Below, piece after piece: positions 1 through 64,000 of a stretch of 64,000 nucleotides of DNA. Below the pieces are notes generated by a model, which was not told the DNA's origin, searched no databases, and saw only the letters and a program-made list of their open reading frames with translations. The DNA lies in the NCBI GenBank assembly GCA_030390025.1, contig CM059431.1, positions 116,252,001-116,316,000 of the forward strand. The letters run 5' to 3'. Position numbers and translations under genes: made by a program. Source of the DNA: Squalus acanthias (lineage: Eukaryota). The stretch's first letter is position 1, and each line of letters starts with the position of its first letter.

Positions 1-1378
1 TCACAACTCCACAATGCCCACCAAAGGCAGGCCACTGAAGGGGCGATCCCCACCGTCAAACCCCTCACCCCCCTTCAAGGTCAAGGCCCATGAGCACTCA
101 AACGGCTATTAATGTGGCGGATGGGAAGGTCAGCGGCAGCTCGCCAGCACCAGATGTGGAACTGAGCGTTTACCTAGCAACCCACTGAAGTACCACATAC
201 ACACAACTTTCCACCCCTTTCTCTGTCTCCTTAGTCCCGAGGGGATAATGCTCGCCCATTCACACCTTATACCATCCTTTCCTGCAGAACCACGACAGTA
301 ACAAGGTGATGGGGCGAGGGCCGGGTTGGGGTGGGGGGTGGGGGGGCACCACTGTAAGAAGATTAGGATGACGCGAAGAAGGAACTGGGGAATTTTTTCT
401 CTCTTGTGAAATAGGAAGATGATGAATCGGAGCACGAGGACCAGCTTACCCACCATTTCAAACTGTTTCATCCTGCTCCGTCTTCAGTTCCAACACCCTC
501 CAACTTACCGGCTGCAGCACTTGCTTACTCTCTCCCAGGCACCAACTGAGAGACTTTCACCTGGGGGGCAATTAAATAGTGGTAGTGAGGAATTGAGCCA
601 AGGTGATTCAATGAGCACAAGAGATCTAGAGGAGTGGGAGTGGGGTAGGATATGCTCCCTTACCAGTGGAGTGAGGCGGAGGCTGCTTATGGCTTTGGAG
701 TTGTGAGACCCAGAACTCATGGGGACCTGTGTGAAAAGAAGGATGTTGGAGGAAGATCGCACCTATGTGTAGACTCTGACAACAATCTTCTCCAGAATGT
801 GTGGCAACTGAAGGTGTGACTATTTAGTTTACAGCTGTCCTTTGCAGCAACATGACAAAAGATTTGTCTTACTTGCAGGCACCAATGCAGCAAGTGGCAG
901 ATGCATGGAAATCTGCAACAGATACCCAGCTAAACAGCAGCCAGAGACCATTCGGTACCCCTGCCTCCATGGAGGCATAGACTGCAGCTCAGGAGGCAAG
1001 AGCGTTCGGATTGGAGCACAGTATTGTTCACGGCTTCTATACAGATGCAACTGATGTGTCTCGAGCCCTGAAAAGAGGTAAAGCCATAAAAGTCGAGTGC
1101 AGCGGTGACCTTCATTTCTACAAAGAGAGCAATGCTGGCAAATGAGCTTGATCCTGTGGCCCGTATTTTCAGATGCCTACCGGTGTGTACGGGCTGTGTA
1201 CACACCCGTAGGGACATCGGAAATGCCGGTTTCAGGCATGCGAAGCGCATGCGCTGAAAACCGGCATTTCCGATCTGTGAAGAATACTCTTCACAGATCG
1301 GACGCCTGTCCTTGAGAAGGGCCTCTGCGGGGGGAGAGTTCCTATTTCTGCAGAACCTCCGCCCGCTGAAAACCTTTA

Positions 1379-1465
1379 GGGGGAGAAATTTGGTATCGCC
1401 CCGTTTGGGGCGCAATTATCGGCCGGGCGCTAATGGGAGGCGCAAAGCAACCAAATTTTTCCCCC
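1379..1465. mobile_element. 87-bp minimal Harbinger MITE
   Basis: TIR GGGGGAGAAATTTGGT / ACCAAATTTTTCCCCC, TTA on both sides (1376-1378, 1466-1468). Its internal sequence is the two subterminal ends of the 1702-5884 family. Confidence 0.8.
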
Positions 1466-2058
1466 TTAGAAATCTTACGCCTGGTAAAAGCAAGCGTAAG
1501 GCTTGCTTTTACCAGCATAAGAGTTGAAAAAAGTTTTTAAAACAAAATTCACTCATTTATAATTTAAAAATACTTTTAAAAAAGGTTAGCCCTGTAAAAA
1601 CCGTTAATTATTTTTTTCAAAAAATTAAATTTTTGTTTAAAATATTTACTTGAATGTAATTTTAACTCATTTTAAAAATGTGATGGTTTTTTAAAAACAG
1701 TGGGGGAAAAATTCAGTTGCGCCCCATTTGGGGCGCAAATATCGTCCGGGCGCAAAAGTTAGCGCCTGGCGCTAATTATCGCCACTGACTGGAAACTTCA
1801 CATTTAACACCCCGGGAGGTGATTGGAGCGCTAAATCAGGCGCTGCGCACCTGTCTTAAGGTGCAAAGGCCGAGGAGTGAGGCGCTAACTCAGAGCGCGA
1901 GCGCAGCGCAGGTGCTGCCAGTTAGCGAGGGAACACAGACATACTGGCGCCGGCCAGTTCTTAAAGGGGGGGTCGATCTTGCTCCCCAGCCACTCCCTGC
2001 TCATTGCAGCCTTGAATCTCGGCCTGGAGAGACCTGTGAATCCATTTTCCAGCCAAGG

Positions 2059-3902
2059 ATGGAGAGGGTGAGAGAACGAGCTGAGCGCTTCACCGAGCGG
2101 GCCTTGGATGCTCTGGTTGGCGCGGTGGAGCGCCGAAGACCAATACTGTACCCAAAGAGTGGCAGGAGGCCTTTGCCGCGCGACTACAGAAGAGTGTGGA
2201 GGGAGGTGGTTCAGCGCGTCTCCTCCAGGAGCATGGTGCCCAGGACCCATGTCCAATGCCGGAATAAGTTCAACGACCTCACTCGGGTCGTCAGGGTGAG
2301 TGGCTTTTTTGCAATACCTCTCCATCCCTCCATCTCAACCTCACTCTATGGCCAGAGGGTCTTAAAACCACAATTAACAACACTCATCCAACACCTATGG
2401 CCCTTTCATGAAGCACACACACACATTCCATACTTTGCATACAGTAAGGGCTATTCACCTATGGGAGGCACATCAGGCAAGACCATGGCTGTATACAATA
2501 AGGGCTATTCACCTATGGGAGGCACATCAGGCAAGACCATGGCTGTATACAGTAAGGGCTATTCACCTATGGGAGGCACATCAGGCAAGACCATGGCTGT
2601 ATATTTACTCAGGTGCCGTCCTTTTTCTTGCAGGCCAAGCTGGCGCATAATAGGAGACAGCAGCAACGGACGGGTGGAGGGCGGCCTCAGCTGCAACCCC
2701 TCAGCGATCTTGAGGAGCGCGTCCACAGGATTGTGGCAAGCCGGGTGATCGGTCCCGTCGCCACTGGAGACGCCGACCCCGTTCTGGACAGCAATGGTAA
2801 GGTCATCACCTTTTTGTCCTCTGTCCTTCCACTTGTCCCTCACAACACCAGCCTTTGACACTTTCAATCCAACTTACTAACTCGCTGCACTTATTCCTCC
2901 CTTACTGCCACCCTGTCCTCACGCTAAAGCCACTCTTGTACCTCCCTGCTTTCAGATGGTGATTCACCAGCTGAGGAGACGGGCCCTGAAGCTTCCAGTG
3001 GGAGTGAAGCTGCAGCCGAGGAGGAAGAGGAAGCCGGAGCATCAGTGCCACCCTCTCCCGAGGAAGCCCATGCCGACACTGGGAACACGCCTTCCCTGGA
3101 GGGGAGCAGGGGGGAAGGGTCTGATGAGGGTGAAGCTCCAGGACCCAGCGGGCTGCAGCAACGCGATGGGGGTAGGGAAGCTCGGGGGCCTTCTCCCCAG
3201 AGGGAGAGTAGGCCAGCGAGTCCTGCTGCACTGGACGCAGAGGAGGAGCGGCTGATCGTGGAAATGAACACCCAGGCAGTGGGCATGCACACTGAGCTCA
3301 TGGCTGCAGTGGGTAGGGTGCCCGAATGCATTGAAGCACTGGCAAGGAGTGTGGAGCACTTCGCTGTAGCGCAGGCGGATGCGACACTGACGCTCAGTGC
3401 TGCAATTCAATCTCAGACTGCTCTCATGCAGACTCAGATTGAGGTCATGCGAGCACTGTATGCTGCCATCCTCGCTGGTTCGTTCACATTTCCCCGGGGC
3501 TCTCACCGCGCCGCAGCAGGCCAGCAATCTGTGCTCCAGCAGATTGCTCCGGATGCTGAGGTGCTGCCCCGTGGGAGTGCCAGTGTGCCGGTCAAGCAGG
3601 GAGTTGCTGTCCTCGCTCAAGATGACAGCATTCCTGCTGCCACCACTGTCACTTCTCCACTGCAGTTGCCACCGCCTGTAGGACAGACTGCTGCCGCCCA
3701 TGCAGAGTTGGTGCAGTCTGCAGCCGAGCCCTCCAGGCCCAGAACTGGTCAAGGCTGTCCCTCAAGGGCATCTGCATTGTCAGGGCCTGACAGTCAGCAG
3801 CCTTCCACCAGCCTTGCTGCAGCCACTGAGGTCCCATTGCGGAGGAGCAGTAGGGTAAGAAGGGGGGAAGGGCGCACGGGAAGGAGTTCACCCTCGATGT
3901 AG
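2059..3902 (+). CDS. Harbinger Myb/SANT-like (trihelix) DNA-binding accessory protein, 3 exons (2059-2295, 2634-2796, 2956-3902), ~448 aa
   Basis: RFTERALDALV...W..V...RT..QCRNKFNDL Myb/SANT-like motif followed by RRQQQRTGGG. GT-AG introns (AGG|GTGAGT...TTGCAG|GCC; AATG|GTAAGG...TTTCAG|AT) splice in frame with no stop. Confidence 0.85.
2439..2602 (+). repeat. 54-bp tandem repeat x3 in intron 1 of the Myb gene
   Basis: ATGGGAGGCACATCAGGCAAGACC recurs at 2461, 2515 and 2569. Confidence 0.9.
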
Positions 3903-4213
3903 GAGGTGTGACAAAATGCTGGTCATTTTTTTATTAAAGGCCGAGGTTCGTGGTCAAACTTTTGTTGAGTGTTTTGCACATGATCTCCAGGTTGTGAGAA
4001 CCAGTTATGGTAATGACTGTTTTTTTGTGTTTATTTGTATGAGTTTGTCATGAAGAAATGACACACACAGAGTTTGTAAAATAAATAAGTTTTGGTACTC
4101 AAAATATACATGTTTGGTGTTTGGAATCAGTGGTGCCTTGGCCGGCTTAGGGGTTGCGTGTTGGGTTCATTCATGCTGTTCTCAATGGCAGAAGCCATTT
4201 CCACAGCAGGTGC

Positions 4214-4312
4214 CTAGAAGCGGCTTGCTATCAGCCGCTGACGGACGGCCCTTGCAGTTTCACCATTGTGGGCCGCCCTCACGCCTTGGTGCTGCTGCTG
4301 ATCATCCTCCTC

Positions 4313-4343
<31 letters not shown>

Positions 4344-5374
4344 GGTGGTGCTCCAAGGCCTGGTGGCATTGGCTGGGTCCTGAGGATTGCCATGTTATGC
4401 AGCATGCAGCACACAACTACGATGTTGGAAACTCGCTCAGGCGAGTACTGCAGGGCTCCTCCAGAATGGTCGAGACAGCGGAACCGTTGCTTGAGCACGC
4501 CGATTGTGTGCTCCACGATGTTCCTGGTAGCTTGATGGCTCTCGTTGTACCGCAGCTCAGCAGGGGTGTTGGGCGTACGGAGCGGTGTCATCAGCCAGGT
4601 GCTCAGTGGATACCCCTTGTCCCCGAGAAGCCAACCAACTGGCTGATGCGGTGCCTCGAAAAGTTCTGCCACAGTAGTCTGGCGCAGGATGAAAGCATCG
4701 TGGCAGCTGCCAGGATAGTGGGCATTGACAGCGAGTATCAGCTGTCTGTGGTCACAGACCAACTGAACATTCAAGGAATGGAACCCCTTTCTGTTCCGGA
4801 AATCCTCGGCATTCTCATGCGGAGCACGCAAAGCCACATGCGTGCAGTCAATGGCGCCCTGCACCATGGGGAAGCCCGCTATCCTCGCAAAGCCCAGAGC
4901 GCGTTCTTGCTGCTTGTCTGGGGTCATGGGGAAAGAGATGAACTCTCGTCTCCTTTTAAAGAGGGCATTTGTGACCTTCCTGATGCAGCAATGCACCGCG
5001 AACTGGGAGATATTGGCGATGTCCCCAACAGCAGATTGAAATGAGCCAGTAGCATAAAAGTTCAGAGCCACTGTGACCTTCACTGCCACCGACAGAGACG
5101 TCCTGGACCTCAGTTGAGGCTGCAGATCTGGCTGCAGCAGGTGGCAGAGCTCAGTGACCACCTCCTTGCTGAAGCGCAGCCTTCGCAGACACTGCTCATC
5201 AGACATATGAATGTAGGAGAGCTGTTCACGATATACCCTGGGAGGGTAATGTCTCCTGTACAGAGGCCTGTTGGCCCTCCTCCGTCTGGCCATGATTGCC
5301 ACTCTCTCTCTGCATCTCTGTCTCCTCCGATTCAGCTGGCGCAGGACGATGCCCCCCATCAGTGCAGCCCCCAT
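4214..5374 (-). CDS. PIF/Harbinger (HARBI1-like, DDE_Tnp_4) transposase, uninterrupted ~386 aa
   Basis: [55 protein letters not shown] and CCMLHN motifs. All three DDE residues present. Acidic C-terminal tract. Confidence 0.95.
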
Positions 5375-6869
5375 ATCTCTTAGCAAGCAAAGTTATGAAG
5401 GCCAGAAACCAAAGTACCTGCGAAGTTAGGATGAGTAGCCAAAACTACCTCACACAGCGTTGACTCAATGCAGAAGTCTCTCTTTCTCTCTCTCCGAATC
5501 TCTCTCTCTCTCTCAGAACGAGTGGTGCAAAAATGTCAACCACAGAGAAAGACAGGAAGAGGCCCCCTTTAAATAGCACCCCCCCCAGCCCCACAGCGAT
5601 TGTTAGCGTTCCACTCTTCCGGTCGTTGGATGCGCCAGGCGGTAAGGATGGGGGCGCCACTGAAATTCTGCTCCGGGGCGCCACAAGGGCGTTGCACTCT
5701 CATATGACGTCACAATCTGCGCGCGCAGGAGATCGCGGCGATAAAGTTTAGCGCCGCCGCAAAATGTCTAGTTAAGTTCGCGAGCGGCGCAAACATCGCT
5801 GCGCCCGGGCGCTAGCTGCTTTGCGCCCCATTAGCGCCCTCTTAAGGCACTAACGGGAGGCGCAACCAACTGAATTTTTCCCCCATTTATTTAATGTTTT
5901 AGTGTCTTTTTGGGGTGATCTCCTTATATATCATTCATATATTTGACAGGTCTATCTGTCAAAAGTATGAAGGGAGATTCCCTTCTCCTATTGGCTGGCC
6001 TGGCCCATGTGATCCCAGGGACGCTTGTGAACTGCCTGCGCCCCTGGGATACGTGGGCCCTGCGCATTTCGACTGTGGAGAGGCCCAGGAGCGGAAGTGT
6101 CTGGACCTCGGGAGCCCTCTGGTAAGTGCGTAGATTTTTTTCCGATAGGAGGCATCCGCACGCAGGAAGTCTCCTATCGGAAATTACAGACCACTATCTT
6201 TATGAAGTAGATTACAGAGATGCCTTATTGCAGCTTTAAAGAAGTGAACTCCTCCGATGCAGAGCTCCTCAGAGAGGTTTTCATAGAATGTGTACTGCCT
6301 GTAAAATGTTTAGGGGAGGTAATGCTTGGGGAAGGTAATATCTGGTGGGGTATATTCTTCCAGCATGGTGCCTGACTCGCCTTCCCTCCAACCTGAACTC
6401 TTTTTGCCCCTCTTTCAAAATAATGGCATTGAGTGATTTACCCAGAAGCAGACCATACCTGCCTCTGTGTCGTTCTGACTGTGAGGGGGTATGGTAGGAA
6501 GATCTTCAGGAGGTCTGACCCAGTAGCAGGCAGTCAAAAGAAAGTGCAGTTCTCTGTAGCAACAAATCAAAAAAAAAAGGTAGAACAAATGTTTACACGC
6601 TGCTGAAGTCACTAATCAATCTCTCCAGACTCTTCAAAGCTGACAAACGCCTCACTTGTGCCTTGATCAGGTGATACAGACAGCTGTACATATCTCCCTT
6701 ATATATCAGTCTAATTTGCCCGAGTGCAATGGGGAGGGTAAAACCAGGAAATTTGCATCTGCAGTGCCTCTGGCTGAGGGGTGGCCATATGTAACTGAGG
6801 CTAACGGGGATTAAACAGGCAGATCGTAGAAAGGCTCAATAAACACAAGGAAACTTGGGGAACCATTTA

Positions 6870-6955
6870 AAGAAAGAAAGAACTTACATTTATATAGCGC
6901 CTTTCACAACCTCAGGACGTCCCAAAGCGCTTTACAGCCAATAGAGTACTTTTTT
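6870..6955 (-). repeat. L2-type/DeuSINE-like 3' tail fragment
   Basis: TTTATATAGCGCCTTT...CCCAAAGCGCTTTACAG next to an A-rich microsatellite. The same motif occurs at 37075, 50610 and 51985. Confidence 0.5.
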
Positions 6956-7629
6956 TATTGTGAAGGAATAAGCCATATTCAGAAAAATACACCATTCTAT
7001 GAAAGAATTCTGGCCTTTGTAACATGACAAACTGGGCTTGAAAATCTAAAAACCTAACAATAGAGAAGCTGTAAACAGCATACAGGCTATTGAGACAAAG
7101 TAAGCTGTTGATACTGAATCAATAAGCTTATTGAAAAAGGAGGTTGGAGGTTCCTGAAGTCTGAAGCCTTGGAAAGAACACAATGGTACGGTAACATCTT
7201 CAGGTTGTTCCTTTCCTTTAGGGAGAGATAGTCTGGACCTTTAGACCCAATTAAGCATCTTTAGGATTCAACTACCTCAAACTTAAGTTGAAAGTGAACA
7301 TCTGGGGAATACGCCTGATCCGGGGTAGCCCAAAAGGGGCTTGGACTAATAATTATCCCTTCAGTATAAAGGCACACAAGCATTGGAAATGAATTCCACC
7401 TGAATTTCTTTGCTGAAACAATGGTACTGCACCATTCCAGCACTGCTAATGTGCTGAAAACATTGAGAATATATGTCTATTAAGGTTAAAGCTTTCCATG
7501 GAGGCAATTAGTGAAATCTATCAAAATAGTAGCAGGCTACTTGGAGAACTGAAACTCTGACTACAGCGGCTCTGCCTGTAGCTGAGAATGTCATAGCTTC
7601 TCTGAATGCTTTCGCTACTTAGAGCACAA

Positions 7630-7805
7630 CATAGATGCATTTAAGGGGAAGCTAGATAAGTATATGAAGGAGAAAAGAATAGAAGGATATGTTTGATAGG
7701 GTGAGATGAAATAAGGTGGGAGAAGGCTCGTGTGGAGCATAAACACCGGCATGTACCAGTTGGGCTGAATGAACTGTTTTTTGCTGTAAAATTCTGTGTC
7801 ATTCT
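7630..7805 (+). repeat. CR1-family 3' end fragment
   Basis: ATAGATGCATTTAAGGGGAAGCTAGATAAG... shared with 49515-49760 (+) and 37930-38185 (-). Confidence 0.6.
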
Positions 7806-8195
7806 ATCCACCTGCACGCAGGCTAATTTCCTCCCCACAAAAGTACAGAATAACAACATTCTCAACTTTATATACATGTAGTCAATGACACCATGGGGAA
7901 GCCAGCAACATTGGCTGGAATTTTCTTTACATAGGCGGGCAGTCGGCGTGGTGTGTCGGGACCTCATTGTTCTTTTCATCGCGCTGCTCAGAGCGACTTT
8001 CTCTTAATGATGCCTATTAAGGCAGGCCTGCGCGTTTCCCAACCCTATCAAGCAGTGCAGGTCTGATGACATCATCAATGACTCAGTTCCAGCCGGGATA
8101 TTTAAAGGAGCCTTGACCACATTGCATTTGAAGGTTCATCTAGGAGTGTGCAAGCTTTACATTTTAGCTTTTGGGTCTTGCTCAGCCTTGCACAC

Positions 8196-8435
8196 ATGAC
8201 TGCACAGAGGCAGAGGGCTGCACCCAGGTTTGCAGGTGACTCCCAGCATATGCTTGTGGAGGGAGTGAGAGCACGCAGGGAAGTCCTCTTCCCTTCTGAT
8301 GGGTGAAAGAGACCTTCCCAGGAGACCAAAAGAGCCTAGCTGCAGATAGCAGAGGAGGGCAACAGCAGGGATGTTGTGAGGAGGACCTGGGTGCAGTGCC
8401 GGAAACGTTTCAAGGATCTCATTAGATTAGGAAAG
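8196..8435 (+). pseudogene. Myb/SANT exon 1 remnant of Harbinger
   Basis: APRF...VRRTWVQCRKRFKDL with in-frame stops, ending at AAG|GTGAGT. Confidence 0.7.
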
Positions 8436-8685
8436 GTGAGTGCAAACCAACACTCAACTTCATCCTACACTGCCTGTCATCACATCCCCATCACTCTGCC
8501 TTCCCAAGCCTACTTCTGCACATCATTACTCACACCAACATACCTTGCATGTCCACCCACTCCTCTCTCTCTGTCTACATAATCACATCCCCATCTGAGT
8601 AGCAACCCCTCACACTCACTCTCATCCTAGTGCAATCATACCAACTAACAACACACAATGAGGCCACTTGGCATTGCCAACCCTC

Positions 8686-10102
8686 CTTCTTCTTAGCCAG
8701 TCCCTCGGAACTGAGGATGACTTGCTTCCACACTAAAAATGAGTTCTCAGGTGACTGATGAATCCAATGCAGAACCTACAGTCTCTGTCACAGGTGGGGC
8801 AGACGGTGGTTGAAGGGGCGGGTGGGTGGGGTGCTTGGGTTGACGTGCGCTCCTTCCACTGTTTGCGCTTGGCTTCCGCTTGCTCCTGGTGAAGAGACTC
8901 GAGGTATTCGGCGCCTTCCCGAATGCTTCTCCTCCACTTTGTGCGGTCTTGGGCCAGGGATTCCCAGGTGTTGGTGGGGATGTTGCACTTTTTCAAGGAG
9001 GCTTTGAGGGTGTCCTTGAAGCATTTCCTCTGCCCACCTGGGGCTCTCTTGCCGTGTCGGAGCTCCGAGTAGAGCACTTGTTTTGGGCATGCGGATGATG
9101 TGGCCCGTCCATCGGAGCTGATCGAGCATGGTCAAAGCTTCGATGCTGGGGATGTTGGTCTGAGCGAGAACACTGACGTTGATGCGCCTATCCTGCCAAT
9201 GGATTTGCAGGATCTTGCGGAGGCAGCGTTGGTGGTACCTCTCCAGTGCTTTGAGGTGCCTGCTGTACATGGTCCATGTCTCTGAAGCATACAGGAGGGT
9301 GGATATCACGACTGCTCTGTAGACCATGAGCTTGGTGCTGGGTTTGCGGTCCTGTTCTTCAAACACTCATTTCCTCAGGCAACCGAAGGCTGCACTGGCA
9401 CACTGAAGGCGGTGTTGGACTTCACCATCGACGTCTTCCCTTGTTGACATTAGGCTCCCGAGGTACGGAAAGTGGTCCATGTTGTCCAAGGCCTTGTCAT
9501 GGATTTTGATAATCGGGAGGCAGTACTGTGTGGCGGGGGCAGGTTGGTAGAGGAACTTTGTCTTATGGATGTTTAGTGTAAGGCCCATGCTCTCGTACGC
9601 TTCGGTGAAGGTGTTGACGATGGTTTGGAGTTCGGCCTCAGAGTGTGCGCAGACGCAAGCGTCGTCTGCATACTGTAATTTGATGACAGAGGATGGGACG
9701 ATCTTGGATCTGGACTGGAGGCGACGGAGGTTGAACAGTTTCCCGTTTGTTCTGTAGATTAGCTCCACTCCAGCGGGGCGCTTACTGAGGGTGAGATGGA
9801 GCATTGCAGCCAGGAAGATTGAGAAGAGCGTTGGTGCGGTGACACAGCCTTGCTTGACCCCGGTCCGTACGTGAATTGTGTCTGTGGTGGATCCGTTGGT
9901 CAGGATCAAGGCTTGCATGTCGTCATGAAGCAGGCGGAGGATTGTGACAAACTTTTGAGGGCAGCCGAATTTGAGGAGGACACTCCATAATCCCTCACGG
10001 TTGACGGTGTCGAAGGCCTTTGAGAGGTCAAAGAAGGCCAGCTACAGCGGTTGGTGCTGTTCCCTGCATTTCTCTTGTAGTTGACGCGCGGTGAAGATCA
10101 TG
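8686..10102 (-). mobile_element. 5'-truncated RTE-clade LINE (RT and C-terminal region, frameshifted)
   Basis: TGVKQGCVTAPTLFSIF, LQYADD, FPYLGS, LLYASETWT, LRWTGHIIRM, C-terminal CPTC..C...GFISHLRTH. Short 3' UTR with (AAG)-type tail. Confidence 0.88.
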
Positions 10103-11399
10103 TTACTCTGGCACAGGTCCATCAAGAGCCCCTTCCCCAACTGTCCAGGTGGAAGAGGAAGACATCTCCTCAGAGGAGCCTGCAACCTCTGAGGATGCAC
10201 CGTCAGCAGACGTAAATGCACCCAGCACCAGCGTAGATACACATATCTCGGTGGGTCCTACGTGAGATAGAGTAGTGTTGTCACCTGGTGTCTCACAAGT
10301 CACAAGTAAGCAAGAGGAGATGGTGGAGACAGGGACAGCAGTGGAGACTCCTCGCTGGAAGGTGCAGGATGCTCCCAGCACTGTTCAGCTGTGTACAGAC
10401 GCTGAGCCTCGGGGGCCATCGTGAAAGAGGGCGATCCTGGAGCTACAGGAAGAAGTGCAGGAGGCTCTGACAGGTTTTGCGACCACGATGTCTGCAAATG
10501 AGCAGAGAATGGAAGAGTCCATCTCCAACATGAGCACCACCGTGTCGCAGGTGATGGTGTGTAGGCTCTTCCATGGATAGGATGGCCACCTGCATGGAGC
10601 AGCTAATGTGCCACTCACAGGAGTCTCTATGGAGAATAGATGGCAAAGGCTCATAGACCTCCTGTCTAGGTGGGATGTAAACGTAGACTTTCGGTTCTCA
10701 TGGCCCCAATGCTGTCCAGCTCTTTGCTAGCAGGGAAGTGCGGGTAGCCTATGAGAGGGTTGATGATGAGAGGGGGCATGGAAGTGAGGGCTCCTCTCCA
10801 AGCACTCACACTTCTCTCGCGTTGCCGCCTACCCCCTCTTAGTCAGAACACCAGATGCCTCCTGGGATCGCGATGGCCAAGTCTGCCCCTGCAAAGTCGC
10901 AGGTGGAATAGACTTTGATGGCAGCATCAGAGGCTCCAAAACCCAGAGGACGTCTGCCAAAAGTGCCTATGCAATCGCAGCAGCGAAGTGAGCGGCCTGC
11001 CTCTACCTCTGCTGAAGCCACAGGGGTTGCACCTCGTAGAAGCATGCGTAAGAGAAAGGTGACACAGAAGTAGGTGCACAAGGGTAAGCACTTGGGTGTT
11101 TAAAAAACTGTTTCTGTTAAGGTTCATTACTCTTATGTCACATATAAAACTATATATTTCCAGTCATGCCCACTTTTGTCTGATACTTTGGAAGTGGCTT
11201 TGTGAGTTGGAGTGAATGGTCATACATAATGTTACCTCTAGCAATGGGGGTCAGTGTGAAAGGAATGGCTTGGTCATTGTAGGGACACTTTATGGTGTTG
11301 TTGTGACAGGGTGGGGTGGGGGGTGGAACCTGGCACAACATGTGGCAGCCATATGGGTGTAATGCATGAAGTTAAGTAAATCAGGCCTCCCAGGCAGCA

Positions 11400-12591
11400 T
11401 TGTGCGCGAGTTCTGGTGGCATCTGGACCTCAGGTTCCTCCTGCTCCTCCTCCTCATCTTCCAGATGATGCTCCTCCTTCTCCTCCTCCTCTGAAGAGGC
11501 TGTGTGCTCAGAGCCTTGCTCCTCTTACAGCGCCAATCCTCGCTGCTGCGCTATGTTGTGCAGGACGCAGCAGACCACGACGATTCTAGAGACTCTGGCT
11601 GGTGCAAACTGAAGGGCTCCTCCAGCTCTGTCAAGGCATCTGAAGTGCATTTTCAGCATGCCTATTGTCTGCTCTATAACACATCTCGTGGACATGTGGC
11701 TTTCATTATATCTCTCCTGGGTCTCAGTCCTTGGTCTCCTCAAGGGTGTCATGAGCCATGTCTTCAATGGATAGCCCTTGTCTCCAAGCAGCCAGCCGGA
11801 AAATCTGTTTGGAGGAGCAAAGAGCTGAGGGAGGGTGGACTGGTGCAGGACGAAAGAGTCATGACAGCTGCCAGGTAATTTGGCACACACATGCTTGATG
11901 ATTTTTCTATGGATGCAGACCAGCTGCATATTGAGGGAGTGGAAGCCCTTGCGGTTCACAAAGACTCCTGGGTGAGAATGGGGTGCCCTGATGGCTACAT
12001 GTGTGCAGTCAATGACGCCCTACACCCGTGGGAAGCCCGCCAGAGTGGCAAAGTCCAGCGCCCGCTCAGTAACACTGGCGTCATCAGTGGTAAAGTTGAT
12101 GTAATGGGCTGACTTGTCAAAGAGGGCAGCGGTGACCAGTGTGATGCATCTGTGGGCGGCCGACTTCGAGATGTCGCAAATGTCTGCTGCAGATCCCTGG
12201 AAGGAGCCTGAGGTGAAGAAGTTGAGGATGCTGGTGACTTTGACAGCTACTGGTAAGCATGTCCACCCAGTCCTCTGGGCTGGAGTTCTTGCTTCAACAA
12301 GGTACAAATGTCTGCGACGACCTGATGCAATAGCCTGATCCTCCTTTGGCACTGCTGCTCAGTCATGTTGAGGAAGCTCATCCTCTGCCTGTATACCCTG
12401 TGATGGGGCTATAGTCTCCAGCGCGGTGCAGCCCTGCACTGATGCCTTTTGTCCTGTTGAGCATCAGGTGGTTGAGGAGAATGTTGGTGGTGTTGTTGTT
12501 GGTGCTGCTGGTGTGCCTGGTGCTGCTGGTGTCGGGGCTCATCGTGGTCCGATTCTGAGGACCAAGATGAGACAATATAAATGCCACCCAT
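11400..12591 (-). pseudogene. Harbinger transposase pseudogene
   Basis: Fragments [60 protein letters not shown], split by stops and frameshifts. Confidence 0.88.
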
Positions 12592-14479
12592 GCTGATGTC
12601 ATAGATGGCAGGTCAAGTCGAGTTTAGAGAAGCAATCTGTCAATGGTGTGATAGGTAGTAGCAAAGAGGTGACAGTGGGTTCCAAATTTGCAGAAAAGAC
12701 TGGCAAACTCTAGAGACCTAAAACTGTGATGCAAAAACACTCAGCAACAGCATTTCCCTTAGGAAAGTAAGCAGGTGTCAGGTGGTAGTATTTATTGTAC
12801 TTTCCATGCTCTGCAGTAATGACCACTGAATGGCCACCGAACTTCTGCCTCAGTTTGACAGACGTGGTTCCCGAGCTGCATGATTCCCGTGGTCCTGCAG
12901 TGAAATTGAAAAGCTATGTTTAACAAGATGGTTAAGGGTCTGACAACAAGCTGATAATGATCTAAATTAGGTCGCCCGCCTCTGCTGTTCGGGTCACTGC
13001 CGCGCTGGCAAACGGGCCCAGGTTAAACGCGCGAGGATGCGGGATGATGGCGAGTTCCCGACTCGCTCCTATTTATTTCCACTTTCACTCCTAACCCGCC
13101 TCCAATCCCTCATGCACGGACGAATTAAAATTCCGGTCATTGTCACTGTCAAGCTCATATATGGAGAAAGGCCTTGTGGTCTAGATATCAGATGACTGCT
13201 AGCTCCCACGGGACTGCAACCAAGCAAGGATCAGTGCTTTCAGCAAGGCAAAAAGGATTCGATAATTTTTCAGGCAGCCACCATCATTAGCAGCTAGCAT
13301 AGTGTAAACCTCATTACTTTTGGGGAAAGTGGCATTGCTACATTTCTGAGATCATTAGAGACTGGACCATAGCATATTATAATTAGTTTAAAAGGGTCTA
13401 GAGGTTAGTATGCCACACTTGGAAAACCACTGAAATAAGGTATTAGACATTTTTAATAAACCAGCAGGTGTGACTCAAAACATAGAACTATGTTAATGTT
13501 GTTAGTTAACGTAGGATGATTGCACACTTCAGATGTACAAAGAATCTTTTCATGTCTGTGGATAAATTTACAAGTAATAACTAATTTAAATAGTCTCATT
13601 AAAATTTGAATCCTAACTTCATGCATGTCTACTTAACACTTTTAAAATATTAATTCATTGAATCTTAAGAACTTGACTGCAGGAAAGATATATATATATT
13701 GTAAAAATTTTTGGAAGAACAATTTGTTTGTAACCAGACACAGCTTACCTTTAGGAAACACGTTTGATTTAACATTAACACAGTGGTACAAGAGTCAAAA
13801 GATGAAGACAGTTAGAAATATTTGAGGGTATAGATAACCGTGCTGAAGGAGGACAGGTCTGGCAAATTCTTTCAGCAGGGTTCGAATGGAGAGAAGTGGA
13901 AAACTCTCTCAACACGTGGACAGATCACCCTCGCCTGGTTGGGGTGGGCTCTGCAACAGGTGGGTGATCCGCTCTGTCAGATTACCACCCAGGCAATGAA
14001 GAAGATTTACCCCATGGTTTCCATTGGTCGACAACCTTCCCTCGCATGCTGAGAACATTTGACGTTTTTTTGTTGTCCCACTGGTTCAGCATTAACGTCT
14101 TGTACACCACTTTGCTGAAGGTGATCGGCCACTGACTCCATCATGTCCAGCACTAGACTCTGGGGCTGGAAATTCATCACAGCCCAGGAATGGGAGGTAT
14201 CATTAGAAAAGTTGGAGAATTAGCACCAGGCACTAATGCTTTAGACTGCACGCAAAATTCGTGCTGACTGCTCAAAGAAATGATTGGAGCGCTAATTCAA
14301 GTCTTTAAGCCCAAGCTCATTGGCATTACACTCAAAGGGTGGACCAATAGCAGGAGCAGTCTAATCGCAAGTCATAAATGCAACAGGCTTTTTTCAGTTC
14401 TTAAAGGGGAGGTTCATTGAAGCCGCAGAACCTCATTCTCAGCATTGCTGGCTGTGCAGCTGCCTCAGCAAGCAGCAGC

Positions 14480-16228
14480 AGGTCAAGCAGAAGGAGCCGG
14501 AGAACTGAACCACGCCCCAGATTCTGCGATCGAGCATTGGAGGAGTTAGTGTTCGCTGTGGAGAGACGGAGGGCGGTGCTGTACCCGGCAAGTGGCAGGA
14601 GGCCCTCGCCGCAAGTCTTCTGCACCATGTGGAGGGAGGTAGCGCAGCACGGCTCGGGCAGCACTGTGGTCCTCAGGACCCACACACAGTGCAGGAAGAA
14701 ATTTAATGTCCTCACTCAGGTGGTCAGGGAGAGTGAATGCTTCAACAAATGCTACATACCACCATCTGAACCCCAGTCTGCACACACTGCCCAAAGCACC
14801 ACACCCCCAGCACTCACCCGCCAACAATCTCTACCTACCAACACTCACACCCACATCTCACACCTTGCACACAATGACAGCTATTCAACTATGGCAGGCA
14901 CATCACCCAGACACATTGCTCCACACTCACTCACACACTTTCCTCTCTCTGGCAGGCCAAGGTGGCTCACAACAGGAGGGAGCAGGAGCACACAGGCGGA
15001 GGACAAGCCGACACCCTACCACTGTCTGTGCTGGAAAATAGAGTGTTGCACATTATTGGGCGCCAGGTCATGGGCGCTGTGGCCACTGGCAACGTTGACC
15101 CTCTTGGGGACAACAATGGTATGTTCATCCCTACTCCTTCTTCTCACATCCCACTTCCCCTTCACCCGACAAACGTTTCGCACTTTCCAGCTAATCATGC
15201 TGTATGCATGCATTTCTCCTTTCCTGCCCCCCTCCCCTCAGTATAACACAACCCTTTTGCCTTTATGCTTTCAGATAATGAGCAAGCACCTGAGCAGCCT
15301 GTCCCTGTGGGCACCGTAGAGAGCGAGGCAGGAGAATAGGACGAGAAAAAACACACCGTGTCACTGCATGTCTCACCCGCAGGTATCAGCTCAGATACTG
15401 GCGCTATGCGTTCTCTAGAGACTAGTATAGTAGCGGGATTTGCACAGGGTGCGGCACCGGGGATGAGTGGGCTGCAGCAAGGCCAGGGGGAAATGGTAGC
15501 TTGGGGGCCAGCTCCCTGGAGGGTGAGTTCTGCTGCACAGGACTCAGATGAGGACCTCGATGGGGAGGCGTTCAGAAGAAAGGAGATGGACAGGCACACG
15601 AAGATGATAGGTGCAATGGCAAGGGTGCCCGAGAGCCTCTCGGCAATGATAAGGAGCGTGGAGGAGTCCACCTCCGACATTGCACAAGGCTCTGCGCACA
15701 CCATGGAGCCCATCATTTCCAGTCTGCAAAGGATGGTAGAGTCCCAGAGAGACCGTGGCGACCCAGACCTGATGCCGCTTGTGATGGGCGATCTGACAGC
15801 TTCCATTGCAGCACAGGCAGAAGCGACACAATGTCTTAGTGCTGTAATGCATTCTATACTTGGCATCCAATCTCAGACCGGGGGAGTGGCAGTGGGTCAG
15901 TGGAGCAAGAACCTGCTGTCCTCTCTCAGGATGACAGCATTCCTGCTCCCATCGCTGGCACTCCGCCATTGCCCTTGCTGCGGGGCCTGTCATCCAGCCA
16001 GCCCAGACTGCTGCCGCCCATGCTGAGGTGGTGCAGTCTACAGCTGGGCCTTCCAGGCCCAGAGCTGGTAGAGGGTGTCCTGCAAGGCCATCTGAAGTCT
16101 CCCGCACGGACACTCAGCAGCCTTCCACCAGTCGTGCTGCAGCCACTGGGCCAACACCTCATAGGAGCACTAGAATAGGCAAAGGCACAGTTATGACAGG
16201 CACTAAGGGATTGCACAAGGGTGAATAG
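14480..16228 (+). pseudogene. Harbinger Myb/SANT gene remnant (3-exon layout)
   Basis: PRFCDRALEELVFAVERRRAVLYP..RTHTQCRKKFNVL, AKVAHNRREQEHTGGG, and exon-3 homology to 2956-3902 with a stop and frameshifts. Confidence 0.8.
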
Positions 16229-16393
16229 TTAATATTTTTGTTGTAAATATGCGTTCACTGATTTTTGATAAATTTATTAATTCAGTTTGGATTCTTTTGT
16301 GGTGTGTCTCATTTCCGCTTTGTGCTGTGATATGGCCTGCAACAGGGATGGAATGATGGGGATGTGGTGAGCAATGGGGATCTGGGGTTTAAT

Positions 16394-17590
16394 TCATTTG
16401 AACTGCAGTCTGATGAGGCGGTCACGGACCGCCCTTCCGGAAAGCCGATTGAGTGGCTGCCTCCTCCCTTGCTCCTGTTCCTCCTCCTCCTCATCCTCCT
16501 CGTCGTCCTCCTCGTCTTCCTCTTCCTCCTCATCCTCCTCCACTCCTCTTTCTCCTCCTGAGGTGGTCCCGCAATCCTTGGTGGCAAGGGCTGGGCCCTC
16601 ATGATGGCCAAGTTGTGGAGCATGAGGCAGACACCAAAAATGGGACACCTGCTCAGCCGAGTACTGGAGGGCTCCTCCCGAGTGGTCAAGGCAGCGGAAC
16701 CGTTGCTTCAGCAGGCCGATGGTCTACTCGATGATGTTCCTGGTGGCAGCATGGCTCTCATTATATGTCTTGGGGTTGCGGAGAGGAGTCATGAGCCAGG
16801 TGGAGAGCGGCTAGCCCTTGTCTCCGACCAGCCAGCCGCGAGCTTGATGTGGTGGCTGGAAGAGTGCTGGCACACCGGTCTGGCGCAGGATGAAGGCATC
16901 GTGGCTGCTGCCAGGATAGCGGGCATTCACATTGAGGATTTGCTGTCTGTGGTCGCCCACCAACTGCACATTAAGTGAGTGGTGGCCTTTGCGGTTACGA
17001 AGATCTCAGAATTGTTATGCGGTGTCCGCAAAGCCATGTGGGTACAGTCAATGGCACCCTGCACCATAGGGAATCCCGCTATCCTGGTAAAGCCACATGC
17101 ACGCTCGTCCCGCTTCTTTCTGTGGATGGGGAAGGAAATGTAATCTCTTCTTCTACTGTAGAGAGTCTCTGTGACCGCCCCAATACAGCGATGGACGGCA
17201 AACTGCGAGATGTTCGCTGTGTCTCCTGTTGCAGACTGGAAGGATCCACTGGCGAAGAAATTGAGGGTGACGGTGACCTTGACTGCCACTGAGAGAGCCG
17301 TGGTCGCCCTGATCTGAGGCTGGAGGTCTGGTTGCAGGAGGTGGCAGAGTTCTGTGACCACCTCCTTGGTGAAGCGGTGCCTTTTAATATACTGCTCTTT
17401 GCTTAATTGAAGGTAGGAGAAATGCTCTCAGAATACCCTCGAGGGTAAGGCCTCATGTTGGGAGCTCTGATGACCCTCCTCCTCCCTCTGGCAACATGTT
17501 CCAGTCTTTCTTGCTGCCTCCGCTGCCTCCGCTCCCTCCACCGTAGATGCTGGAGGGCGAGGTCGACTGCCAGTACAGCACCCATTAATG
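16394..17590 (-). pseudogene. Harbinger transposase pseudogene
   Basis: VTELCHLLQPDLQPQ...GAIDCTHMAL nearly identical to 4214-5374. Frameshifted. Acidic C-terminal tract retained. Confidence 0.88.
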
Positions 17591-18671
17591 TAACCAAGTG
17601 TAGCAGTTTGATTTTTTTAAGAATAAATGTGCTACTTTAGTTGCCACAACACTCCTGATACTAAATAACATTGAAAATACGGAATGAGACTGTTGCACAA
17701 TGTCAAATTGACAAGAAAGCACTGAAACTCCACTAACTTACAGCTGCTACTCATTACTGATGATCCCTTTAAATAATGTTCCTGGAGCTGTTTTCATGTT
17801 GTTTCACGTCAGCTCTCCCTGTCGCTGTTTCCTTCAAGTGCTAAGATAGGTGGCGACAAACAATTTAGCAGATTGGGTGGTCAGTGAGCGTTGCACACTC
17901 ACTGACGTTACGGTCCACCTGGCGTTGAGGCTCCCGGCGATAACTGTTAGCGACGGCACTGCGGGGGGGGGGGGGGTGCAGGACTTGACGCTGGCACTAA
18001 CAGGAGGCGCTAAGGTACTGAATTATTCCCCCGTGTTCTCTTCTGCCGGCTTCCTCCTCCATCCACTCCCCTGTTGAGAAATTTAGCCCACCCCATCCCC
18101 TCTGAGAATTTGCTAGCTCTGTCCCCTCCAAATTCATTAGTTTTCCAGACACCTCCCCTATCCCCTTATCCATTTCCTTTTCCTAACCACCTTCTCTTCA
18201 TTTACCCCCTTCCCCGCTCTTTACTTCTCCCCTTTCCCCTGCACTCCTCTATCATATACCTTCCCTCCTCTCTCCCTCTTCCTTTCGACCTCTCAATCCC
18301 ACATCATTTCTCCTTTATATTTCCCCCACCTTAGTCCAAATATCCACCTGTCCTATCACCCTGCTTCATTTTAATACTAAACTTAGTCTTGCCACACCGT
18401 CTGTAAAGCCACAGATCAACCAGTAAATATAGAAATTTTCCCATTTGTCAGAACCATGTGCTAACTCCCAGCAGCTGGTTACTGAGACACATGGGCAGAG
18501 ACCTGGGAGAAAACCTTCAACACATTGCCTTGGCTGGAGACAGCTAGGAAGATTTCAGAAAGAAAGCAATAAATTATAATAAAAAGAACTTAGAAAAAAA
18601 ACCATTTAGGATGATATATGCTGACTTTGCTTATATGACCAGAGAAACAAATTCATAGAATCTTACAGAAG

Positions 18672-19290
18672 GCGAACTCCTCCATGCTCCTTGACATTGC
18701 CAAGAGGCTTTCTGGCAGGCTTGCCATTGCACCTAGCAATTCGGTGTGTATGCCCATCACTCTTCTTTTGAAGGCCTCCCCATCAAGGTCCTAATTTGAG
18801 TCCTGTGCAGAGGAAAGCGCACGCGAACCTGCCCTCTGGGGAGCTGGCCCCTGAGCTACCCTATCCCCCTGGCGTTGCTGCAGCCCACTCGTGCCCGGTG
18901 TCTCACCCTGTGCAGATCCCACTTCTAAACTAGCCTCTAAAATACGCGCAGTGCCAATTTCTGACCTGGTGTCTGCGAGTGACACCACTCCTCTTCTTCG
19001 CCCCTCACTCTTGTGCATCGCCTCAGGAACAGGCCGCTCGGGTGCTTGGTCTTGATTATCTGAAAGCAGAAAGGCAAAAGAGTCGGGTTATGGCGGGGGT
19101 GGGGAGAAGCATGATATGCATGCATACAGCATTAGCAGCTTGAAAGTGAGAAGAGATTGTGGGCTGAGGGGGAAGTGGGATGTGAGAAGGATTAGGAATG
19201 AGCATACCGTTGTTGTCCCCAAGGGGTTCAACCTCGCCGATTGCCACAGACTCTATTATCTGCCGCCCAATGATCTACAGTAATCTCTCC
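18672..19290 (-). pseudogene. Fragment of Harbinger Myb gene (exon 2, intron, exon 3)
   Basis: GEVEPLGDNNG and intron text match 15060-15300; exon-3 homology to 15400-15680. Confidence 0.65.
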
Positions 19291-19304
19291 TGCACCTGGC
19301 TGAA

Positions 19305-22300
19305 GTCAAGAATGGAATTACCGCCCAATAAGTCTACTCTCAATCATCAGCAAAGTGATGGAAGGTGTTGTTGACAGTGCTATCGAGTGGCACTTACTCA
19401 CCAATAACCTGCTCACCGATGCTCAGTTTGGGTTCCGTCAGGACCACTTGGCTCCAGACCTCATTACAGCCTTTATCCAAACATGGACAAAAGAGTTAAA
19501 TTCCAGAGGTGAGGTGAGAGTGACTGCCCTTAACATCAAGACAGCATTTGACCGAGTGTGGCATGAAGGAGACCTAGTAAAATTGAAGTCAATGCGAATC
19601 GGGGAAGAAGTCTCCACTGGCTGGAATCATACCTAGCACAAAAGAACATAAGAACATAAGAACATAAGAAATAGGAGCAGGAGTAGACCAATCGGCCCCT
19701 CGAGTCTGCTCCGCTATTCAATGAGATCATGGCTGATCTGATCCAACCTCAACTCTAAAGAACACAAGAAGTAAGAGCAGGACCAGGCCACTTGGCCCCT
19801 GGGCCCGCTCCGCCACCCACAGGGCCTTGACCGATCCGAACTCAAACTCATGTCCAATTTCCAGCCCGCTCCCCATCACCCCTGATTCCCTTTACTTCTA
19901 GGAAACGGTCTATTTCTGTTTTAAATTTATTTAATGAAGTAGCTTCCACAGCTTCCTGGGGTAGCAAATTCCACAGACCCACTACCCTCTGAGTGAAAAA
20001 GTTTCTCCTCATCTCAGTTTTAAAAGAGGAGCCCCTTATTCTAAGATTATGTCCCCTAGTTCTAGTTTCACCCATCATTGGGAACATCCTCACCGCGTCC
20101 ACCCGATCAAGCCCCTTCACAATCTTATATGTTTCAATAAGATCGCCTCTCATTCTTCTGAACTCCAATGAGTAGAGTCCCAATCTACTCAACCTCTCCT
20201 CGTATGTCCACCCCCTCATCCCCGGAATTAACCAAGTGAACCTTCTTTGTACTGCCTCGAGAGCAAGTATGTCTTTTCTTAAGTATGGACACCAAAACTG
20301 TATGCAGTACTCCAGGTGCGGTCTCACCAATACCCTATACAACTGCAGCAATACCTCCCTGTTTTTATATTCTATCCCCCTAGCAATAAAAGCCAACATT
20401 CCATTGGCTTTCTTGATCACCTGCTGCACCTGCATACTAACTTTTTGATTTTCTTGCACCAAGACCCCCAGATCCCTTTGTACTGCAGTACTTTCCAGTT
20501 TCTCGCCATTAAGATAATAACTTGCTCTCTGATTTTTCCTGCCAAAGTGCATAACCTCACATTTTCAATATTGTATTGCATTTGCCAAATCTCTGCCCAC
20601 TCACCCAGCCTGTCTATATCCCCTTGTAGGTTTTTTATGTCCTCCTCACTCTCTACTTTCCCTCCCATCTTTGTATCATCTGCAAACTTTGATATGTTAC
20701 ACTCGGTCCCCTCCTCCAAATCGTTAATATAGATTGTAAAGAGTTGGGGACCCAGCACCGACCCCTGCGGAACACCACTGGCTACTGGTTGCCAGTCCGA
20801 GAATGAACCATTTATCCCAACTCTCTGCTTCCTTTTAGATAACCAATCCTCCACCCATGCCAGAATATTACCCCCAATCCAGTGATTTTTTATCTTGAGT
20901 AATAATCTTTTATGTGGCACCTTGTCGAATGCCTTCTGGAAGTCTAAATACACTACATCCACTGGTTCCCCTTTATCCACCCTGTACATTATGTCCTCAA
21001 AGAACTCGAGCAAATTTGTCAGACATGACTTCCCCTTCATAAAGCCATGCTGACTTTGTCCTATTAAATTATGTTTATCTAAATGTTCCGTTACTGTCTC
21101 CTTAATAATAGACTCCAAAATTTTACCCACCACAGATGTTAGGCTAACTGGTCTATAATTTCCAGCCTTCTGCCTACAACCCTTTTTAAATAAGGGTGTT
21201 ACATTAGCAGTTTTCCAATCTGCCGGGACCTTTGCTGAGTTCAGGGAGTTTTGGAAAATTATTACCAAAGCATCCACAATTCCTACTGCCACTTCCCTCA
21301 ACACCCTAGGATGTAAGCCATCAGGTCCAGGGGATTTATCCGCCTTGAGTCCCATTATTTTACTGAGTACCAATTCCTTAGTGAATTTAATCGTATTTAG
21401 CTCCTCCCCCACTAGAGCCCCCTGTTTGTCCAGTGTTGGGATATTCTTAGTGTCCTCTACCGTAAAGACTGAAACAAAATATTTGTTCAGCATTTTTGCC
21501 ATCTCCATGTTTCCCACCATTAATTTCCCGGTCTCATCCTCTAAGGGACCTACGTTTGCCTTAACCACCCTTTTTCTTTTTATATAACTATAGAAACTCT
21601 TGCTATCTGTTTTTATATTTTTTGCTAATTTATTTTCATAGTCTATTTTCCCTTTCTTAATCAATCCTTTAGTTACTTTTTGTTGTCTTTTGAAGACTTC
21701 CCAATCTTCTATCCTCCCACTAACTTTGGCTACCTTATATGTCCTTGTTTTTAGTTGGATACTTTCTTTAATTTCTTTACTTAGCCATGGATGGCTGTCA
21801 TTTCTTTTACACCCTTTTTTCCTCAGTGGAATATATTTATTTTGAAAGTTGTAAAATAACTCCTTTAATGAACACCACTGCTCATGTACCGTCTTACCCT
21901 TTAATCTATTTTCCCAGTCCACTTTAATCAATTCTGCTCTCATGCCATCATAGTCTCATTTATTCAAGCTCAGTATGCTTGTTTGAGAACCAACCTTCTC
22001 ACCCTCTAATTGGAAGGTGGTTGTAGTTGTTGGAGGTCAATCATCTCAGCCCCAGAGCATCGCTGCAGGAGTTCCTCAGGGCAGTGTCCTGGGCCCAACC
22101 ATCTTCAGCTGCTTTATCGATGACCTACCCTCCGTCATAAGGTCAGAAGTGGGGATGTTCGCTGATGATTGCACAGTGTTCAGTTCCACTCGCAACTCCT
22201 CAGATAATGAAGCAGGCCATGCCCGAATGCAGCAAGACCTGGATAACATTCAGGCTTAGGCTGACAAGTGGCAAGTAACATTCGCGCCACACAAGTACCA

Positions 22301-23050
22301 GGCAATCTCCAACAAGCGAGAGTCTAACCACCGCCCCTTGTCATTCAATGGCATTACCATCACCGAATCCCCCACAATCAACATCCTGGGTGTCACCATT
22401 GACCAGAAAATTTACTGGACCAGCCACATAAATACTGTGGCAACAAGAGCAGGTCAGAGGCTGGGTATTCTGTCGCGTGTCTCACCTCCTGACTCCCCAA
22501 AGCCTTTCCACCATCTACAAGACACAAGTAAGGAGTGTGATGGAATACTCTCCACTTGCCTGGATGAGTACAGCTCCAACAACACTCAAGAAGCTCGACA
22601 CCATCCAGGACAAAGCAGCAAGCTTGATTGGCACCCCATCCACCACCTTAAACATTCACTCCCTCCATCACTGGCGCAACGTGTCTGCAATGTGTACCAT
22701 CTACAAGATGCACTGCAGCAACTCGCCAAGGCTTCTTCGGCAGCACCTCCCAAACCCTCTACCACCTAGAAGGACAAGGGCAGCAGGCGCATGGGAACAC
22801 CATCACATGCAAGTTCCCCTCCAAGTCACACACCATCCTAACTTGGAAATATATTGCCATTCTTTTATCGTTGCTGGGTCAAAATCCTGGAACTCCCTCC
22901 CTAACAGCACTGTGGGAGTACCTTCACCACATGGACTGCAGCGGTTCAAGAAGGCGGCTCACCACCACCTTCTCAAGGGCAACTAGGGATGGGCAATAAA
23001 GACTGGCCTTGCCAGTGATGCTCATTTCCCAGGAATGAATTAAAAAAAAG
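19305..23050 (+). mobile_element. CR1/L2-group LINE (family B), split by a younger CR1: pieces 19305-19641 and 22012-23050
   Basis: QFGFRQ..AFDRVWH upstream of the insert continues as GVPQGSVLGPTIF, FADD, ILGVTID and MEYSPLAW downstream. 3' end with AATAAA and A tail. Confidence 0.85.
19642..22011 (-). mobile_element. 5'-truncated CR1 LINE, ORF2 RT with one frameshift (ORFs 20417-21943 and 19848-20552)
   Basis: KSPGPDG, NYRPVSLTS, QHGF, LDFQKAFD, GVPQGSVLGP, KFADDTK, RPHLEYC and FFTQRVV motifs; (TTCTTATG)n tail. Confidence 0.92.
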
Positions 23051-23830
23051 TAGCTTGCCCCCCCAACTAAGAAGATGGGGTGTGGGGGGGGGGGGGATCA
23101 AAAGTGGATTTTTCTATGAAAATACAAAAAACTTGAATGCAAGACAAGAACCAATGTGTGTCACAGGCTGAACCAAGTAGAAGTGGCAAAAACTCATAAT
23201 GTGGGCAAAACCACTTTTTCCATTAGTCTGGAAATTAACGTGTATGATGTTAAATCCATTCGTGGGTCACTGCAATCCAGTTTAAAATGTATCGAAAATG
23301 CCTATGACAACCTATCTCTGAGGTGATTCATTATAAAAATGTTCACTTTACATGCAGTAACTGTTATGCTTGTAGTGCTAGAATGAGTGATTTCAAAGTT
23401 AACTGTCATAAAATGTTAGATAATAACTGGTATTACACACATGATTTGAGTCTCCGTGCATTTCTGCACTCTGACCAGACATTGCGAGTTTGTTGTCCTA
23501 CACCCTCTCCCCCCCACTCTACCCAAGGTTTGATATACCAATCTCCTCCCCAGTTGGGAGTGTTGGGGTGCCCTCTCCCCACAATTAGGTAGTTTCCCTG
23601 TCTTTGCTCCCTCGTCCTCACTGCTATCTCTGTTCCTTCCCACTCCGCTCCCCTGCTCCCCTTCTCCTATTCCTGTTCCTCTCCTTTTTCCCCCCTGCCT
23701 CTCCATTTTTTATCCTCCTCCTCGCCCCTCCCTCTCTCATTCCTGCCTCTGCCCTTTTCTTCCTTTATTCCCCTACTCCCCACTTGCCCCTTGCATTGGG
23801 CCAATTATCCTTCCCACCCTCTTACTCCAC

Positions 23831-25513
23831 TGTAAAGTTTCGCAATTATCGCGATTCAAAATAACGAAAGAGAAACAGATTCGTTTGACCAGTTTATTTA
23901 AATGAAATGCTGTCATGATTATAAAGGACACAGAAGCCTGTAAAATGGCCGCCACGCATCGTGGCAGAAGCTTCCAGAATTTCAGTGGGCAGACAAGATG
24001 GCGTTCGAATATACATTTCAAATATAAGACGGGATCATACTCGATGAGCACTGATAAAGACAGGATGCAACCTGTTTGCATTTGTGACAATAGCAAAAGA
24101 TATAAGTGCTGGAATCGTTTTCCATGCACAAGTAAGGACCATTGTACTGGGCAATCGAAGGCCCATCCAGACACATCAATACACAAATACCCCCACGGCT
24201 CTACAATGAGAGAGCCATTCTCGGGTGATTAAACAAGCATTCGGGGGCCCCCAAAACCAGTCAGGTAGATGATTCATACGATCCTGGCTGGGCCAACAAT
24301 GGGGAAAACATTAACGGGTAGTTGGCCAGTTTCAGGTGCTACCGAAACCTGTTAAGGACAAGAATCGCCCCATGCTGGGAGTTTTGAGCGCCAATATTTC
24401 ACAAAGGACAAACATTAAGATTTGGGTGGGAGATAAGGGAACACAGCACTATAACTATAGTGAACAAATGTCCATCGCGCTCTTATTCTCTTATCTCGCT
24501 GCTGACTGCGGAGGGTTTATTCTCTTATTCGCTTGTGACTTCATGGACTGGCTTGACTGGTGAGCTTCTGTGTTTTCTCTGGACTCTGTTGACTATGTTG
24601 GGTGGAGCTCAAACGGAACGAGCCGCCTCAACGAGGGCCAGTGACCGGGTGCACCATCCCGAGGGTCGGTAAACGGTGTCTGGACCCGAAGGCCCGAAGA
24701 GACGAGACGAGACGAGAAGAAGAGGAGAAGAATCCACGTGCCGCCACGGTCAGTAAACCCCGACCATGCCCGAAAATACACGAAATAACTTTTCATTGAA
24801 GTCCCCCGACAACCGGTGTCGGGGACAGGGAGACTCTTTTTCGAATTCTACCGGCAACCGGTGTCGGACACAGGAAGACTCTCCTTCGAACCGTGTCCGA
24901 GTTCTGTCGAGTTCTTCTTGACAACGGGGAGCCTGGCCTGCTTGCCGCAGCAGCGAAGATAAACAAGTGGGGTACAGAGACCCCTCAAAACACGTGACAG
25001 TCAGGCGCTGCAGCGAAACGAGCCGAGTGCCTCACTTTAAAAAATTCTCCGAAGTATCACGAGTGGTGAGCATGTTTCCCGATCCTACAAATCTAGATGT
25101 AGTGTAGGTATTGATAGGGGAGGGTGGTTTTATTAAGGATAAAGTATAATGTGTTCCCCTTTTTACGATATGCCGTGCGTTCTTCATTACCATAGACCAA
25201 GCTTTATGAATGTATGTATACTTGTACTCTCGTTAATTTGCGCCTATGACATGTACTTCATGATCTTGAACGCTATGCAGTAAAGATTTCCATTTCGTAC
25301 TATTCAACCGGGTCTATTTGAGTATTTCTCTGCATTACTGCTCTCGCACCTAAGTCCAGTCTCAGAACCGTAAGGGCGAGTGGGTCGAACCACTCACAGG
25401 TGCTTATTGCAACAAGGCTGGCCGGAGACCAGAGCAAGCAATAGTATTAGGCAACGAAGGCCTAACCTCGCACCAGCACCGTCTGCGATACAAGCACGAC
25501 ACAAACCCTTACA
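23831..25513 (+). repeat. 5' LTR (1683 bp)
   Basis: Colinear direct repeat of 34887-36569 (offset 11056), TG...CA ends. Confidence 0.97.
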
Positions 25514-25517
25514 GAGA

Positions 25518-27338
25518 ATGGCGACCATGAAGGGACACTGGCAGCGAGAGAGTAATGTTTTAGACCCTGGTGTGAATAGGCGAAATGTGATGGATGAGAG
25601 GGTAGCCGACTATGTGTTTGGGAAGGTTAACTTAACCAAAAGGTGGATAAGTGACCTACTGATGGATAAGTGTCCACTAGACGCAGCCATCAAATGGACA
25701 GGCAGTAAAGAGCATAAGAAGTCGGTGGAGAAAGCGGTCTGGCTGATGTGCTACAAGAAGCAAGTCCAACTTTCGGACCAGGTCATTGTGGCACAGGCAG
25801 CTCAGATCAGGGAATTGGAAGTTGAGATGGAGGAAAAGGTCACGGGAGGACAGAAACTCATTGCATCCTTGAATGCGTTACATCAGGAACGCCAGATAGT
25901 AGCCAACCACCATGAGGCAAAAATTGATTACCTAGAGTGTCAGGTCACGGAAGCAAAATTGAACGAGGGTAGGATTAGAGAACGGTGTGCCCGCCTAGCG
26001 AACCAGATAAAAGCCCAAGAAGAATGCTTGAAGGGAGTTAGGGTGGCATATAAGATGGCCCTCGAGGATAGGCATGAGGGAGCCGACCACAGTGTTTGCC
26101 AGAAGGAGATAGGGAACCTAAGAGAGGCCCTGAATAAGGCAAACGGCTTGGTGTGCCTCATCAGCCCGTCAGCAAACCAGCCACAGGTGGGTAGGGAATT
26201 CCAAAAATCCCTACCAGACAAAGCAGAGGAGGTATTTGCCACTGTGCCCTCCGCGCCACCCAGCTATTCGGCAACCTGGGTAAGGGAGGAAGTGGTGGAA
26301 ATAGAGAAGGAGGTTCCCGAGGTAGGACAATCCCCGGAGGTAGAGTCGAGCCCGGGACCGATGTGTCCGCTCCGAGGTCACAGAGAGGCCCGAATGCAGC
26401 CAATGGGGATGACGGGGATGTCCTGAACCAGCTTGTATTGCCCCACAGCTCACACCAGCTGAGAGCAATGATTAGCCATGTACGGAAGCTGTCCGAGTCA
26501 GACGACCCTTCGTAAACTTTAGGAGGTAGAACAGACCGCAGCAATTAATGGCTGCGACGATGCGGATAAGACCAAAATGTTGCTGTTCTCGTTAGATAGC
26601 TCGATCCATCAGTGTCTCTCAGACGAGAGCAAGAAGGGAAATAAAACCTATGGGGAGTTACGGGACGAGGTCCTAGAAGTGTTGGGGGCGGATGACGAAG
26701 GTCCGTTCGTCAGATTGTGTCAGACCGTACAGATGGAGGGAGAACCCCCGAAGGTTTTCGCCGACAGGCTGTGGCCAGTATACCAGCATAGCTGCCCAGG
26801 CACGCCAGGGCGCGATTATCTGGACGGTGCCGGTTTAACTCATTGGCTCAGGTGTTTAGTAGCCAACAGTTTGCCAGCCGTCAGGGAGCAGGCCAAAGCG
26901 TGGTTTGATCCCACTAACCCCGCCACAACAGAGGAGTCTGTCCTAAATCGACTCACCATAGGGTATCGGAACACTAGGAGCATGGGAGCGCGTCCCCTTA
27001 AGGGAAAGGTGCATGAGGCACGGCCCGCAGCCCCGGCTCAGAAAGAGTGGCATCAGGAGGGAAACCGCGCCCCACAAGCCAGTGGTGCTTGTTACGGGTG
27101 CGGGAAGACAGGTCACTGGCGTAAGAACTGTAGGAACCCCTGGAAGGACCCCAGGGATAAAAATCCCGCAGCCTGAACCCAAGCGCCTGTCTCTGAGAGA
27201 GGAGCTGGTGTGCCTATCCATCCCGATGCGATAGAATCAATGTTGGGAGCTATGCGGTCCCTTATGATTTCGCAAGGAAGGGTGGCAGTCGCTACCGGCC
27301 TCACAGATGCCGCAACCCCGTCCACCGGTACCCAATGA
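25518..27338 (+). pseudogene. gag: gag (coiled-coil N-terminus, late domains, capsid-like region, CCHC zinc knuckle), disrupted
   Basis: ORFs 25380-26426 and 26577-27176; PSAPPSY; CYGCGKTGHWRKNC. Frameshift(s) at ~26380-26520 and a premature TGA at 27174. The frame continues to TGA 27336. Confidence 0.85.
25519..25536 (+). promoter_or_regulatory. Primer binding site, tRNA-Arg-type
   Basis: TGGCGACCATGAAGGGAC, 5 nt after the LTR. Complementary (17/18, one G:U) to the 3' end ...GTCCCTTCGTGGTCGCCA recalled for vertebrate tRNA-Arg(UCG). Confidence 0.75.
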
Positions 27339-27342
27339 CTAG
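27336..27342 (+). promoter_or_regulatory. Candidate gag-pol stop-codon readthrough signal UGA-CUAG
   Basis: CAA TGA CTA GAG; the protease LLDTGAS (27438-27458) is in the same frame with no intervening ATG before codon +24. Confidence 0.65.
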
Positions 27343-30300
27343 AGCCCGTGCAGCCCGTCTATCTGTGTCCGCTCAGCTATGATGCGTGGAAAAGACCCCT
27401 GGTTGAGATGGAGGTAGAGAAGCAGAAGGGTAGTTATTTGTTGGACACGGGAGCTTCATGCACCGTGATTCATACGGATAGCCCCTTTGACTCACCACTG
27501 TCTACCAAGGTCCATACACATTAGCGGGGTTCACGGGAAAAGAGCAGGCTGGCGCGTTCTCCATTCCGCTTTCCATTCATTTAGGAGCACTCCACACCAC
27601 ATGGAAGTGTATACTGATGAAATGGCAGGAGGGGGGTGGCAGAGGTATCCTCGGATCGGATCTCCTATCGGAACACGGGATCCTCGTGGACCTTAGGAAT
27701 CACTGTCTCTGGGGAGCCAAGGGTGGAAAAGGCAAGGTAGTGGTAATCCCAGGGAAGGAAGGTAAAGGGGCTCTGTGTACCATGAAGCCATCCGGAGGTT
27801 ACGACCTCGGGCTTATGGTCGCGGATGTCCCAACGGACATGCAAACGTACGTGTCAGATAATATGCACGCATTTGCAACCCACAAGCACGATTGTGGTAG
27901 GGTTACCGGGTTTGAGGTCAGCGTAGACGGGGACCCCATGACCCGGCCCCAAAAGCAGTATAACTTCCTCAAAGAAGCAGAACCCGATATGGAGACAGCA
28001 ATGTCCTCATTGGTGCAGCAGGGCGTGTTGAGGCCGATAGCCACACACGTGAACTCCCCATTATGGCCGGTGAGGAAGCCGGATAATTCGTGGAGGGCCA
28101 CGATGGACTACAGAGTCCTTAACAGTAACATCCCCGCCTGCGCGCCCACAGTAGCAGCAGTTGCTGACCTAATAGGGAGTATCCCAGCGTCCGCGACCAC
28201 GTTCACGGTGCTGGATATCTCGAACGGTTTTTGGTCCATCCCGCTGCGGCGAGAGGACCAGTACAAGTTTGCCTTTACTTTCAAAGGTCAACAGTACACA
28301 TGGAACTGTTTGCCACAGGGTTTCCACAACAGCCCCAGTATTTTCCACCAGTGTATGGTAGGAAGTTTAAAGGAGTTTAGTCAGCCCAATCAGATAGTGC
28401 AGTACGTGGATGATTTGCTCCTGTTCACCGACTCAAGGGAGGAGCATGGACCACTGCTAGCCGAGTTATTGGAGCTGCTAGCGAGAAAGGGTTTTAAAGT
28501 GAACCCTAAGAAAGCACGTATCGGTCAGCAGGAAGTAAAATTCCTGGGTCTGACCATTCGCGCTGGGGAAAGAGCCAAAGATAAGGCTAGGAGGGAGTCG
28601 GTGCAGGAGTTACCGATTCCCAACACCATAACGGGTGTGAGGTCCTTTCTGGGACTGACCGGTTACTGTAGAGACTTCATCGAGGACTATGCGGCCACAG
28701 CAGCTCCGCTGCTCCGACTCCTCCATAAGGGAGTGGAGTGGTCTTGGGACGAGGGTTGCCAGGCAGCATTCGAGAAGTTAAAAAGGGATTTGCAGACCGC
28801 GCCAGCTTTAGGGGCCATAGATGGGGGGAAGGAGTTTTTCCTGGAGGTAGCTGCCAGCGGAGACAGCTTGAGCGCCGTGCTGCTCCAAGAGCGTCACGGC
28901 AAGCTGCGGCCGGTTGTCTATTCGACCAGGGTGTTAACGGATGTGGAGAGGAGTTTTTCCAACTGCGAAAGGCATCTCTTAGCCACGCATTGGGCTGTGA
29001 AAAGATCAGCGATCTTCACAGGGCTCTCTCCCATCACTCTCCTCACCCATCACACACCAACTAAGATGCTTCTAGATGGGAGGATTAAGGATGGGACTGT
29101 AAGCAGCGCTTGTATTGCATGCTGGACCCTTCTCCTTTCCCAGATGGATCTTAGAGTTAAAGGTCTTTGCGAGCCCAAGCTCGCGGCCAACTTGGTATAC
29201 CCCGGAACAGCCCACCGGTGTTCGGTGGAAGGGGTGTGGGAGGTCAACATAGGTTTGCGGGCCGGGATACATCCCACAGGTCGCGAGATTTATGTTGATG
29301 GTTCCAGCACAGTGTCCGCTGGCGAACGACTCACAGGGTGTGGAGTTTATGACACTGCGGCAGACCTTGCCCTGGCAATTAATCTCTCCAGCACCATGAG
29401 CGCGCAGCAGGCTGAGCTGTCTGCGGTGGCGTACGTCGTTACCCACCCAGAAATCTTCCCAACCCCATACACGATTTGTTCGGACAGTATGTTTACGTGC
29501 AATTCCTGTACGGAATACCTGGCCATTTGGTCCCGCCGTGGCTACACCTCCGCGGACGGGCGACCTTTAACGGTGAAGCCCTTGCTGGAAAGGATCCTAG
29601 CAGCAGTAGGGGAGGAAGGGGAGATTTTCATCCATAAGGTGAAAGCTCACTCCTCCACAGAACCCCGCGGGGAGGGCAACCAGCACTAGCCAGGGAGGGT
29701 GCCCGTAACGGCATTTTCTGGGACCCCTCTGGACCCGGACCCGTGGCAGCGATCCAAGGCAGGGAAGGGAATCCCAGGAACACCAGGGTAGCACTGCCTC
29801 TAGACCTTAAGACCGTCCAGAACCAGGATCCCGCCCTAAAAGCAGTTCTCAGAACGATTACTGAGGGCAAGCAGGTAGAGGGCCCGTACAGTACGGCAAC
29901 CCTCTCCGTTAAAGAAGGCATGCTGTTCCGCGAGGAACAGTGGGTTGTGCCGCAGCAGCACAGGAGGGAATTCCTCCAGTTGGCTCATGAGGGGCCGGGG
30001 GCAGGACACCCCGGGCCTGAGGTTACCTGGCAACGGGTAGAGCAGGCGGGATGGTGGCCGGGACTCAGGGAGCAGGTCCGCGAGTTCTGTGCTAGCTGTC
30101 TCGTGTGCGCAGCAAACAACCCAGACCCCCAGAAAAGGAAAGTGCACATGGGACACATCAGGAGGGTGGAGGGACCATGGCAGTCGATACAGATCGATTA
30201 CATAGGGCCCCTGCCCACCACCCAGGGAGGCTACAAATACTGCCTCGTCTTGGTGGATGTGTTTTCCAAATGGGTAGAAGCCTTCCCCTGTAGAACAGCT

Positions 30301-31818
30301 ACGGCGCTGGGTACAGCCAAGATCTTGGTTCGGGAAGTGTTCTCGCGGTGGGGACTCCCCCGTTTCGTGGAGTCAGACCAAGGGAGTCATTTCACCGGCC
30401 AGGTGATGCAGAACACCCTCATGCTTTTGGGCATTGAAGGGAAGTGGCACGTAGCGCACAATCCCCAGTCATCCGGGATTGTTGAACGCATGAACCGGAC
30501 CCTAAAGGAGAAGCTGAGGAAAGAGACTATGAACTCGCCCCAAAAATGGGCGGAGGTTCTGCCTCTAGTCCTCATGGGGATCCGGGCCAGTCAGTCGAAA
30601 AGTACGGGGTATTCCCCGTACGAGGTGATGACTGGGAGGATCATGCGAACCCCCACCAATGTACTAGCCCCGGTGCTCACTGAGGTTCAGCTCCAAGAGG
30701 TGAAACGGGACAAGTTTGTCCAGACCCTCTTGGAGCGCCTGAAGCAGGTTTACGAGCAGGCAGCTGGGAACATGGGAAGACAGCATCAGGGCAATCGCCT
30801 GTTGCTGGAACCCCACAAGAAACGGGAGTGGGAAGTCGGTGATCAGGTCATGGTTAGGAACTATGCCAGAGTAGGGAGTTTGGAACCACTGTATATGGGG
30901 CCCTACAGTATTGTAGATAAGGCGAGTCCCATGGTGTACGCCGTAAAGGTACCTCGGCGCACGAAATGGTTCCACATCAACCAGTGCAAGCTGTATAAAC
31001 CGGGTGCACAGGGGCCAATCACGGGGGCCAGACCTGCGAGTGGGGACTCGCAGCCCCGGGTAGGACCACAGGGCACACAGACCGTTAAAGCAGCCTGCTT
31101 GAGGGGAGAGGACATTCTAGAAAAGTGTAGGATCTTTTCTTGAGGTTGGGATTCAGATGAGGAAGAGCTCGAGGAGCTCGACCACGTTAGTGACCCGATC
31201 GGAGAGGTGCTGGGGTCGGAGGACGAAAGTTTCGTCCTCGACCCAAACTCAGGGGAGATAGGGGCTGCGAGTGGAGATCCACACATGGTGGAATCAGAAA
31301 GTGCAGATCCCGAGCCCAGGGGGGCGGGGCCAGGGGAGACGGAGCCAGCGGCTCTGGTAGGACCACAGGTCGTGACGGTGGAAGTCTCGGTACCCGGTCC
31401 GTCGGCCCTGGAAATCTTGCCCTTGGGGGAGGTAGGGATTGCGAGTGGAGGACCACATACTGGGCCAAGTAGGGTGGAACCAGAAGCTGCAAATCCCGAG
31501 TTCAGGGGGGCGGAGCCAGGGGAGACGGAGCCAGCGGCTGTGGTGGGACCACTGGCCGTGACGGTGGAAGTCTTGGTTCCTGGTCCATCGGCCCTGGAAA
31601 TCTTGCCCAAAGTAGCCCTCCGTAGGTCAAGTCGGACACCCCAGCCCAGGAAGTCGTGGTCAAGTCCCCCGTGCACCCCCAGGCGTAAGTTCAAGGTCAA
31701 GGCAGCCCAGGGAGATCCCAGTCCCAGCGCAGCGGCGACAGGCTGCGGCAGATCAAAGGAAGGGGTCAGTGCCCTCCCACCATTGGGAAAAGCTCGTGGC
31801 AGCCTTCGCAGAATTTAG
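27339..31818 (+). pseudogene. pol: pro-pol: aspartic protease, RT, degenerate RNase H (tether), RNase H, integrase, long C-terminal extension
   Basis: LLDTGAS and GILGSDLL; NSPLWPVRKP, LDISNGFW, LPQGFHNSP, YVDD; FLEVAAS..ERHLLA; IYVDGS, SAQQAEL, SDS, KVKAH; H..GHPG..C..C, IDYIGP, SDQGSHF, ERMNRTLKE. Frameshifts at ~27510 and ~29685, TGA at 31141. Confidence 0.93.
31255..31608 (+). repeat. Imperfect ~186-bp in-frame tandem duplication in the integrase C-terminal extension
   Basis: PGETEPAA.VGP..VTVEV.VPGPSALEILP occurs twice; GAAATCTTGCCC at 31411 and 31597. Confidence 0.85.
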
Positions 31819-32096
31819 GTAGGCCGCCCTGGGAACGGGCGGCGCTGTACAGTTTAAGTTTAGGATAAGTTTATAAGTTTAAGTTTATAGTTTTTATGTC
31901 AGGTTAAGTTTGTAGTTTAATTTTAACAGAAAATGGTAAAATGATGGGAGTTAGAGATAGGAATAGTTAAAGTCTATCCAGCATACATGTCTTTTTACGT
32001 GAGATGAGGTCAAGGGACCCACTCACCCTTCACAAAAGCCAGAGACTCTTGGGAGGCTGGCTACATCATTTTATCTGATCACAGGAACCAGGAAAG

Positions 32097-34446
32097 ATGG
32101 AAAGGATTCTGATAGTGCTCGCAACGATCGGATATGGATTGGCCTATCGGGGCCTCACCAAGGATGTCGTTGTGTTTGGTTGCTCCGGGGACACGGGTCC
32201 CATCGCGACAGATGGGACCGGGGAGCGAAAGGCTGAGGAAACCGCCACTTATTTCCACAAGGGAAGGTGGCCCGGATGGCTGGGAACGAATTCAACGGAA
32301 TACTCCAGCGCATCCGGATTTGCCTATAAAGAGATTTCTATACTTTGCCCAGAGTGAGGATCATTGCACCCAGAATCAGCGTCACCGTCGGCAAAAGGAT
32401 ATGTTTGACATGCAATGGGAAGGTCCCATTGAGCCGATGGTGGTAGTTACGGAAGTTAAGCAAGACTATGAGAAATTCCTCGGTTGAGTGGGAGCGATTG
32501 GGTAACAATACCCATCGGACAATTACGGGGACTAACGGACAATTGAAAGTCTGTTGGGACAAATGGTGGGAACCGGATGAGGGAATATATGTTTGTATGT
32601 GGGGGCCGAAGTACGTTTGCCCCAAGGGTATATCCATATTTTTCGTACACCAGTGGCAGGATAACGGGAAAGGGATGAGGTGGGATGTCAGCACAAAGGG
32701 GTGCGGAGCTCCATTCTCCCCGATCCTGGTAAACGCCACTGAACTCATCACGCGCCCACGCAAGGCTCCGCCCACGATTCCGGTGGTTTTGGCTCAGGAG
32801 GAAGGGTGTCGTAAAGCCACTAAGGGGCCCGGGAATGGTTTGGTACTGGTCCCAACAGACCAGATACTATTTCAAGGGGTACATTACGCGGTGGCTTCGG
32901 TGATTCTAAATCTCACCGAGGTGCAGTTACCAGAGTGGTGCCCCAAAGAGACGGAACAATTGTACCAGGTCCTGTTGACAAACATGTTCAGACAATTCTA
33001 CGAGTTTGATTTTGTGGAGATTGACAAAACAAGCTTGTACACCACACCACACGAAGTTTTGGGTCAGGTGGGGAGACAAAGAAGGGGTATTGTGAACGAT
33101 ATGTTCACTGCCTTTAATACAGGAACATCTGTCGTCAACGCTCTAGACAACGTGGAGCTGCAGACCCAGATCAATGGTTTAAAAACACAATTAAAAAGCA
33201 TCCTCACAAGCGAAAACAAGGTAGTAGGGTCTGAGTTACATGAGGACCAGGCCATGACGTTACACTTAAAAGAAATTATAGCAGAGCTGGAGAAGCATGC
33301 GAGAACGGTAAATGCCCTGATCAGGGAAGATCGGAACGCATCCGATCAAGCTGCGCAGAACGAGGTGTGCGTACTATACGGGGCGTGGTTACTGGGCGAG
33401 GGCCGCAGTAATTTGGAGGATTTAAAACAAGGTTTGGTCCCGTCCTGGATAAGTAACAAACACCTGCAGGCGCTCCACCCTTTTCAGAATGCATTAATCC
33501 GTGCCAGCTCAGGCTAGCCTCAGAGGCATACCCAGTCCCCGTGGACTGCAGACGGTCAAACCATACCATCATGGGTATAGTACTACGTATGCCGGTGTTG
33601 GGCGACACAGCAAAGCCCGCACCGGTGTATCGGGTGGAGAACATTGGTGTCATTCAGGGGGGAGCCCACATTCGCTACGCAGTGGTCCCACCTTACGTCA
33701 TCCACTGGGAGCAAACGATGACAGGTACCGACCTATCGGGTTGTCGTGGCCAGGGAGCACACATCATCCTGTGTCCCCAGCACTTGAATGCCTTTTTAAC
33801 ACCACAATGTGGGTTCAGAACGGCTGGCGCCAAGCCCATGAATTGCACCATGGAGGCAATGACACAAGATCATGTGCCTCCGCCGGTGGCATACATAGGG
33901 GGTGGAACATATTGCGTTACCACTGCAGCGCAACACTACCAGCATGGAAACCACAGCCGGTGTCCGGTGAGTGACAGCAGTTTCTGTTTTAAATCCAGGG
34001 CTGAAGTTCAAGTGGCACAACAGCGAATTGTCCCGATCCCTGAACCATCCACTGTTCATCTTACAATAAAAGAGAATTTCACAGACTTGCAGCGGTTCGT
34101 CGCGCATTTCGGATACATCATTCCCCCTCTCCCTGAACACCTCGCCAAGCTTTTGAAAGCCGTTGCGGTATCGCAAAAACATTTTTACACCCTGGAACAG
34201 AAAACAGTAGAAATAGGGACAGAAATTTTGGACATAGTGATCCCACCGTGGTGGGATCTGTTCACTAATATTGAAGTTCCGTCATGGATCAGGATAGCCT
34301 CCCACATTTTAGTTGTGTGCCAAGTCATAATAGTAGTGTACCTATTGGTCGTGCACTGCAAGAGAGGCAGACGCCTCACAAAGCAGGAGAACACAGGGGA
34401 GTGGAGAGAACGTTACGTGCGCGTGAACGAGGAAAGTTCCGCGTGA
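32097..34446 (+). pseudogene. env: env: signal peptide, Ig-like domain, class I fusion (F-like) glycoprotein with TM anchor; disrupted
   Basis: Hydrophobic N-terminus after a CAG|G acceptor at 32084; furin RQRR (33074-33085) followed by GIVNDMFTAFNTGTSVVNALD; heptad region; Cys-rich region; TM IASHILVVCQVIIVVYLLVV; basic tail. Frameshifts at ~32350 and ~33490, TAG at 32444. Confidence 0.88.
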
Positions 34447-34874
34447 AAGGCCAGGATGACGCCTGCTCCATTTTACCATGTGTGTCTTGTAATGGAGTGT
34501 TTTAGTTATGTAGATGTGTAACTAAGTTTGGAATTTTTGTACGTTAAAAAGAGTTGTTTTGAAGATTGGAACTTTTGTATTTTTAAAAGAGTTGTTTTGA
34601 TTATTTTTTCCTTGTATAATAAAACATGCACATACAGGTGGTGCGAGAGGCATCGGCCTGTTGCACTTGGAAGGCGTATACGCAGTGTAAGTTTAAAGGC
34701 AATACTGCCTACGGTTGGTCCAAGTTTTAAACAATGTAATTTCCCTGGGAAATGAGGACGGCATGGAGACCATAGATAGTTTTTAAGTTAAGGGAGTGTT
34801 TGGATGTGGAGAATCGGGATAATTTTTGCTCACCACCACTTTTAATTGATACGATAAGCGGAGTTATTCGCATC

Positions 34875-34886
34875 AACAGGAGGGAC
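34875..34886 (+). promoter_or_regulatory. Polypurine tract
   Basis: AACAGGAGGGAC immediately before the 3' LTR TGTAA. Confidence 0.7.
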
Positions 34887-36569
34887 TGTAAAGTTTCGCA
34901 ATTATCGCGATTCAAAATAACGAAAGAGAAACAGATTCGTTTGACCAGTTTATTTAAACGAAATGCTATCATGATTATAAAGGACACAGAAGCCTGTAAA
35001 ATGGCCGCCGTGCATCGTGGCAGAAGCTTCCAGAATTTCAGTGGGCAGACAAGATGGCGTTCGAATATGCATTTCAAATATAAGACGGGATCATACTCGA
35101 TGAGCACTGATAAAGACAGGATGCAACCTGTTTGCATTTGTGACAATAGCAAAAGATATAAGTGCTGGAATCGTTTTCCATGCACAAGTAAGGACCATTG
35201 TACTGGGCAATCGAAGGCCCATCCAGACACATCAATACACAAATACCCCCACGGCTCTACAATGAGAGAGCCATTCTCGGGTGATTAAACAAGCATTCGG
35301 GGGCCCCCAAAACCAGTCAGGGAGACGATTCATACGATCCCGGCTGGGCCAACAATGGGGAAAACATTAACGGGTAGTTGGCCAGTCTCAGGTGCTACCG
35401 AAACCCGTTAAGGACAAGAATCGCCCCATGCTGGGAGTTTTGAGCGCCAATATTTCACAAAGGACAAACATTAAGATTTGGGCGGGAGATAAGGGAACAC
35501 GGCACTATAACTATAGTGAACAAATGTCCATCGCGCTCTTATTCTCTTATCTCGCTGCTGACTGCGGAGGGTTTATTCTCTTATTCGCTTGCGACTTCAT
35601 GGACTGGCTTGACTGGTGAGCTTCTGTGTTTTCTCTGGACTCTGTTGACTATGTTGGGTGGAGCTCAAACGGAACGAGCCGCCTCAACGAGGGCCAGTGA
35701 CCGGGTGCACCATCCCGAGGGTCGGTAAACGGTGTCTGGACCCGAAGGCCCGAAGAGACGAGACGAGACGAGAAGAAGAGGAGAAGAATCCACGTGCCGC
35801 TGCAGTCAGTAAACCCCGACCGCGCCCGAAAATACAAGAAAGAACTTTTCATTGAAGTCCCCCGACAACCGGTGTCGGGGACAGGAAGACTCTTTTTCTA
35901 ATTCTACCGGCAACCGGTGTCGGACACAGGAAGACTCTTCTTCGAACCGTGTCCGAGTTCTGTCGAGTTCTTCATGACAACGGGGAGCCCAGCCTGCTTG
36001 CCGCAGCAGCGAAGATAAACAAGTGGGGTACAGAGACCCCTCAAAACACGTGACAGTCAGGCGCTGCAGCGAAACGAGCCGAGTGCCTCACTTAAAAAAA
36101 TTCTCCGAAGTATCACGAGTGGTGAGCATGTTTCCCGATCCTACAAATCTAGATGTAGTGTAGGTATTAATAGGGGAGGGTGGTTTTATTAAGGATAAAG
36201 TATAATGTGTTCCCCTTTTTACGATGTGCCGTGCATTCTTCATTACCATAGACCAAGCTTTATGAATGTATGTATACTTGTACTCTCGTTAATTTGCGCC
36301 TATGACATGTACTTCATGATTTTGGATGCTATGCAATAAAGATTTCCATTTCGTACTATTCAACCGGGTCTATTTGAGTTTTTCTCTGCATTACTGCTCT
36401 CGCACCTAAGTCCAGTCTCAGAACCGTAAGGGTGAGTGGGTCGAACCACTCACAGGTGCTTATTGCAACAAGGCTGGCCGGAGACCAGAGCAAGCAATAG
36501 CATTAGGCAACGAAGGCCTAACCTCGCACCAGCACCGTCTGCGATACAAGCACGACACAACCCCTTACA
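34887..36569 (+). repeat. 3' LTR (1683 bp)
   Basis: Direct repeat of the 5' LTR. AATAAA at 36335-36340 (AGTAAA in the 5' copy). Confidence 0.97.
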
Positions 36570-37929
36570 CCACTTGGCCTGAACACTGAACTTGACCTTG
36601 ATTCCCTATGTGCAACGCCATGAAAGATCGACTAGTTTACATTGAGCTCCACTATTTTTAAGCCAGCATTGAGAATGGACAGGTTACTACCTCTATGAAA
36701 ATAGCTGAGTGAGGACATTTGATGTGAGTGCATTTAACATTCATATGATAACATTACTCAAGAGTGATTTCCAAGCTATTATGCATGTTGATGCTGTTGA
36801 ATCAAGTGCCAACATTAGATTAATAGAAACTATTTGATGCTATTTTATACTGATTTTAAGGAGATGATTAAAAACAAGTGTGTTTTTTGTTTAATCTTTG
36901 TTTTTTACTACCCTGAATAAATGAGACAACATATGCAACTGTCCAAAGATTAGAATTTTACAATAAAAACAGTAAATAAACTCAGTAAAACCAGAAAAAC
37001 AAACATAGGTTTCAACAACCTGAAGAGAATATGAGTGTGACTTTCCCTCGACCAAATCTTACCAGCCCTCAGACAGCAACAACAACAACTTGTATTTATA
37101 TAGCGCCTTTAACATAGTAAAACATCCCAAGGTGCTTCACAGGGGCGCTATAACAACACAACACACCAAAAGAAGCAGTTTAGGTCAGCTTTGAGAACTT
37201 GGCCAAAGCACCTCACAAATTTCATGCTCAGCGTGCTCTAGTTAGAACCTCTTATACTTTTCCCTGCTATCTTGTGCAGCTGACGATAAAAGTCATCTTT
37301 CCTGAAGGTTTGGTGTCTCGTGCATTTATTGATTGCTATAGTCCCCTGTTCTACCATTGGAATATTCACAATGCTGTATCAAAGTTAAAAGAATAGAGAT
37401 CTACAATGGTCTTCTTCTTAAGGATGTATCTGTGCTTATTTTTTACTTTTTTGAAGAAATATTTATTTTTCTAAAGTTAGCTTCGACATAATTAACCATA
37501 AAGTGTATTGTCTGCCGATTAGAGCAGCAACTTCACATTTTCAAAGATAAGGAGTGAAACATACTGTCGGCAATATTACCGGATGATGTTTTAACTGTAT
37601 GGTGATTAATTCAGTTAAAATAAGTGCGCACAGACCTGCATTAAAACAGCAGAAGACTGTCATCTAAACATTCTCTTTTGGTTAACGCTGCATAGCCACT
37701 GAAATGATGCCATGTGTAGCTGTACAATTCATCGCATCTCATGTTGCGCACTGTTTTTTTCGAGGGGGAGGGGAGCAATGAAGAAAATAAATAAACCAGC
37801 CAAAAGAGGAAAAAAAATCAAAGATCACAGACTCAACAGGAATGACTCTGTGACCGGGTGCTCCCAGCGATGAGCTGCACTCAGGGAGTGATGGTCAGAG
37901 AATTGGACTACAGTGTCGTACCTTTCCAT

Positions 37930-38185
37930 AAAATTACACAGAATTCACAGCACAGAAACAGGCCATTCGTCCAAACTGGTCTGAACCGATGTTTATGCTC
38001 CACACGAGCCTCCTCCCACCCTACTTTATCTCACCCTATCAGCCTAACCGTCTCTTCCTTTCTCCTCATGCACTTATCTAGCTTCCCCTTAAATTCATCT
38101 ATGCTATTCGATTCAACTACTCCTTATGGTAGCGAGTTCCTCATTCTCACCACTCACTGGGCAAAGAAATTTCTCCTGAATTCTC
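37930..38185 (-). repeat. CR1-family 3' end fragment
   Basis: Reverse complement of the 49515-49760 repeat. Confidence 0.6.
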
Positions 38186-39469
38186 TGACCATTCACCCTG
38201 AGAGTGTGATCTGCCTATTGGGAGTGCGGCATCATGGAATCACCCCCAAAACCAGCGCTGGAAGTGATCCAAAGTGTTCCAGCTCAAAGAGAATATCTGG
38301 TACTGGCAAGAACCTTAAAGCAGAATTACTAATAAAAAAAAGCATCACGATGAGTGCTTCGGAGTGATTACGAAGCTGTATTTTAATCAAAAGGAGTCAG
38401 CTAAGATCATAAAGTGCAAGAATGAAACTAAACTGGTTTATCTGTATCCTGAGATTAGGTTATAGCTTTGAAAACACTCCAGGACAATTCTTAATATTTA
38501 TAATATACATTGTAAACTCTGGCTGCTGATCTCACTCATTTTTTGGTCTATTTTGCACTGCATGTCAGGCAGACAATGGGTAGATTTTACAAGGTTGCAT
38601 TCCTGGCGTGGACCTTCTCCGCTGCGATCGCATAGCGGCATTTTGGACATGGAAGTCAGTGGGCTGTATTGGATTTTTCATTCATTAATTTTAATGGGCG
38701 GAAAATCCTGGGGGACATGCTGACCTCCACGCCCAATTTTCCACCCAGCCCTTTGGTGCACAGAGGTGTGACTCGTCAAGTCTATGTTTTATGATGCACA
38801 TCAATGTTCAGCCAGTATGATTAACAATAGTAGTGGAATATATGCAAATGTATCAAGAATTTGCAGTTAATCCTATGGCTCACATATTTTACGTGTATAT
38901 CTTAAGTTTCTCTGTTTCGGAACTTTTATGAGCCAAGTTTCACCCAGACTTTCCAAAAATAAAATACAGCAGCAGTTTCATCTTGATCTGGAGAGACCGT
39001 CAGTTTATCAAACTATTTACCTGGAAAACACATTTATTCTTATTTGTTTTTATATTTTCTGTCGCATTTTCTTTCCTCCTCACCCGCGAGGGCTGACTCA
39101 TGGAGGATTGTGCCTCCATCACCTTGGTCCCAGTGGCCATTTGGAGTGTGGACATTGAGTAGCGGCAGACTATTCAACTACTGGGGGCAGCACAGCTGAG
39201 CCCAACCTTATCCTCACTCAATGTCCACCCATGACATCAACACACACGTGCATTTCTAGCTAGAGATGGCAATCAGGAACTGGAACCATGGCTGATTTTC
39301 CTTTCTCCAGCCCAGGAGTACTGCAGCCAATTGTTGCCATTGCAGCTGAAGTCACCTAATTCAGCACAGAGCAGTAACTGAGCCTGGGATCTTATGGTTG
39401 TATACCGACTTTACCACCTGAGACAATGGAGGAGCGGATATCATCTCATTTCTTCATATTTCATTCATA

Positions 39470-40287
39470 GGAACATAGGAGCAGGAGTAGGCCATTCAGC
39501 CCCTCGAGCCTGTCAATGAAATCATGGCTGATCTGCGACCTAACTCCATATACCCACCTTTGGCCCATATCCCTTAATACCTCTGGTTAACAGAAAGTTA
39601 TCAATCTCTGATTTAAAATTAACAATTGACCTAGCATCAATTGCTGTTTGCGGAAGAGAGTTCCAAACATCTACCACCCTTTGTGTGTAGAGGTGTTTCC
39701 TAATTTCACTCCTGAAAGGTCTGGCTCTAATTTTTAGACTATGCCCCCCTAATCCTGGAATCCCCAACCAGTGGAAATAGTTTCTCTCTATCTACTCTAT
39801 CTGTTCCCCTTAATAACTTGAAAACTTCGATCAGAACACCCCTTAACCTTCTAAATTCTAGGGAATAAAACCCTAATTTGGGTAATCTCTCCTCGTAACT
39901 AAACCCTTGAAGTCCGGGTATCATTCTGGTAAAGCTACGCTGCACTCCCTCCAAGGCCAATATATCCTTCCTAAGGTGAGGTGCCCAGAACTGCTCACAG
40001 TACTCCAGGTGTGGTCTAAACAGGGTTTTGTATATCTGTAGCATAACTTCTACTCCCTTGTATTCTAGTACTCTAGATATAAAGGCCAGCATCCCATTAG
40101 CCTTTTAAATTATTTTCTGTACCTGTTCATGACATTTTAATGATCTATGTACCTGGACCCCCAAGTCTCTTTGGACCGTCACTGTTTTTAGCCTTTCACC
40201 ATTTGGAAAGTACACTGTTCTATCCTTTTTAGGTCCAAAGTGGATGACCTCACATTTGCCTACACTGAAATCCATTTACCACAGTTT
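39470..40287 (-). mobile_element. CR1 LINE 3' fragment
   Basis: RPHLEYC..WAPHLRKDI..LEGVQR, LEFRRLRG, YTQRVVDVWNSLP; TTCCTATG-type tail. Confidence 0.85.
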
Positions 40288-41042
40288 TTCTGATTCTGAT
40301 TGTCTGACAGTTTATACAGTTCAGACCCGTGGAACAGACAACACAAAACCCAATGAAGCTGTGAAACTTCTTTACTTAAAAATCAACAAGAGGTTACAAG
40401 TAATTACCAGAATACAAACTGTACTCAATTCATGTACTTATTACAAGCAAACATCTAAAATCATTGACTTTAAGCTCAGGTGATTATAAGCACCACATAC
40501 GTACTAACACCAGATGAGAGGTCAATTCAACGATGACTAGACGTATGACTTTAACTGGCAACTGACCAGGTCACCATCGACTATAGCCCCGAATGTCAGT
40601 TTACAACATCCCTTATACCCCAAAACTTGGCAACTCGCTCACAGCATTCGTGTTCCAAACTGTGATTAACGTTGTTTTTCTCTCTCTCCTTCTACTATCT
40701 GTTTTGACACTTAGTTAACCAAGGCCAGACATTCAAGGATTGGAGAGAGTCGTTGTTTTCACATGTCCAGGTTGTTGATTTGTGGTTCTCACAGAATTTT
40801 CAAGATCTTATCTTTTGAAGGAAAAATACCAGCACATCATGCTTTAGTCAAGCAGTCTCTTGCCCTCAACGCTTGTCGGTCCATTTGGTCACATTTAGAT
40901 TCAGTCAAGTTTACCATGGACAGTGTTACATAATCCACCCTCAAGTGTCTGAACCTGAATTTATACGTTGTCGTCGTCCTCTTCTTTCCAGGTCTTCTGT
41001 AACAGCTTGACCAAATGCTTGCTGCTTGCGGCGTCTGTTGAC

Positions 41043-43425
41043 TCAACAAGTTATTATCAATAAGTATAAAACAATCACCAACTGAACTACGACTAAAACA
41101 TGGGAGGTAATTCTTATCCAGGGGTGAACCTCGATATTCATACCGATATCCCACCAAGATGAATCATCCCCAATCTTAGATATTTCTTTGCGCAAGTTCC
41201 GTTTTTTCTGGGCCAAAGTATAAAAGTGCTTTTGAGACTGACTAACTCGCTGCATTAACTCGACCAGGTGTTCTGGTAGAGGTGGAATGTCACAGCTGAA
41301 TTGAATCACATACTGGTGTAATTGCTCTTTTAATTCATCTTCTACAGCGATATCTACTTGCCTATGTGAATAAATGCTTAATAAAACCAGCGCCCCAAGT
41401 CTTACAGGTTGGACTGGGATAAAGCAAAAAGTTCCCACCGCAATGGGACAAGTCAGGTTGTTACCATACTGGTATTCCTGGTGTATGGTGGTGACACAAT
41501 ATTCACCTTTCCCTCGGTGCACAGATTGTACGGGGAAAAGCTTTCCTACAGCTACTTTCATGGTGCAGTTCCATTCTACCCCATCCCAATCAAATCCGCA
41601 CGCAGGGGCTGCAAGTTCTACCACATCATAAGGGCAGACGAATGTGTCCCGAGTTTGAGCGCACCCGGTAAGATCTTGGGCCACCCATGTGATCCCATCT
41701 ACCCGGGTCACATACTGCGGGGGTGCGTCATACCTTACAAAGTGGTCTCCCTGATGTATTCCAATATTCTCCACGCGGAATAGAGGATTTGGAGTTGCCT
41801 TTTCGTGTAGGATGGAATAATACAATACCATCCCTTATAAGGTGATGTCATTTTATTCCTGCAAATGACATTCGTGTTTTACCGGGTACACTTGTACCAA
41901 CCCCCTGACTTTACACATAGTTATGGTAAATTGATAAGTGGACATTGCCCTCAGGTGTCGATCAGTCACCCACAAGGGAAGCTTCCCCTCAGCAATGCGC
42001 TGCAGGTTTTCACGGGCTTGTTCCCCTAACCAGGATCCATACATTACACAAATATCATTTTGCGCGGCCTCACTAGAGGCATTCAGATTCTCCTTTAAAA
42101 TTTGGTTTATCTTTTTCGCATGGGATTCTAAATGGTTAACCATGTCCTGCAGATGAATGGTCATAATTTGGTCCTCCTTCAATTCCTCTTGTTCCAGACC
42201 ATTCATTTTATTCAGAATTTCCTTTAGACGATTTCTAAACGCCTTTACGGATTGATCCAAATCAGCCAAATCAAGGCTATTAACGAGGAAGGTTCCGGTA
42301 TTAAAAGCAATGGCTGCATCATTTATCAGACCCCGTCGTGTTCTGATATGGTCCCCTTTAACCCTGTAACTGATGTTGTTTGCTTCAATGGCTCAGTATT
42401 TTCCCCAAAGTTATTGTTAAATCCATTACCATCTCCTGAGCCCTTGCGATATAACGATTCTGCCAGTGTTATGCTGGCCCTTTCCCAAAATCCTTCCATT
42501 AATTCCCGCTCCATTCTCCCATATAAACGCGCTGTTTCTAGTTTGCACCAGTTCGGTATTCCCACCTCGGTCAGATTTAATATTACAGGTACCACCTCAT
42601 GATGCACATCATGATACAATACATCCGAGTTGGGATTACCATGAACCCATTTGTCGGCCCCGGAGAGTGTTTGGGACAGACAACCCGGGTTTCCTGTTGT
42701 TCTTCCCGTGGTTGTGTTTTATTCGTGGGGGGGGAGTTTAGGACAGACTTTCAATTCCACCGTGTGTATATTCCGGTTTTACATTCCTGCACATGATAAT
42801 GTGGGCAACCCTCCAAACCCCTACACGGCCTTCCCTCCCTGTCCACGGACCATTGGTAGGGACCCCTGTCATCTATTCCATACACTTAGATACCTTTCCT
42901 GCCTATCCAGTGGACGGGAGCTCCACAGAGCGGCTCTGCGGATATAAAACTATGGTTTGATAGCATCCCCGAAGGGTTTACACATCCATAGATTCCCTCA
43001 TGCTCCTGCCACCACCATGGCCAACATAACAGGGTGTCTCCCGCTGCTCGGGATTGGGTCGGGCTTCCTACATTCCCCCGAGGGTTCCCTATCTGATAAT
43101 GCCTTGAATGGTTACCTGGTTCTGCTTGTAAAAACCACACCCTTGGCCCGGTGGGGCGATCTTTGCATTTTATGCAGACCCTCCCTACCTTCCTGGACCT
43201 CATAAGTGGTAACCCATACTGTCGCTGAACACGCGGTTTCACAATCACCCTTGATGTACTGGAGGGTAATGTTTCCAGTGGTGTCCCGGGGTGGTGTCTC
43301 CGGGGTAACTGCAATCGAACTATTATAGGGAAAATAGTTAGTGTTGGTCCAGTATGCCGAATAGGCTGACAGGAATCTTTGAGATAAAGCAGAATCCCGA
43401 TCATTGGCCAGAATAATTCCTTCAT
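41043..43425 (-). pseudogene. env: env of second provirus (Ig-like domain plus F-like fusion protein)
   Basis: MKELFWPMIGILLYL signal; VILNLTEVGIPNWC; RTRR|GLINDAAIAFNTGTFLVNSLD (42333-42344); NDICVMYGSWL; FRVENIG; PPLPEHL; SQKHFYTL; WIRITSHVLVVVQLVIVLYLLI TM. Confidence 0.88.
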
Positions 43426-43522
43426 TTTATACAGTTCAGGCTCTCAATACTGATGTATTTTTAAAACAAAACAAAACGGGACTTCCTACTTTTCTTTTTC
43501 TGCATCGGGGAATTTTCGACTC

Positions 43523-44575
43523 CTACCACTGATGATACCTCAAGGGTGTCTTTTTATTTCTTTTACTACGTCGTGGGGTAGGAGGGGTCTGTTGGACTCG
43601 TCTGCGGATAGGAGGTGGTTCCGGGCCTGGGGATGAGGAGGTTTCTACAGCTCCCATGTCCTGTCCACCTTCATTTGAATCACTGTACCTGTGGAGGCAC
43701 CACTTCAGGCAAGGGCGCCTCATTGGGTGGGGGTGTCCCATTAGACACCCCTTCATCATCATCCCACCGGAGAGGATAAATCTGGCTCACCACGCTCATA
43801 ACCGTGGCTTGTTTTGGACCTGCTAGTGGGTTGAAAAAGCTTCATCTGGTTAATATGAAATCATTTGATTTCCTCAGGTAACTGAACCGCGTATACCATA
43901 GGACAAGCTTTGTCAATAATGTTATACAGCCCCTTGTAGAGGGGTTCAAAACCTCCCACCCTCGCATAGTTTCGTACCATTACCTGGCTCTCTACTTCCC
44001 ACTCCTGGGGTTTACTCGGAGCCACGTGTAGTCGGTTGCATTGGTGTGCCTTCCCAATGTTGTGGGCGGCCCTCAGGTTCTGTTCTTTTAAAGTTCCCCA
44101 CAGGTCACTCAGGGATTTGTCCCTAGTCACCTCCTTAATTTGTTTATCAGTCAGAGTGGGGACCAACAGGTGTGTGGGGGTTTGCATGGGTCTCCCCGTT
44201 ACCAATTCATGAGGGGAATGACCCGTTCCATTGGATCTGTTACTACGTATCCCCATTAGGATTAGGGAAATTACCTCATCCCACTTAGTGTGATGTTCGT
44301 TTAATTCCTTTCGCAAGGCGAACTTCAATGTACGGTTCATTCTTTCCACAATTCCCGATGACTGCGGGTTGTGGATCACATGCCATTTCCCTTCAATTCC
44401 AAGCAATTTCAGAGTGGCTTGCATTACCTGACCTGTAAAATGACTTCCCTGGCCTGACTCTACCACGTGAGGAAGTCCCCATCTGGAGAATACCTCTCTA
44501 ACTAGGGTCTTGGCCATCCATGAGGCTGTGGCCGACTTGCACGGGAAGACTTCTACCCACCTGGTAATCTTGTAC
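43523..44575 (-). pseudogene. pol: Integrase remnant with C-terminal extension
   Basis: LVREVFSRWGLP..VES.QGSHFTGQVMQ, NPQSSGIVERMNRTLK, VMVRNYARVG nearly identical to 30330-30960; PRRSKR tail. Confidence 0.88.
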
Positions 44576-45058
44576 CATCAACACTCATCCGGCTCCCTGC
44601 TTAAAAGAAAAAACAGACAACCCATCGTGGCTTTCCTACCAGCCCAATGGGTTAATTTGTCAATTCCTGATTCCCTTCTGTCACTGTGGGGAAATATTCA
44701 CTTAAAATTATGAAACTTCAATTTAATAATGTCCAATATCTTTAAATTTCATTCAGTTGTTGTGTGGTGAAAAAAAAACAGCTGTGAGCGGAAAGGGTTA
44801 ACTCCTTTGCAGGTTTCTAAGAAGGTGGAGCAAATTGTCAGATGCATGGAATTGCGTCACTTCACGTAAATTTTTTATAAACTTTCCTTATCGAAAAAGG
44901 CAGCTTTTCACAATTTAACGGGTTAGTTAACATTTTCTCAAAAGAAGACAAACCCAGATACCATCAATCAATGTCAACTTGTGTCACACAGCTTCTCACA
45001 GTTTTCAGGTAAATTTAAAACTCGTCAATAAAACAACTGTTACTTTTGCAAAATCTTT

Positions 45059-45952
45059 GGGGTAGAAATTAGGTCGCGCCCCATTTGGGGCGCAAATATC
45101 GTCTGGACGCAACTATTAGCGCCTGGCGCTAATTATCGGCACTGACTGGAAACTTCACTTTTACCGCCCCGGGAGGTGAGTGGAGCGCTAAATCAGGCGC
45201 TGCACACCTGTCTTAAGGCGCAAAGGCCAAGGAGTGAGGCGCTAACTCAGAGCGCTGGCGAAGCTCATGTAATGTCAGTCAGCAATGGAACACACACACA
45301 ATGGCACGGGCCAGTTCTTAAAGGGGATGGTTAATCTTGCTTTCCATCCACATCCTGCTCATTGCAGCCTTGAATCTCGGCCTGGAGAGACCTGCACATC
45401 AAATGTGCTGGAAAGAACAATGGAGAGTACCAGGCAAAGAGCTCAGAGTGCAGCTCCCACAGTCTCTGCTAAATCGATACAAGGAATGGCAAATCAAAAT
45501 GAACCTGTAAAGTGCTGCTCAGTACCCAAAACTCCTTCACACAACGTTGAATCTCTCCAGAAGTCTCTCCCTCTCTCTCTCAGAATGCGTAGTTCAAAAA
45601 TGCCACCAACAATAAAAGACAGGAAGAGGCCCCCTTTAAATAGCGCCCCCCCCCAGCCCCACAGCAATTGATAGCGTTCCAGTCTTCTGGTCGTTGGATG
45701 CGCCAGGCGGTAAGGCAGGGGGCGCCACTCAATTTCTGCTCCGGGGCACCACAAGGGCGTTGCACCATGGAATGACGTCACAATCTGCGCGCACAGGTGG
45801 TCGCAGCGGTAAAGTTTAGCGCCGCCGCACAATCTCTAGTTAAGTTCCCGAGCGGCGCAAACATCGCTGCGCCCGGGCATTAGCGGCTTTGCGCCCCATT
45901 AGCGCCCTCTTAAGGTGCTAACGGGAGGCGCAACCAATTGAATTTTTACCCC
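45059..45952. mobile_element. Harbinger MITE, internal-deletion derivative of the 1702-5884 family
   Basis: Left part matches ~1715-2035, right part matches ~5455-5884. TIR GGGGTAGAAATT / AATTTTTACCCC, TTT TSD. Confidence 0.88.
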
Positions 45953-47090
45953 TTTGTGCCTTTAAAATCTTTGTTAAGATCCTGATCAATTCAATTCAGC
46001 AGGTAAAAACATCAGACATCATGAACATTCTGTGAAACAACTCCACACACAATAGCATTTCCTTTTTGTTCCAGGTCACACACACTTGAAATTGGTCAGA
46101 AATTTCAAAAATACCAATTGTTGATGTGATTGCCTCATGTCCAGAACTAAAGGTTTTCACACAATTTACACCAACCAGAATTTCACCATGGCCACAATAA
46201 AAGTCTGCTTTAAACAGGTTAATTAACCTCAATAACTCCAATTCAATTCAAGCCAATATCTTAAACTAACCAGTACCACTTGAATAAAAAGGAGAAGCTT
46301 CCCTCAGCTTGTAGCTTCGAAACATTCATACAAGTTTTTTTCAGACATCACTACACTGAAAGTAGAAAAAGGGACAGAACCTTTCCTTTTCTCCTGTCTT
46401 TATTTCACCATAGGCTACTTGTCAAAAACTTAGAAAATGGGCGTCTCGGACATGCAGTAATCAAATTAAGAAGACAGTGCTTTGTAAACGTTCAATTGAT
46501 TTAAAATAAAATCAAACAATAGCTATTTTTAGTCATCCAATTAAAACAAAATACATTCAAAAAGTCCAAATTCATTTCTACTAGACACGATTAGAAACCA
46601 TGACAACTGTAACTTCAAGGCTGAAGCTTATCTTTTGTAAAACAAACTGCTTCTGATTTACAGTTTGCTGTACAAGCTGTCCCAGTCAAAATATATCCAC
46701 AGCAGTGTCTTTAACTTAAAAATACAAACCACAAAGTTTCTCTCACTTCTAGGTGCACAATCTTAAATTGAAATGAACATATTTAACACATCCACACTCT
46801 TAAAACTTCCAACATCCAACAAAGGGTTAAACGGCTTTAGCTCCATGCACAGAAAAATGGGTGGAACTAAAACAAACACAACAGATACTTTCTTCCAAAG
46901 ACAGACTTTCAGACAAAAGGAATACTGTAACTTCTTAAAATTGATAGTCAGGAAATCTTCCACACTTTAACACACACTTTCACGCAAACTGAAATTTCAG
47001 CATCCTTTAAGGTTCCTTTCACTCAGCAAATCTTGTGTTTTATTTGTCTCGGCACAGACACTGTTAGCTTCCGTGTCGGTAAAACTTTAA

Positions 47091-47932
47091 GGGGGGGAAA
47101 TTCACTATTGACCTGTTTGGGGCGCAATTATCAGCCAGGCGCAAAGTTTAGCGCCTGCCGCTAATTATCGCCTCCGACTGCAAACTTGGCTTCTATCGCC
47201 CCTGGAGGTGATTGGAACGCTAAATCAGGCACTACACACCTCTCTTAAGGTACTAACGCCGAGGAACAAGGCGCTACCTCAGAGCGCTGGTGAAGCTCAT
47301 GTGATGTCAGTCAGCAATGGAACACACACACAATGGCGCAGGCCAGTTCTTAAAGGTGAGGGTTGATCTTGCTCTCCATCCACACCCTGCTCATTGCAGC
47401 CTTGAATCTCAGCCTGGAGAGACCTATACATCAAATCTGCTGGAAAGAACAATGGAGAGGCCCAGGAAAAGAGCTCAGAGTGCAGCCCCCTCAGTCTTCT
47501 AAATCGATGCAAGGAAGGTCAAATCAAAATGAACCTGCAAAGTGCTGCTCAGTACCCAAAACTCCTTTACACAGCATTGAATCTCTCTAGAAGACTCTCT
47601 CTCTCTCAGAATGCGTGCTGCAAAAATGTTGCTGACAAAAAATGGCAGGAAGCAGTCCCCTTTAAATAGCTCTCCCCCAGTCCCTTCCCGACTGCAAAAC
47701 GCTCCTCTCAACCTGTCGTTGCTAGCGGCAGGCGGTAAGGCAGGGGGCGCTACTCAATATCTGGTCCGGGGTGCTACCGGGGCGTTGCACGCTCGACTAA
47801 CGTCACGATCTGCGGGCGCAGGAGATCATGGCAGTAGTGTTTAGCACTGCCGCAAAATGTCTGGTCAATTTTGCGAGCAGTGGAAACATCGCCGCGCCCG
47901 GGCACTAGTTGCTTTGCGCCCCATTTTCCCCC
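47091..47932. mobile_element. Harbinger MITE, second copy of the same deletion derivative
   Basis: Colinear with 45059-45952 including the same internal linker; G-run/C-run termini. Confidence 0.82.
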
Positions 47933-47989
47933 TTAGTTTCTCTTTTTTTTCCCTCTTTTAAATCGTCGACTCAGCAGCTTTTCCTGGCT

Positions 47990-48200
47990 TCCCAAATGCC
48001 TGTTTTTTTTCTTTCCTTTGCTGTGTTTTCAGATTGGTTAGCCTGCAACTTAGATCTTTTTTCCCTCTTTATCTCCCATTTTTCTATGCTTGTTACATTC
48101 AGTGTGGTCCCCACGAGCACGCCATTCCTCTAGAGCCTGTTTCTGGGTGACCCTAAGCGCAACCTTCAGGTCCTTGAACAACATGCAAGGATTGATGAAG
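47990..48200 (-). pseudogene. Possible gag remnant of a loki-like element
   Basis: Minus frame FKDLKVALRVTQKQALEEWRARGDHTECNK resembles gag LKGVRVAYKMALEDRHEGADHSVCQK at ~26030-26105. Confidence 0.45.
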
Positions 48201-49514
48201 GTGCCACTGACTTCCCAGGCCACCTTCCAACTGTGACTGTACTATTCCATTAGTTGGCTTCCTTCCCTTGGTGACACTTAACTGTTCCCCACACCTTTAG
48301 TGAGGATTCAGAAAACATGGTGGCTGGGGGCAAAATCAACTTGGACGTGGGTGCAAAGCATCTGGCACAGATACGATACTGCCCGTTTTGTGTCCCCGCC
48401 CAATTCGAATTTCAGCCCCTCTATGTCATTCTCAGATATGTTTCTTTTGTTGCCCCCAGTTTTAAAATCAATGGTCTGGTCTTTTAAGCTGCTGCAGCCA
48501 ATCCAACAATGCAACATTGCCGGTCTCCCAAGGTGAGCTCGCAATATCAAGCGCCAATAGCAGTGGGAGCCCACAGTGAGTGTGATAATAAACCCGGCCA
48601 AGGAATTAGGATGGAATCAGAGCGGGGTCACACTAGCAGGTGAATGTCTCACTCTGATACACCTCCGGTGTGAATACAACAACGAAGGAAAATCTGTGCC
48701 ACGAACTCTTATTTTTATTGAGTTCAGGAATAACATATGTAGCAGCACAATATTAGCTCTTCCACTTTAACAAGTTCTGCAAAGGCACTATTCTCCCCGA
48801 ACAATTGACTGACTTTGGAAAAGTTAGACTTTTGCACCCTGATGAATATAAAGCCATTATGGGTCATGGGTTGTGGTGAATATAAGAGCTGCAATCAGTA
48901 GGCAGCAGACCATACAAAAGAAGCACTCTGCCAATTATTCTTGGACAAGTGCTGCTGGGCCTGAAAAGGCTGGCAGCAGGGCCTAAGGGTATGATGTTTT
49001 GTAGTGATCAAAGGACTAAACAGAAAATTCTCTAAAGGAGCCGATTTATCTAAGCAATCGTGGTGCTGTCAGTGGAACCATCCCCTGTGGCAAAAGGGCA
49101 ATTCGGAAGCTACAATCTGGCAATTACTGCATCAGTAATCCGAACATCAAGAGCTAACATATGAAGAATTGGATACGTTCTATTAATGGGAGACTGTCAG
49201 TGCAGTTTACATGTGGATATAAGCCAAGTGAAATCAGATATTATGCTTGCAAGGACAATACAATGTCATATACATTGTACATATATAGATCATGTTGAAT
49301 AATACACTTACAAATGTATCTTCTGTGTCATAGAATACAATCCTCCAATGCTAACACATAGAGAGATGTATTTTTTGTGAGAATGAATTGCAAATACTTC
49401 CACAATCACATTTCTCATGTTCGTTCCAGATATTAGGTTTAAGTGAATCTATTTTGAAATGAAGCTAAATGTTGTGCCTGCCATAAATATAAGATAGTCA
49501 TTAATGAATCCAAT

Positions 49515-49760
49515 AAAGAATTCAGGAAAAACTTCTTTACTCAGAGAGTGGTTAGAATGTGGAACTTGCTACCACAGGGAGTGGTTGAGGCGAATGGCAT
49601 AGATGCATATAAGGGGAGGCTAGATAAACACATGAGGGAGAAAGGAATAGAAATATATCCTGATAGGGTGCAAGGAAATAAGGTGGGAGGAGGCTCGTGT
49701 GGAGCATAATCTGTTGGGCCAAAAGGTCTGTTCTGTGCTGTAAACTCTATGTGCCATGTA
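49515..49760 (+). repeat. CR1-family 3' end fragment
   Basis: FFTQRVVRMWNLLPQ..VEA, followed by a 3' UTR shared with 7630-7805. Confidence 0.7.
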
Positions 49761-49809
49761 AAATGCAGCAAATGGCTTTTAACATCATTGCGTTATTCTT
49801 TGTTTTTGG

Positions 49810-50310
49810 AATATTCTCCACTTGCCTGGATGAGTATGCTCCAACAACACACAAGAAGCCAGGCACAAAGCATCCTAATTGATTGGCACCCCCATCCACG
49901 ACCTTAAACATTCACTCCCTCCACCACCGGCGTACCGTGGCTGCAGTGTGCACCATCTACAAGATGCACTGCAGCAACTCACCCTGGCTTCTTCGGCAGC
50001 ACTTCCCAAACCCGCGACCTCTACTGCCTAGAAGGACAAGGGCAGCAGGCGCATGGGAACACCACCACCTCCAAGTTCCCCTCCAAGTCACACACCATCC
50101 TGATGTGGAAATATATCGCCGTTCCTTCATTATCGCTGGGTCAAAATCCTGGCACTCCCTCCCTAACAGCACTGTGGGAGTACCTTCACCGCACGGACTG
50201 CAGCGGTTCAAGAAGGTGGCTCACCACCACCTTCTCAAGGGTAATTAGGGATGGGCAATAAATGCTGGATTTGCTAGCGATGCCCACATCCCATGAATGA
50301 ATAAAAAAAA
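49810..50310 (+). mobile_element. 3' fragment of LINE family B
   Basis: Near-identical to 22540-23050 (TLNIHSLHH...HHHLLKGN, AATAAA, A tail). Confidence 0.85.
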
Positions 50311-50604
50311 GGTTAGATGCAACAGATGCAACAGAGACACTGAAGTAATTCAAACATTGCACTTTACAGACATAGCATTCTGCAACGTATTTCATTCTTA
50401 TGTTGTCAAACTAAATGTTTAATCCTAAATGGTTCTACATTATTAAAGGCCTACATAATTTGACAAGCAGGCGCTGTCACTGATAAACACTAATGTTGCC
50501 TGGTCTCATTATATTTTTAAATATTTCATTTCTAAGTACCTCTATTGGCAGGCTGCAATGGTGAGCTGTGTATAAATCCATTTGCAGTAGGGTCCTGCAT
50601 TGGA

Positions 50605-51245
50605 ATAACAACAACAAGAACTGCACTTATATAGCACCTTTAATGTAGTAAATCATCCCAAGGCGCTTCACAGAAGCATAATCTGAGAAAAATTGACACC
50701 AAGCCAAAGAAGGGGAACAGGTGACCAAAAGCTTACTCAGAGAAGGTATTTAAGGAGGATCTTAAAGGAGGAGAGAGAGGTGGTGAGGCGGAGAGGTTTA
50801 GGGAGAGAATTCCAGATATTAGGGCCGAGACAGCTGAAGACATGGTCACCAATGGTGGGGTGAAGGAAGTGGGCGATGGACAAGAGGCCAGAGTTGGAAG
50901 AAAGCAGATTTCTCAGAGGATTGCAGGACTAGAAGAGGTTACAAAGATAGGGTTGGGACGAGGCAACGGAGGGATTTGAACATGAGGGTGGGAATTTTAA
51001 AATGAAAGTGTTCGGGGACCAGGAGCCAATGTAAGGCAGGGAGCACAGGAGTGATGGGTGAACTGGACTTGGTGTGAGTTAAGATACAGTCAGCAGAGTT
51101 TTGGATGAACTTTGGTTTGCAGAGGGCAGATGACGGGAGGCCGATCAGGAGAGCATTGGAATAGTCGAGTCTGGAGGTAACAAAAGCATGGGTGAGGGTT
51201 TCAGCAACAGATGGGCTGAGGCGGGGCAAAGATGGGCGATAAGAT
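50605..51245 (-). mobile_element. L2-clade LINE 3' fragment
   Basis: HAFVTSRLDYSNALLIGLP...IQNSA...ITPVL..LHWL, typical L2 ORF2 C-terminus; (TTG)n tail. Confidence 0.8.
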
Positions 51246-51292
51246 AGGGAAAAGTGATTCCGCTCATACAGCATTTCAGCTCAAGACTCACA

Positions 51293-51952
51293 GGCCTTGA
51301 TAATAGCCCCCCCATGATGGGTGGGAGAGGGTCGGGGAGGCGGTTAAAGAGTTAAATACGGGGAATGTGACCCCATCGCACCCGCCACCGTAAAAATGTA
51401 TATTGTATCGAGTGATCCGCCATGGAGAGGCAATTGTGAGCCCGATTTAAAATTGACTGTTGCTGCCGGGTTTCCTGGGGCTCGGAAAACTCAGCAGTGA
51501 AAGGAAGGCGTGAGCTGTCGGCTCCATGAGGTAAGTGCCTTTTACCCCAGCACTCCTTGTGGGCCAGGTGGAGTGGGAGTGCTTCCCACGGCCCCTCAAG
51601 GAAGCCTTCGGCCTCTCCCAGCCCAGATCGGCATCCTCCTCCCTGACCCAACCCGATTGCCGACCTCAAAGCCTCTCTCCCACCTCCCGATCGCGGCCTC
51701 GCTTCCCTCTCCTGATTGCCGGGGACCATCCCTAAGCATTCCACATCGCGGCCTCCTGCCACTGGTGTTCCCTGCCAATGTCAGCCAGGCTGTCTATTTG
51801 GCAGTCTGCCGGGCGGGAAACGGAACAAAAAAATGTTAATGAGGTCCTGCGGTTAAGTTTGGCAGGACCTCCCTTCCCCCGATCTTGCTGCAAACTTCAG
51901 CTGTTTTCCGCCTCCCCCACACCCTCCCCGCCTCCCTGTAAATATCGGGACC
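51293..51952. mobile_element. GC-rich Harbinger-type MITE
   Basis: Imperfect TIR GGCCTTGATAAT / AATATCGGGACC with ACA TSD. Confidence 0.6.
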
Positions 51953-51979
51953 ACAGTTTCTTTAGATAACGTTGATGAA

Positions 51980-52315
51980 AAAAGAAAGAAGGCAAAACTT
52001 GCATTGATATATTTATGTAACGTTTATGCCTACAGGCCATCCAAAAGTGTTTTGCAGCCAATTAATTACTTTCTTGAAGCACAGTCAGTTACTTTGCCAG
52101 CAAATGTGGCAGCAAATTTGCGCACAGCAAAGGCCCACAAATAGCAATATAATGGATCACCAGTCAGTCTGCTTTCCGTGGTGGTAGCTGAAGGGTGAAT
52201 GTTGGCCAGGACATTACGAGAACTTTATACTCTTAAAAAAAGTGCCATGGGATCTTTTACGTCCATCTGAACGGGCGCACAGGGCCTTGCTTTAGCATCT
52301 CTTTGGAAAGACTAA
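51980..52315 (-). repeat. DeuSINE-like SINE remnant
   Basis: GTGCCATGGGATCTTTTACGTCCATCTGA...GGGCC...CATCTC..GAAAGAC resembles the Deu central domain; L2-type tail at 51985. Confidence 0.55.
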
Positions 52316-53439
52316 AAAATAGCTATCCCCTCGGCATGGAAATGTTGAAAAATGATCACTTTGCCCTACATCAGTCCACTCTCTCTGCTCCGCTGGATGC
52401 AATCATAATAGATATATTCAAAACTCTGCAGAGAGTCATGAATGAACTATGCATACTTCCGACTGAGCTATAAAAAAGGGTATTTTCAGCATTCCTGAAG
52501 GGCGATTATTTTCTGATGGTAAATTAAATGGAATTATGTAAATTTACCACTTCAACAGCTAGAAATAAACCACTTGACCTTTTTAACAAGTGTGATTTAT
52601 ACCACACAGGTGGCAAAGCGTAGAAAAGAACACCCAAACTCAAAGTTGCAGGAATGCCGAGTTCACAGAGAAAGAGTGGCCCAGCCAAATCCCAACGACG
52701 TCCTTGTGTTGAAGTAGCTGGGGCAAGGATAGTGCGAAAAATTAACAAAGTATCCAAAACAATGCCACCAGGAACATTGAGGGAAATAAAACCGTTAACC
52801 AGAATGGCTGACGCGATTACATTTCTGACGAATAAAACCCCAAACTTTCAAGGATGCAGAAATGCCAGCATTAGAAAATAAAGAGAGTGGCACTAAAGGG
52901 TGCATTTTAATGTGGTGGGGGTGGGTATTGGTAGCAACAAATTGGGACTCCTTTCCTCGCTTGGCACAATCTACTGGACTGGCCTTCTGGGCCACCCTAA
53001 GGTGCTCTTACAAAAAATGTGAGAGCTTGATTTAAATGGTAAAATGAATGGTAATGAGCACCCGTACAATTTCCAGGTTTCCTCATGGGGAAGGTGCTAC
53101 GTGCTCGGCTCACCCATATAAAATGGTCAAGTGGTCAGGCGCATCGTGGGCTTTCAGCAAGTCCGTTTTTAAAAGGGAGCATTGCTAGATTTTTCACAGG
53201 TGCATTTTTGATTGTGGACATTAACCGGAATTTTGACAGCTGCATTAATGATATTTTTTTGTTGTATTTTTATCTCTATCTTTTGTTTCACTAAATTTGT
53301 GGGGACGAGTATTTTTGATTGCTGCAATTAAAAATTGGGAATTCCTGTGCGTGTTCCACTCTCTGAGTTTTTGGAGGAGGATAAGGAAGGTGAAAAGAGG
53401 GTATAGGTTCACTTGGACCAGAGGCAGGCTTCCCACATC

Positions 53440-54060
53440 TGTCCTTACCTATGCAGTTGTGTCCGCCTACTTGGGAATGTCTGAACAAAATTGTCTTTGC
53501 AGGCTCCTCTTCACCAGGGAAGCAGCGACAGAGATGTGCTGGAATCTGGTCTGCAGACAACATCTCAGATATCGCTGCCTTGAACCTTTATGCCTCATGA
53601 TTCATTCCAAGGTGCTCCAGTGGATATCAACAACATCAGTCAATCAGCAGTACACAAATGCATCAAGTAGGTAGCTGATGCATTGTTTCCCAGGACAAAC
53701 TACTTCATCACTTACCCCCATGCCCATGAAAATTGGCAGAAGAATGATAGGGTGTTGCAATTCTATATTTACCATTCCTCAGTATGGCTGCACTGTTGGG
53801 ATCTTTCATTTCATAATTCATGTTGGGAGCTTTGCATGTTTCTTCTGGACCTGTCGCTGATTTAACTGTACCTTGTATTTTAAAATGATTTGTGGCCATT
53901 CACTGTCCTCCGGAGCTGTGAGTGCACATACCTCTGGATCCTGGCAGAGGTCATATTATTGACCCATTATTATATGTTGAGCAACATTGCATACCAGTTA
54001 TGTGGCTTCAGTTCGGGCTATCAGCTAGATGTGATTGATTCATAGGTTACGGACAATCCT
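53440..54060 (+). pseudogene. Very old Harbinger transposase remnant
   Basis: RLLFTREAATEMC and NISQSAVHKCIK*VADALF align to RLRFSKEVVTELC and NISQFAVHCCIRKVTNALF. Upstream sequence recurs inverted at ~63450-63700. Confidence 0.55.
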
Positions 54061-54142
54061 AATTGAAAAGAAATATGTACTCCATATATCAGGAGAAATT
54101 CCTCTAGATTAGAGGATAGTTTCCTGGAATACTGTAACTAAC

Positions 54143-54903
54143 GGCCCAGAAATTGGCCTCTCCGGCTTGCCGCAGGGGTAAGGATTGCGCGCGATCTTAC
54201 CTACCGCGCCTGCCGTTGTGTTTCGGGCCCACACGAACTTCGGGTCCCGGGCCTCTCCCTGGTGCCGGCGCGCAGTGTGTGCGTGTCCCAGAGGCGCAGT
54301 TAGTTCGATGCGACCTCTGGGATCATGTGGGCCAGTTAGAGCCAATGGCAGCACACCATCTTTCATTCATAGATTTGACAGGAGAACTGTCAAAACTATG
54401 AATACAACTTGCCCCCAAAAGAACAGCTAAACCTCAATTATTTTTTTTAAAACCATCACATTAATAAAATAACTATAGTTAAATAGATTAACCACTTTAA
54501 ACAAAAATTTAAATTTTAAAAAAATTTAAATTCTTTTTAAAGGTTATAAAAATAAACTTACCTTTCTTTAAAGTCTCTAAAAAAGATAAACCTGTTGAAA
54601 AAAATTAAAAATAATACTTAATTAACTACTTACCTTGTTAAAAGGGGGTATTACGCCTCCTTTTTTCATGTGTAAAATCTTCCATACTTACACTCGCGTT
54701 CAAACCTGAAAAAAATCCTAAGTGTGCTGCGTGCGCACAGCCTGTAATGCGCACGCGGTTCACTTAGGAACCGCCCCCTTCGCAATATCGGAAGTGCCGG
54801 TTTCCCGCGCATGCGCAGTGCATGCAGGAAACCGGCACTTCGGGACCGAATACGGGTGAGTACACAGTGCGTACTCTCCCGTATTCGGCCGAATTTCTGG
54901 GCC
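54143..54903. mobile_element. Harbinger-type MITE
   Basis: TIR GGCCCAGAAATT / AATTTCTGGGCC, AT-rich core; related to 1157-6193. Confidence 0.75.
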
Positions 54904-54992
54904 ATCATCTACATGTCCTACCTCCATCAGACTTCTCAAATGCTCTACGGGCACACTATATAAATAGATGAAGGGATCTTGCATAATACTAT

Positions 54993-56857
54993 GGCCCAGA
55001 AATTTGTAGTGTTAGCTCTGTCTGATAAGGCCTGTTTTGGGAAAAAAACATTGCTGGCCTGCTGCGACACCCTGCAAGCCCCTTTCAACACTGGTAAACC
55101 CAGCTATGACGGCAGCAGTCTGAGCTTGGGTGGCAGCAACCTGAGACTGCAGGAGAACGGTCTGCGCTTCCACTGCAGCACTAAGACATTGTGTCCTTCC
55201 TCCTGGGCTGCAGTGGCAGCCATGACATCGTCCATCACACGCAGCATTATTTCTAGGTTGACAAGGTCTCTTCAGGAGTTGTCCATCATTTCCAGCCTGG
55301 AAATCCTGGGCTCCAAGCTCTGCGCAAAGCCCCGTTCAATGTTGGAGGCAGACTCCTCCATGCTCCTTGACATTGCCAAGAAGCTTTCTGGCAGGCTTGT
55401 CATTACACCTAGCAATTCGGTATGCATGCCCGTCACTCTTCTTCTGAAGGCCGCCCCATCGAGTTCCTCATCTGAGTTGTGTGCAGCAGAACTTGCCCTC
55501 CGGGGAGATGGCCCCCTGAGCTACCCTTTCCCCCTGACCTTGCTGCAGCCCACTCGTGCCCGGTGCCTCACCCTGTGCAGATTCCGCATCTGTACTAGCC
55601 TCTAAATTCTGCGCAGTGACAGTTTCTGAGCTGGTGTCTGCGATTGTCAGATACAGTGACGCTGTGCCTTATTCTTCTCCTTCACTCTTCTCCATGGCTT
55701 CAGGGACAGGCTCAACGTCCGGCAGTTCTTGGTCATCTGACAGCAGAAAGGCACAAGAGTCAGATTCTGGTGAGGGGAGGGGAGAAAAGCAAGATATACG
55801 CGCATCTAGCATCAGCAGCTTGTAAGTGAGAAGAGATTGTGGTGTGAGTGGGAAGTGGGATGTGAGAAGAAGAATAAGGAACGACCATACCGTCATCATC
55901 AACAAGGGCTTCAACTTCTCCCTTCGCCACGGCCTCGGTCACTGCCCCTCCAATGATGTCGAGCATGGCTTTCTCCAGGTGGCTGAGGTTCTGTATAGCA
56001 GCTAGGCCGCCTCCTGTCTGCCGCTGCTCCCTCCTGTTATGTACCACCTTGGCCTGCAAGAGAAGGGGAAGTGTGTCAGTGAGTGTAGTGCAATGTGTTT
56101 TGGTGATGTGCCTGCCATAGTTGAATAGCTGTAAGTGTGTACAAGGTGTGAGATGTGGGTGTGAGTGTTGCAGCAGTGGTAAGATTGTGAGGGCGAAGTG
56201 AAGCTATGATTGTGAGGTATGAGTGGTGATAGGTAGAGATTGTTGGTAGGTGAGATGCATTGAGCAGTGTATGAGGCTTGTGGTGCAGATGGTGGGATAT
56301 GGCATTTGCTGAAGCCTTCACTCACCTTGACCTGCCGCTGCATTGTATCCATGATCTGGGGACCACATTGTTGGCCGTCACGTATCCAGATATCTCCTGC
56401 CACAGCCTTCTAGATGTATGGGCAGATGGTTTCCTGTCAGTCTGCGGGATGAGGACAGCCCGCCTCCTCTCTACAGCCTCCAGAGCTGCATCTGAGAACC
56501 GTCGGGCTCTTTCGCTCTGCTGGTGCTCAGCCATCCCTTGCCAGTTCAGGTGTGAATCCAAGTGGAGCTCCAGCTACAATGACAATGAGGTGCTGCTGCA
56601 TCGAAACACCTCCCCTTTAAGTGGTGGAGAAAGCCTGGGCCAAACATTACTTGCAATTAGACTGCAAACAATATTGGCCCACCTGATGAGCGGTAACCCA
56701 ATGAGCAGCGGGTTTAGCGCTGAGTTAGCACTATAATCATGTAAATAAGCACTCAGCACGAATTTTGCGTGCTATCTAGACCACTTTGACCCGGCGCAGC
56801 TAAATCGCACTGGGCCATGATACCGCCCGTTTTGGGGCCATATCTAATTTCTAGGCC
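54993..56857 (-). mobile_element. Non-autonomous Harbinger retaining only a decayed Myb/SANT gene
   Basis: TIR GGCCCAGAAATT / AATTTCTAGGCC, TAT TSD. Minus-strand RARRFSDAALEAVERRRAVL, AKVVHNRREQRQTGGG and exon-3 remnants; no transposase. Confidence 0.8.
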
Positions 56858-56887
56858 TATATTTCTTCTCCCTTTCACAAAGAAACT

Positions 56888-57746
56888 AGCCGGAATATTC
56901 TGCAGGTAGGCGGGTTGGGAGCGAGGGGCCTCCGAGGCGGGCAGAAAACCCGGGAGACTGGGATTCCCACGGGCCCTGCCGACTTTAATGGCAGGGCCTG
57001 GTTTGCATGTGAGGCCTCGGATTCCCGCCCGCTGGCTGCGGGTGGGTAGGCCTGCAGATGCAGAGAGGGAGTCAGGGTTCGGTCTGGGTGAGGGATCGTG
57101 GGGGAGGGGCGGGGTGGTGCAGGGGGGGTTCGGGGGTCGGCAGGGAAGGATCAGAGATGGGGGGGTGGGGGTCGGGGATCGGCAGGGAGGATAAGGGATG
57201 GGGGATTGGGGGGGTCAGGGATCAGGGATCAGCAGGGGGGGTTTGGCTGGGCATCGGTAGGGGGGGGAGAGAGGATCGGGGCCGGCCACCGGAGGATTGT
57301 GGCCGGCCTCATTATCATCGATGGGGGGGGGGGGTTAGGCTTCGGAATGCGATCAGAGGCCTCATGAGGGGATCTCCAAGTGCTGGGGGGGAGGGGGGTT
57401 GAGTTAGGCAGGGACCCTGGATCCAGGTGGTAGGTTTAAAGCCACTTACCTGCTGGATCCAGCAGTCCTCGCCTCGGTTTAACTGCAGGGTTTCATGAAT
57501 TATGTGAAACACGTCAACATGCGGTTAAATTCAAAATGGAGTTTAAAGAAGAGGCTCCCAGCCTCATTATAATATTTAAATTGACGTACCGCCCCCTGGG
57601 AGCTGTTGGTCACCCGCCCCGTCCCGCCCCCGTTAAAACCAGAAGTGGGCGGGTTGGAGGTGGGATCAGTTCGGGAATCCCACTTTTAACAATTTAACTG
57701 TCCCCATGCTCCAAATCCACCCTTTTTTTAGGGGAAAATTCCAGCC
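56888..57746. mobile_element. GC-rich Harbinger-type MITE with G-rich core
   Basis: Imperfect TIR AGCCGGAATATTC / GAAAATTCCAGCC, ACT TSD. Confidence 0.6.
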
Positions 57747-60361
57747 ACTGACACAATAGGTAAGTACAGCAGTACACACTGACATCCCCTTTGTATTGCC
57801 TCATTATTGCTCCTGGAATGGCTTGAAAAAAACTGTTACCAGGAGATGAAGCAATTTTGTTTTTGATTAGAGTACATTCATGTACTTTCATAGCATACAG
57901 CATATATGGTGTATGTTGCACAATACGTGAGCTTTACTAAGGGGCTTGACATGTGGATACCCTGAAGACACCATCATGTCTGTGCTGTTCTTTACTATTG
58001 TGTTAGTGCCTGGCAGACTTTATTTGTTGACAGTTTGGATGTCATGTCTTTAACCAGAATGCTCCCATCTACTTCTAAATGCACCTCAGCCCAGAGTTCA
58101 GATGAACCTAAATCTAGTAGTGATAACAACAGAAAACGCTGGAAAAACTCAGCAGGCCAGGCAGCATCCGTGGAGAGAGAAACAGAGTTAACATTTCAGG
58201 TCGAAGACCTTTCGTCTAGTAGTGATGTTGGCTTCTTCAGAGCTGGGTCTGATTGAAGTCTTTAGCAATGGGTTCATTCATTCTTTGCAGGTGTTTTTGA
58301 CACATCATTCTGTTTTGATTCCACCTCATGTATGATTGTTATTGCCCCCGTAAATAGTTTGCTAACCATTAACTGACTACTGTTTTATCTTTTTCTTCAA
58401 TGATAGTAACCAGTTACTATTTCAGAACAAATAAAATAGCCACAAAGATCATGCTATGAAGTGGATCTGTATGAGGTGGTTGTAGTTCTTGGAGATTCAT
58501 GTGACTTATTTTTAACCCTCTTGGTCTTCACTTCCTCAATATAAGAGTGAAGAAGGTAGCTTGCCTTTGGCCAATTAACATGTTAAAAATGTTTTATATT
58601 GTGTTATTTCAAGCTACGTTAAATTATTAGCTGCTCTTTAAAATCAAATGCCGAAGAATAATCTTGGTTTTACCTGCAGAAATTGGGCAAGAGCATTCTG
58701 AGTGATTTATTCTCTAACTTTCCTAATTCCACTTTCCCTTAAGCCTCCATTTTGATTTTCCCCCTCACTTACTGTATGGTGAATTGCACTGTTACATTAA
58801 CATGTTAAGAGAACCACATTACCACAATTGAAGCACTTTGGGCTGAATTTTCGCCCCTATGGCCAGGCAGAAAAGGAGTGGAAGCAGCCCATAAATGGGA
58901 GGCAATGGCCTATCGTCCCATTGGCACCATCATTATGGCCGCAGCAATGGTCAGTGGAGCCTACCGTTGGGTGGCATGAGCGGCTCTCGTAGTCAGGCAG
59001 TAAAATGGCAATCGGTGTCCTATGATGTCAATCGGACCCCTTGCTGGAGTGTGCACTACGCAAGCTCCAACTAGCATCAGGTGGTGGTGGTTCAGACATA
59101 GAGAACTCCAAGGTAAGTGCCTCTTCTGTGGGGCTGCAAGGAGCGGGATTGGTTCTCCCGGCTCCACGAGCCAACCTGGGCTGCAGCCGCTCAGGATCCC
59201 CCATCGGAGATTGGGTGTCCCCCCCCTTCGCCCCAGAAAGACCTTACCTTCCTCTGGCCCTCCCAATATTGGGGTGGCCCGGAATCGGCCAGGCTGCCCC
59301 GCTACACTTGGTCTTGGGCCATAACCCACTGGCTCGATGTCAATGAGGCTCAGTCCTCAAAAAATCGACTGGGTGGGCAACCTGACAGGACTACTGGGTA
59401 GCCAGCCAACGCGTTCAACTGGCCAGCCGCCCGGATACCACTCTGGAGGGATATCCACCCCCTTTATTTTCCAGAAAGTATTAAATTATATGCAAAAAGT
59501 ACAAATGTGTTTCAGTTTTGGTTAATTTGTCTTAAAAATAACCCTTAGCAAAATCTAAAATGTTAATGGCCTCATTAAAATTAATTCATTTTTTTCATTT
59601 CTTATAAGTAATTTTTTTATGAAATGTGTAAAGAATTTTATTACATTAATTGGCTTCGATGAATCCACTCACAAGTCACAACTGCCAAAAATGCCTAATT
59701 ACTTTTTAATTAAACAAAGGTAATTTATTTATATACTTATTTTAGTCAGTTTGTACATTTTTCATCCATATCTATGGAAATGTATATGTTGAAAAGGAGG
59801 CTTCATTCTCTACCGACCTACAGATACGCTTCCTCTGCCGACTTTGTAAATGAGTGCCAAGACCCTGCAGGAAATTCGGAAGTTTTAACAGCCCAAGTAT
59901 ACTTCCAGTGTTTGTATCGCATTAACACAAAAACAGCAGTCTGACTATGGACTGAAATTACTTAACTGATGGCATATCAAATTTTGGTAAGCAGTGTGAG
60001 AATACACTCAGTTGGTACTCTCACATCACTTCAGCTTCATGACAGCCACACTATAACTAGAGAGCAACCTTTAAAAATGTTGTAGGCAGCCGAAACGTCG
60101 TGTTAAAACTTTTTACTATAAGCAAAGAGTCACTTGTCCCACCGTCTCATCACTAATCTTAAAAAATGAAAAGTGATTTGTAATTCAGTCGAGTTGGCCC
60201 CAAGAGTGATATGGAGCCAGCAGGAGAACTCAGCACTGCCAGCTTACATTGGTGTGATCAAATGTTGGTCTCAAACTTTTGCCTGCTTTAAAACACAGTC
60301 AAAAGATCACAGCCAAGATCTTCCATCATTGTGTTCAAAAAAAATTACGTTAAAGCACTGA

Positions 60362-62403
60362 TCTTCTCTGCATTGCTTATACCACAGTGAAGTATCAAAT
60401 TGAAAATGAAGGCATACAATGTTGCCAAGATTGGTGGGAGACCAGAGGATTGGGAAATTTTTAAAAACTAGCAACGGATGACTAAAAATATAATAGAGAG
60501 AAGATGAATTATGAGAGTAAACTGGCAAGAAACATTAAAACAGATAGTAAGAGCTTCTACAGGTGTATAAAAAGGAAGAAGGTAGCTAAAGTAAACATTG
60601 GTCCCTTGGAGGATGAGACTGGGGAATTAATAATGGAGAATGGGGAAATGGCAGAGACTCTGAACAAATATTTTGTATCTGTCTTCATGGTAGAAGACAC
60701 TAACAACATCCCAATAATGGATAATCAAGGGGCCACAGGGAGAGGGGAACTAAAGACAATCACTATCACTAAGGAAATAGTACTCGGTAAAATAACGGGA
60801 CTAAAAGATGACAAGTCCCCTGGACCAGATGGCCTGCATCCCAGGGTCTTAAAAGAAGTGGCTGCAGAGATAGTGGATGCATTGGTTGCAATATACCAAA
60901 ATTCCCTGGACTCTGGAGAGGTCCCAGCAGATTGGAAAACCGTTAATGTAACACCCCTATTTAAGAAAGGAGGGAGACAGAAAGCAGGAAACTATAGACC
61001 AGTTAACCTAACATCTGTCGTTGGGAAAATGCGGGAGTCCTTCTTTAAGGAAGCAGTAGCAGGGCATTTGGAAAATCATAATGCAGTCAAGCAGAGTCAG
61101 CATGGTTTTATGAAAGGGAAATCATGTTTAACAAACTTGCTAGAGTTCTTTGAGGAGGTAACGAGCAGAGTGGACACAGGTGAACCAGTGGATGTGGTGT
61201 ATTTGGATTTCCAGAAGACATTCGATAAGGTGCCACATAAAAGGTTACTGCATAAGATAAGAGCTCACGGATTTGGGGTAATATATTAGCATGGATAGAG
61301 AATTGGCTAACTAACAGAAAGCAGAGAGTCGGAATAAATGGATCATTTTCCGGTTGGCAAACGGTAACTAGTGGGGTGCCATGGGGATCGGTGCTGGGGC
61401 CTCAACTATTTACAATCTACATTAATGACTTGGATGAAGGGACCGAGTGTAATGTAGCCAAGTTTGTGGATGATACAAAGATGGGTGGGAAAGCAAGTTG
61501 TGCAGAGGACTCAAAGAACCTGCAAAGGGATATAGACAGGTTAAGTGAGCGGGCAAACATTTGGCAGATGGTGTATAATGTGGGAAAGTGCGAGGTTATA
61601 CACTTTGGCAGGAAAAATAAAAAAGCAAATTATTATTTAAATGGCGAGAGATTACAAAATGCTACAGTTCAGAGGGACCTGGGGGTCCTTGTGCATGAAA
61701 CACAAAAAGTTAGCATGCAAGTACAGCAAGTAATCAAAAAGGCAAATGTAATGTTGGCCTTTATTTCAAAGGGGTTGGAGTATAAAAGCAGGGAAGTCCT
61801 GCTACAACTGTACAGGGTATTGTTGAGACCACACCTTGAGTACTGCGGACAGTTTTGGTCTCCTTATTTAAGGAAGGTTATACTTGCATTGGAGGCAGTT
61901 CAGAGACGATTCACTAGGTTAATTCCAGAGATAAGGGGGTTGACTTATGAGGAAAGGTTGAGCAGGCTGGGCCTATACTCATTGGAATTTAGAAGAATGA
62001 GAGGTGATCTTATTGAAACATATAAGATACTGAGGGGGCACAACAAGGTAAATGCAGAGAGGATGTTTCCCCTCGTGGGGAAATCTAGAACGCGGGGGGC
62101 ACAATTTTAGAATAAAGGGTCGCCCTTTTAGAACTGAGATGAGGAGGAATTTCTTCTCTCAGAGGGTCGTAAATCTGTGGAATTCTCTGCCCCAGAGAGC
62201 TGTGGAGGCTGGGTCATTCAATACATTTAAGGTGGAGATAGACAAACTTTTGCAAGATAAGGGAGTGAAGGGTTATGGGGAGCGGGCGGGGAAGTGGCTT
62301 TGAGCCCAAGATCAGCCATGATCTTATTGAATGGCGGAGCAGGCTCGAGGGGCCAAGTGGCCTATTCCTGCTCCTGTTTCTTATGTTCTTATGTTCTTAT
62401 GTT
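60362..62403 (+). mobile_element. 5'-truncated CR1 LINE, frameshifted ORF2
   Basis: Same family as 19642-22011 (KSPGPDG, QHGF, LDFQK.FD, KFVDDTK); (TTCTTATG)3 tail. Confidence 0.92.
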
Positions 62404-64000
62404 AAGTAGACTAGGTAGTGATGACCATCTCAAATACTCCTCCCATTGGAAGGTTACTTAGAAGAAGCACTTGGTAAAGTTTGCATCTCATACACTGTCA
62501 CTGGGGTCAACCTCTCTCGACACTTAACTTTTTTAGGGGAATGAATTTGGTCACCTTTTATTTCAACTATGTTCAGCAAGGTGTTTTCTGAGGGTGTAGA
62601 ATAAATTATCAATGGATCAAAAAATGGACGTAGATGATAGTTGAGTTAGTGCAGGGACACAGGGTAGAAATTCTGTTCCCTTGTGGGTTGAGTTCTGGTC
62701 CAGAGTCAACAGAGTCGTTAAATTTGTGGCAGTACCTGGATTGCTGAGTATGCACCTCTTGACAGTAGGCACAGTAAATTCGACTTGCAGTGGATTGGGG
62801 CAGGTACTTTTATCTGATTGCCTCCAATGCATCAACAGCAGTTTCAGGTGTGTCTGGATGCATGGCTGGCTATCCTGGGAATCCTGCGAAACATGCCTCA
62901 AAAGGGTCAGCTGTAGGTATCTGTGCCATCCGGAGCTTTAAGTGGACGCAGTGGGAATGTCTAAAGGTAATTGATCCCAGAGCGATTGATTGCAGTTAAA
63001 CTGGGGGCCTGCCAAGGTGGAAGCAGAGCGTACATCAAAAATCTTGCCTTGAATCTTGGGCCCAACTGTTCAGACTGGGTGGGTGTCACTGCTGGAGCAG
63101 ACACCTACCCCCGATATGTTAATGACACCATACAACTCAAGCAATTAGGTGAAGGCCTCATCTATTAGACCCTAGTACATGACTGTCACCCTGTTTACAA
63201 AGGTGTTTCAGCAGGGATGTCTTCTCTATCTCTGTTGGGGCTGTAAATGCTCCCAATCTGTACAGACATCTGAAGGGCTACTTCAAGGTGCCTGTATTAT
63301 ATGCAGTTGCTGTTGAGGTTGTCTACAGGTTCGTTCCGCCTAACAGTACAAAGCCCTGCGAAGGCAGTATTCTTCAAACTTTGTCAGGTAGCTGTGCCTT
63401 GGTTTGTAGACATGACTATGTAAGTAATGGTGGATGAGGGCATTTCATCACTGGGGTACAAGCAAACCTGCCTGGCATCCATCCTTTTATCTATTGCGTT
63501 CTCCTCCTAAAACACAGGGAAAGGGAGGAATATCCAAAAGAATTCCTCGATCCAGATTTTTAATTATAGCAATCAAAATCTTACGACCAAAATATAATAA
63601 AATAACTAAACAGCAAAAAAAGCAGGACAATCACTGATCCACTTGTCAAAGGTCCAAAGTTAAAAGGCCATTAATTAAAATGCTCCTGTGAAAAATTCAA
63701 TCGCTGAAAGCCTGCAACGTGACTGACCTTCATTATCCATTCTACATGGGTGGGCTAATGCATCGGGCATTCCATGCAAAAAGATCAGGAAATTGTAGTA
63801 GCGCTCATTGCCTATGCATACCGTTACATGAACCCCATTACTATTAATATTAATATAGTTAATTAAGCTCTCACACATTCTGCAATAATGTGTTCCTAGC
63901 AGGGACCCACTGTCATGAGGAGTACAGGTCAGAGAAAAGATTATAAGACTGTAGCCCCAATTCCCAGATCCATGATCACTGCTTGCGCAGCTCCCCACTG

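What the first reader, a model, noticed from the sequence alone, without database searches (positions are those of the whole stretch)
23831..36569. Complete lokiretrovirus-like provirus with a Mononegavirales-type fusion envelope, probably in a cartilaginous fish
Seen: LTR-gag-pro-pol-env-LTR with a 4-bp TSD, YVDD RT, two RNase H domains and an env lacking the gamma-type immunosuppressive domain and CX6CC motif. Established: lokiretroviruses are a sister lineage of known retroviruses with dual RNase H and Env related to Mononegavirales F. As I recall they were described from lampreys, bony fishes, amphibians and reptiles. Inference: this element belongs to or near that lineage, and the repeat landscape points to a shark or ray host, which would extend the host range. 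It has only a handful of lesions, so the ancestral genome can be reconstructed.
Basis: partly seen in the sequence, partly recalled or inferred. Interest (0 to 1): 0.92.

Follow-up and report, generated by a model that had tools for sequence, protein, structure and literature searches.

The report
Shark endogenous retrovirus with F-type envelope
This is a dead copy of a very abundant endogenous retrovirus, probably of a shark, whose envelope protein folds like the fusion protein of measles-type viruses, but it is not shown to be a lokiretrovirus.

Summary
Window 23831-36569 is a full-length LTR provirus: two 1683-bp LTRs (38 differences), TSD CCAC, tRNA-Arg(TCG) primer site, gag (CCHC), pro-pol (YVDD, tether plus RNase H, integrase) and env. 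It carries ten disabling lesions, not a handful.

It is one copy of a very large family: every scored match was 90-98% identical in protein, and 24 of 60 pol and 53 of 121 env matches lie in full-length open frames.

The env claim is supported by structure, not sequence. An open natural copy folds like paramyxovirus/pneumovirus F (Foldseek E 1.4e-11, Z up to 13.2). Pfam PF00523 is not detected. CX6CC is absent.

A cartilaginous-fish host is likely from the names on the nearest proteins.

Lokiretrovirus membership is not supported. In an RT tree the family sits inside the retrovirus clade (100/100 against Gypsy) with amphibian and coelacanth ERVs, unresolved next to snakehead retrovirus (SnRV). 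SnRV has the same Pol architecture, the same gag-pol arrangement and a distantly homologous Env. Hand counts put the RT nearer SnRV and the integrase nearer published lokiretroviruses. No lokiretrovirus sequence could be loaded, so the decisive tree is missing. SnRV-like ERVs in cartilaginous fish were reported in 2015.

The parts
23827..23830 (.). Target-site duplication CCAC, left copy
   Evidence: the same 4 nt directly flank both ends.
23831..25513 (+). 5' LTR, 1683 bp, TG...CA
   Evidence: TATA-like word at 23920 and ATTAAA at 24228 (words only, not tested).
25519..25536 (+). Primer-binding site, complementary to the 3' end of tRNA-Arg(TCG) at 17 of 18 positions
   Evidence: One search gives the position. 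Searches found a tRNA-Arg(tcg) gene in the same genome (L039) whose 3' end matches.
25518..27338 (+). gag, broken. N-terminal coiled-coil region; CCHC knuckle at 27090-27131; family's own gag stop TGA at 27336-27338. Lesions: frameshifts near 26381, 26511 and 26521; premature TGA at 27174-27176. The true start codon is not determined.
   Evidence: Other copies have gag frames of about 580-658 aa.
27339..31818 (+). pro-pol, broken; in the family it lies in the gag frame behind one TGA. Domains: protease DTG 27444-27452; RVT_1 28070-28558 (YVDD 28403-28414); tether (RT_RNaseH_2/RT_RNaseH) 28745-29143; RNase H 29285-29680; integrase H2C2 29947-30123; rve 30175-30465; GPY 30898-30906. A 224-aa C-terminal extension (31144-31815) holds a 136-nt tandem duplication. 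Lesions: frameshift near 27511; 10-nt length difference near 29685; premature TGA at 31141-31143.
   Evidence: Another copy reads 1496 aa stop to stop (L011).
32097..34446 (+). env, broken. Signal peptide from 32097; N-terminal region of about 220 aa of unknown fold; furin-type site RQRR at 33074-33085; F-like body; membrane anchor at 34294-34359. Lesions: frameshifts near 32347 and 33498; premature TAG at 32444-32446.
   Evidence: Open natural copies read 783 aa. Fold.
34875..34886 (+). Polypurine-tract-like run directly before the 3' LTR
   Evidence: read from the sequence, function inferred.
34887..36569 (+). 3' LTR, 1683 bp
36570..36573 (.). Target-site duplication CCAC, right copy

Best explanation
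The stretch is a structurally complete but inactivated copy of a high-copy endogenous retrovirus family of a cartilaginous fish, most likely a shark. Shown or read from the sequence: LTRs with a 4-bp TSD; a PBS for tRNA-Arg(TCG); Gag with one CCHC knuckle; pro-pol in the gag frame behind a single TGA; protease DTG; RT YVDD; a Gypsy-type RNase H remnant (tether) plus a second RNase H; an HHCC/DDE integrase with GPY. Env has a signal peptide, an N-terminal region of about 220 aa, a furin-type site, and a body that folds like paramyxovirus/pneumovirus F, ending in a C-terminal anchor. Inferred: Gag-Pro-Pol is made by read-through of the TGA, as in gamma- and epsilonretroviruses and SnRV. Also inferred: Env is a cleaved class I fusogen whose N-terminal region binds the receptor, and the family spread mainly by reinfection of the germ line, because env stayed open and under purifying selection. 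Phylogenetically it belongs with ERVs of other cartilaginous fishes, amphibians and the coelacanth. That lineage sits at the unresolved base of the retroviruses next to SnRV, outside the gamma/epsilon/delta/alpha-beta clade. It shares the F-type Env, and apparently the integrase type, with lokiretroviruses, but it is not shown to be one.
For: Anatomy.

Family size:
- 60 other pol matches at 96-98% protein identity, 24 of 60 in open frames of 1400 aa or more (61 scored of 20,823 first-look candidates).
- 121 other env matches at 90-95%, 53 of 121 in open frames of 789 aa or more (122 scored of 11,858).
- 149 other gag matches at 90-97% (150 scored of 7,052).
- 39 other LTR matches.

Age: LTR pairs of ten other copies give K2P 0.0057-0.0210, against 0.0230 for this copy.

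Selection on env: dN/dS 0.12 between two open copies, from 42 synonymous and 18 non-synonymous differences.

F fold:
- AF2 model of an open natural copy has pLDDT 57 overall, and mostly 65-90 by 10-residue block over 236-650, with dips to about 35-57 at 311-390.
- All listed Foldseek PDB hits are F proteins, best 1ztm at E 1.4e-11.
- All 50 listed VIA-align entries are F proteins, Z 9.7-13.2; for example 1g5g_A has Z 12.1, rmsd 5.4 A over 314 residues, with model 245-651 on chain 38-440.

RT tree of 44 rows:
- 34 retroviral rows separate from 10 Gypsy rows at 100/100.
- The family joins unnamed Logan/metagenome (lgn, ena, jgi), amphibian and coelacanth rows at 84/88.
- It lies outside the 17-row clade holding gamma-, delta- and Xen-1-type viruses (94/89).
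- An AU test does not reject a clade with SnRV (p 0.42).

SnRV shares the Pfam architecture, the one-stop gag-pol frame and a homologous Env (hhalign 89%, E 2.3e-6, 286 columns through the cleavage site). Negative controls with two gamma-type Envs gave 0.3% and 2.3%.
Against: No lokiretrovirus, Odin, foamy, ERV-L or lentivirus RT is in my tree, so a position inside or beside the lokiretroviruses is not excluded. The base of the retroviral part is a polytomy, and the link to SnRV is only 'not rejected'. Over whole Pol, SnRV is barely closer than gammaretroviruses: tblastn E 9e-108 against 8e-113 to 3e-57, with IN 30% and RH 30%. My hand count of the integrase core gives 79 of 158 identical to the published Loki-Lch consensus against 57 of 158 for SnRV (text). 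NCBI names the relatives 'NYNRIN-like', and the paper ties lokiretrovirus integrase to CGIN1; I recall, from no call, that CGIN1 is NYNRIN. The Env model is of middling confidence and the N-terminal 235 residues are unmodelled. The selection estimate rests on one pair of copies. Copy number is a lower bound only. The host is inferred from names on related proteins, not from the genome.
Confidence: 0.68

Rival explanations
1. It is a lokiretrovirus or the closest sister of that lineage, which would extend lokiretroviruses to cartilaginous fishes.
For: F-type Env by fold. The integrase core is about 50% identical by hand count to the published Loki-Lch consensus, against 36% for SnRV. Relatives are named 'NYNRIN-like', and the paper links lokiretrovirus integrase to CGIN1. 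The family lies at the base of the retroviral part of the tree, where a lokiretrovirus would also fall if no other one is present. Local motif likeness to lokiretrovirus Env passages was seen by eye only.
Against: RT core hand count: 42 of 100 identical to one lokiretrovirus row, against 59 of 100 for SnRV and 40 of 100 for MuLV. Ours has LPQGFHNSP where the lokiretrovirus rows I read show PFGYxNSPAEF. The word ISNGFWS occurs only in the SnRV rows of the paper's supplement (3 of 3 occurrences). Motifs of the Xenopus, bullfrog and coelacanth relatives are absent from the published Loki consensus of those same hosts (0 of 4 motifs found), so those relatives are a different family. The authors screened 6 chondrichthyan genomes and found none with lokiretroviruses, although one of them, Chiloscyllium punctatum, holds an Env relative of this family. 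PF00523 was not detected in any of 20 members.
Confidence: 0.2
2. It is an ordinary class I (epsilon- or gamma-like) ERV.
For: 4-bp TSD, one zinc knuckle, GPY motif and gag-pol read-through are the features listed for ERV1 (PMC4299795 passages). WEHV-1 and WDSV Env appear among the structural hits.
Against: It lies outside the 17-row clade that holds the gamma-, delta-, Xen-1- and L022-type viruses (94/89). There is no TLV_coat, MLVIN_C or Gag_p30 hit. Gamma-type Envs of Xen-1 and L022 show no relation to its Env.
Confidence: 0.07
3. It is a Ty3/Gypsy errantivirus-like element with an F-type env, not a retrovirus.
For: F-type env genes are widespread in metazoan Gypsy elements (bioRxiv 10.1101/2023.10.26.564294, passages). 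The tether still scores as a Gypsy RNase H (PF17919 at 1.5e-20).
Against: The RT separates from all 10 Gypsy rows at 100/100 and from 26 in the quick tree (SH-aLRT 100). A second RNase H (PF00075) is present. That preprint reports no intact vertebrate ERV homologous to the invertebrate elements.
Confidence: 0.02

Closest known systems
Snakehead retrovirus (SnRV) and 'SnRV-like' ERVs, including CmiERV lineage I of the elephant shark (Han 2015, PMC4422223)
   Same: Same Pol Pfam architecture, including a recognisable tether. gag and pol share one frame with a single stop. Gag has an N-terminal coiled coil and one CCHC. The PBS is for a tRNA-Arg; for SnRV the match of its PBS to tRNA-Arg is recalled, not tested. 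The LTR ends in ...TTACA. SnRV has the closest RT among named viruses (44% over 258 aa). The Envs are distantly homologous.
   Different: A clade with SnRV is not resolved (polytomy). IN, RH and tether are only 26-30% identical. SnRV integrase has a weak MLVIN_C hit and ours has none. SnRV Env is much longer (1134 aa stop to stop) and SnRV carries extra ORFs. Ours has a 224-aa Pol C-terminal extension.
Lokiretroviruses (Wang and Han 2020, PMC7947760)
   Same: gag-pol-env with tether plus RNase H. Env with signal peptide, furin-type site, coiled coil, membrane anchor and F likeness. Integrase core about 50% identical by hand count.
   Different: The RT motifs and RT hand counts are those of canonical retroviruses. 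Env does not reach PF00523 by sequence. No smc gene was seen. Lokiretroviruses were reported absent from the 6 cartilaginous fishes screened. Membership could not be tested by a tree here.
Paramyxovirus and pneumovirus fusion protein F
   Same: Predicted fold and domain order from the F2-like start through the cleavage site, heptad repeat A, the beta-rich domains and heptad repeat B to the anchor.
   Different: 7-15% sequence identity and no PF00523 hit. An extra N-terminal region of about 220 aa precedes the F-like body; in paramyxoviruses attachment is by a separate protein (textbook knowledge).
ERVs of amphibians and coelacanth annotated 'NYNRIN-like' or 'Gypsy retrotransposon integrase-like 1'
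   Same: The nearest relatives outside cartilaginous fishes: RT 52-54%, IN 41-44%, one clade at 84/88. Their hosts hold Env relatives at 18-21%.
   Different: Only 40-45% identical over Pol. I found no name for this lineage in the papers read.

Membership tests
Lokiretrovirus | RT groups inside the lokiretrovirus clade, sister to all sampled retroviruses | tested here: inconclusive
   No lokiretrovirus sequence could be loaded, so no tree was made. Hand counts on text printed by paper reading: RT core 42/100 (a lokiretrovirus), 59/100 (SnRV), 40/100 (MuLV). The lokiretrovirus rows I read have PFGYxNSPAEF; ours has LPQGFHNSPSIF.
Lokiretrovirus | Tether (degenerate RNase H) plus a second RNase H | tested here: met
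   PF17919 at 1.5e-20 and PF00075 at 2.1e-15. This is not discriminating: SnRV and gamma-like ERVs give the same hits.
Lokiretrovirus | Env with detectable sequence similarity to PF00523 (F0) | tested here: not met
   No PF00523 hit at E<=10 for the open Env, nor at E<=1 for any of 20 family members. A profile search of PDB sequences gave no F protein among 21 matches at E<=10.
Lokiretrovirus | Env of F-type architecture (signal peptide, RXKR-type site, fusion peptide, coiled coil, anchor) | tested here: met
   Also true of SnRV Env by hhalign, so not discriminating.
Lokiretrovirus | Integrase related to CGIN1 | tested here: inconclusive
   Hand count: 79/158 identical to the Loki-Lch integrase core against 57/158 for SnRV. 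Relatives are named NYNRIN-like by NCBI. No tree was made.
Retroviridae (canonical), SnRV-like grade | RT inside the retroviral clade, apart from Metaviridae | tested here: met
   100/100 in the careful tree of 44 rows; SH-aLRT 100 in the quick tree of 85 rows.
Retroviridae (canonical), SnRV-like grade | RT sister to SnRV | tested here: inconclusive
   Polytomy at the base. The quick tree joins them at SH-aLRT 79. AU p 0.42 with the clade held; the group was named after the tree was seen.
Retroviridae (canonical), SnRV-like grade | Env homologous to SnRV Env | tested here: met
   hhalign probability 89%, E 2.3e-6, 286 columns; controls 0.3% and 2.3%. BLASTP alone is not significant.
Gamma-type retroviral Env | CX6CC, immunosuppressive domain, TLV_coat | tested here: not met
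   No CX6CC and no TLV_coat hit. The immunosuppressive domain was not searched for separately.
Metaviridae errantiviruses with F-type env | RT within Ty3/Gypsy | tested here: not met
ERV4 (Chong et al. 2014) | No gag zinc finger, no GPY/F motif, 5-bp TSD | tested here: not met
   CCHC and GPY are present and the TSD is 4 bp. Criteria taken from passages of PMC4299795.
Paramyxovirus/pneumovirus F fold | F2, cleavage site, heptad repeat A, beta-rich domains, heptad repeat B and anchor in one chain | tested here: met
   All listed Foldseek PDB hits and all 50 listed VIA-align entries are F proteins, Z up to 13.2. Model confidence is middling.

The most novel reading that the evidence does not exclude
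The shark family and its amphibian and coelacanth kin form an unnamed deep retroviral lineage. It joins an SnRV-like RT and RNase H to a lokiretrovirus/CGIN1-type integrase and an F-type Env. If SnRV, and perhaps the walleye epsilonretroviruses, also carry F-type Env, the F-type fusogen would be old and widespread among early-branching retroviruses of fishes and amphibians. It would not be a separate acquisition peculiar to lokiretroviruses. The family would also be an exception to the rule, which I recall from no call here, that high-copy ERVs lose env.
Probability: 0.3. Interest if true: 0.75.

Novelty: new member of a known kind. Interest (0 to 1): 0.55.

Why it matters
If the placement holds, the 'Mononegavirales-type' envelope stops being a hallmark of lokiretroviruses. 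It becomes a feature shared with at least one exogenous retrovirus (SnRV). That bears on the published scenario in which canonical retroviruses and lokiretroviruses gained env independently (PMC9040795, passages).

The family is also a rare case of an env-bearing ERV at very high copy number. Nearly half of the sampled env frames are open, and env shows purifying selection. This makes it useful for asking how such families spread.

For genome annotation it explains 'NYNRIN-like', 'Niban 1-like' and 'ZFP2-like' gene models in shark genomes that contain pieces of this virus.

Tried and rejected
- **Pfam on env:** no F, TLV_coat or foamy Env hit.
- **Profile search of PDB sequences:** only coiled-coil noise, best E 0.017.
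- **First scan of viral contigs with one protein:** found nothing. The scan with an alignment gave 26 retroviral records but no foamy virus.
- **Labelling the Xenopus, bullfrog and coelacanth relatives as published lokiretroviruses:** 0 of 4 specific motifs occur in the supplement.
- **Actinostola protein P0026 as an Odin stand-in:** it is a chimeric Gypsy model without RT.
- **Careful tree of 85 rows:** did not finish in two runs. It was replaced by 44 rows that I chose to represent each clade. Three of 88 RT hits had been dropped earlier for short coverage: L036, P0009 and P0015.
- **Host naming through sequencing runs:** organisms are coded.
- **Expression:** no RNA holder is listed. Two runs guessed to be RNA hold 240-905-nt contigs 90-97% alike over gag, pol and env, but the RNA label is only a guess and high-copy DNA would look the same.
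- **Summed contig depth:** 25-41 in unique flanks against about 19,000-232,000 in the provirus. By the tool's own word this is not a copy number.
- **Fold of the SnRV Env part:** pLDDT 56.6; the hits are all F proteins but TM is only 0.2-0.3, and the alignment was made of the shark and amphibian family, so it is not independent.
- **Env N-terminal region:** only sub-threshold Ig-like leads (Pfam Ig_3 E 0.22; Atlas scores at most 0.80).
- **Gag against SnRV Gag by BLASTP:** only the knuckle and a coiled-coil stretch align, E 0.001.
- **Earlier findings of the scan:** none.

Full report
**Observation**

The two ends of the stretch align over 1685 nt at 97.7% identity with no gaps. Read at the ends, the LTRs are 23831-25513 and 34887-36569. 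Each is 1683 nt and runs TG...CA, and CCAC directly flanks both sides. The 38 differences are 30 transitions and 8 transversions, 17 of them in CpG context, giving K2P 0.0230.

Eight ORF pieces between the LTRs were scanned against Pfam. Three gave hits:
- a CCHC knuckle;
- RVT_1, RT_RNaseH_2/RT_RNaseH and RNase_H;
- Integrase_H2C2, rve and an SH3.

The other five pieces gave nothing. YVDD, the protease DTG, the DDE residues and a GPY motif are in place. No other copy lies in the window.

**What is broken**

I compared this copy with stretches of other copies that have open frames (L009-L012). It has frameshifting length differences near 26381, 26511 and 26521 (gag), 27511 (protease), 29685 (RNase H/integrase border, 10 nt), and 32347 and 33498 (env). 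It has premature stops at 27174 (gag), 31141 (pol C-terminal part) and 32444 (env). That makes ten disabling lesions, and every gene is hit.

In the family, gag runs to a TGA at the place of 27336-27338, and pol follows in the same frame. I infer read-through of that stop, as in gamma- and epsilonretroviruses. SnRV has the same layout.

The primer-binding site at 25519-25536 matches 17 of 18 positions of the 3' end of a tRNA-Arg(TCG) gene found in the same genome.

**The family**

The genome has 3.71 Gb in 3882 contigs. Only the best candidates are scored, so all counts are lower bounds.

| Query | Other matches | Protein identity | Full-length open frames |
|---|---|---|---|
| LTR | 39 | not applicable (DNA, 88-98%) | not applicable |
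| pol | 60 | 96-98% | 24 of 60 (1400 aa or more) |
| env C-half | 121 | 90-95% | 53 of 121 (789 aa or more) |
| gag C-part | 149 | 90-97% | not counted |

First-look candidate numbers were 5,464 to 20,823. They suggest thousands of copies but are not counts.

I picked ten other copies because their pol and env matches lay at the right spacing on one contig. Their LTR pairs have K2P 0.0057-0.0210 and none are identical, so this copy is the oldest of the eleven. With rates from 2.2e-10 (the value assumed for a chimaera in PMC4422223) to 1e-9 per site per year, the eleven copies (K2P 0.0057-0.0230) span roughly 3 to 52 million years.

Three of 3 evaluable copies have 4-bp TSDs.

Two open env copies differ by 42 synonymous and 18 non-synonymous changes. 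That gives dN/dS 0.12 overall and 0.09 in the F-like part (one pair only). I take this as a sign that env was needed while the family spread.

**Env**

The open natural Env is 783 aa. It has a signal peptide, RQRR at 327-330, a C-terminal anchor at 734-756, 9 sequons and 22 cysteines, and no CX6CC.

Sequence searches found relatives only in two groups (51 proteins at E<=0.001):
- cartilaginous fishes: Rhinoraja 78%, Pristiophorus 74%, Mustelus 32%, Chiloscyllium 27%, and Heterodontus;
- amphibians: Pelodytes 21%, Xenopus 20%, Mantella 18%.

Pfam PF00523 was not found in any of 20 members. A profile search of PDB sequences found no F protein.

The AF2 model is unmodelled for residues 13-235. 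Over 236-650 it is mostly confident, with a low-confidence stretch around 311-390. Structure searches gave:
- Foldseek against the PDB: every listed hit is a paramyxovirus or pneumovirus F, best E 1.4e-11.
- VIA-align: Z 9.7-13.2 for the 50 listed entries, all F proteins, with model 245-651 laid on almost the whole F ectodomain.
- The viral library: glycoproteins of mononegaviruses and their kin, baculovirus F, paramyxovirus F0, and the Env of WEHV-1 (E 8.3e-11) and WDSV (E 8.6e-8).

So the F-type fold is supported, and an extra N-terminal region of about 220 aa precedes it.

**Placement**

An alignment-based scan of viral contigs returned 26 retroviral records. The RT translation of L013 is letter for letter the SnRV row, and that of L025 the Xen-1 row, in the supplement of PMC7947760.

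SnRV Pol gives the same Pfam hits as ours, including the tether. Two RNase H-type domains therefore do not mark a lokiretrovirus.

SnRV Env aligns with the shark Env profile at 89% probability, E 2.3e-6, over 286 columns through the cleavage site. Two gamma-type Envs gave 0.3% and 2.3%.

In a careful RT tree of 44 rows:
- the 34 retroviral rows split from 10 Gypsy rows at 100/100;
- the family groups with unnamed Logan/metagenome (lgn, ena, jgi), amphibian and coelacanth rows at 84/88;
- this clade, SnRV, two single rows (P0104, P0136), one small group and a 17-row clade of the other retroviruses (94/89) form an unresolved base.

Holding the clade with SnRV costs 1.6 log-likelihood units, AU p 0.42.

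Domain identities to SnRV are RT 44%, tether 26%, RNase H 30% and integrase 30%. To the amphibian and coelacanth relatives they are RT 52-54% and integrase 41-44%.

**Lokiretroviruses**

I could not load any lokiretrovirus sequence, so the decisive tree is missing. From the passages printed by paper reading I counted by hand:

| Region | Lokiretrovirus | SnRV | MuLV |
|---|---|---|---|
| RT core, 100 aa | 42 | 59 | 40 |
| Later 150 aa of RT | 47 | 57 | not counted |
| Integrase core, 158 aa | 79 (Loki-Lch) | 57 | not counted |

The lokiretrovirus rows that I read show PFGYxNSPAEF where ours and SnRV have LPQGFH.SP. Motifs of the Xenopus, bullfrog and coelacanth relatives do not occur in the published consensus for those same hosts. 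Those hosts therefore carry two different families.

The authors screened 6 chondrichthyan genomes and found lokiretroviruses in none.

The picture is a mosaic against named references: RT and RNase H are nearer SnRV, the integrase is nearer lokiretroviruses, and the Env type is shared by both.

**Literature**

- PMC7947760: I read parts 1-2 of 4, further passages, and passages of the supplement.
- Passages only: PMC9040795, PMC12440569, PMC11089739, PMC12287698, PMC10435555, PMC4977317, PMC4299795, PMC13709493, PMC8922424, and bioRxiv 10.1101/2023.10.26.564294 and 10.1101/2021.11.05.467493.
- PMC4422223: I read part 1 of 2.

Han 2015 reports an elephant-shark ERV lineage that clusters with SnRV.

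Searches for 'lokiretrovirus' with 'cartilaginous' gave 4 papers (2 listed, both read in passages), and neither listed paper places lokiretroviruses in such hosts. Searches for 'snakehead retrovirus' or 'epsilonretrovirus' with 'paramyxovirus' gave 3 and 6 papers. Of these I opened three in passages (PMC4977317, bioRxiv 10.1101/2021.11.05.467493 and PMC7947760) and judged the others from their listings; none calls these Envs F-like. A search for 'Heptranchias' with 'endogenous retrovirus' gave 0 papers. Most subscription journals are not in the library.

**Host**

The nearest named proteins all come from sharks and skates. The closest is Heptranchias perlo, at 92% over the RNase H-integrase part. 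One DNA run holds contigs that bridge both LTR-flank junctions.

**Verdict**

This is a real, well-described provirus in a probable shark. The envelope reading is right in kind. The lokiretrovirus label is not supported, and the lineage is better described as an SnRV-like, deep-branching retrovirus.

Noticed in passing
window 31144-31815; L011 5142-6192: In other copies Pol continues for about 225 aa past the integrase SH3. This acidic, proline-rich extension holds a tandem duplication (136 nt, 89% alike at 31287-31422 and 31473-31608) and has no Pfam hit. Its function is unknown.
   Followed up: partly
BFVD hits to the Env model: Env polyproteins of walleye epidermal hyperplasia virus 1 (E 8.3e-11) and walleye dermal sarcoma virus (E 8.6e-8) are among the structural matches. 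Epsilonretrovirus Env may therefore be F-type too. TM-scores are low, and no paper among those I opened says so.
   Followed up: partly
L013 6131-9532 (SnRV env): SnRV Env aligns with the shark Env profile through a furin-type site and heptad repeat A (hhalign 89%). A weak model of its C-terminal 511 aa hits only F proteins.
   Followed up: partly
window 1789-5392: A PIF/Harbinger-type DNA transposon: DDE_Tnp_4 transposase on the minus strand (4217-5392, E 5e-42) and a Myb/SANT-like ORF on the plus strand (1789-2745).
   Followed up: no
window 9370-10041 (-), 20420-21955 (-), 60486-62107 (+), 43864-44577 (-): Other retroelement remains: three stretches with RVT_1 hits and one integrase-core fragment.
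   Followed up: no
window 22001-23134, 36743-37309, 37877-38443: The stretches beside the provirus have summed contig depths of hundreds of thousands to millions in a DNA run, far above the provirus itself. These are very high-copy short repeats of the host.
   Followed up: no
own genome, rows on C3 and C12: Pairs of LTR matches lie only 7.6-7.7 kb apart (start to start) on one strand. The family probably includes internally deleted forms about 3.4 kb shorter than this copy.
   Followed up: no
P0036, P0037: Pristiophorus japonicus gene models named 'Niban 1-like' and 'zinc finger protein ZFP2-like' contain stretches 55-61% identical to this Env. These are likely annotation chimeras with ERV pieces.
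   Followed up: no
runs: Six or more differently coded organisms hold 8-25% of the sampled 31-letter words of the env-LTR-flank stretch. Near-identical family members therefore occur in several related species or labels.
   Followed up: partly

Follow-up and report, generated by a model that had tools for sequence, protein, structure and literature searches.

How does a retrovirus whose gag frame closes on a stop codon, with pol continuing in that same frame, come to make its polymerase? This question is raised by a provirus lying in a 64,000-nucleotide stretch of the Squalus acanthias genome (hereafter the window; all positions refer to it, and all features lie on its + strand). At 27336-27338, a TGA in the context CAA-TGA-CTA-G stands in the frame of the open reading frame that encodes capsid and zinc knuckle (26523-27173), and the protease motif LLDTGAS starts at 27438, 34 codons after the UGA, with no intervening stop. 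An earlier annotation made from the letters alone (the sequence-only reading) had described this arrangement, and the reading frame confirms it. On the + strand of the window, CTA follows 11 of 1077 TGA triplets and CTAG follows 2 of them; in the provirus body (25514-34884), CTA follows a single TGA out of 116, namely that at 27336. By definition, a type II readthrough signal is a UGA that separates two coding regions of one frame and has CUA or CGG directly after it (PMC13517186, in part), and the gag terminator at 27336..27342 (UGA with the 3' context CUAG, preceded by CAA) is such a signal.

The provirus is 12.7 kb long and decayed. Its LTRs (5' LTR, TG...CA, 23831..25513; 3' LTR, 34887..36569) match ungapped over 1685 nt with 38 differences (97.7% alike) and are flanked by a 4-bp target-site duplication at 23827-23830 and 36570-36573. 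Five nt past the 5' LTR lies a primer-binding-site-like 18-mer (25519..25536), which may be tRNA-Arg-like. The 5' part of gag, taken from the list of open reading frames (25374..26426), appears coiled-coil-like by eye, found no match in a Pfam search and resembles, also by eye, the N-terminus of the full-length relative P0048; it is broken at 26424-26520. The following part (26523..27335) comprises the capsid, 53% identical to P0048 and 41% to P0049, a single CCHC zinc knuckle (27087-27134; Pfam zf-CCHC, E 7e-4, slightly below its cut-off) and a 68-residue tail, which in this copy is interrupted by an in-frame stop at 27174..27176. The N-terminal part of the protease (27339..27521; DTG at 27444-27452) continues in the gag frame, which is broken near 27510. 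The remaining protease, a reverse transcriptase (RT) with YVDD, a tether RNase H-like domain and RNase H occupy 27491..29689 (Pfam RVT_1, RT_RNaseH_2, RT_RNaseH and RNase_H). The integrase (29638..31143; H2C2, rve and, by eye, a C-terminal GPY motif) is in a different frame from the RT in this copy, with a break near 29640-29690. Env is assigned by position to pieces at 32079..34446, where a basic cleavage-like motif and a C-terminal hydrophobic stretch are visible by eye. Atlas leads to viral fusion proteins are weak and conflicting, a Pfam search gave no match to PF00523 (Mononegavirales F), a PDB search with the C-terminal piece found no relative, and the fold model has a pLDDT of 34.5. Because gag is interrupted upstream of 27336, its frame runs to that position only in other copies. 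The provirus is best read as one defunct member of a snakehead-retrovirus-like (SnRV-like) family present in high copy number, and is itself unable to produce Pol.

Other copies were seen through contigs from 4 of 22 runs (X3, X6, X9 and X11), which sample four organisms in as many studies. The comparison admits contigs from 80% similarity upward, contigs drop rare variants, and the differences considered are the best 40 of 121, best supported first. At 27174, another base accounts for 99.9, 100, 100 and 100% of depth in X3, X6, X9 and X11 (30, 17, 10 and 18 contigs, respectively), and that stop is decay private to the window copy. At 27336-27342, which all four runs cover, no difference is found among the best 40 of 121. 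Judged from these contigs, UGA-CUAG is real and conserved in the near family, within the same best 40 of 121 differences. Most of the listed differences affect the third base of a codon (gag, 10 of 15; start of the protease, 3 of 4; thereafter, 9 of 10), which argues that the family replicated with the gag-UGA-pol layout. A more divergent family, with 16 differences in 90, contributes contigs whose alignment begins at 27333, and at contig loose ends an unrelated Gag tail joins directly ahead of the UGA. Sequencing depth is reduced at 27467-27520, where variants could be hidden. Scans for related DNA loci found none among 45 candidates in metagenome contigs, 41 in viral contigs and 27 in genome contigs; a second scan of metagenome contigs gave 15 of 80 candidates, at an identity of only 23-36%.

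Related Gag proteins provide a second view of where gag ends. From the zinc knuckle to the Gag end there are 68 residues in P0048 and 64 in both P0049 and P0084; the corresponding distance in the window is 68 residues to 27336 and 14 to 27174. By this alignment of lengths, the most closely related full-length Gags stop where UGA 27336 stands. More distant Gags from shark and frog have their ends at other points, 14 (P0083), 39 (P0052) and 47 residues (P0074) past the knuckle. A search with the sequence read across the junction yielded 36 matches, in none of which the best stretch reaches into the protease. In one gene model from Latimeria (P0002), a Gag-like part runs into Pol without a stop, which may reflect an error of the model or a genuine fusion. 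A profile search aimed at longer fused proteins, restricted to 2591-5000 aa, returned one distant match and was uninformative on fusions.

These observations bear on the possibility that the TGA at 27336 is a sense codon of a fused gag-pol family that decayed after insertion, or that gag ends at 27174. In its favor, the window copy carries several decay stops and frame breaks, the coelacanth model is fused, in the lokiretrovirus Loki-Pfl the equivalent CUA is preceded by an Arg codon, and the end of P0083 lies at the very distance of stop 27174. Yet private decay produces a nearly complete replacement in other copies, as at 27174, and none is seen at 27336 in four organisms among the best 40 of 121 differences; the closest Gags stop there, and TGA also occupies the equivalent site of an elephant-shark relative in the published portion available. 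We regard this explanation as hardly credible. The sequence-only reading had itself named a sense codon in other copies and a true gag stop at 27174 as grounds for abandoning its proposal, and neither was borne out by the differences considered and the Gag ends.

To which retroviruses does the family belong? The best solved relatives of the RT are those of MLV (225 bits), foamy virus (211) and Ty3 (138). In an RT tree of 29 rows, the window is separated from six gypsy rows at 100/100, and on these sequences the element is assigned to Retroviridae, not Ty3/gypsy. In the same tree, which holds no SnRV and no Loki row, the window lies outside an 11-row gamma/epsilon-like RT clade (100/99; we named this clade after the Pfam content and hosts of its rows), with relatives from coelacanth and frog around it. 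An ungapped hand count against the SnRV sequence available to us gives 68 of 132 identical RT positions (52%). One Gag zinc knuckle, a coiled-coil Gag N-terminus, a GPY/F motif and an in-frame gag-pol stop, the features given for the SnRV-like clade in the accessible parts of PMC2717909 and PMC4299795, are all present; by sequence, the provirus is probably a member of this clade. SnRV, as far as its account extends, shares with the window the single zinc knuckle, the coiled-coil N-terminus and a gag and pol that share their frame and have a single stop between them. The stop itself differs, being UAG-GGC in SnRV and an amber codon in Ovex1 (PMC2717909, in part) as against UGA-CUAG with a candidate 193-nt stem-loop here. 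Suppression of an in-frame stop is the expected mode of the clade in these sources. In the SnRV-like lineage I of elephant-shark CmiERV (PMC4422223, sequences as excerpted), CAA-TGA-CAT is by eye in frame to ILVDSGS; CAA-TGA-C is common to both, with UGA-CAU there and UGA-CUA here. An epsilon-like CmiERV from the same source has, by eye, CAA-TGA-CTC in frame to LLVDTGA.

Two other affiliations were considered and set aside. The Repbase groups ERV4 and ERV3 have a 5-bp target duplication and neither a Gag zinc finger nor GPY/F according to the available part of PMC4299795, and the window has a 4-bp duplication, a zinc knuckle and GPY. Lokiretroviruses (PMC7947760, main text and supplement in part) have in common with the window the dual RNase H, coiled-coil Gag, NYNRIN/CGIN1-like best matches and possibly an F-like env; this identity was dropped on an RT identity of only 43 of 132 to Loki-Xla (33% by hand count, as against 52% to SnRV) and on the motif (LPQGFHNSP vs LPFGYINAG). 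The same publication found none in three cartilaginous-fish genomes. In its supplement, gag ends in TGA-CTA in 7 of 24 published sequences, and 10 of 24 are annotated as fused gag-pol. The Loki-Npa protein carries a '?' upstream of the protease in that material, and we did not find the junction in its DNA.

We consider it very probable, from the sequence, that Pol of this family is made by occasional readthrough of UGA 27336. On the genomic RNA of an active family, most ribosomes would halt at this codon and release Gag, and a minority would decode it via a near-cognate tRNA and continue in frame to Gag-Pro-Pol. The near-cognate tRNAs usual at UGA are those for Trp, Cys or Arg. The CUAG context would make the codon leaky, and a stem-loop from +10 may raise the readthrough rate, as in the Sindbis and VEE alphaviruses. 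UGA suppression, the central proposal of the sequence-only reading, is supported by the failed refutations and by the ends of the closest Gags. Its further remark that this is unusual for a retrovirus was overstated: in-frame gag-pol UGAs are published for SSSV (UGA-AGA), ZFERV (UGA-CGA) and RMEV (UGA-AGU), none of them UGA-CUA (PMC13517186, in part), and XtERV-S has an in-frame TGA between gag and pro-pol (PMC8278194, in part). All four belong to clades other than that of the window (epsilon-related, class III), suppression is assumed for them, and the accessible text of these sources describes no 3' structure.

A real UGA need not be read through. Pol could instead be translated from its own RNA, produced by splicing as in foamy viruses or by an internal promoter, or ribosomes could initiate internally. 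Reporters of the Candida element Tca2 reportedly gave little readthrough. This element has gag-UGA-pol, and how its stop is bypassed is unclear in the available part of PMC2194720. The window RT is about equally near to foamy and MLV RT, an AG is present in the bases past UGA 27336, and several annotated Pol relatives begin with Met beside the DTG motif. The AG, however, lacks a preceding pyrimidine tract, and the first in-frame ATG (27408) sits within the protease profile match (Pfam RVP, E 6e-5), which begins with residue 17 (27387) aligned to model position 2; the peptide ahead of this ATG resembles, by eye, the matching part of P0002 and P0095. The window Gag also carries a zinc knuckle, a feature absent from spumaviruses (PMC2717909, in part), and its gag and pol share one frame; in spumaviruses, pol is read in a different frame from a start of its own (PMC8278194, in part). 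SnRV and Ovex1 are described as users of stop suppression in the portions available, and separate expression gives no reason for keeping a leaky CUA context. We therefore judge separate expression of Pol to be improbable and retain readthrough.

A readthrough signal of type II is accompanied by an extended 3' structure, and the sequence-only reading had proposed folding the downstream 150 nt for a stimulatory stem. Five folds of 82-150 nt gave z-scores from +0.8 to -1.5 and no significant stem. A longer window, picked post hoc, is predicted to form a 193-nt extended stem-loop at 27345..27537, starting at +10 (U of UGA as +1), with -81.5 kcal/mol, z -4.48 and 0 of 200 shuffles as stable. It ranks 4 of 183 provirus windows in a provirus that is structured throughout (mean z -1.2), and a similarly placed long-range closing helix occurs in 83 of 363 windows. 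A 90-nt scan recovers the apical hairpin only (z -3.9, rank 2 of 73). In these predictions the upper part (27400-27507) is robust and the basal part context-dependent, the probability of the basal helix being 1.0, 0.73, 0.82 and 0.82 in four contexts and 0.49, 0.22 and 0.02 when the 3' flank is extended (three contexts). Among the differences listed, all four variants inside the stem-loop fall on unpaired bases (142 paired and 51 unpaired; Fisher p 0.0045), and third positions vary at 0 of 47 paired sites as against 22 of 204 outside (p 0.018); no compensatory pairs were seen among the contig variants. A long RNA hairpin after UGA 27336 is probable on this modeling, and whether the predicted stem-loop stimulates readthrough we hold to be evenly balanced.

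The same hairpin invites the thought that the UGA is bypassed by another kind of recoding, such as selenocysteine insertion, a frameshift or a hop, since UGA can encode Sec. An Rfam scan of 23800-36600 up to E 5, which would have covered SECIS families, returned no match of any family. With gag and pol in the same frame, one shift alone could not connect the two; upstream of the stop there is no slippery heptamer, the sole candidate being at 27483, and a simple search for an H-type pseudoknot found none convincing (best 3 GC pairs, vs 0-8 at 30 control sites). Such recoding is very unlikely, and near-cognate readthrough remains our reading.

Compared with known systems, the junction as modeled follows the alphavirus type II design and not the gammaretroviral UAG with pseudoknot. 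Signals of this type include UGA-CUA in SINV, UGA-CUA-GAC in ONNV and CAA-UGA-CGG in VEEV, with a coltivirus also of type II in the accounts available. In the type II signals described so far, the structure begins at +9 to +16 and measures 78-177 nt (PMC13517186, in part), and UGA-CUA/CGG sites show 100-200 nt of synonymous-site conservation downstream (PMC3159437). The window shares with these alphaviruses UGA-CUA and, as predicted, an extended 3' stem-loop with suppressed third-position change in the stem; the signal would likewise control the ratio of polymerase to upstream protein. It differs in that the virus is unrelated and the structure is predicted only and, at 193 nt, somewhat longer. 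MoMLV (type III) likewise makes Gag-Pol by suppressing an in-frame stop with a 3' structure, but through UAG-G and a 50-nt H-type pseudoknot at +12 (PMC13517186, in part), neither of which is present here. Type III also involves a purine-rich spacer; the window has UGA-C and, in a simple search, no strong pseudoknot. In-frame UGA gag-pol junctions are thus known, and we did not find a UGA-CUA context with a long 3' stem-loop, as the sequence suggests here, in print for a retrovirus. No retrovirus paper was found to mention UGA-CUA itself, yet it closes gag in the 7 of 24 lokiretrovirus sequences.

Knowledge of how retroviral Pol expression evolved comes mainly from mammalian and avian genera. 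A 2026 review, in its available part, calls the cis-elements of epsilonretrovirus readthrough unclear and gives nothing beyond hexamers for the other aquatic retroviruses. UGA-C occurs in this SnRV-like family, in the two elephant-shark ERVs, which belong to different clades, in ZFERV and in the 7 of 24 sequences of lokiretroviruses, a group that is sister to the remaining retroviruses. On these partly available sequences, one may speculate that retroviruses ancestrally made Pol by UGA-C readthrough, strongest as UGA-CUA(G) with a long 3' stem-loop, a proposal we think unlikely though worth stating; UAG with pseudoknot, -1 frameshifting and spliced pol RNA would then be later replacements. The Arg codon before CUA in Loki-Pfl resembles the alphavirus opal/Arg switch in the sequence available. 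The main alternative is convergence on the leakiest vertebrate stop context, alongside which stand the lokiretroviruses annotated as fused. Because the hexamer recurs among lokiretroviruses, ancestry and convergence can be told apart by mapping junctions on the RT tree. The junction offers a concrete signal for testing, an alphavirus-type UGA-CUAG with a predicted long stem-loop, and the many natural variants of this high-copy family lend themselves to covariation analysis. Gene models of such elements, named 'NYNRIN-like' and starting within the protease, call for caution in annotation.

At the gag-pol junction the provirus sequence is CAA-TGA-CTA-G, the TGA occupying 27336-27338. The translation of 26523-27524 runs through capsid and a single CCHC knuckle to a stop at 27174; after another 53 codons comes the 27336 stop, followed by the protease, whose LLDTGAS motif lies 34 codons past the second stop with the frame unchanged. 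The in-frame UGA-CUAG between gag and protease described in the sequence-only reading is therefore directly visible. TGA followed by CTA occurs in 1 of the 116 TGA triplets of the provirus body, namely at the junction, and in 11 of 1077 across the whole window.

Running from a TG end at 23831 to a CA end at 36569, the provirus has a 4-bp target-site duplication and a primer-binding-like 18-mer. It is bounded by two LTRs of about 1.7 kb each (38 differences over 1685 nt) and encodes zinc knuckle, retroviral protease, RT, tether, RNase H and integrase Pfam domains. This copy is dead because gag (26424-26520 and 27174) and pol (near 27510 and 29640-29690) are broken and env is reduced to fragments. 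Both strands of the LTRs, which are long (23831-25513, about 1.7 kb), also carry open frames, 80-170 codons in length.

An alternative named in the sequence-only reading is that gag ends at 27174. To compare other copies, contigs from four sequencing runs (four organisms, four studies) were aligned on 26900-27700 at an identity of at least 80%, yielding 1295 (X3, possibly the source of the window itself), 317 (X6), 104 (X9) and 414 (X11) contigs. At 27174, respectively 99.9, 100, 100 and 100% of contig depth disagrees with the window; the 27174 stop is therefore private decay and not the gag end. Conversely, TGACTAG is conserved: positions 27336-27342, covered by all four runs, show no difference among the best-supported 40 of 121 rows, where private decay would rank like 27174 and be displayed, while minor variants are possible. 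In the same best 40 of 121 rows, third codon positions account for 10/15 of the listed differences in gag, 4/10 in the Gag tail, and 3/4 and 9/10 in pro/pol. The alignment of a more divergent family begins at 27333 (16 differences in 90), and loose contig ends join a different Gag tail immediately before the stop. Full-length Gag relatives (53% and 41% identity) terminate 68 and 64 residues past the knuckle, and the window Gag has 68 residues to 27336 versus 14 to 27174. Against this, three distant Gags terminate 14, 39 and 47 residues past the knuckle, two lack an intact knuckle, and in coelacanth one gene model runs across the junction as a fusion. Taken together, the UGA at 27336 is a real and conserved feature. 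Separately, X6 and X9 contigs exit the element at the identical base, 27370, into identical unrelated sequence, which may reflect a deletion or recombination product common to both.

Pol would be reached most simply by in-frame readthrough. Gag and pro share one frame, no slippery heptamer was found upstream of the stop, and UGA-CUA is the type II readthrough context of alphaviruses (PMC13517186). Initiation at the first in-frame ATG, 27408, would lose the first protease strand, since the protease profile starts seven codons earlier at 27387. Readthrough itself we infer from these features; judging from sequence, programmed UGA readthrough is probably the mechanism.

UGA alone is not novel, contrary to the suggestion that it is unusual for a retrovirus, since UGA junctions are published for SSSV (UGA-AGA), ZFERV (UGA-CGA), RMEV (UGA-AGU) (PMC13517186) and XtERV-S (PMC8278194). 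Other in-frame gag-pol stops are UAG-GGC in snakehead retrovirus (SnRV) and amber in Ovex1 (PMC13517186, PMC2717909). A review describes epsilonretrovirus readthrough as unverified and its cis-elements as unclear (PMC13517186). In open-licence PMC and bioRxiv literature, no report was found of either UGA-CUA or an extended stem-loop between gag and pol of a retrovirus, and this absence counts as weak evidence.

The provirus is best assigned, tentatively, as SnRV-like, as judged by RT comparison. A lokiretrovirus was the first identification and was dropped: over the first 132 RT positions, a hand count gave 68 identities to SnRV versus 43 to Loki-Xla (PMC7947760 supplement). The best solved RT relatives are MLV (225 bits), foamy virus (211) and Ty3 (138). 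In a 29-row RT tree that holds no SnRV or Loki rows, the provirus stands apart from gypsy (100/100) and outside an 11-row clade that we label gamma/epsilon-like (100/99), within a poorly resolved group of coelacanth and frog relatives. Named Gag relatives are from catshark, whale shark, horn shark and Xenopus; Pol relatives (41-50%), annotated 'NYNRIN-like', are from coelacanth and frogs. These relatives point to a cartilaginous fish as the probable host. The junction would thus be an alphavirus-type UGA-CUA signal within a retroviral clade whose prototype, SnRV, has UAG instead.

Related signals were read by eye in published supplements. Among elephant-shark ERVs (CmiERV; PMC4422223), with records assigned via file position and RT motif, an SnRV-like one has CAA-TGA-CAT in frame with the homologous protease start and an epsilon-like one has CAA-TGA-CTC. 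Gag ends in TGA-CTA in 7 of 24 lokiretrovirus sequences (PMC7947760), as TGACTAG in Ofa, Pyo, Sau and Cne and TGACTAA in Bsp, Dcl and Lro; the frame into pol was confirmed for Cne, Dcl and Lro, and the annotated pol of Bsp begins in a different frame. Pfl has an Arg codon ahead of CTA, the Tfu protein reads X-L-S, nine are annotated as fused and fall outside this reading, and six gave no visible junction. A term search through the body of PMC7947760 and of PMC9040795 gave no match for readthrough, stop codon or frameshift. This pattern allows, but does not show, that UGA-C readthrough is ancestral; convergence on the leakiest stop context is at least as plausible.

For downstream structure, five folds of 82-150 nt were unremarkable (z +0.8 to -1.5). 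A 202-nt fold, chosen after the shorter ones, predicts a single 193-nt rod at 27345-27537, opening at +10 when the U of UGA is +1 (-81.5 kcal/mol, z -4.48, 0 of 200 shuffles) and ranking 4 of 183 provirus windows (mean z -1.2). The type II stems described so far begin between +9 and +16 and are 78-177 nt long (PMC13517186), and type II sites show synonymous conservation over 100-200 nt (PMC3159437). In the best 40 of 121 rows, with depth dipping over the 3' arm, the rod holds 4 of 39 distinct variant positions, all 4 unpaired (Fisher p 0.0045), and paired third positions vary at 0/47 versus 22/204 outside (p 0.018). The 27400-27507 part is firm in 7 of 7 sequence contexts; in four of them the basal helix is firm too, in the other three it is weak, and some long-range closing helix occurs in 83 of 363 windows. 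An Rfam scan of the provirus matched no family, and a downstream pseudoknot search gave no strong candidate. We give the predicted stem-loop about an even chance of stimulating readthrough.

Equally strong folds (z -4.1 to -5.2) occur in other 200-nt provirus windows, at 27039-27238, 28439-28638, 30439-30788 and 31139-31338, and the cluster within integrase may be a cis-element. The integrase frame stops at TGA-G, for which a decay stop, an accessory-gene boundary and a second leaky stop are candidates. A 224-codon same-frame stretch without Met follows (31141-31818), acidic and proline-rich, with no Pfam match; it contains a 136-nt direct repeat (31287-31422 and 31473-31608, 89%) and is overlapped by a 303-codon antisense frame at 30903-31814. 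The env pieces (32079-34446) point weakly to fusion proteins that are not retroviral. For the middle piece the leads are clusters bearing PF00523 and clusters of baculovirus F; for the C-terminal one they are clusters of Monjiviricetes and of rhabdoviruses (each 0.94, recognition <2300, weak). What looks by eye like the broken 3' end of a LINE-type reverse transcriptase lies just upstream of the provirus, at 21987-23051, and recurs at 49890-50313 (89% identity). Several families of dispersed repeats, 60-300 nt or longer (D1-D3, D6-D13), recur with their order kept at 1369-5878, 11588-17285 and 45049-47971.

Follow-up and report, generated by a model that had tools for sequence, protein, structure and literature searches.

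A dead provirus in a shark genome with an Env that is most likely an F-type (class Ib) fusogen

The window, as we call the whole stretch of 64,000 nucleotides analysed here, carries the env core of a dead endogenous retrovirus (ERV) that most likely belongs to the clade of the snakehead retrovirus (SnRV; Huo, class III), and we put the probability at roughly 85% that this reading is right and that its Env belongs to the F-type (class Ib) fusogens. The window env shows hallmarks of F-type proteins, in that its C-terminal subunit is long (453 codons) and combines HRA and HRB with Cys-rich beta domains and a single transmembrane (TM) helix, and proteins of this env family very probably work like an F protein, their predicted fold resembling measles virus and RSV F and not the Envs of HIV or mouse leukaemia virus. 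The evidence comes from the anatomy of the provirus, from structural models of the window C-half and of an intact relative, and from the alignment of the family with other retroviral Envs.

The provirus and its env gene

We confirmed that the env core at issue is part of a complete but dead provirus at positions 23831-36569; this element and all of its features described below are on the plus strand. The 5' LTR (23831-25513) is 1683 bp long, has TG...CA ends, and is directly preceded by CCAC, while the 3' LTR (34887-36569) has a purine-rich tract on its 5' side and CCAC on its 3' side, such that a 4-bp target duplication flanks the provirus on both sides. Starting 5 nt past the 5' LTR is a PBS-like 18-mer (25519-25536), which we presume to correspond to tRNA-Arg; its 17-mer was absent from SnRV with up to 3 mismatches allowed. 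The gag region (25519-27176) is interrupted by stops and contains a coiled coil in its N-terminal part and a C-terminal zinc knuckle (Pfam zf-CCHC, E 7e-4). It is followed by the pol pieces (27363-31143), which begin with the protease and in which Pfam identified the RT, the tether, RNase H, and the integrase (RVT_1, E 1.7e-35; RT_RNaseH, 2.2e-15; RNase_H, 2.1e-15; Integrase_H2C2, 5.4e-18; rve, 3.5e-16), with frame changes near 27506-27512 and 29647-29686. In the integrase frame, past a stop, lies an acidic, Pro-rich open stretch of 224 aa (31144-31818), which contains an internal duplication with 186-nt spacing and yielded no Pfam match. An ORF overlapping the LTR gave neither a Pfam match nor similarity to the 3' ORF of SnRV. 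Since gag and pol are also broken, besides env, this copy of the provirus is dead. The two LTRs are identical in 1645 of 1683 columns (97.7%), with 38 differences, zero gaps, and a K2P distance of 0.023, and applying two rates from the accessible part of PMC4422223 to this divergence gave an age of about 5 to 50 million years. On its minus strand, the 64-kb window carries a second, divergent copy.

The env gene (32097-34446; 2347 nt, about 780 codons) begins with the ATG at 32097 and has three breaks, including a frame change near 32348-32354, a stop at 32444-32446, and a frame change within 33478-33496. This copy cannot encode its protein. About 240 codons precede the core; they open with a hydrophobic start that was judged by sight to be signal peptide-like (32097-32165) and contain a probable Ig-like domain at approximately 32348-32620 (DEGIYVC at 32576-32596), as assigned from sub-threshold matches of the 75%-identical relative P0007. 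The core itself starts with GPGNGLV at 32825, which agrees with the start of the span that a first-pass annotation had assigned to the finding (32830-34446), although the gene begins earlier, at the ATG. The F2-equivalent part of the core (32825-33073; 83 codons from GPGNGLV to the furin site) was aligned to F chains via the relative P0089. Next comes the furin-type cleavage site RQRR (33074-33085), with R-X-K/R-R found at the same place in relatives, and directly 3' of it a fusion-peptide-like segment, GIVNDMFTAFNTGTSVVNALD (33086-33148), in which the residues right after RQRR are GIVNDMFTAF and hydrophobicity is only moderate (mean KD 0.72 over 20 aa).

Downstream of this segment, a long helical region comprising HRA and the domain III helices is predicted at approximately 33149-33440 (helices 314-371 and 374-406 in the model of the relative), and the models of the window C-half and of P0089 place the Cys-rich beta domains I and II of the F fold at 33517-34050. 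A membrane-proximal heptad helix (HRB; 34129-34257), which ends with WWD, corresponds to helix 207-238 in the model of the window C-half, and the TM helix (34294-34350), where the top hydrophobic 19-mer starts at 34294 (KD 2.64), is followed by a 31-aa cytoplasmic tail. The motifs that the first-pass annotation had quoted, from RQRR through LRMPVL (33583-33600), VYRVENIG (33625-33648), VPPYV (33685-33699), DLSGC (33730-33744), and LCPQ (33769-33780), and the TM were all located where it had put them. Its distance of about 450 aa from the furin site to the C terminus is right in length, since 1358 nt or 452.7 codons separate the cleavage site from the stop, but not as a single frame, because the frame change within 33478-33496, which the annotation does not mention, falls in between. 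The same annotation had called retroviral TM subunits much shorter, which is true of gamma/beta-type Envs and too broad as a general statement: compared with 453 codons in the window, the part after cleavage has 226 aa in a gamma-type control (L007), but 419 aa in a foamy virus (L006) and 509 in the snakehead retrovirus. Furthermore, neither CXXC nor CX6CC was present in the two window env pieces and six other proteins, whereas the gamma-type control has both.

Affiliation and relatives of the element

SnRV is the named virus whose RT is closest to that of the window (41% identity to L001), while the values were 52% for a Latimeria Pol, 51% for a Pyxicephalus Pol, and 35-37% for epsilon and foamy rows. 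We constructed an RT tree of 25 rows, consisting of 18 RT segments (from 17 of 60 proteins), six viral contigs, and the window, with no lokiretrovirus row. In the best tree, the window grouped with SnRV and the Latimeria and Pyxicephalus proteins at 85/88, a node that is not starred, inside a retrovirus clade at 100/99. Grouping of the window RT with epsilon was rejected (p 5.7e-5). The window RT carries the motif LPQGFHNSP, resembling SnRV and other retroviruses in this respect. L001 (P0031) was taken as SnRV on a letter-for-letter match by eye to the SnRV row in the accessible supplement of PMC7947760. These results indicated that the window element is probably SnRV-related and a member of the clade Huo, as defined in the accessible part of PMC6001957, with modest tree support; SnRV-like ERVs are already on record from a chimaera (accessible part of PMC4422223, where nothing is said of how their Env folds).

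It is unlikely that the element is instead a lokiretrovirus with a Loki Env, a virus that would then be the first of its group in a cartilaginous fish. Some features do fit such an assignment. The best-named Pol matches are annotated as NYNRIN-like, NYNRIN and CGIN1 presumably being the same, and a placement of the window RT beside foamy viruses or basal in retroviruses, the latter being compatible with a Loki element, was not rejected (p 0.228) in the tree without Loki rows. According to the accessible parts of PMC7947760 (Wang and Han 2020), the Loki integrase is closest to CGIN1, and the lokiretrovirus Env, which is related to the PF00523 F protein, possesses a signal peptide, an RXXR site, a fusion peptide, a coiled coil, and a TM. 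The window likewise has gag-pol-env, dual RNase H, and a retroviral F-like env with an RXXR site, and its core-start motif looks similar to that of Loki Env by eye; dual RNase H, however, is common to all retroviruses. In contrast to the SnRV-like LPQGFHNSP of the window, xPFGY[A/S/I]N occurs in all 12 Loki RT rows visible of the 24 published, a motif that we read off the alignment in PMC7947760 and that follows no published criterion. Judged by eye from one complete and two partial sequences in that source, the core of Loki Env directly follows the signal peptide, whereas the window env has the N-terminal extra part of about 240 aa with the probable Ig domain and gives no PF00523 match. Furthermore, according to the accessible text of PMC7947760, the chondrichthyan genomes screened yielded no Loki; the four chondrichthyan rows visible in its table are unstarred, and so is Pyxicephalus, the bearer of the 51%-identical RT. 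Because the RT motif is unlike that of the visible Loki rows and the N-terminal extension is missing from the visible Loki Envs, we filed the element as SnRV-like, and its membership in the lokiretroviruses is improbable.

Among 1.84 billion representatives searched, the C-half had 24 relatives at E<=0.001, 15 of which were at E<=1e-10, and the Cys/Gly pattern is kept among them, which argues that the motif pattern is not due to chance. Names were obtained for 16 of the 18 relatives looked up (Pristiophorus, Rhinoraja, Chiloscyllium, Heterodontus, Heptranchias, Mustelus, Pelodytes, Xenopus, and Latimeria). Thus, the env family ranges over sharks, skates, frogs, and the coelacanth, and the closest named relatives are sharks plus one skate, which points to a cartilaginous fish as the host. 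No longer relative of the C-half was present among 1031 candidates from a word-index search, a profile search for longer relatives returned 2 of 8000 candidates, and the ESM Atlas gave leads under 0.9 only. Four sequencing runs each contained many contigs at 90-100% likeness (3060, 4921, 142, and 996), which points to a multi-copy family, the contig numbers of a run not being a copy number. No RNA run was listed for the env, the RNA status of some runs being a guess, and this has no bearing on expression.

Predicted fold of the Env core

The two profiles named in the first-pass annotation were not matched by the window. Pfam gave no Fusion_gly match, neither at E<=1 with the two window pieces nor at E<=0.05 with 23 relatives, and no Baculo_F match for the window pieces, and the single relative (of 23) that matched Baculo_F did so at E 0.0011 with 18.1 bits, below the curated cut-off of 24.1. 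Searching the PDB with the window env, by single sequence as well as by profile, retrieved no F protein either. By sequence, then, the env family is not part of Fusion_gly.

The likeness to F proteins emerged from predicted structures. The window C-half was folded from a 20-row alignment (pLDDT 70, pTM 0.35), and all 33 Foldseek matches listed were paramyxovirus or pneumovirus F, none of them significant (best E 0.017). In a wide VIA search with the same model, nothing reached Z >= 8, and the foamy Env 8rm1 was found at rank 2 (residues 122-181; Z 5.3, rmsd 2.1, 51 aligned). Because F domains interweave both subunits, we also folded P0089, an intact natural relative of 754 aa that is homologous to both window env pieces (tblastn E 1.8e-44; 24% and 31% identity). 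The monomer model had a mean pLDDT of 58 and a pTM of 0.41; its core is largely confident, and residues 66-193 are below 50 in pLDDT. With this model, Foldseek returned RSV F at E 7.7e-11 and hPIV3 F at E 1.3e-10. In total, 264 matches had E<=0.001, and all 42 of those listed were F proteins. Re-alignment of Foldseek's top 1000 by VIA, a procedure in which foamy Env and coronavirus S2 are not independently ranked, gave hPIV3 F at Z 12.0 (rmsd 18.3, 296 aligned) and postfusion Nipah F at Z 11.2 (rmsd 5.8, 290 aligned), and all 50 rows were paramyxovirus or pneumovirus F, with residues 204-615 of the model lying on about 23-433 of F. Position 204 of P0089 is equivalent to the window GPGNGLV at 32825, and in most F chains it falls on residue 23-32. 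These data indicated that the nested core of domains I, II, and III, built from both subunits, is predicted for P0089 and only weakly so for the window C-half alone.

How the env family relates to other retroviral Envs was assessed at the sequence level. Pairwise BLASTP, hhalign (probability 4%), and local hmmsearch gave no significant match to SnRV Env, which ranked second in the local HMM search with one of 2000 shuffles ahead. Only an end-to-end profile score expressed as a block-shuffle z, a scoring of our own, separated SnRV Env. In two runs with the env family profile, z was 13.5 and 16.6 for SnRV, 14.7 and 14.6 for the epsilonretrovirus L004 (which we take to be WDSV), and 4.6 and 3.4 for foamy virus, whereas the gamma-type L007 scored close to 1 and none of 14 unrelated proteins exceeded 3.0. 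For the beta block alone, three F-type retroviral Envs scored 4.5, 5.3, and 5.5, compared with 0.2 for the gamma-type control and <=2.4 for the other controls. On this scoring, the env family aligns collinearly with SnRV and epsilonretrovirus Env from end to end.

The fact that the top solved-structure matches all are paramyxovirus or pneumovirus F could suggest a late capture of an F gene from such a virus, with replacement of a normal retroviral env, but the PDB is rich in these very proteins. When P0089 was compared with predicted viral structures, glycoproteins of invertebrate negative-strand viruses, fish filovirus GP, and baculovirus F came ahead of paramyxovirus F, and the Envs of WEHV-1 (E 1.1e-8), WDSV (2.9e-6), and feline foamy virus (1.3e-5) were matched as well. 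The identity of P0089 to F proteins is 8-14%, and this, together with the unmatched Fusion_gly profile, the distribution of the family from sharks to the coelacanth, and its alignment with SnRV and epsilon Envs, renders a capture very improbable. Judging from the models, it is the F-type (class Ib) superfamily as a whole that the family resembles and not paramyxoviruses in particular, so of the comparison with morbilli/paramyxovirus F made in the first-pass annotation the F-type character stands and the closer affinity does not. Its contrast with an SU-TM organization agrees with our results, the best structure matches being F proteins and not TLV_coat/GP41-type or non-viral ones. We practically discard the reading in which the F likeness is a coiled-coil artefact and the protein a usual Env of the gamma/beta type or not viral at all: coiled coils do make up most rows of the PDB profile search (best, a HERV-K chain at a non-significant E of 0.02) and dominate the wide VIA search with the C-half model, but CXXC and CX6CC are missing, the post-cleavage part is twice that of the gamma-type control, the beta block scores with F-type retroviral Envs and not with that control, and the P0089 match takes in the beta domains and the F2 strand, so that the Foldseek and VIA results for this model largely refute an artefact.

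Proposed mode of action, a conserved shark gene, and known systems

By analogy with paramyxovirus and pneumovirus F and with foamy Env, the F-type Env of the window family would be a type I trimer that is cut by furin at RQRR and whose 83-aa F2-like piece would stay woven into the core after cleavage. Upon triggering, HRA would extend into a coiled coil and the fusion peptide would enter the target membrane, after which HRB would zip back to form a six-helix bundle. As for the N-terminal extension, several sub-threshold matches taken together make an Ig-like head likely. For P0007, these are Pfam Ig_3 at E 0.091, CD8 alpha as the best PDB match at E 0.07, and Ig superfamily proteins in 14 of 17 PDB rows; the start of SnRV Env gave a V-set match at E 0.14, also below threshold, the UniRef name of P0009 is Ig-like, and the C-terminal end of a Pyxicephalus Pol model matched Ig_3 at E 0.012, again below threshold. 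The Ig motifs, including the B-strand Cys, the C-strand Trp, and the DxGxYxC F strand, are present in the head. Since retroviruses have no separate attachment protein, we favor, with some reservation, a role of the extension of about 240 aa and its Ig-like domain in receptor binding and in triggering of the core.

The relatives P0089, P0090, and P0009, from Scyliorhinus, Heterodontus, and Chiloscyllium, respectively, are intact, gap-free, and 85-88% identical (662/754, 627/739, and 630/734). These genera presumably represent three shark orders, and conservation of an intact gene at this level over such a range fits a co-opted host gene, making it a candidate co-opted env. Cross-species viral spread may also account for the likeness across sharks. 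If co-option is true, gamma-type syncytin screens would have overlooked the shark gene, an F-type co-opted env. Natural intact shark proteins of this kind include XP_072333160.1 and XP_067889054.1.

The F-type (class Ib) Env may even be the ancestral retroviral Env. In that case, lokiretroviruses, foamy viruses, and the snakehead-like and walleye epsilon lineages would have retained it and combined it with various modules for receptor binding, which in the window family is a probable Ig domain before the core; in the remaining orthoretroviruses the gamma/beta type would have taken its place, and one member of the window family would have been kept as an intact host gene over three shark orders. 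This proposal is tentative, and its chances appear to us to be short of even. The accessible text of PMC7947760 leaves four scenarios open for the origin of env in Loki and other retroviruses. An F-type Env in a snakehead-like shark virus would extend this Env type to another retrovirus branch and, taken with the indications that SnRV and the walleye epsilonretroviruses share this fold, would cover most deep branches of Retroviridae, such that the question of env origin would become testable via structure-guided trees. To judge from their accessible parts, env screens in anamniotes and chondrichthyans employed gamma/beta-type queries or filters (10.1101/2021.11.23.469661; 10.64898/2026.05.06.723177); fish and shark screens of this kind would be blind to a widespread class of env, one member of which, in sharks, is a strong candidate for co-option.

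F-like retroviral Envs themselves are already published for lokiretroviruses and foamy viruses, as the accessible parts of PMC7947760 and PMC11468914 report. In its accessible part, Viro3D expects further cases in Retroviridae and names none, and a modelling study, likewise seen in part, records a failure on epsilon SU. In literature that covers subscription journals sparsely, we came across no paper that presents the SnRV-like or epsilon Envs as F-type or that reports the conserved shark gene.

Paramyxovirus and pneumovirus F proteins (RSV, hPIV3, Nipah, and hMPV) resemble the window family in the predicted fold of the whole ectodomain, in the order of elements, and in the F1-like length. In addition to the low identity, the window family differs from them in its less hydrophobic fusion peptide and in its N-terminal extension, these viruses having a separate attachment protein. 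The errantivirus ENV, an F-type fusogen with a furin site and a fusion peptide in an LTR element (Chary and Hayashi 2026, accessible part of PMC13524379), and the baculovirus F, which is among the structure matches, share the F-type and these two features with the window env, but errantiviruses are Ty3/gypsy elements of invertebrates, whereas the window RT falls with retroviruses (100/99). Likeness to SnRV and the walleye epsilonretroviruses consists of the closest named RT (SnRV), the collinear Env, and the WEHV-1 and WDSV structure matches; yet the SnRV and walleye epsilonretrovirus Envs are longer (1134 and 1229 codons from stop to stop) and have other N-terminal parts. Foamy Env shares the F-type core of domains I, II, and III and the long C-terminal subunit (Fernandez et al. 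2024, accessible part of PMC11468914; PDB 8RM1), with the weak direct matches given above. According to the same source, it has an N-terminal membrane-anchored leader and carries its receptor-binding domain inserted inside the core, for the reason that there is no separate attachment protein. The window env, in contrast, has a signal peptide-like start, an extra domain before the core, and only 83 codons from the core start to the furin site, and by this comparison its Ig-like module appears to stand in front of the core, where foamy virus has its domain inside it.

An intact env gene in sharks and related gene models

Intact env proteins of the F type, 739 to 754 amino acids in length, are present in Scyliorhinus (P0089, XP_072333160.1), Heterodontus (P0090, XP_067889054.1) and Chiloscyllium (P0009, GCC29952.1), hosts that belong to three shark orders. 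The three proteins are 85 to 88% identical and align without gaps, and their gene is a candidate co-opted env. Such an F-type gene is missed by gamma-type syncytin filters.

Pieces of the F-type env family were also found fused to host proteins in two gene models, P0015 and P0006, the host parts being Heterodontus fbxo15 isoform X3 and a cadherin-domain protein. These fusions may have arisen through errors of annotation, or they may be fragments of env that have become exonised. In the Pyxicephalus Pol gene model (P0030), the C-terminal end (residues 1214 to 1291) carries a signal-peptide-like stretch and an Ig_3 match (E = 0.012), and is perhaps the start of the env of that element.

Additional open reading frames of the main provirus

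Between pol and env, an acidic, proline-rich stretch of 224 amino acids lies in the integrase frame (31144 to 31818, plus strand); it contains a duplication with 186-nt spacing, ends in basic residues, and probably represents either a tail at the C terminus of Pol or a small ORF with an accessory role. Immediately 5′ of the env ATG, T-rich sequence ending in CAG (32070 to 32090) could serve as the splice acceptor for env.

The LTR is unusually long (1,683 bp). A cysteine-containing open stretch of 170 amino acids (34776 to 35288, plus strand) starts upstream of the purine tract and extends into U3, as do accessory genes of some retroviruses; its 5′ LTR counterpart lies at 23906 to 24232, and two shorter ORFs follow it within the LTR. 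The 170-amino-acid stretch matched neither Pfam nor the 3′ ORF of snakehead retrovirus (SnRV).

Genomic surroundings and viral relatives

The right flank (36570 to 36740) is unlike the left, except for a 4-bp duplication. The provirus has a LINE-like RT fragment (~21987 to 22990) on one side and other repeats on the other. A second provirus of the same family, truncated and degraded, occupies 40947 to 44568 (minus strand), including the C-terminal half of integrase (43831 to 44568, minus strand); its env shares ~36 to 44% identity with the env of the main copy or of close relatives of that copy.

Among known viruses, the Envs of SnRV (L001, 6131 to 9532) and of an epsilonretrovirus (L004, 5962 to 9648) align end to end with the F-type env family, and walleye virus Envs are also among the structure matches.
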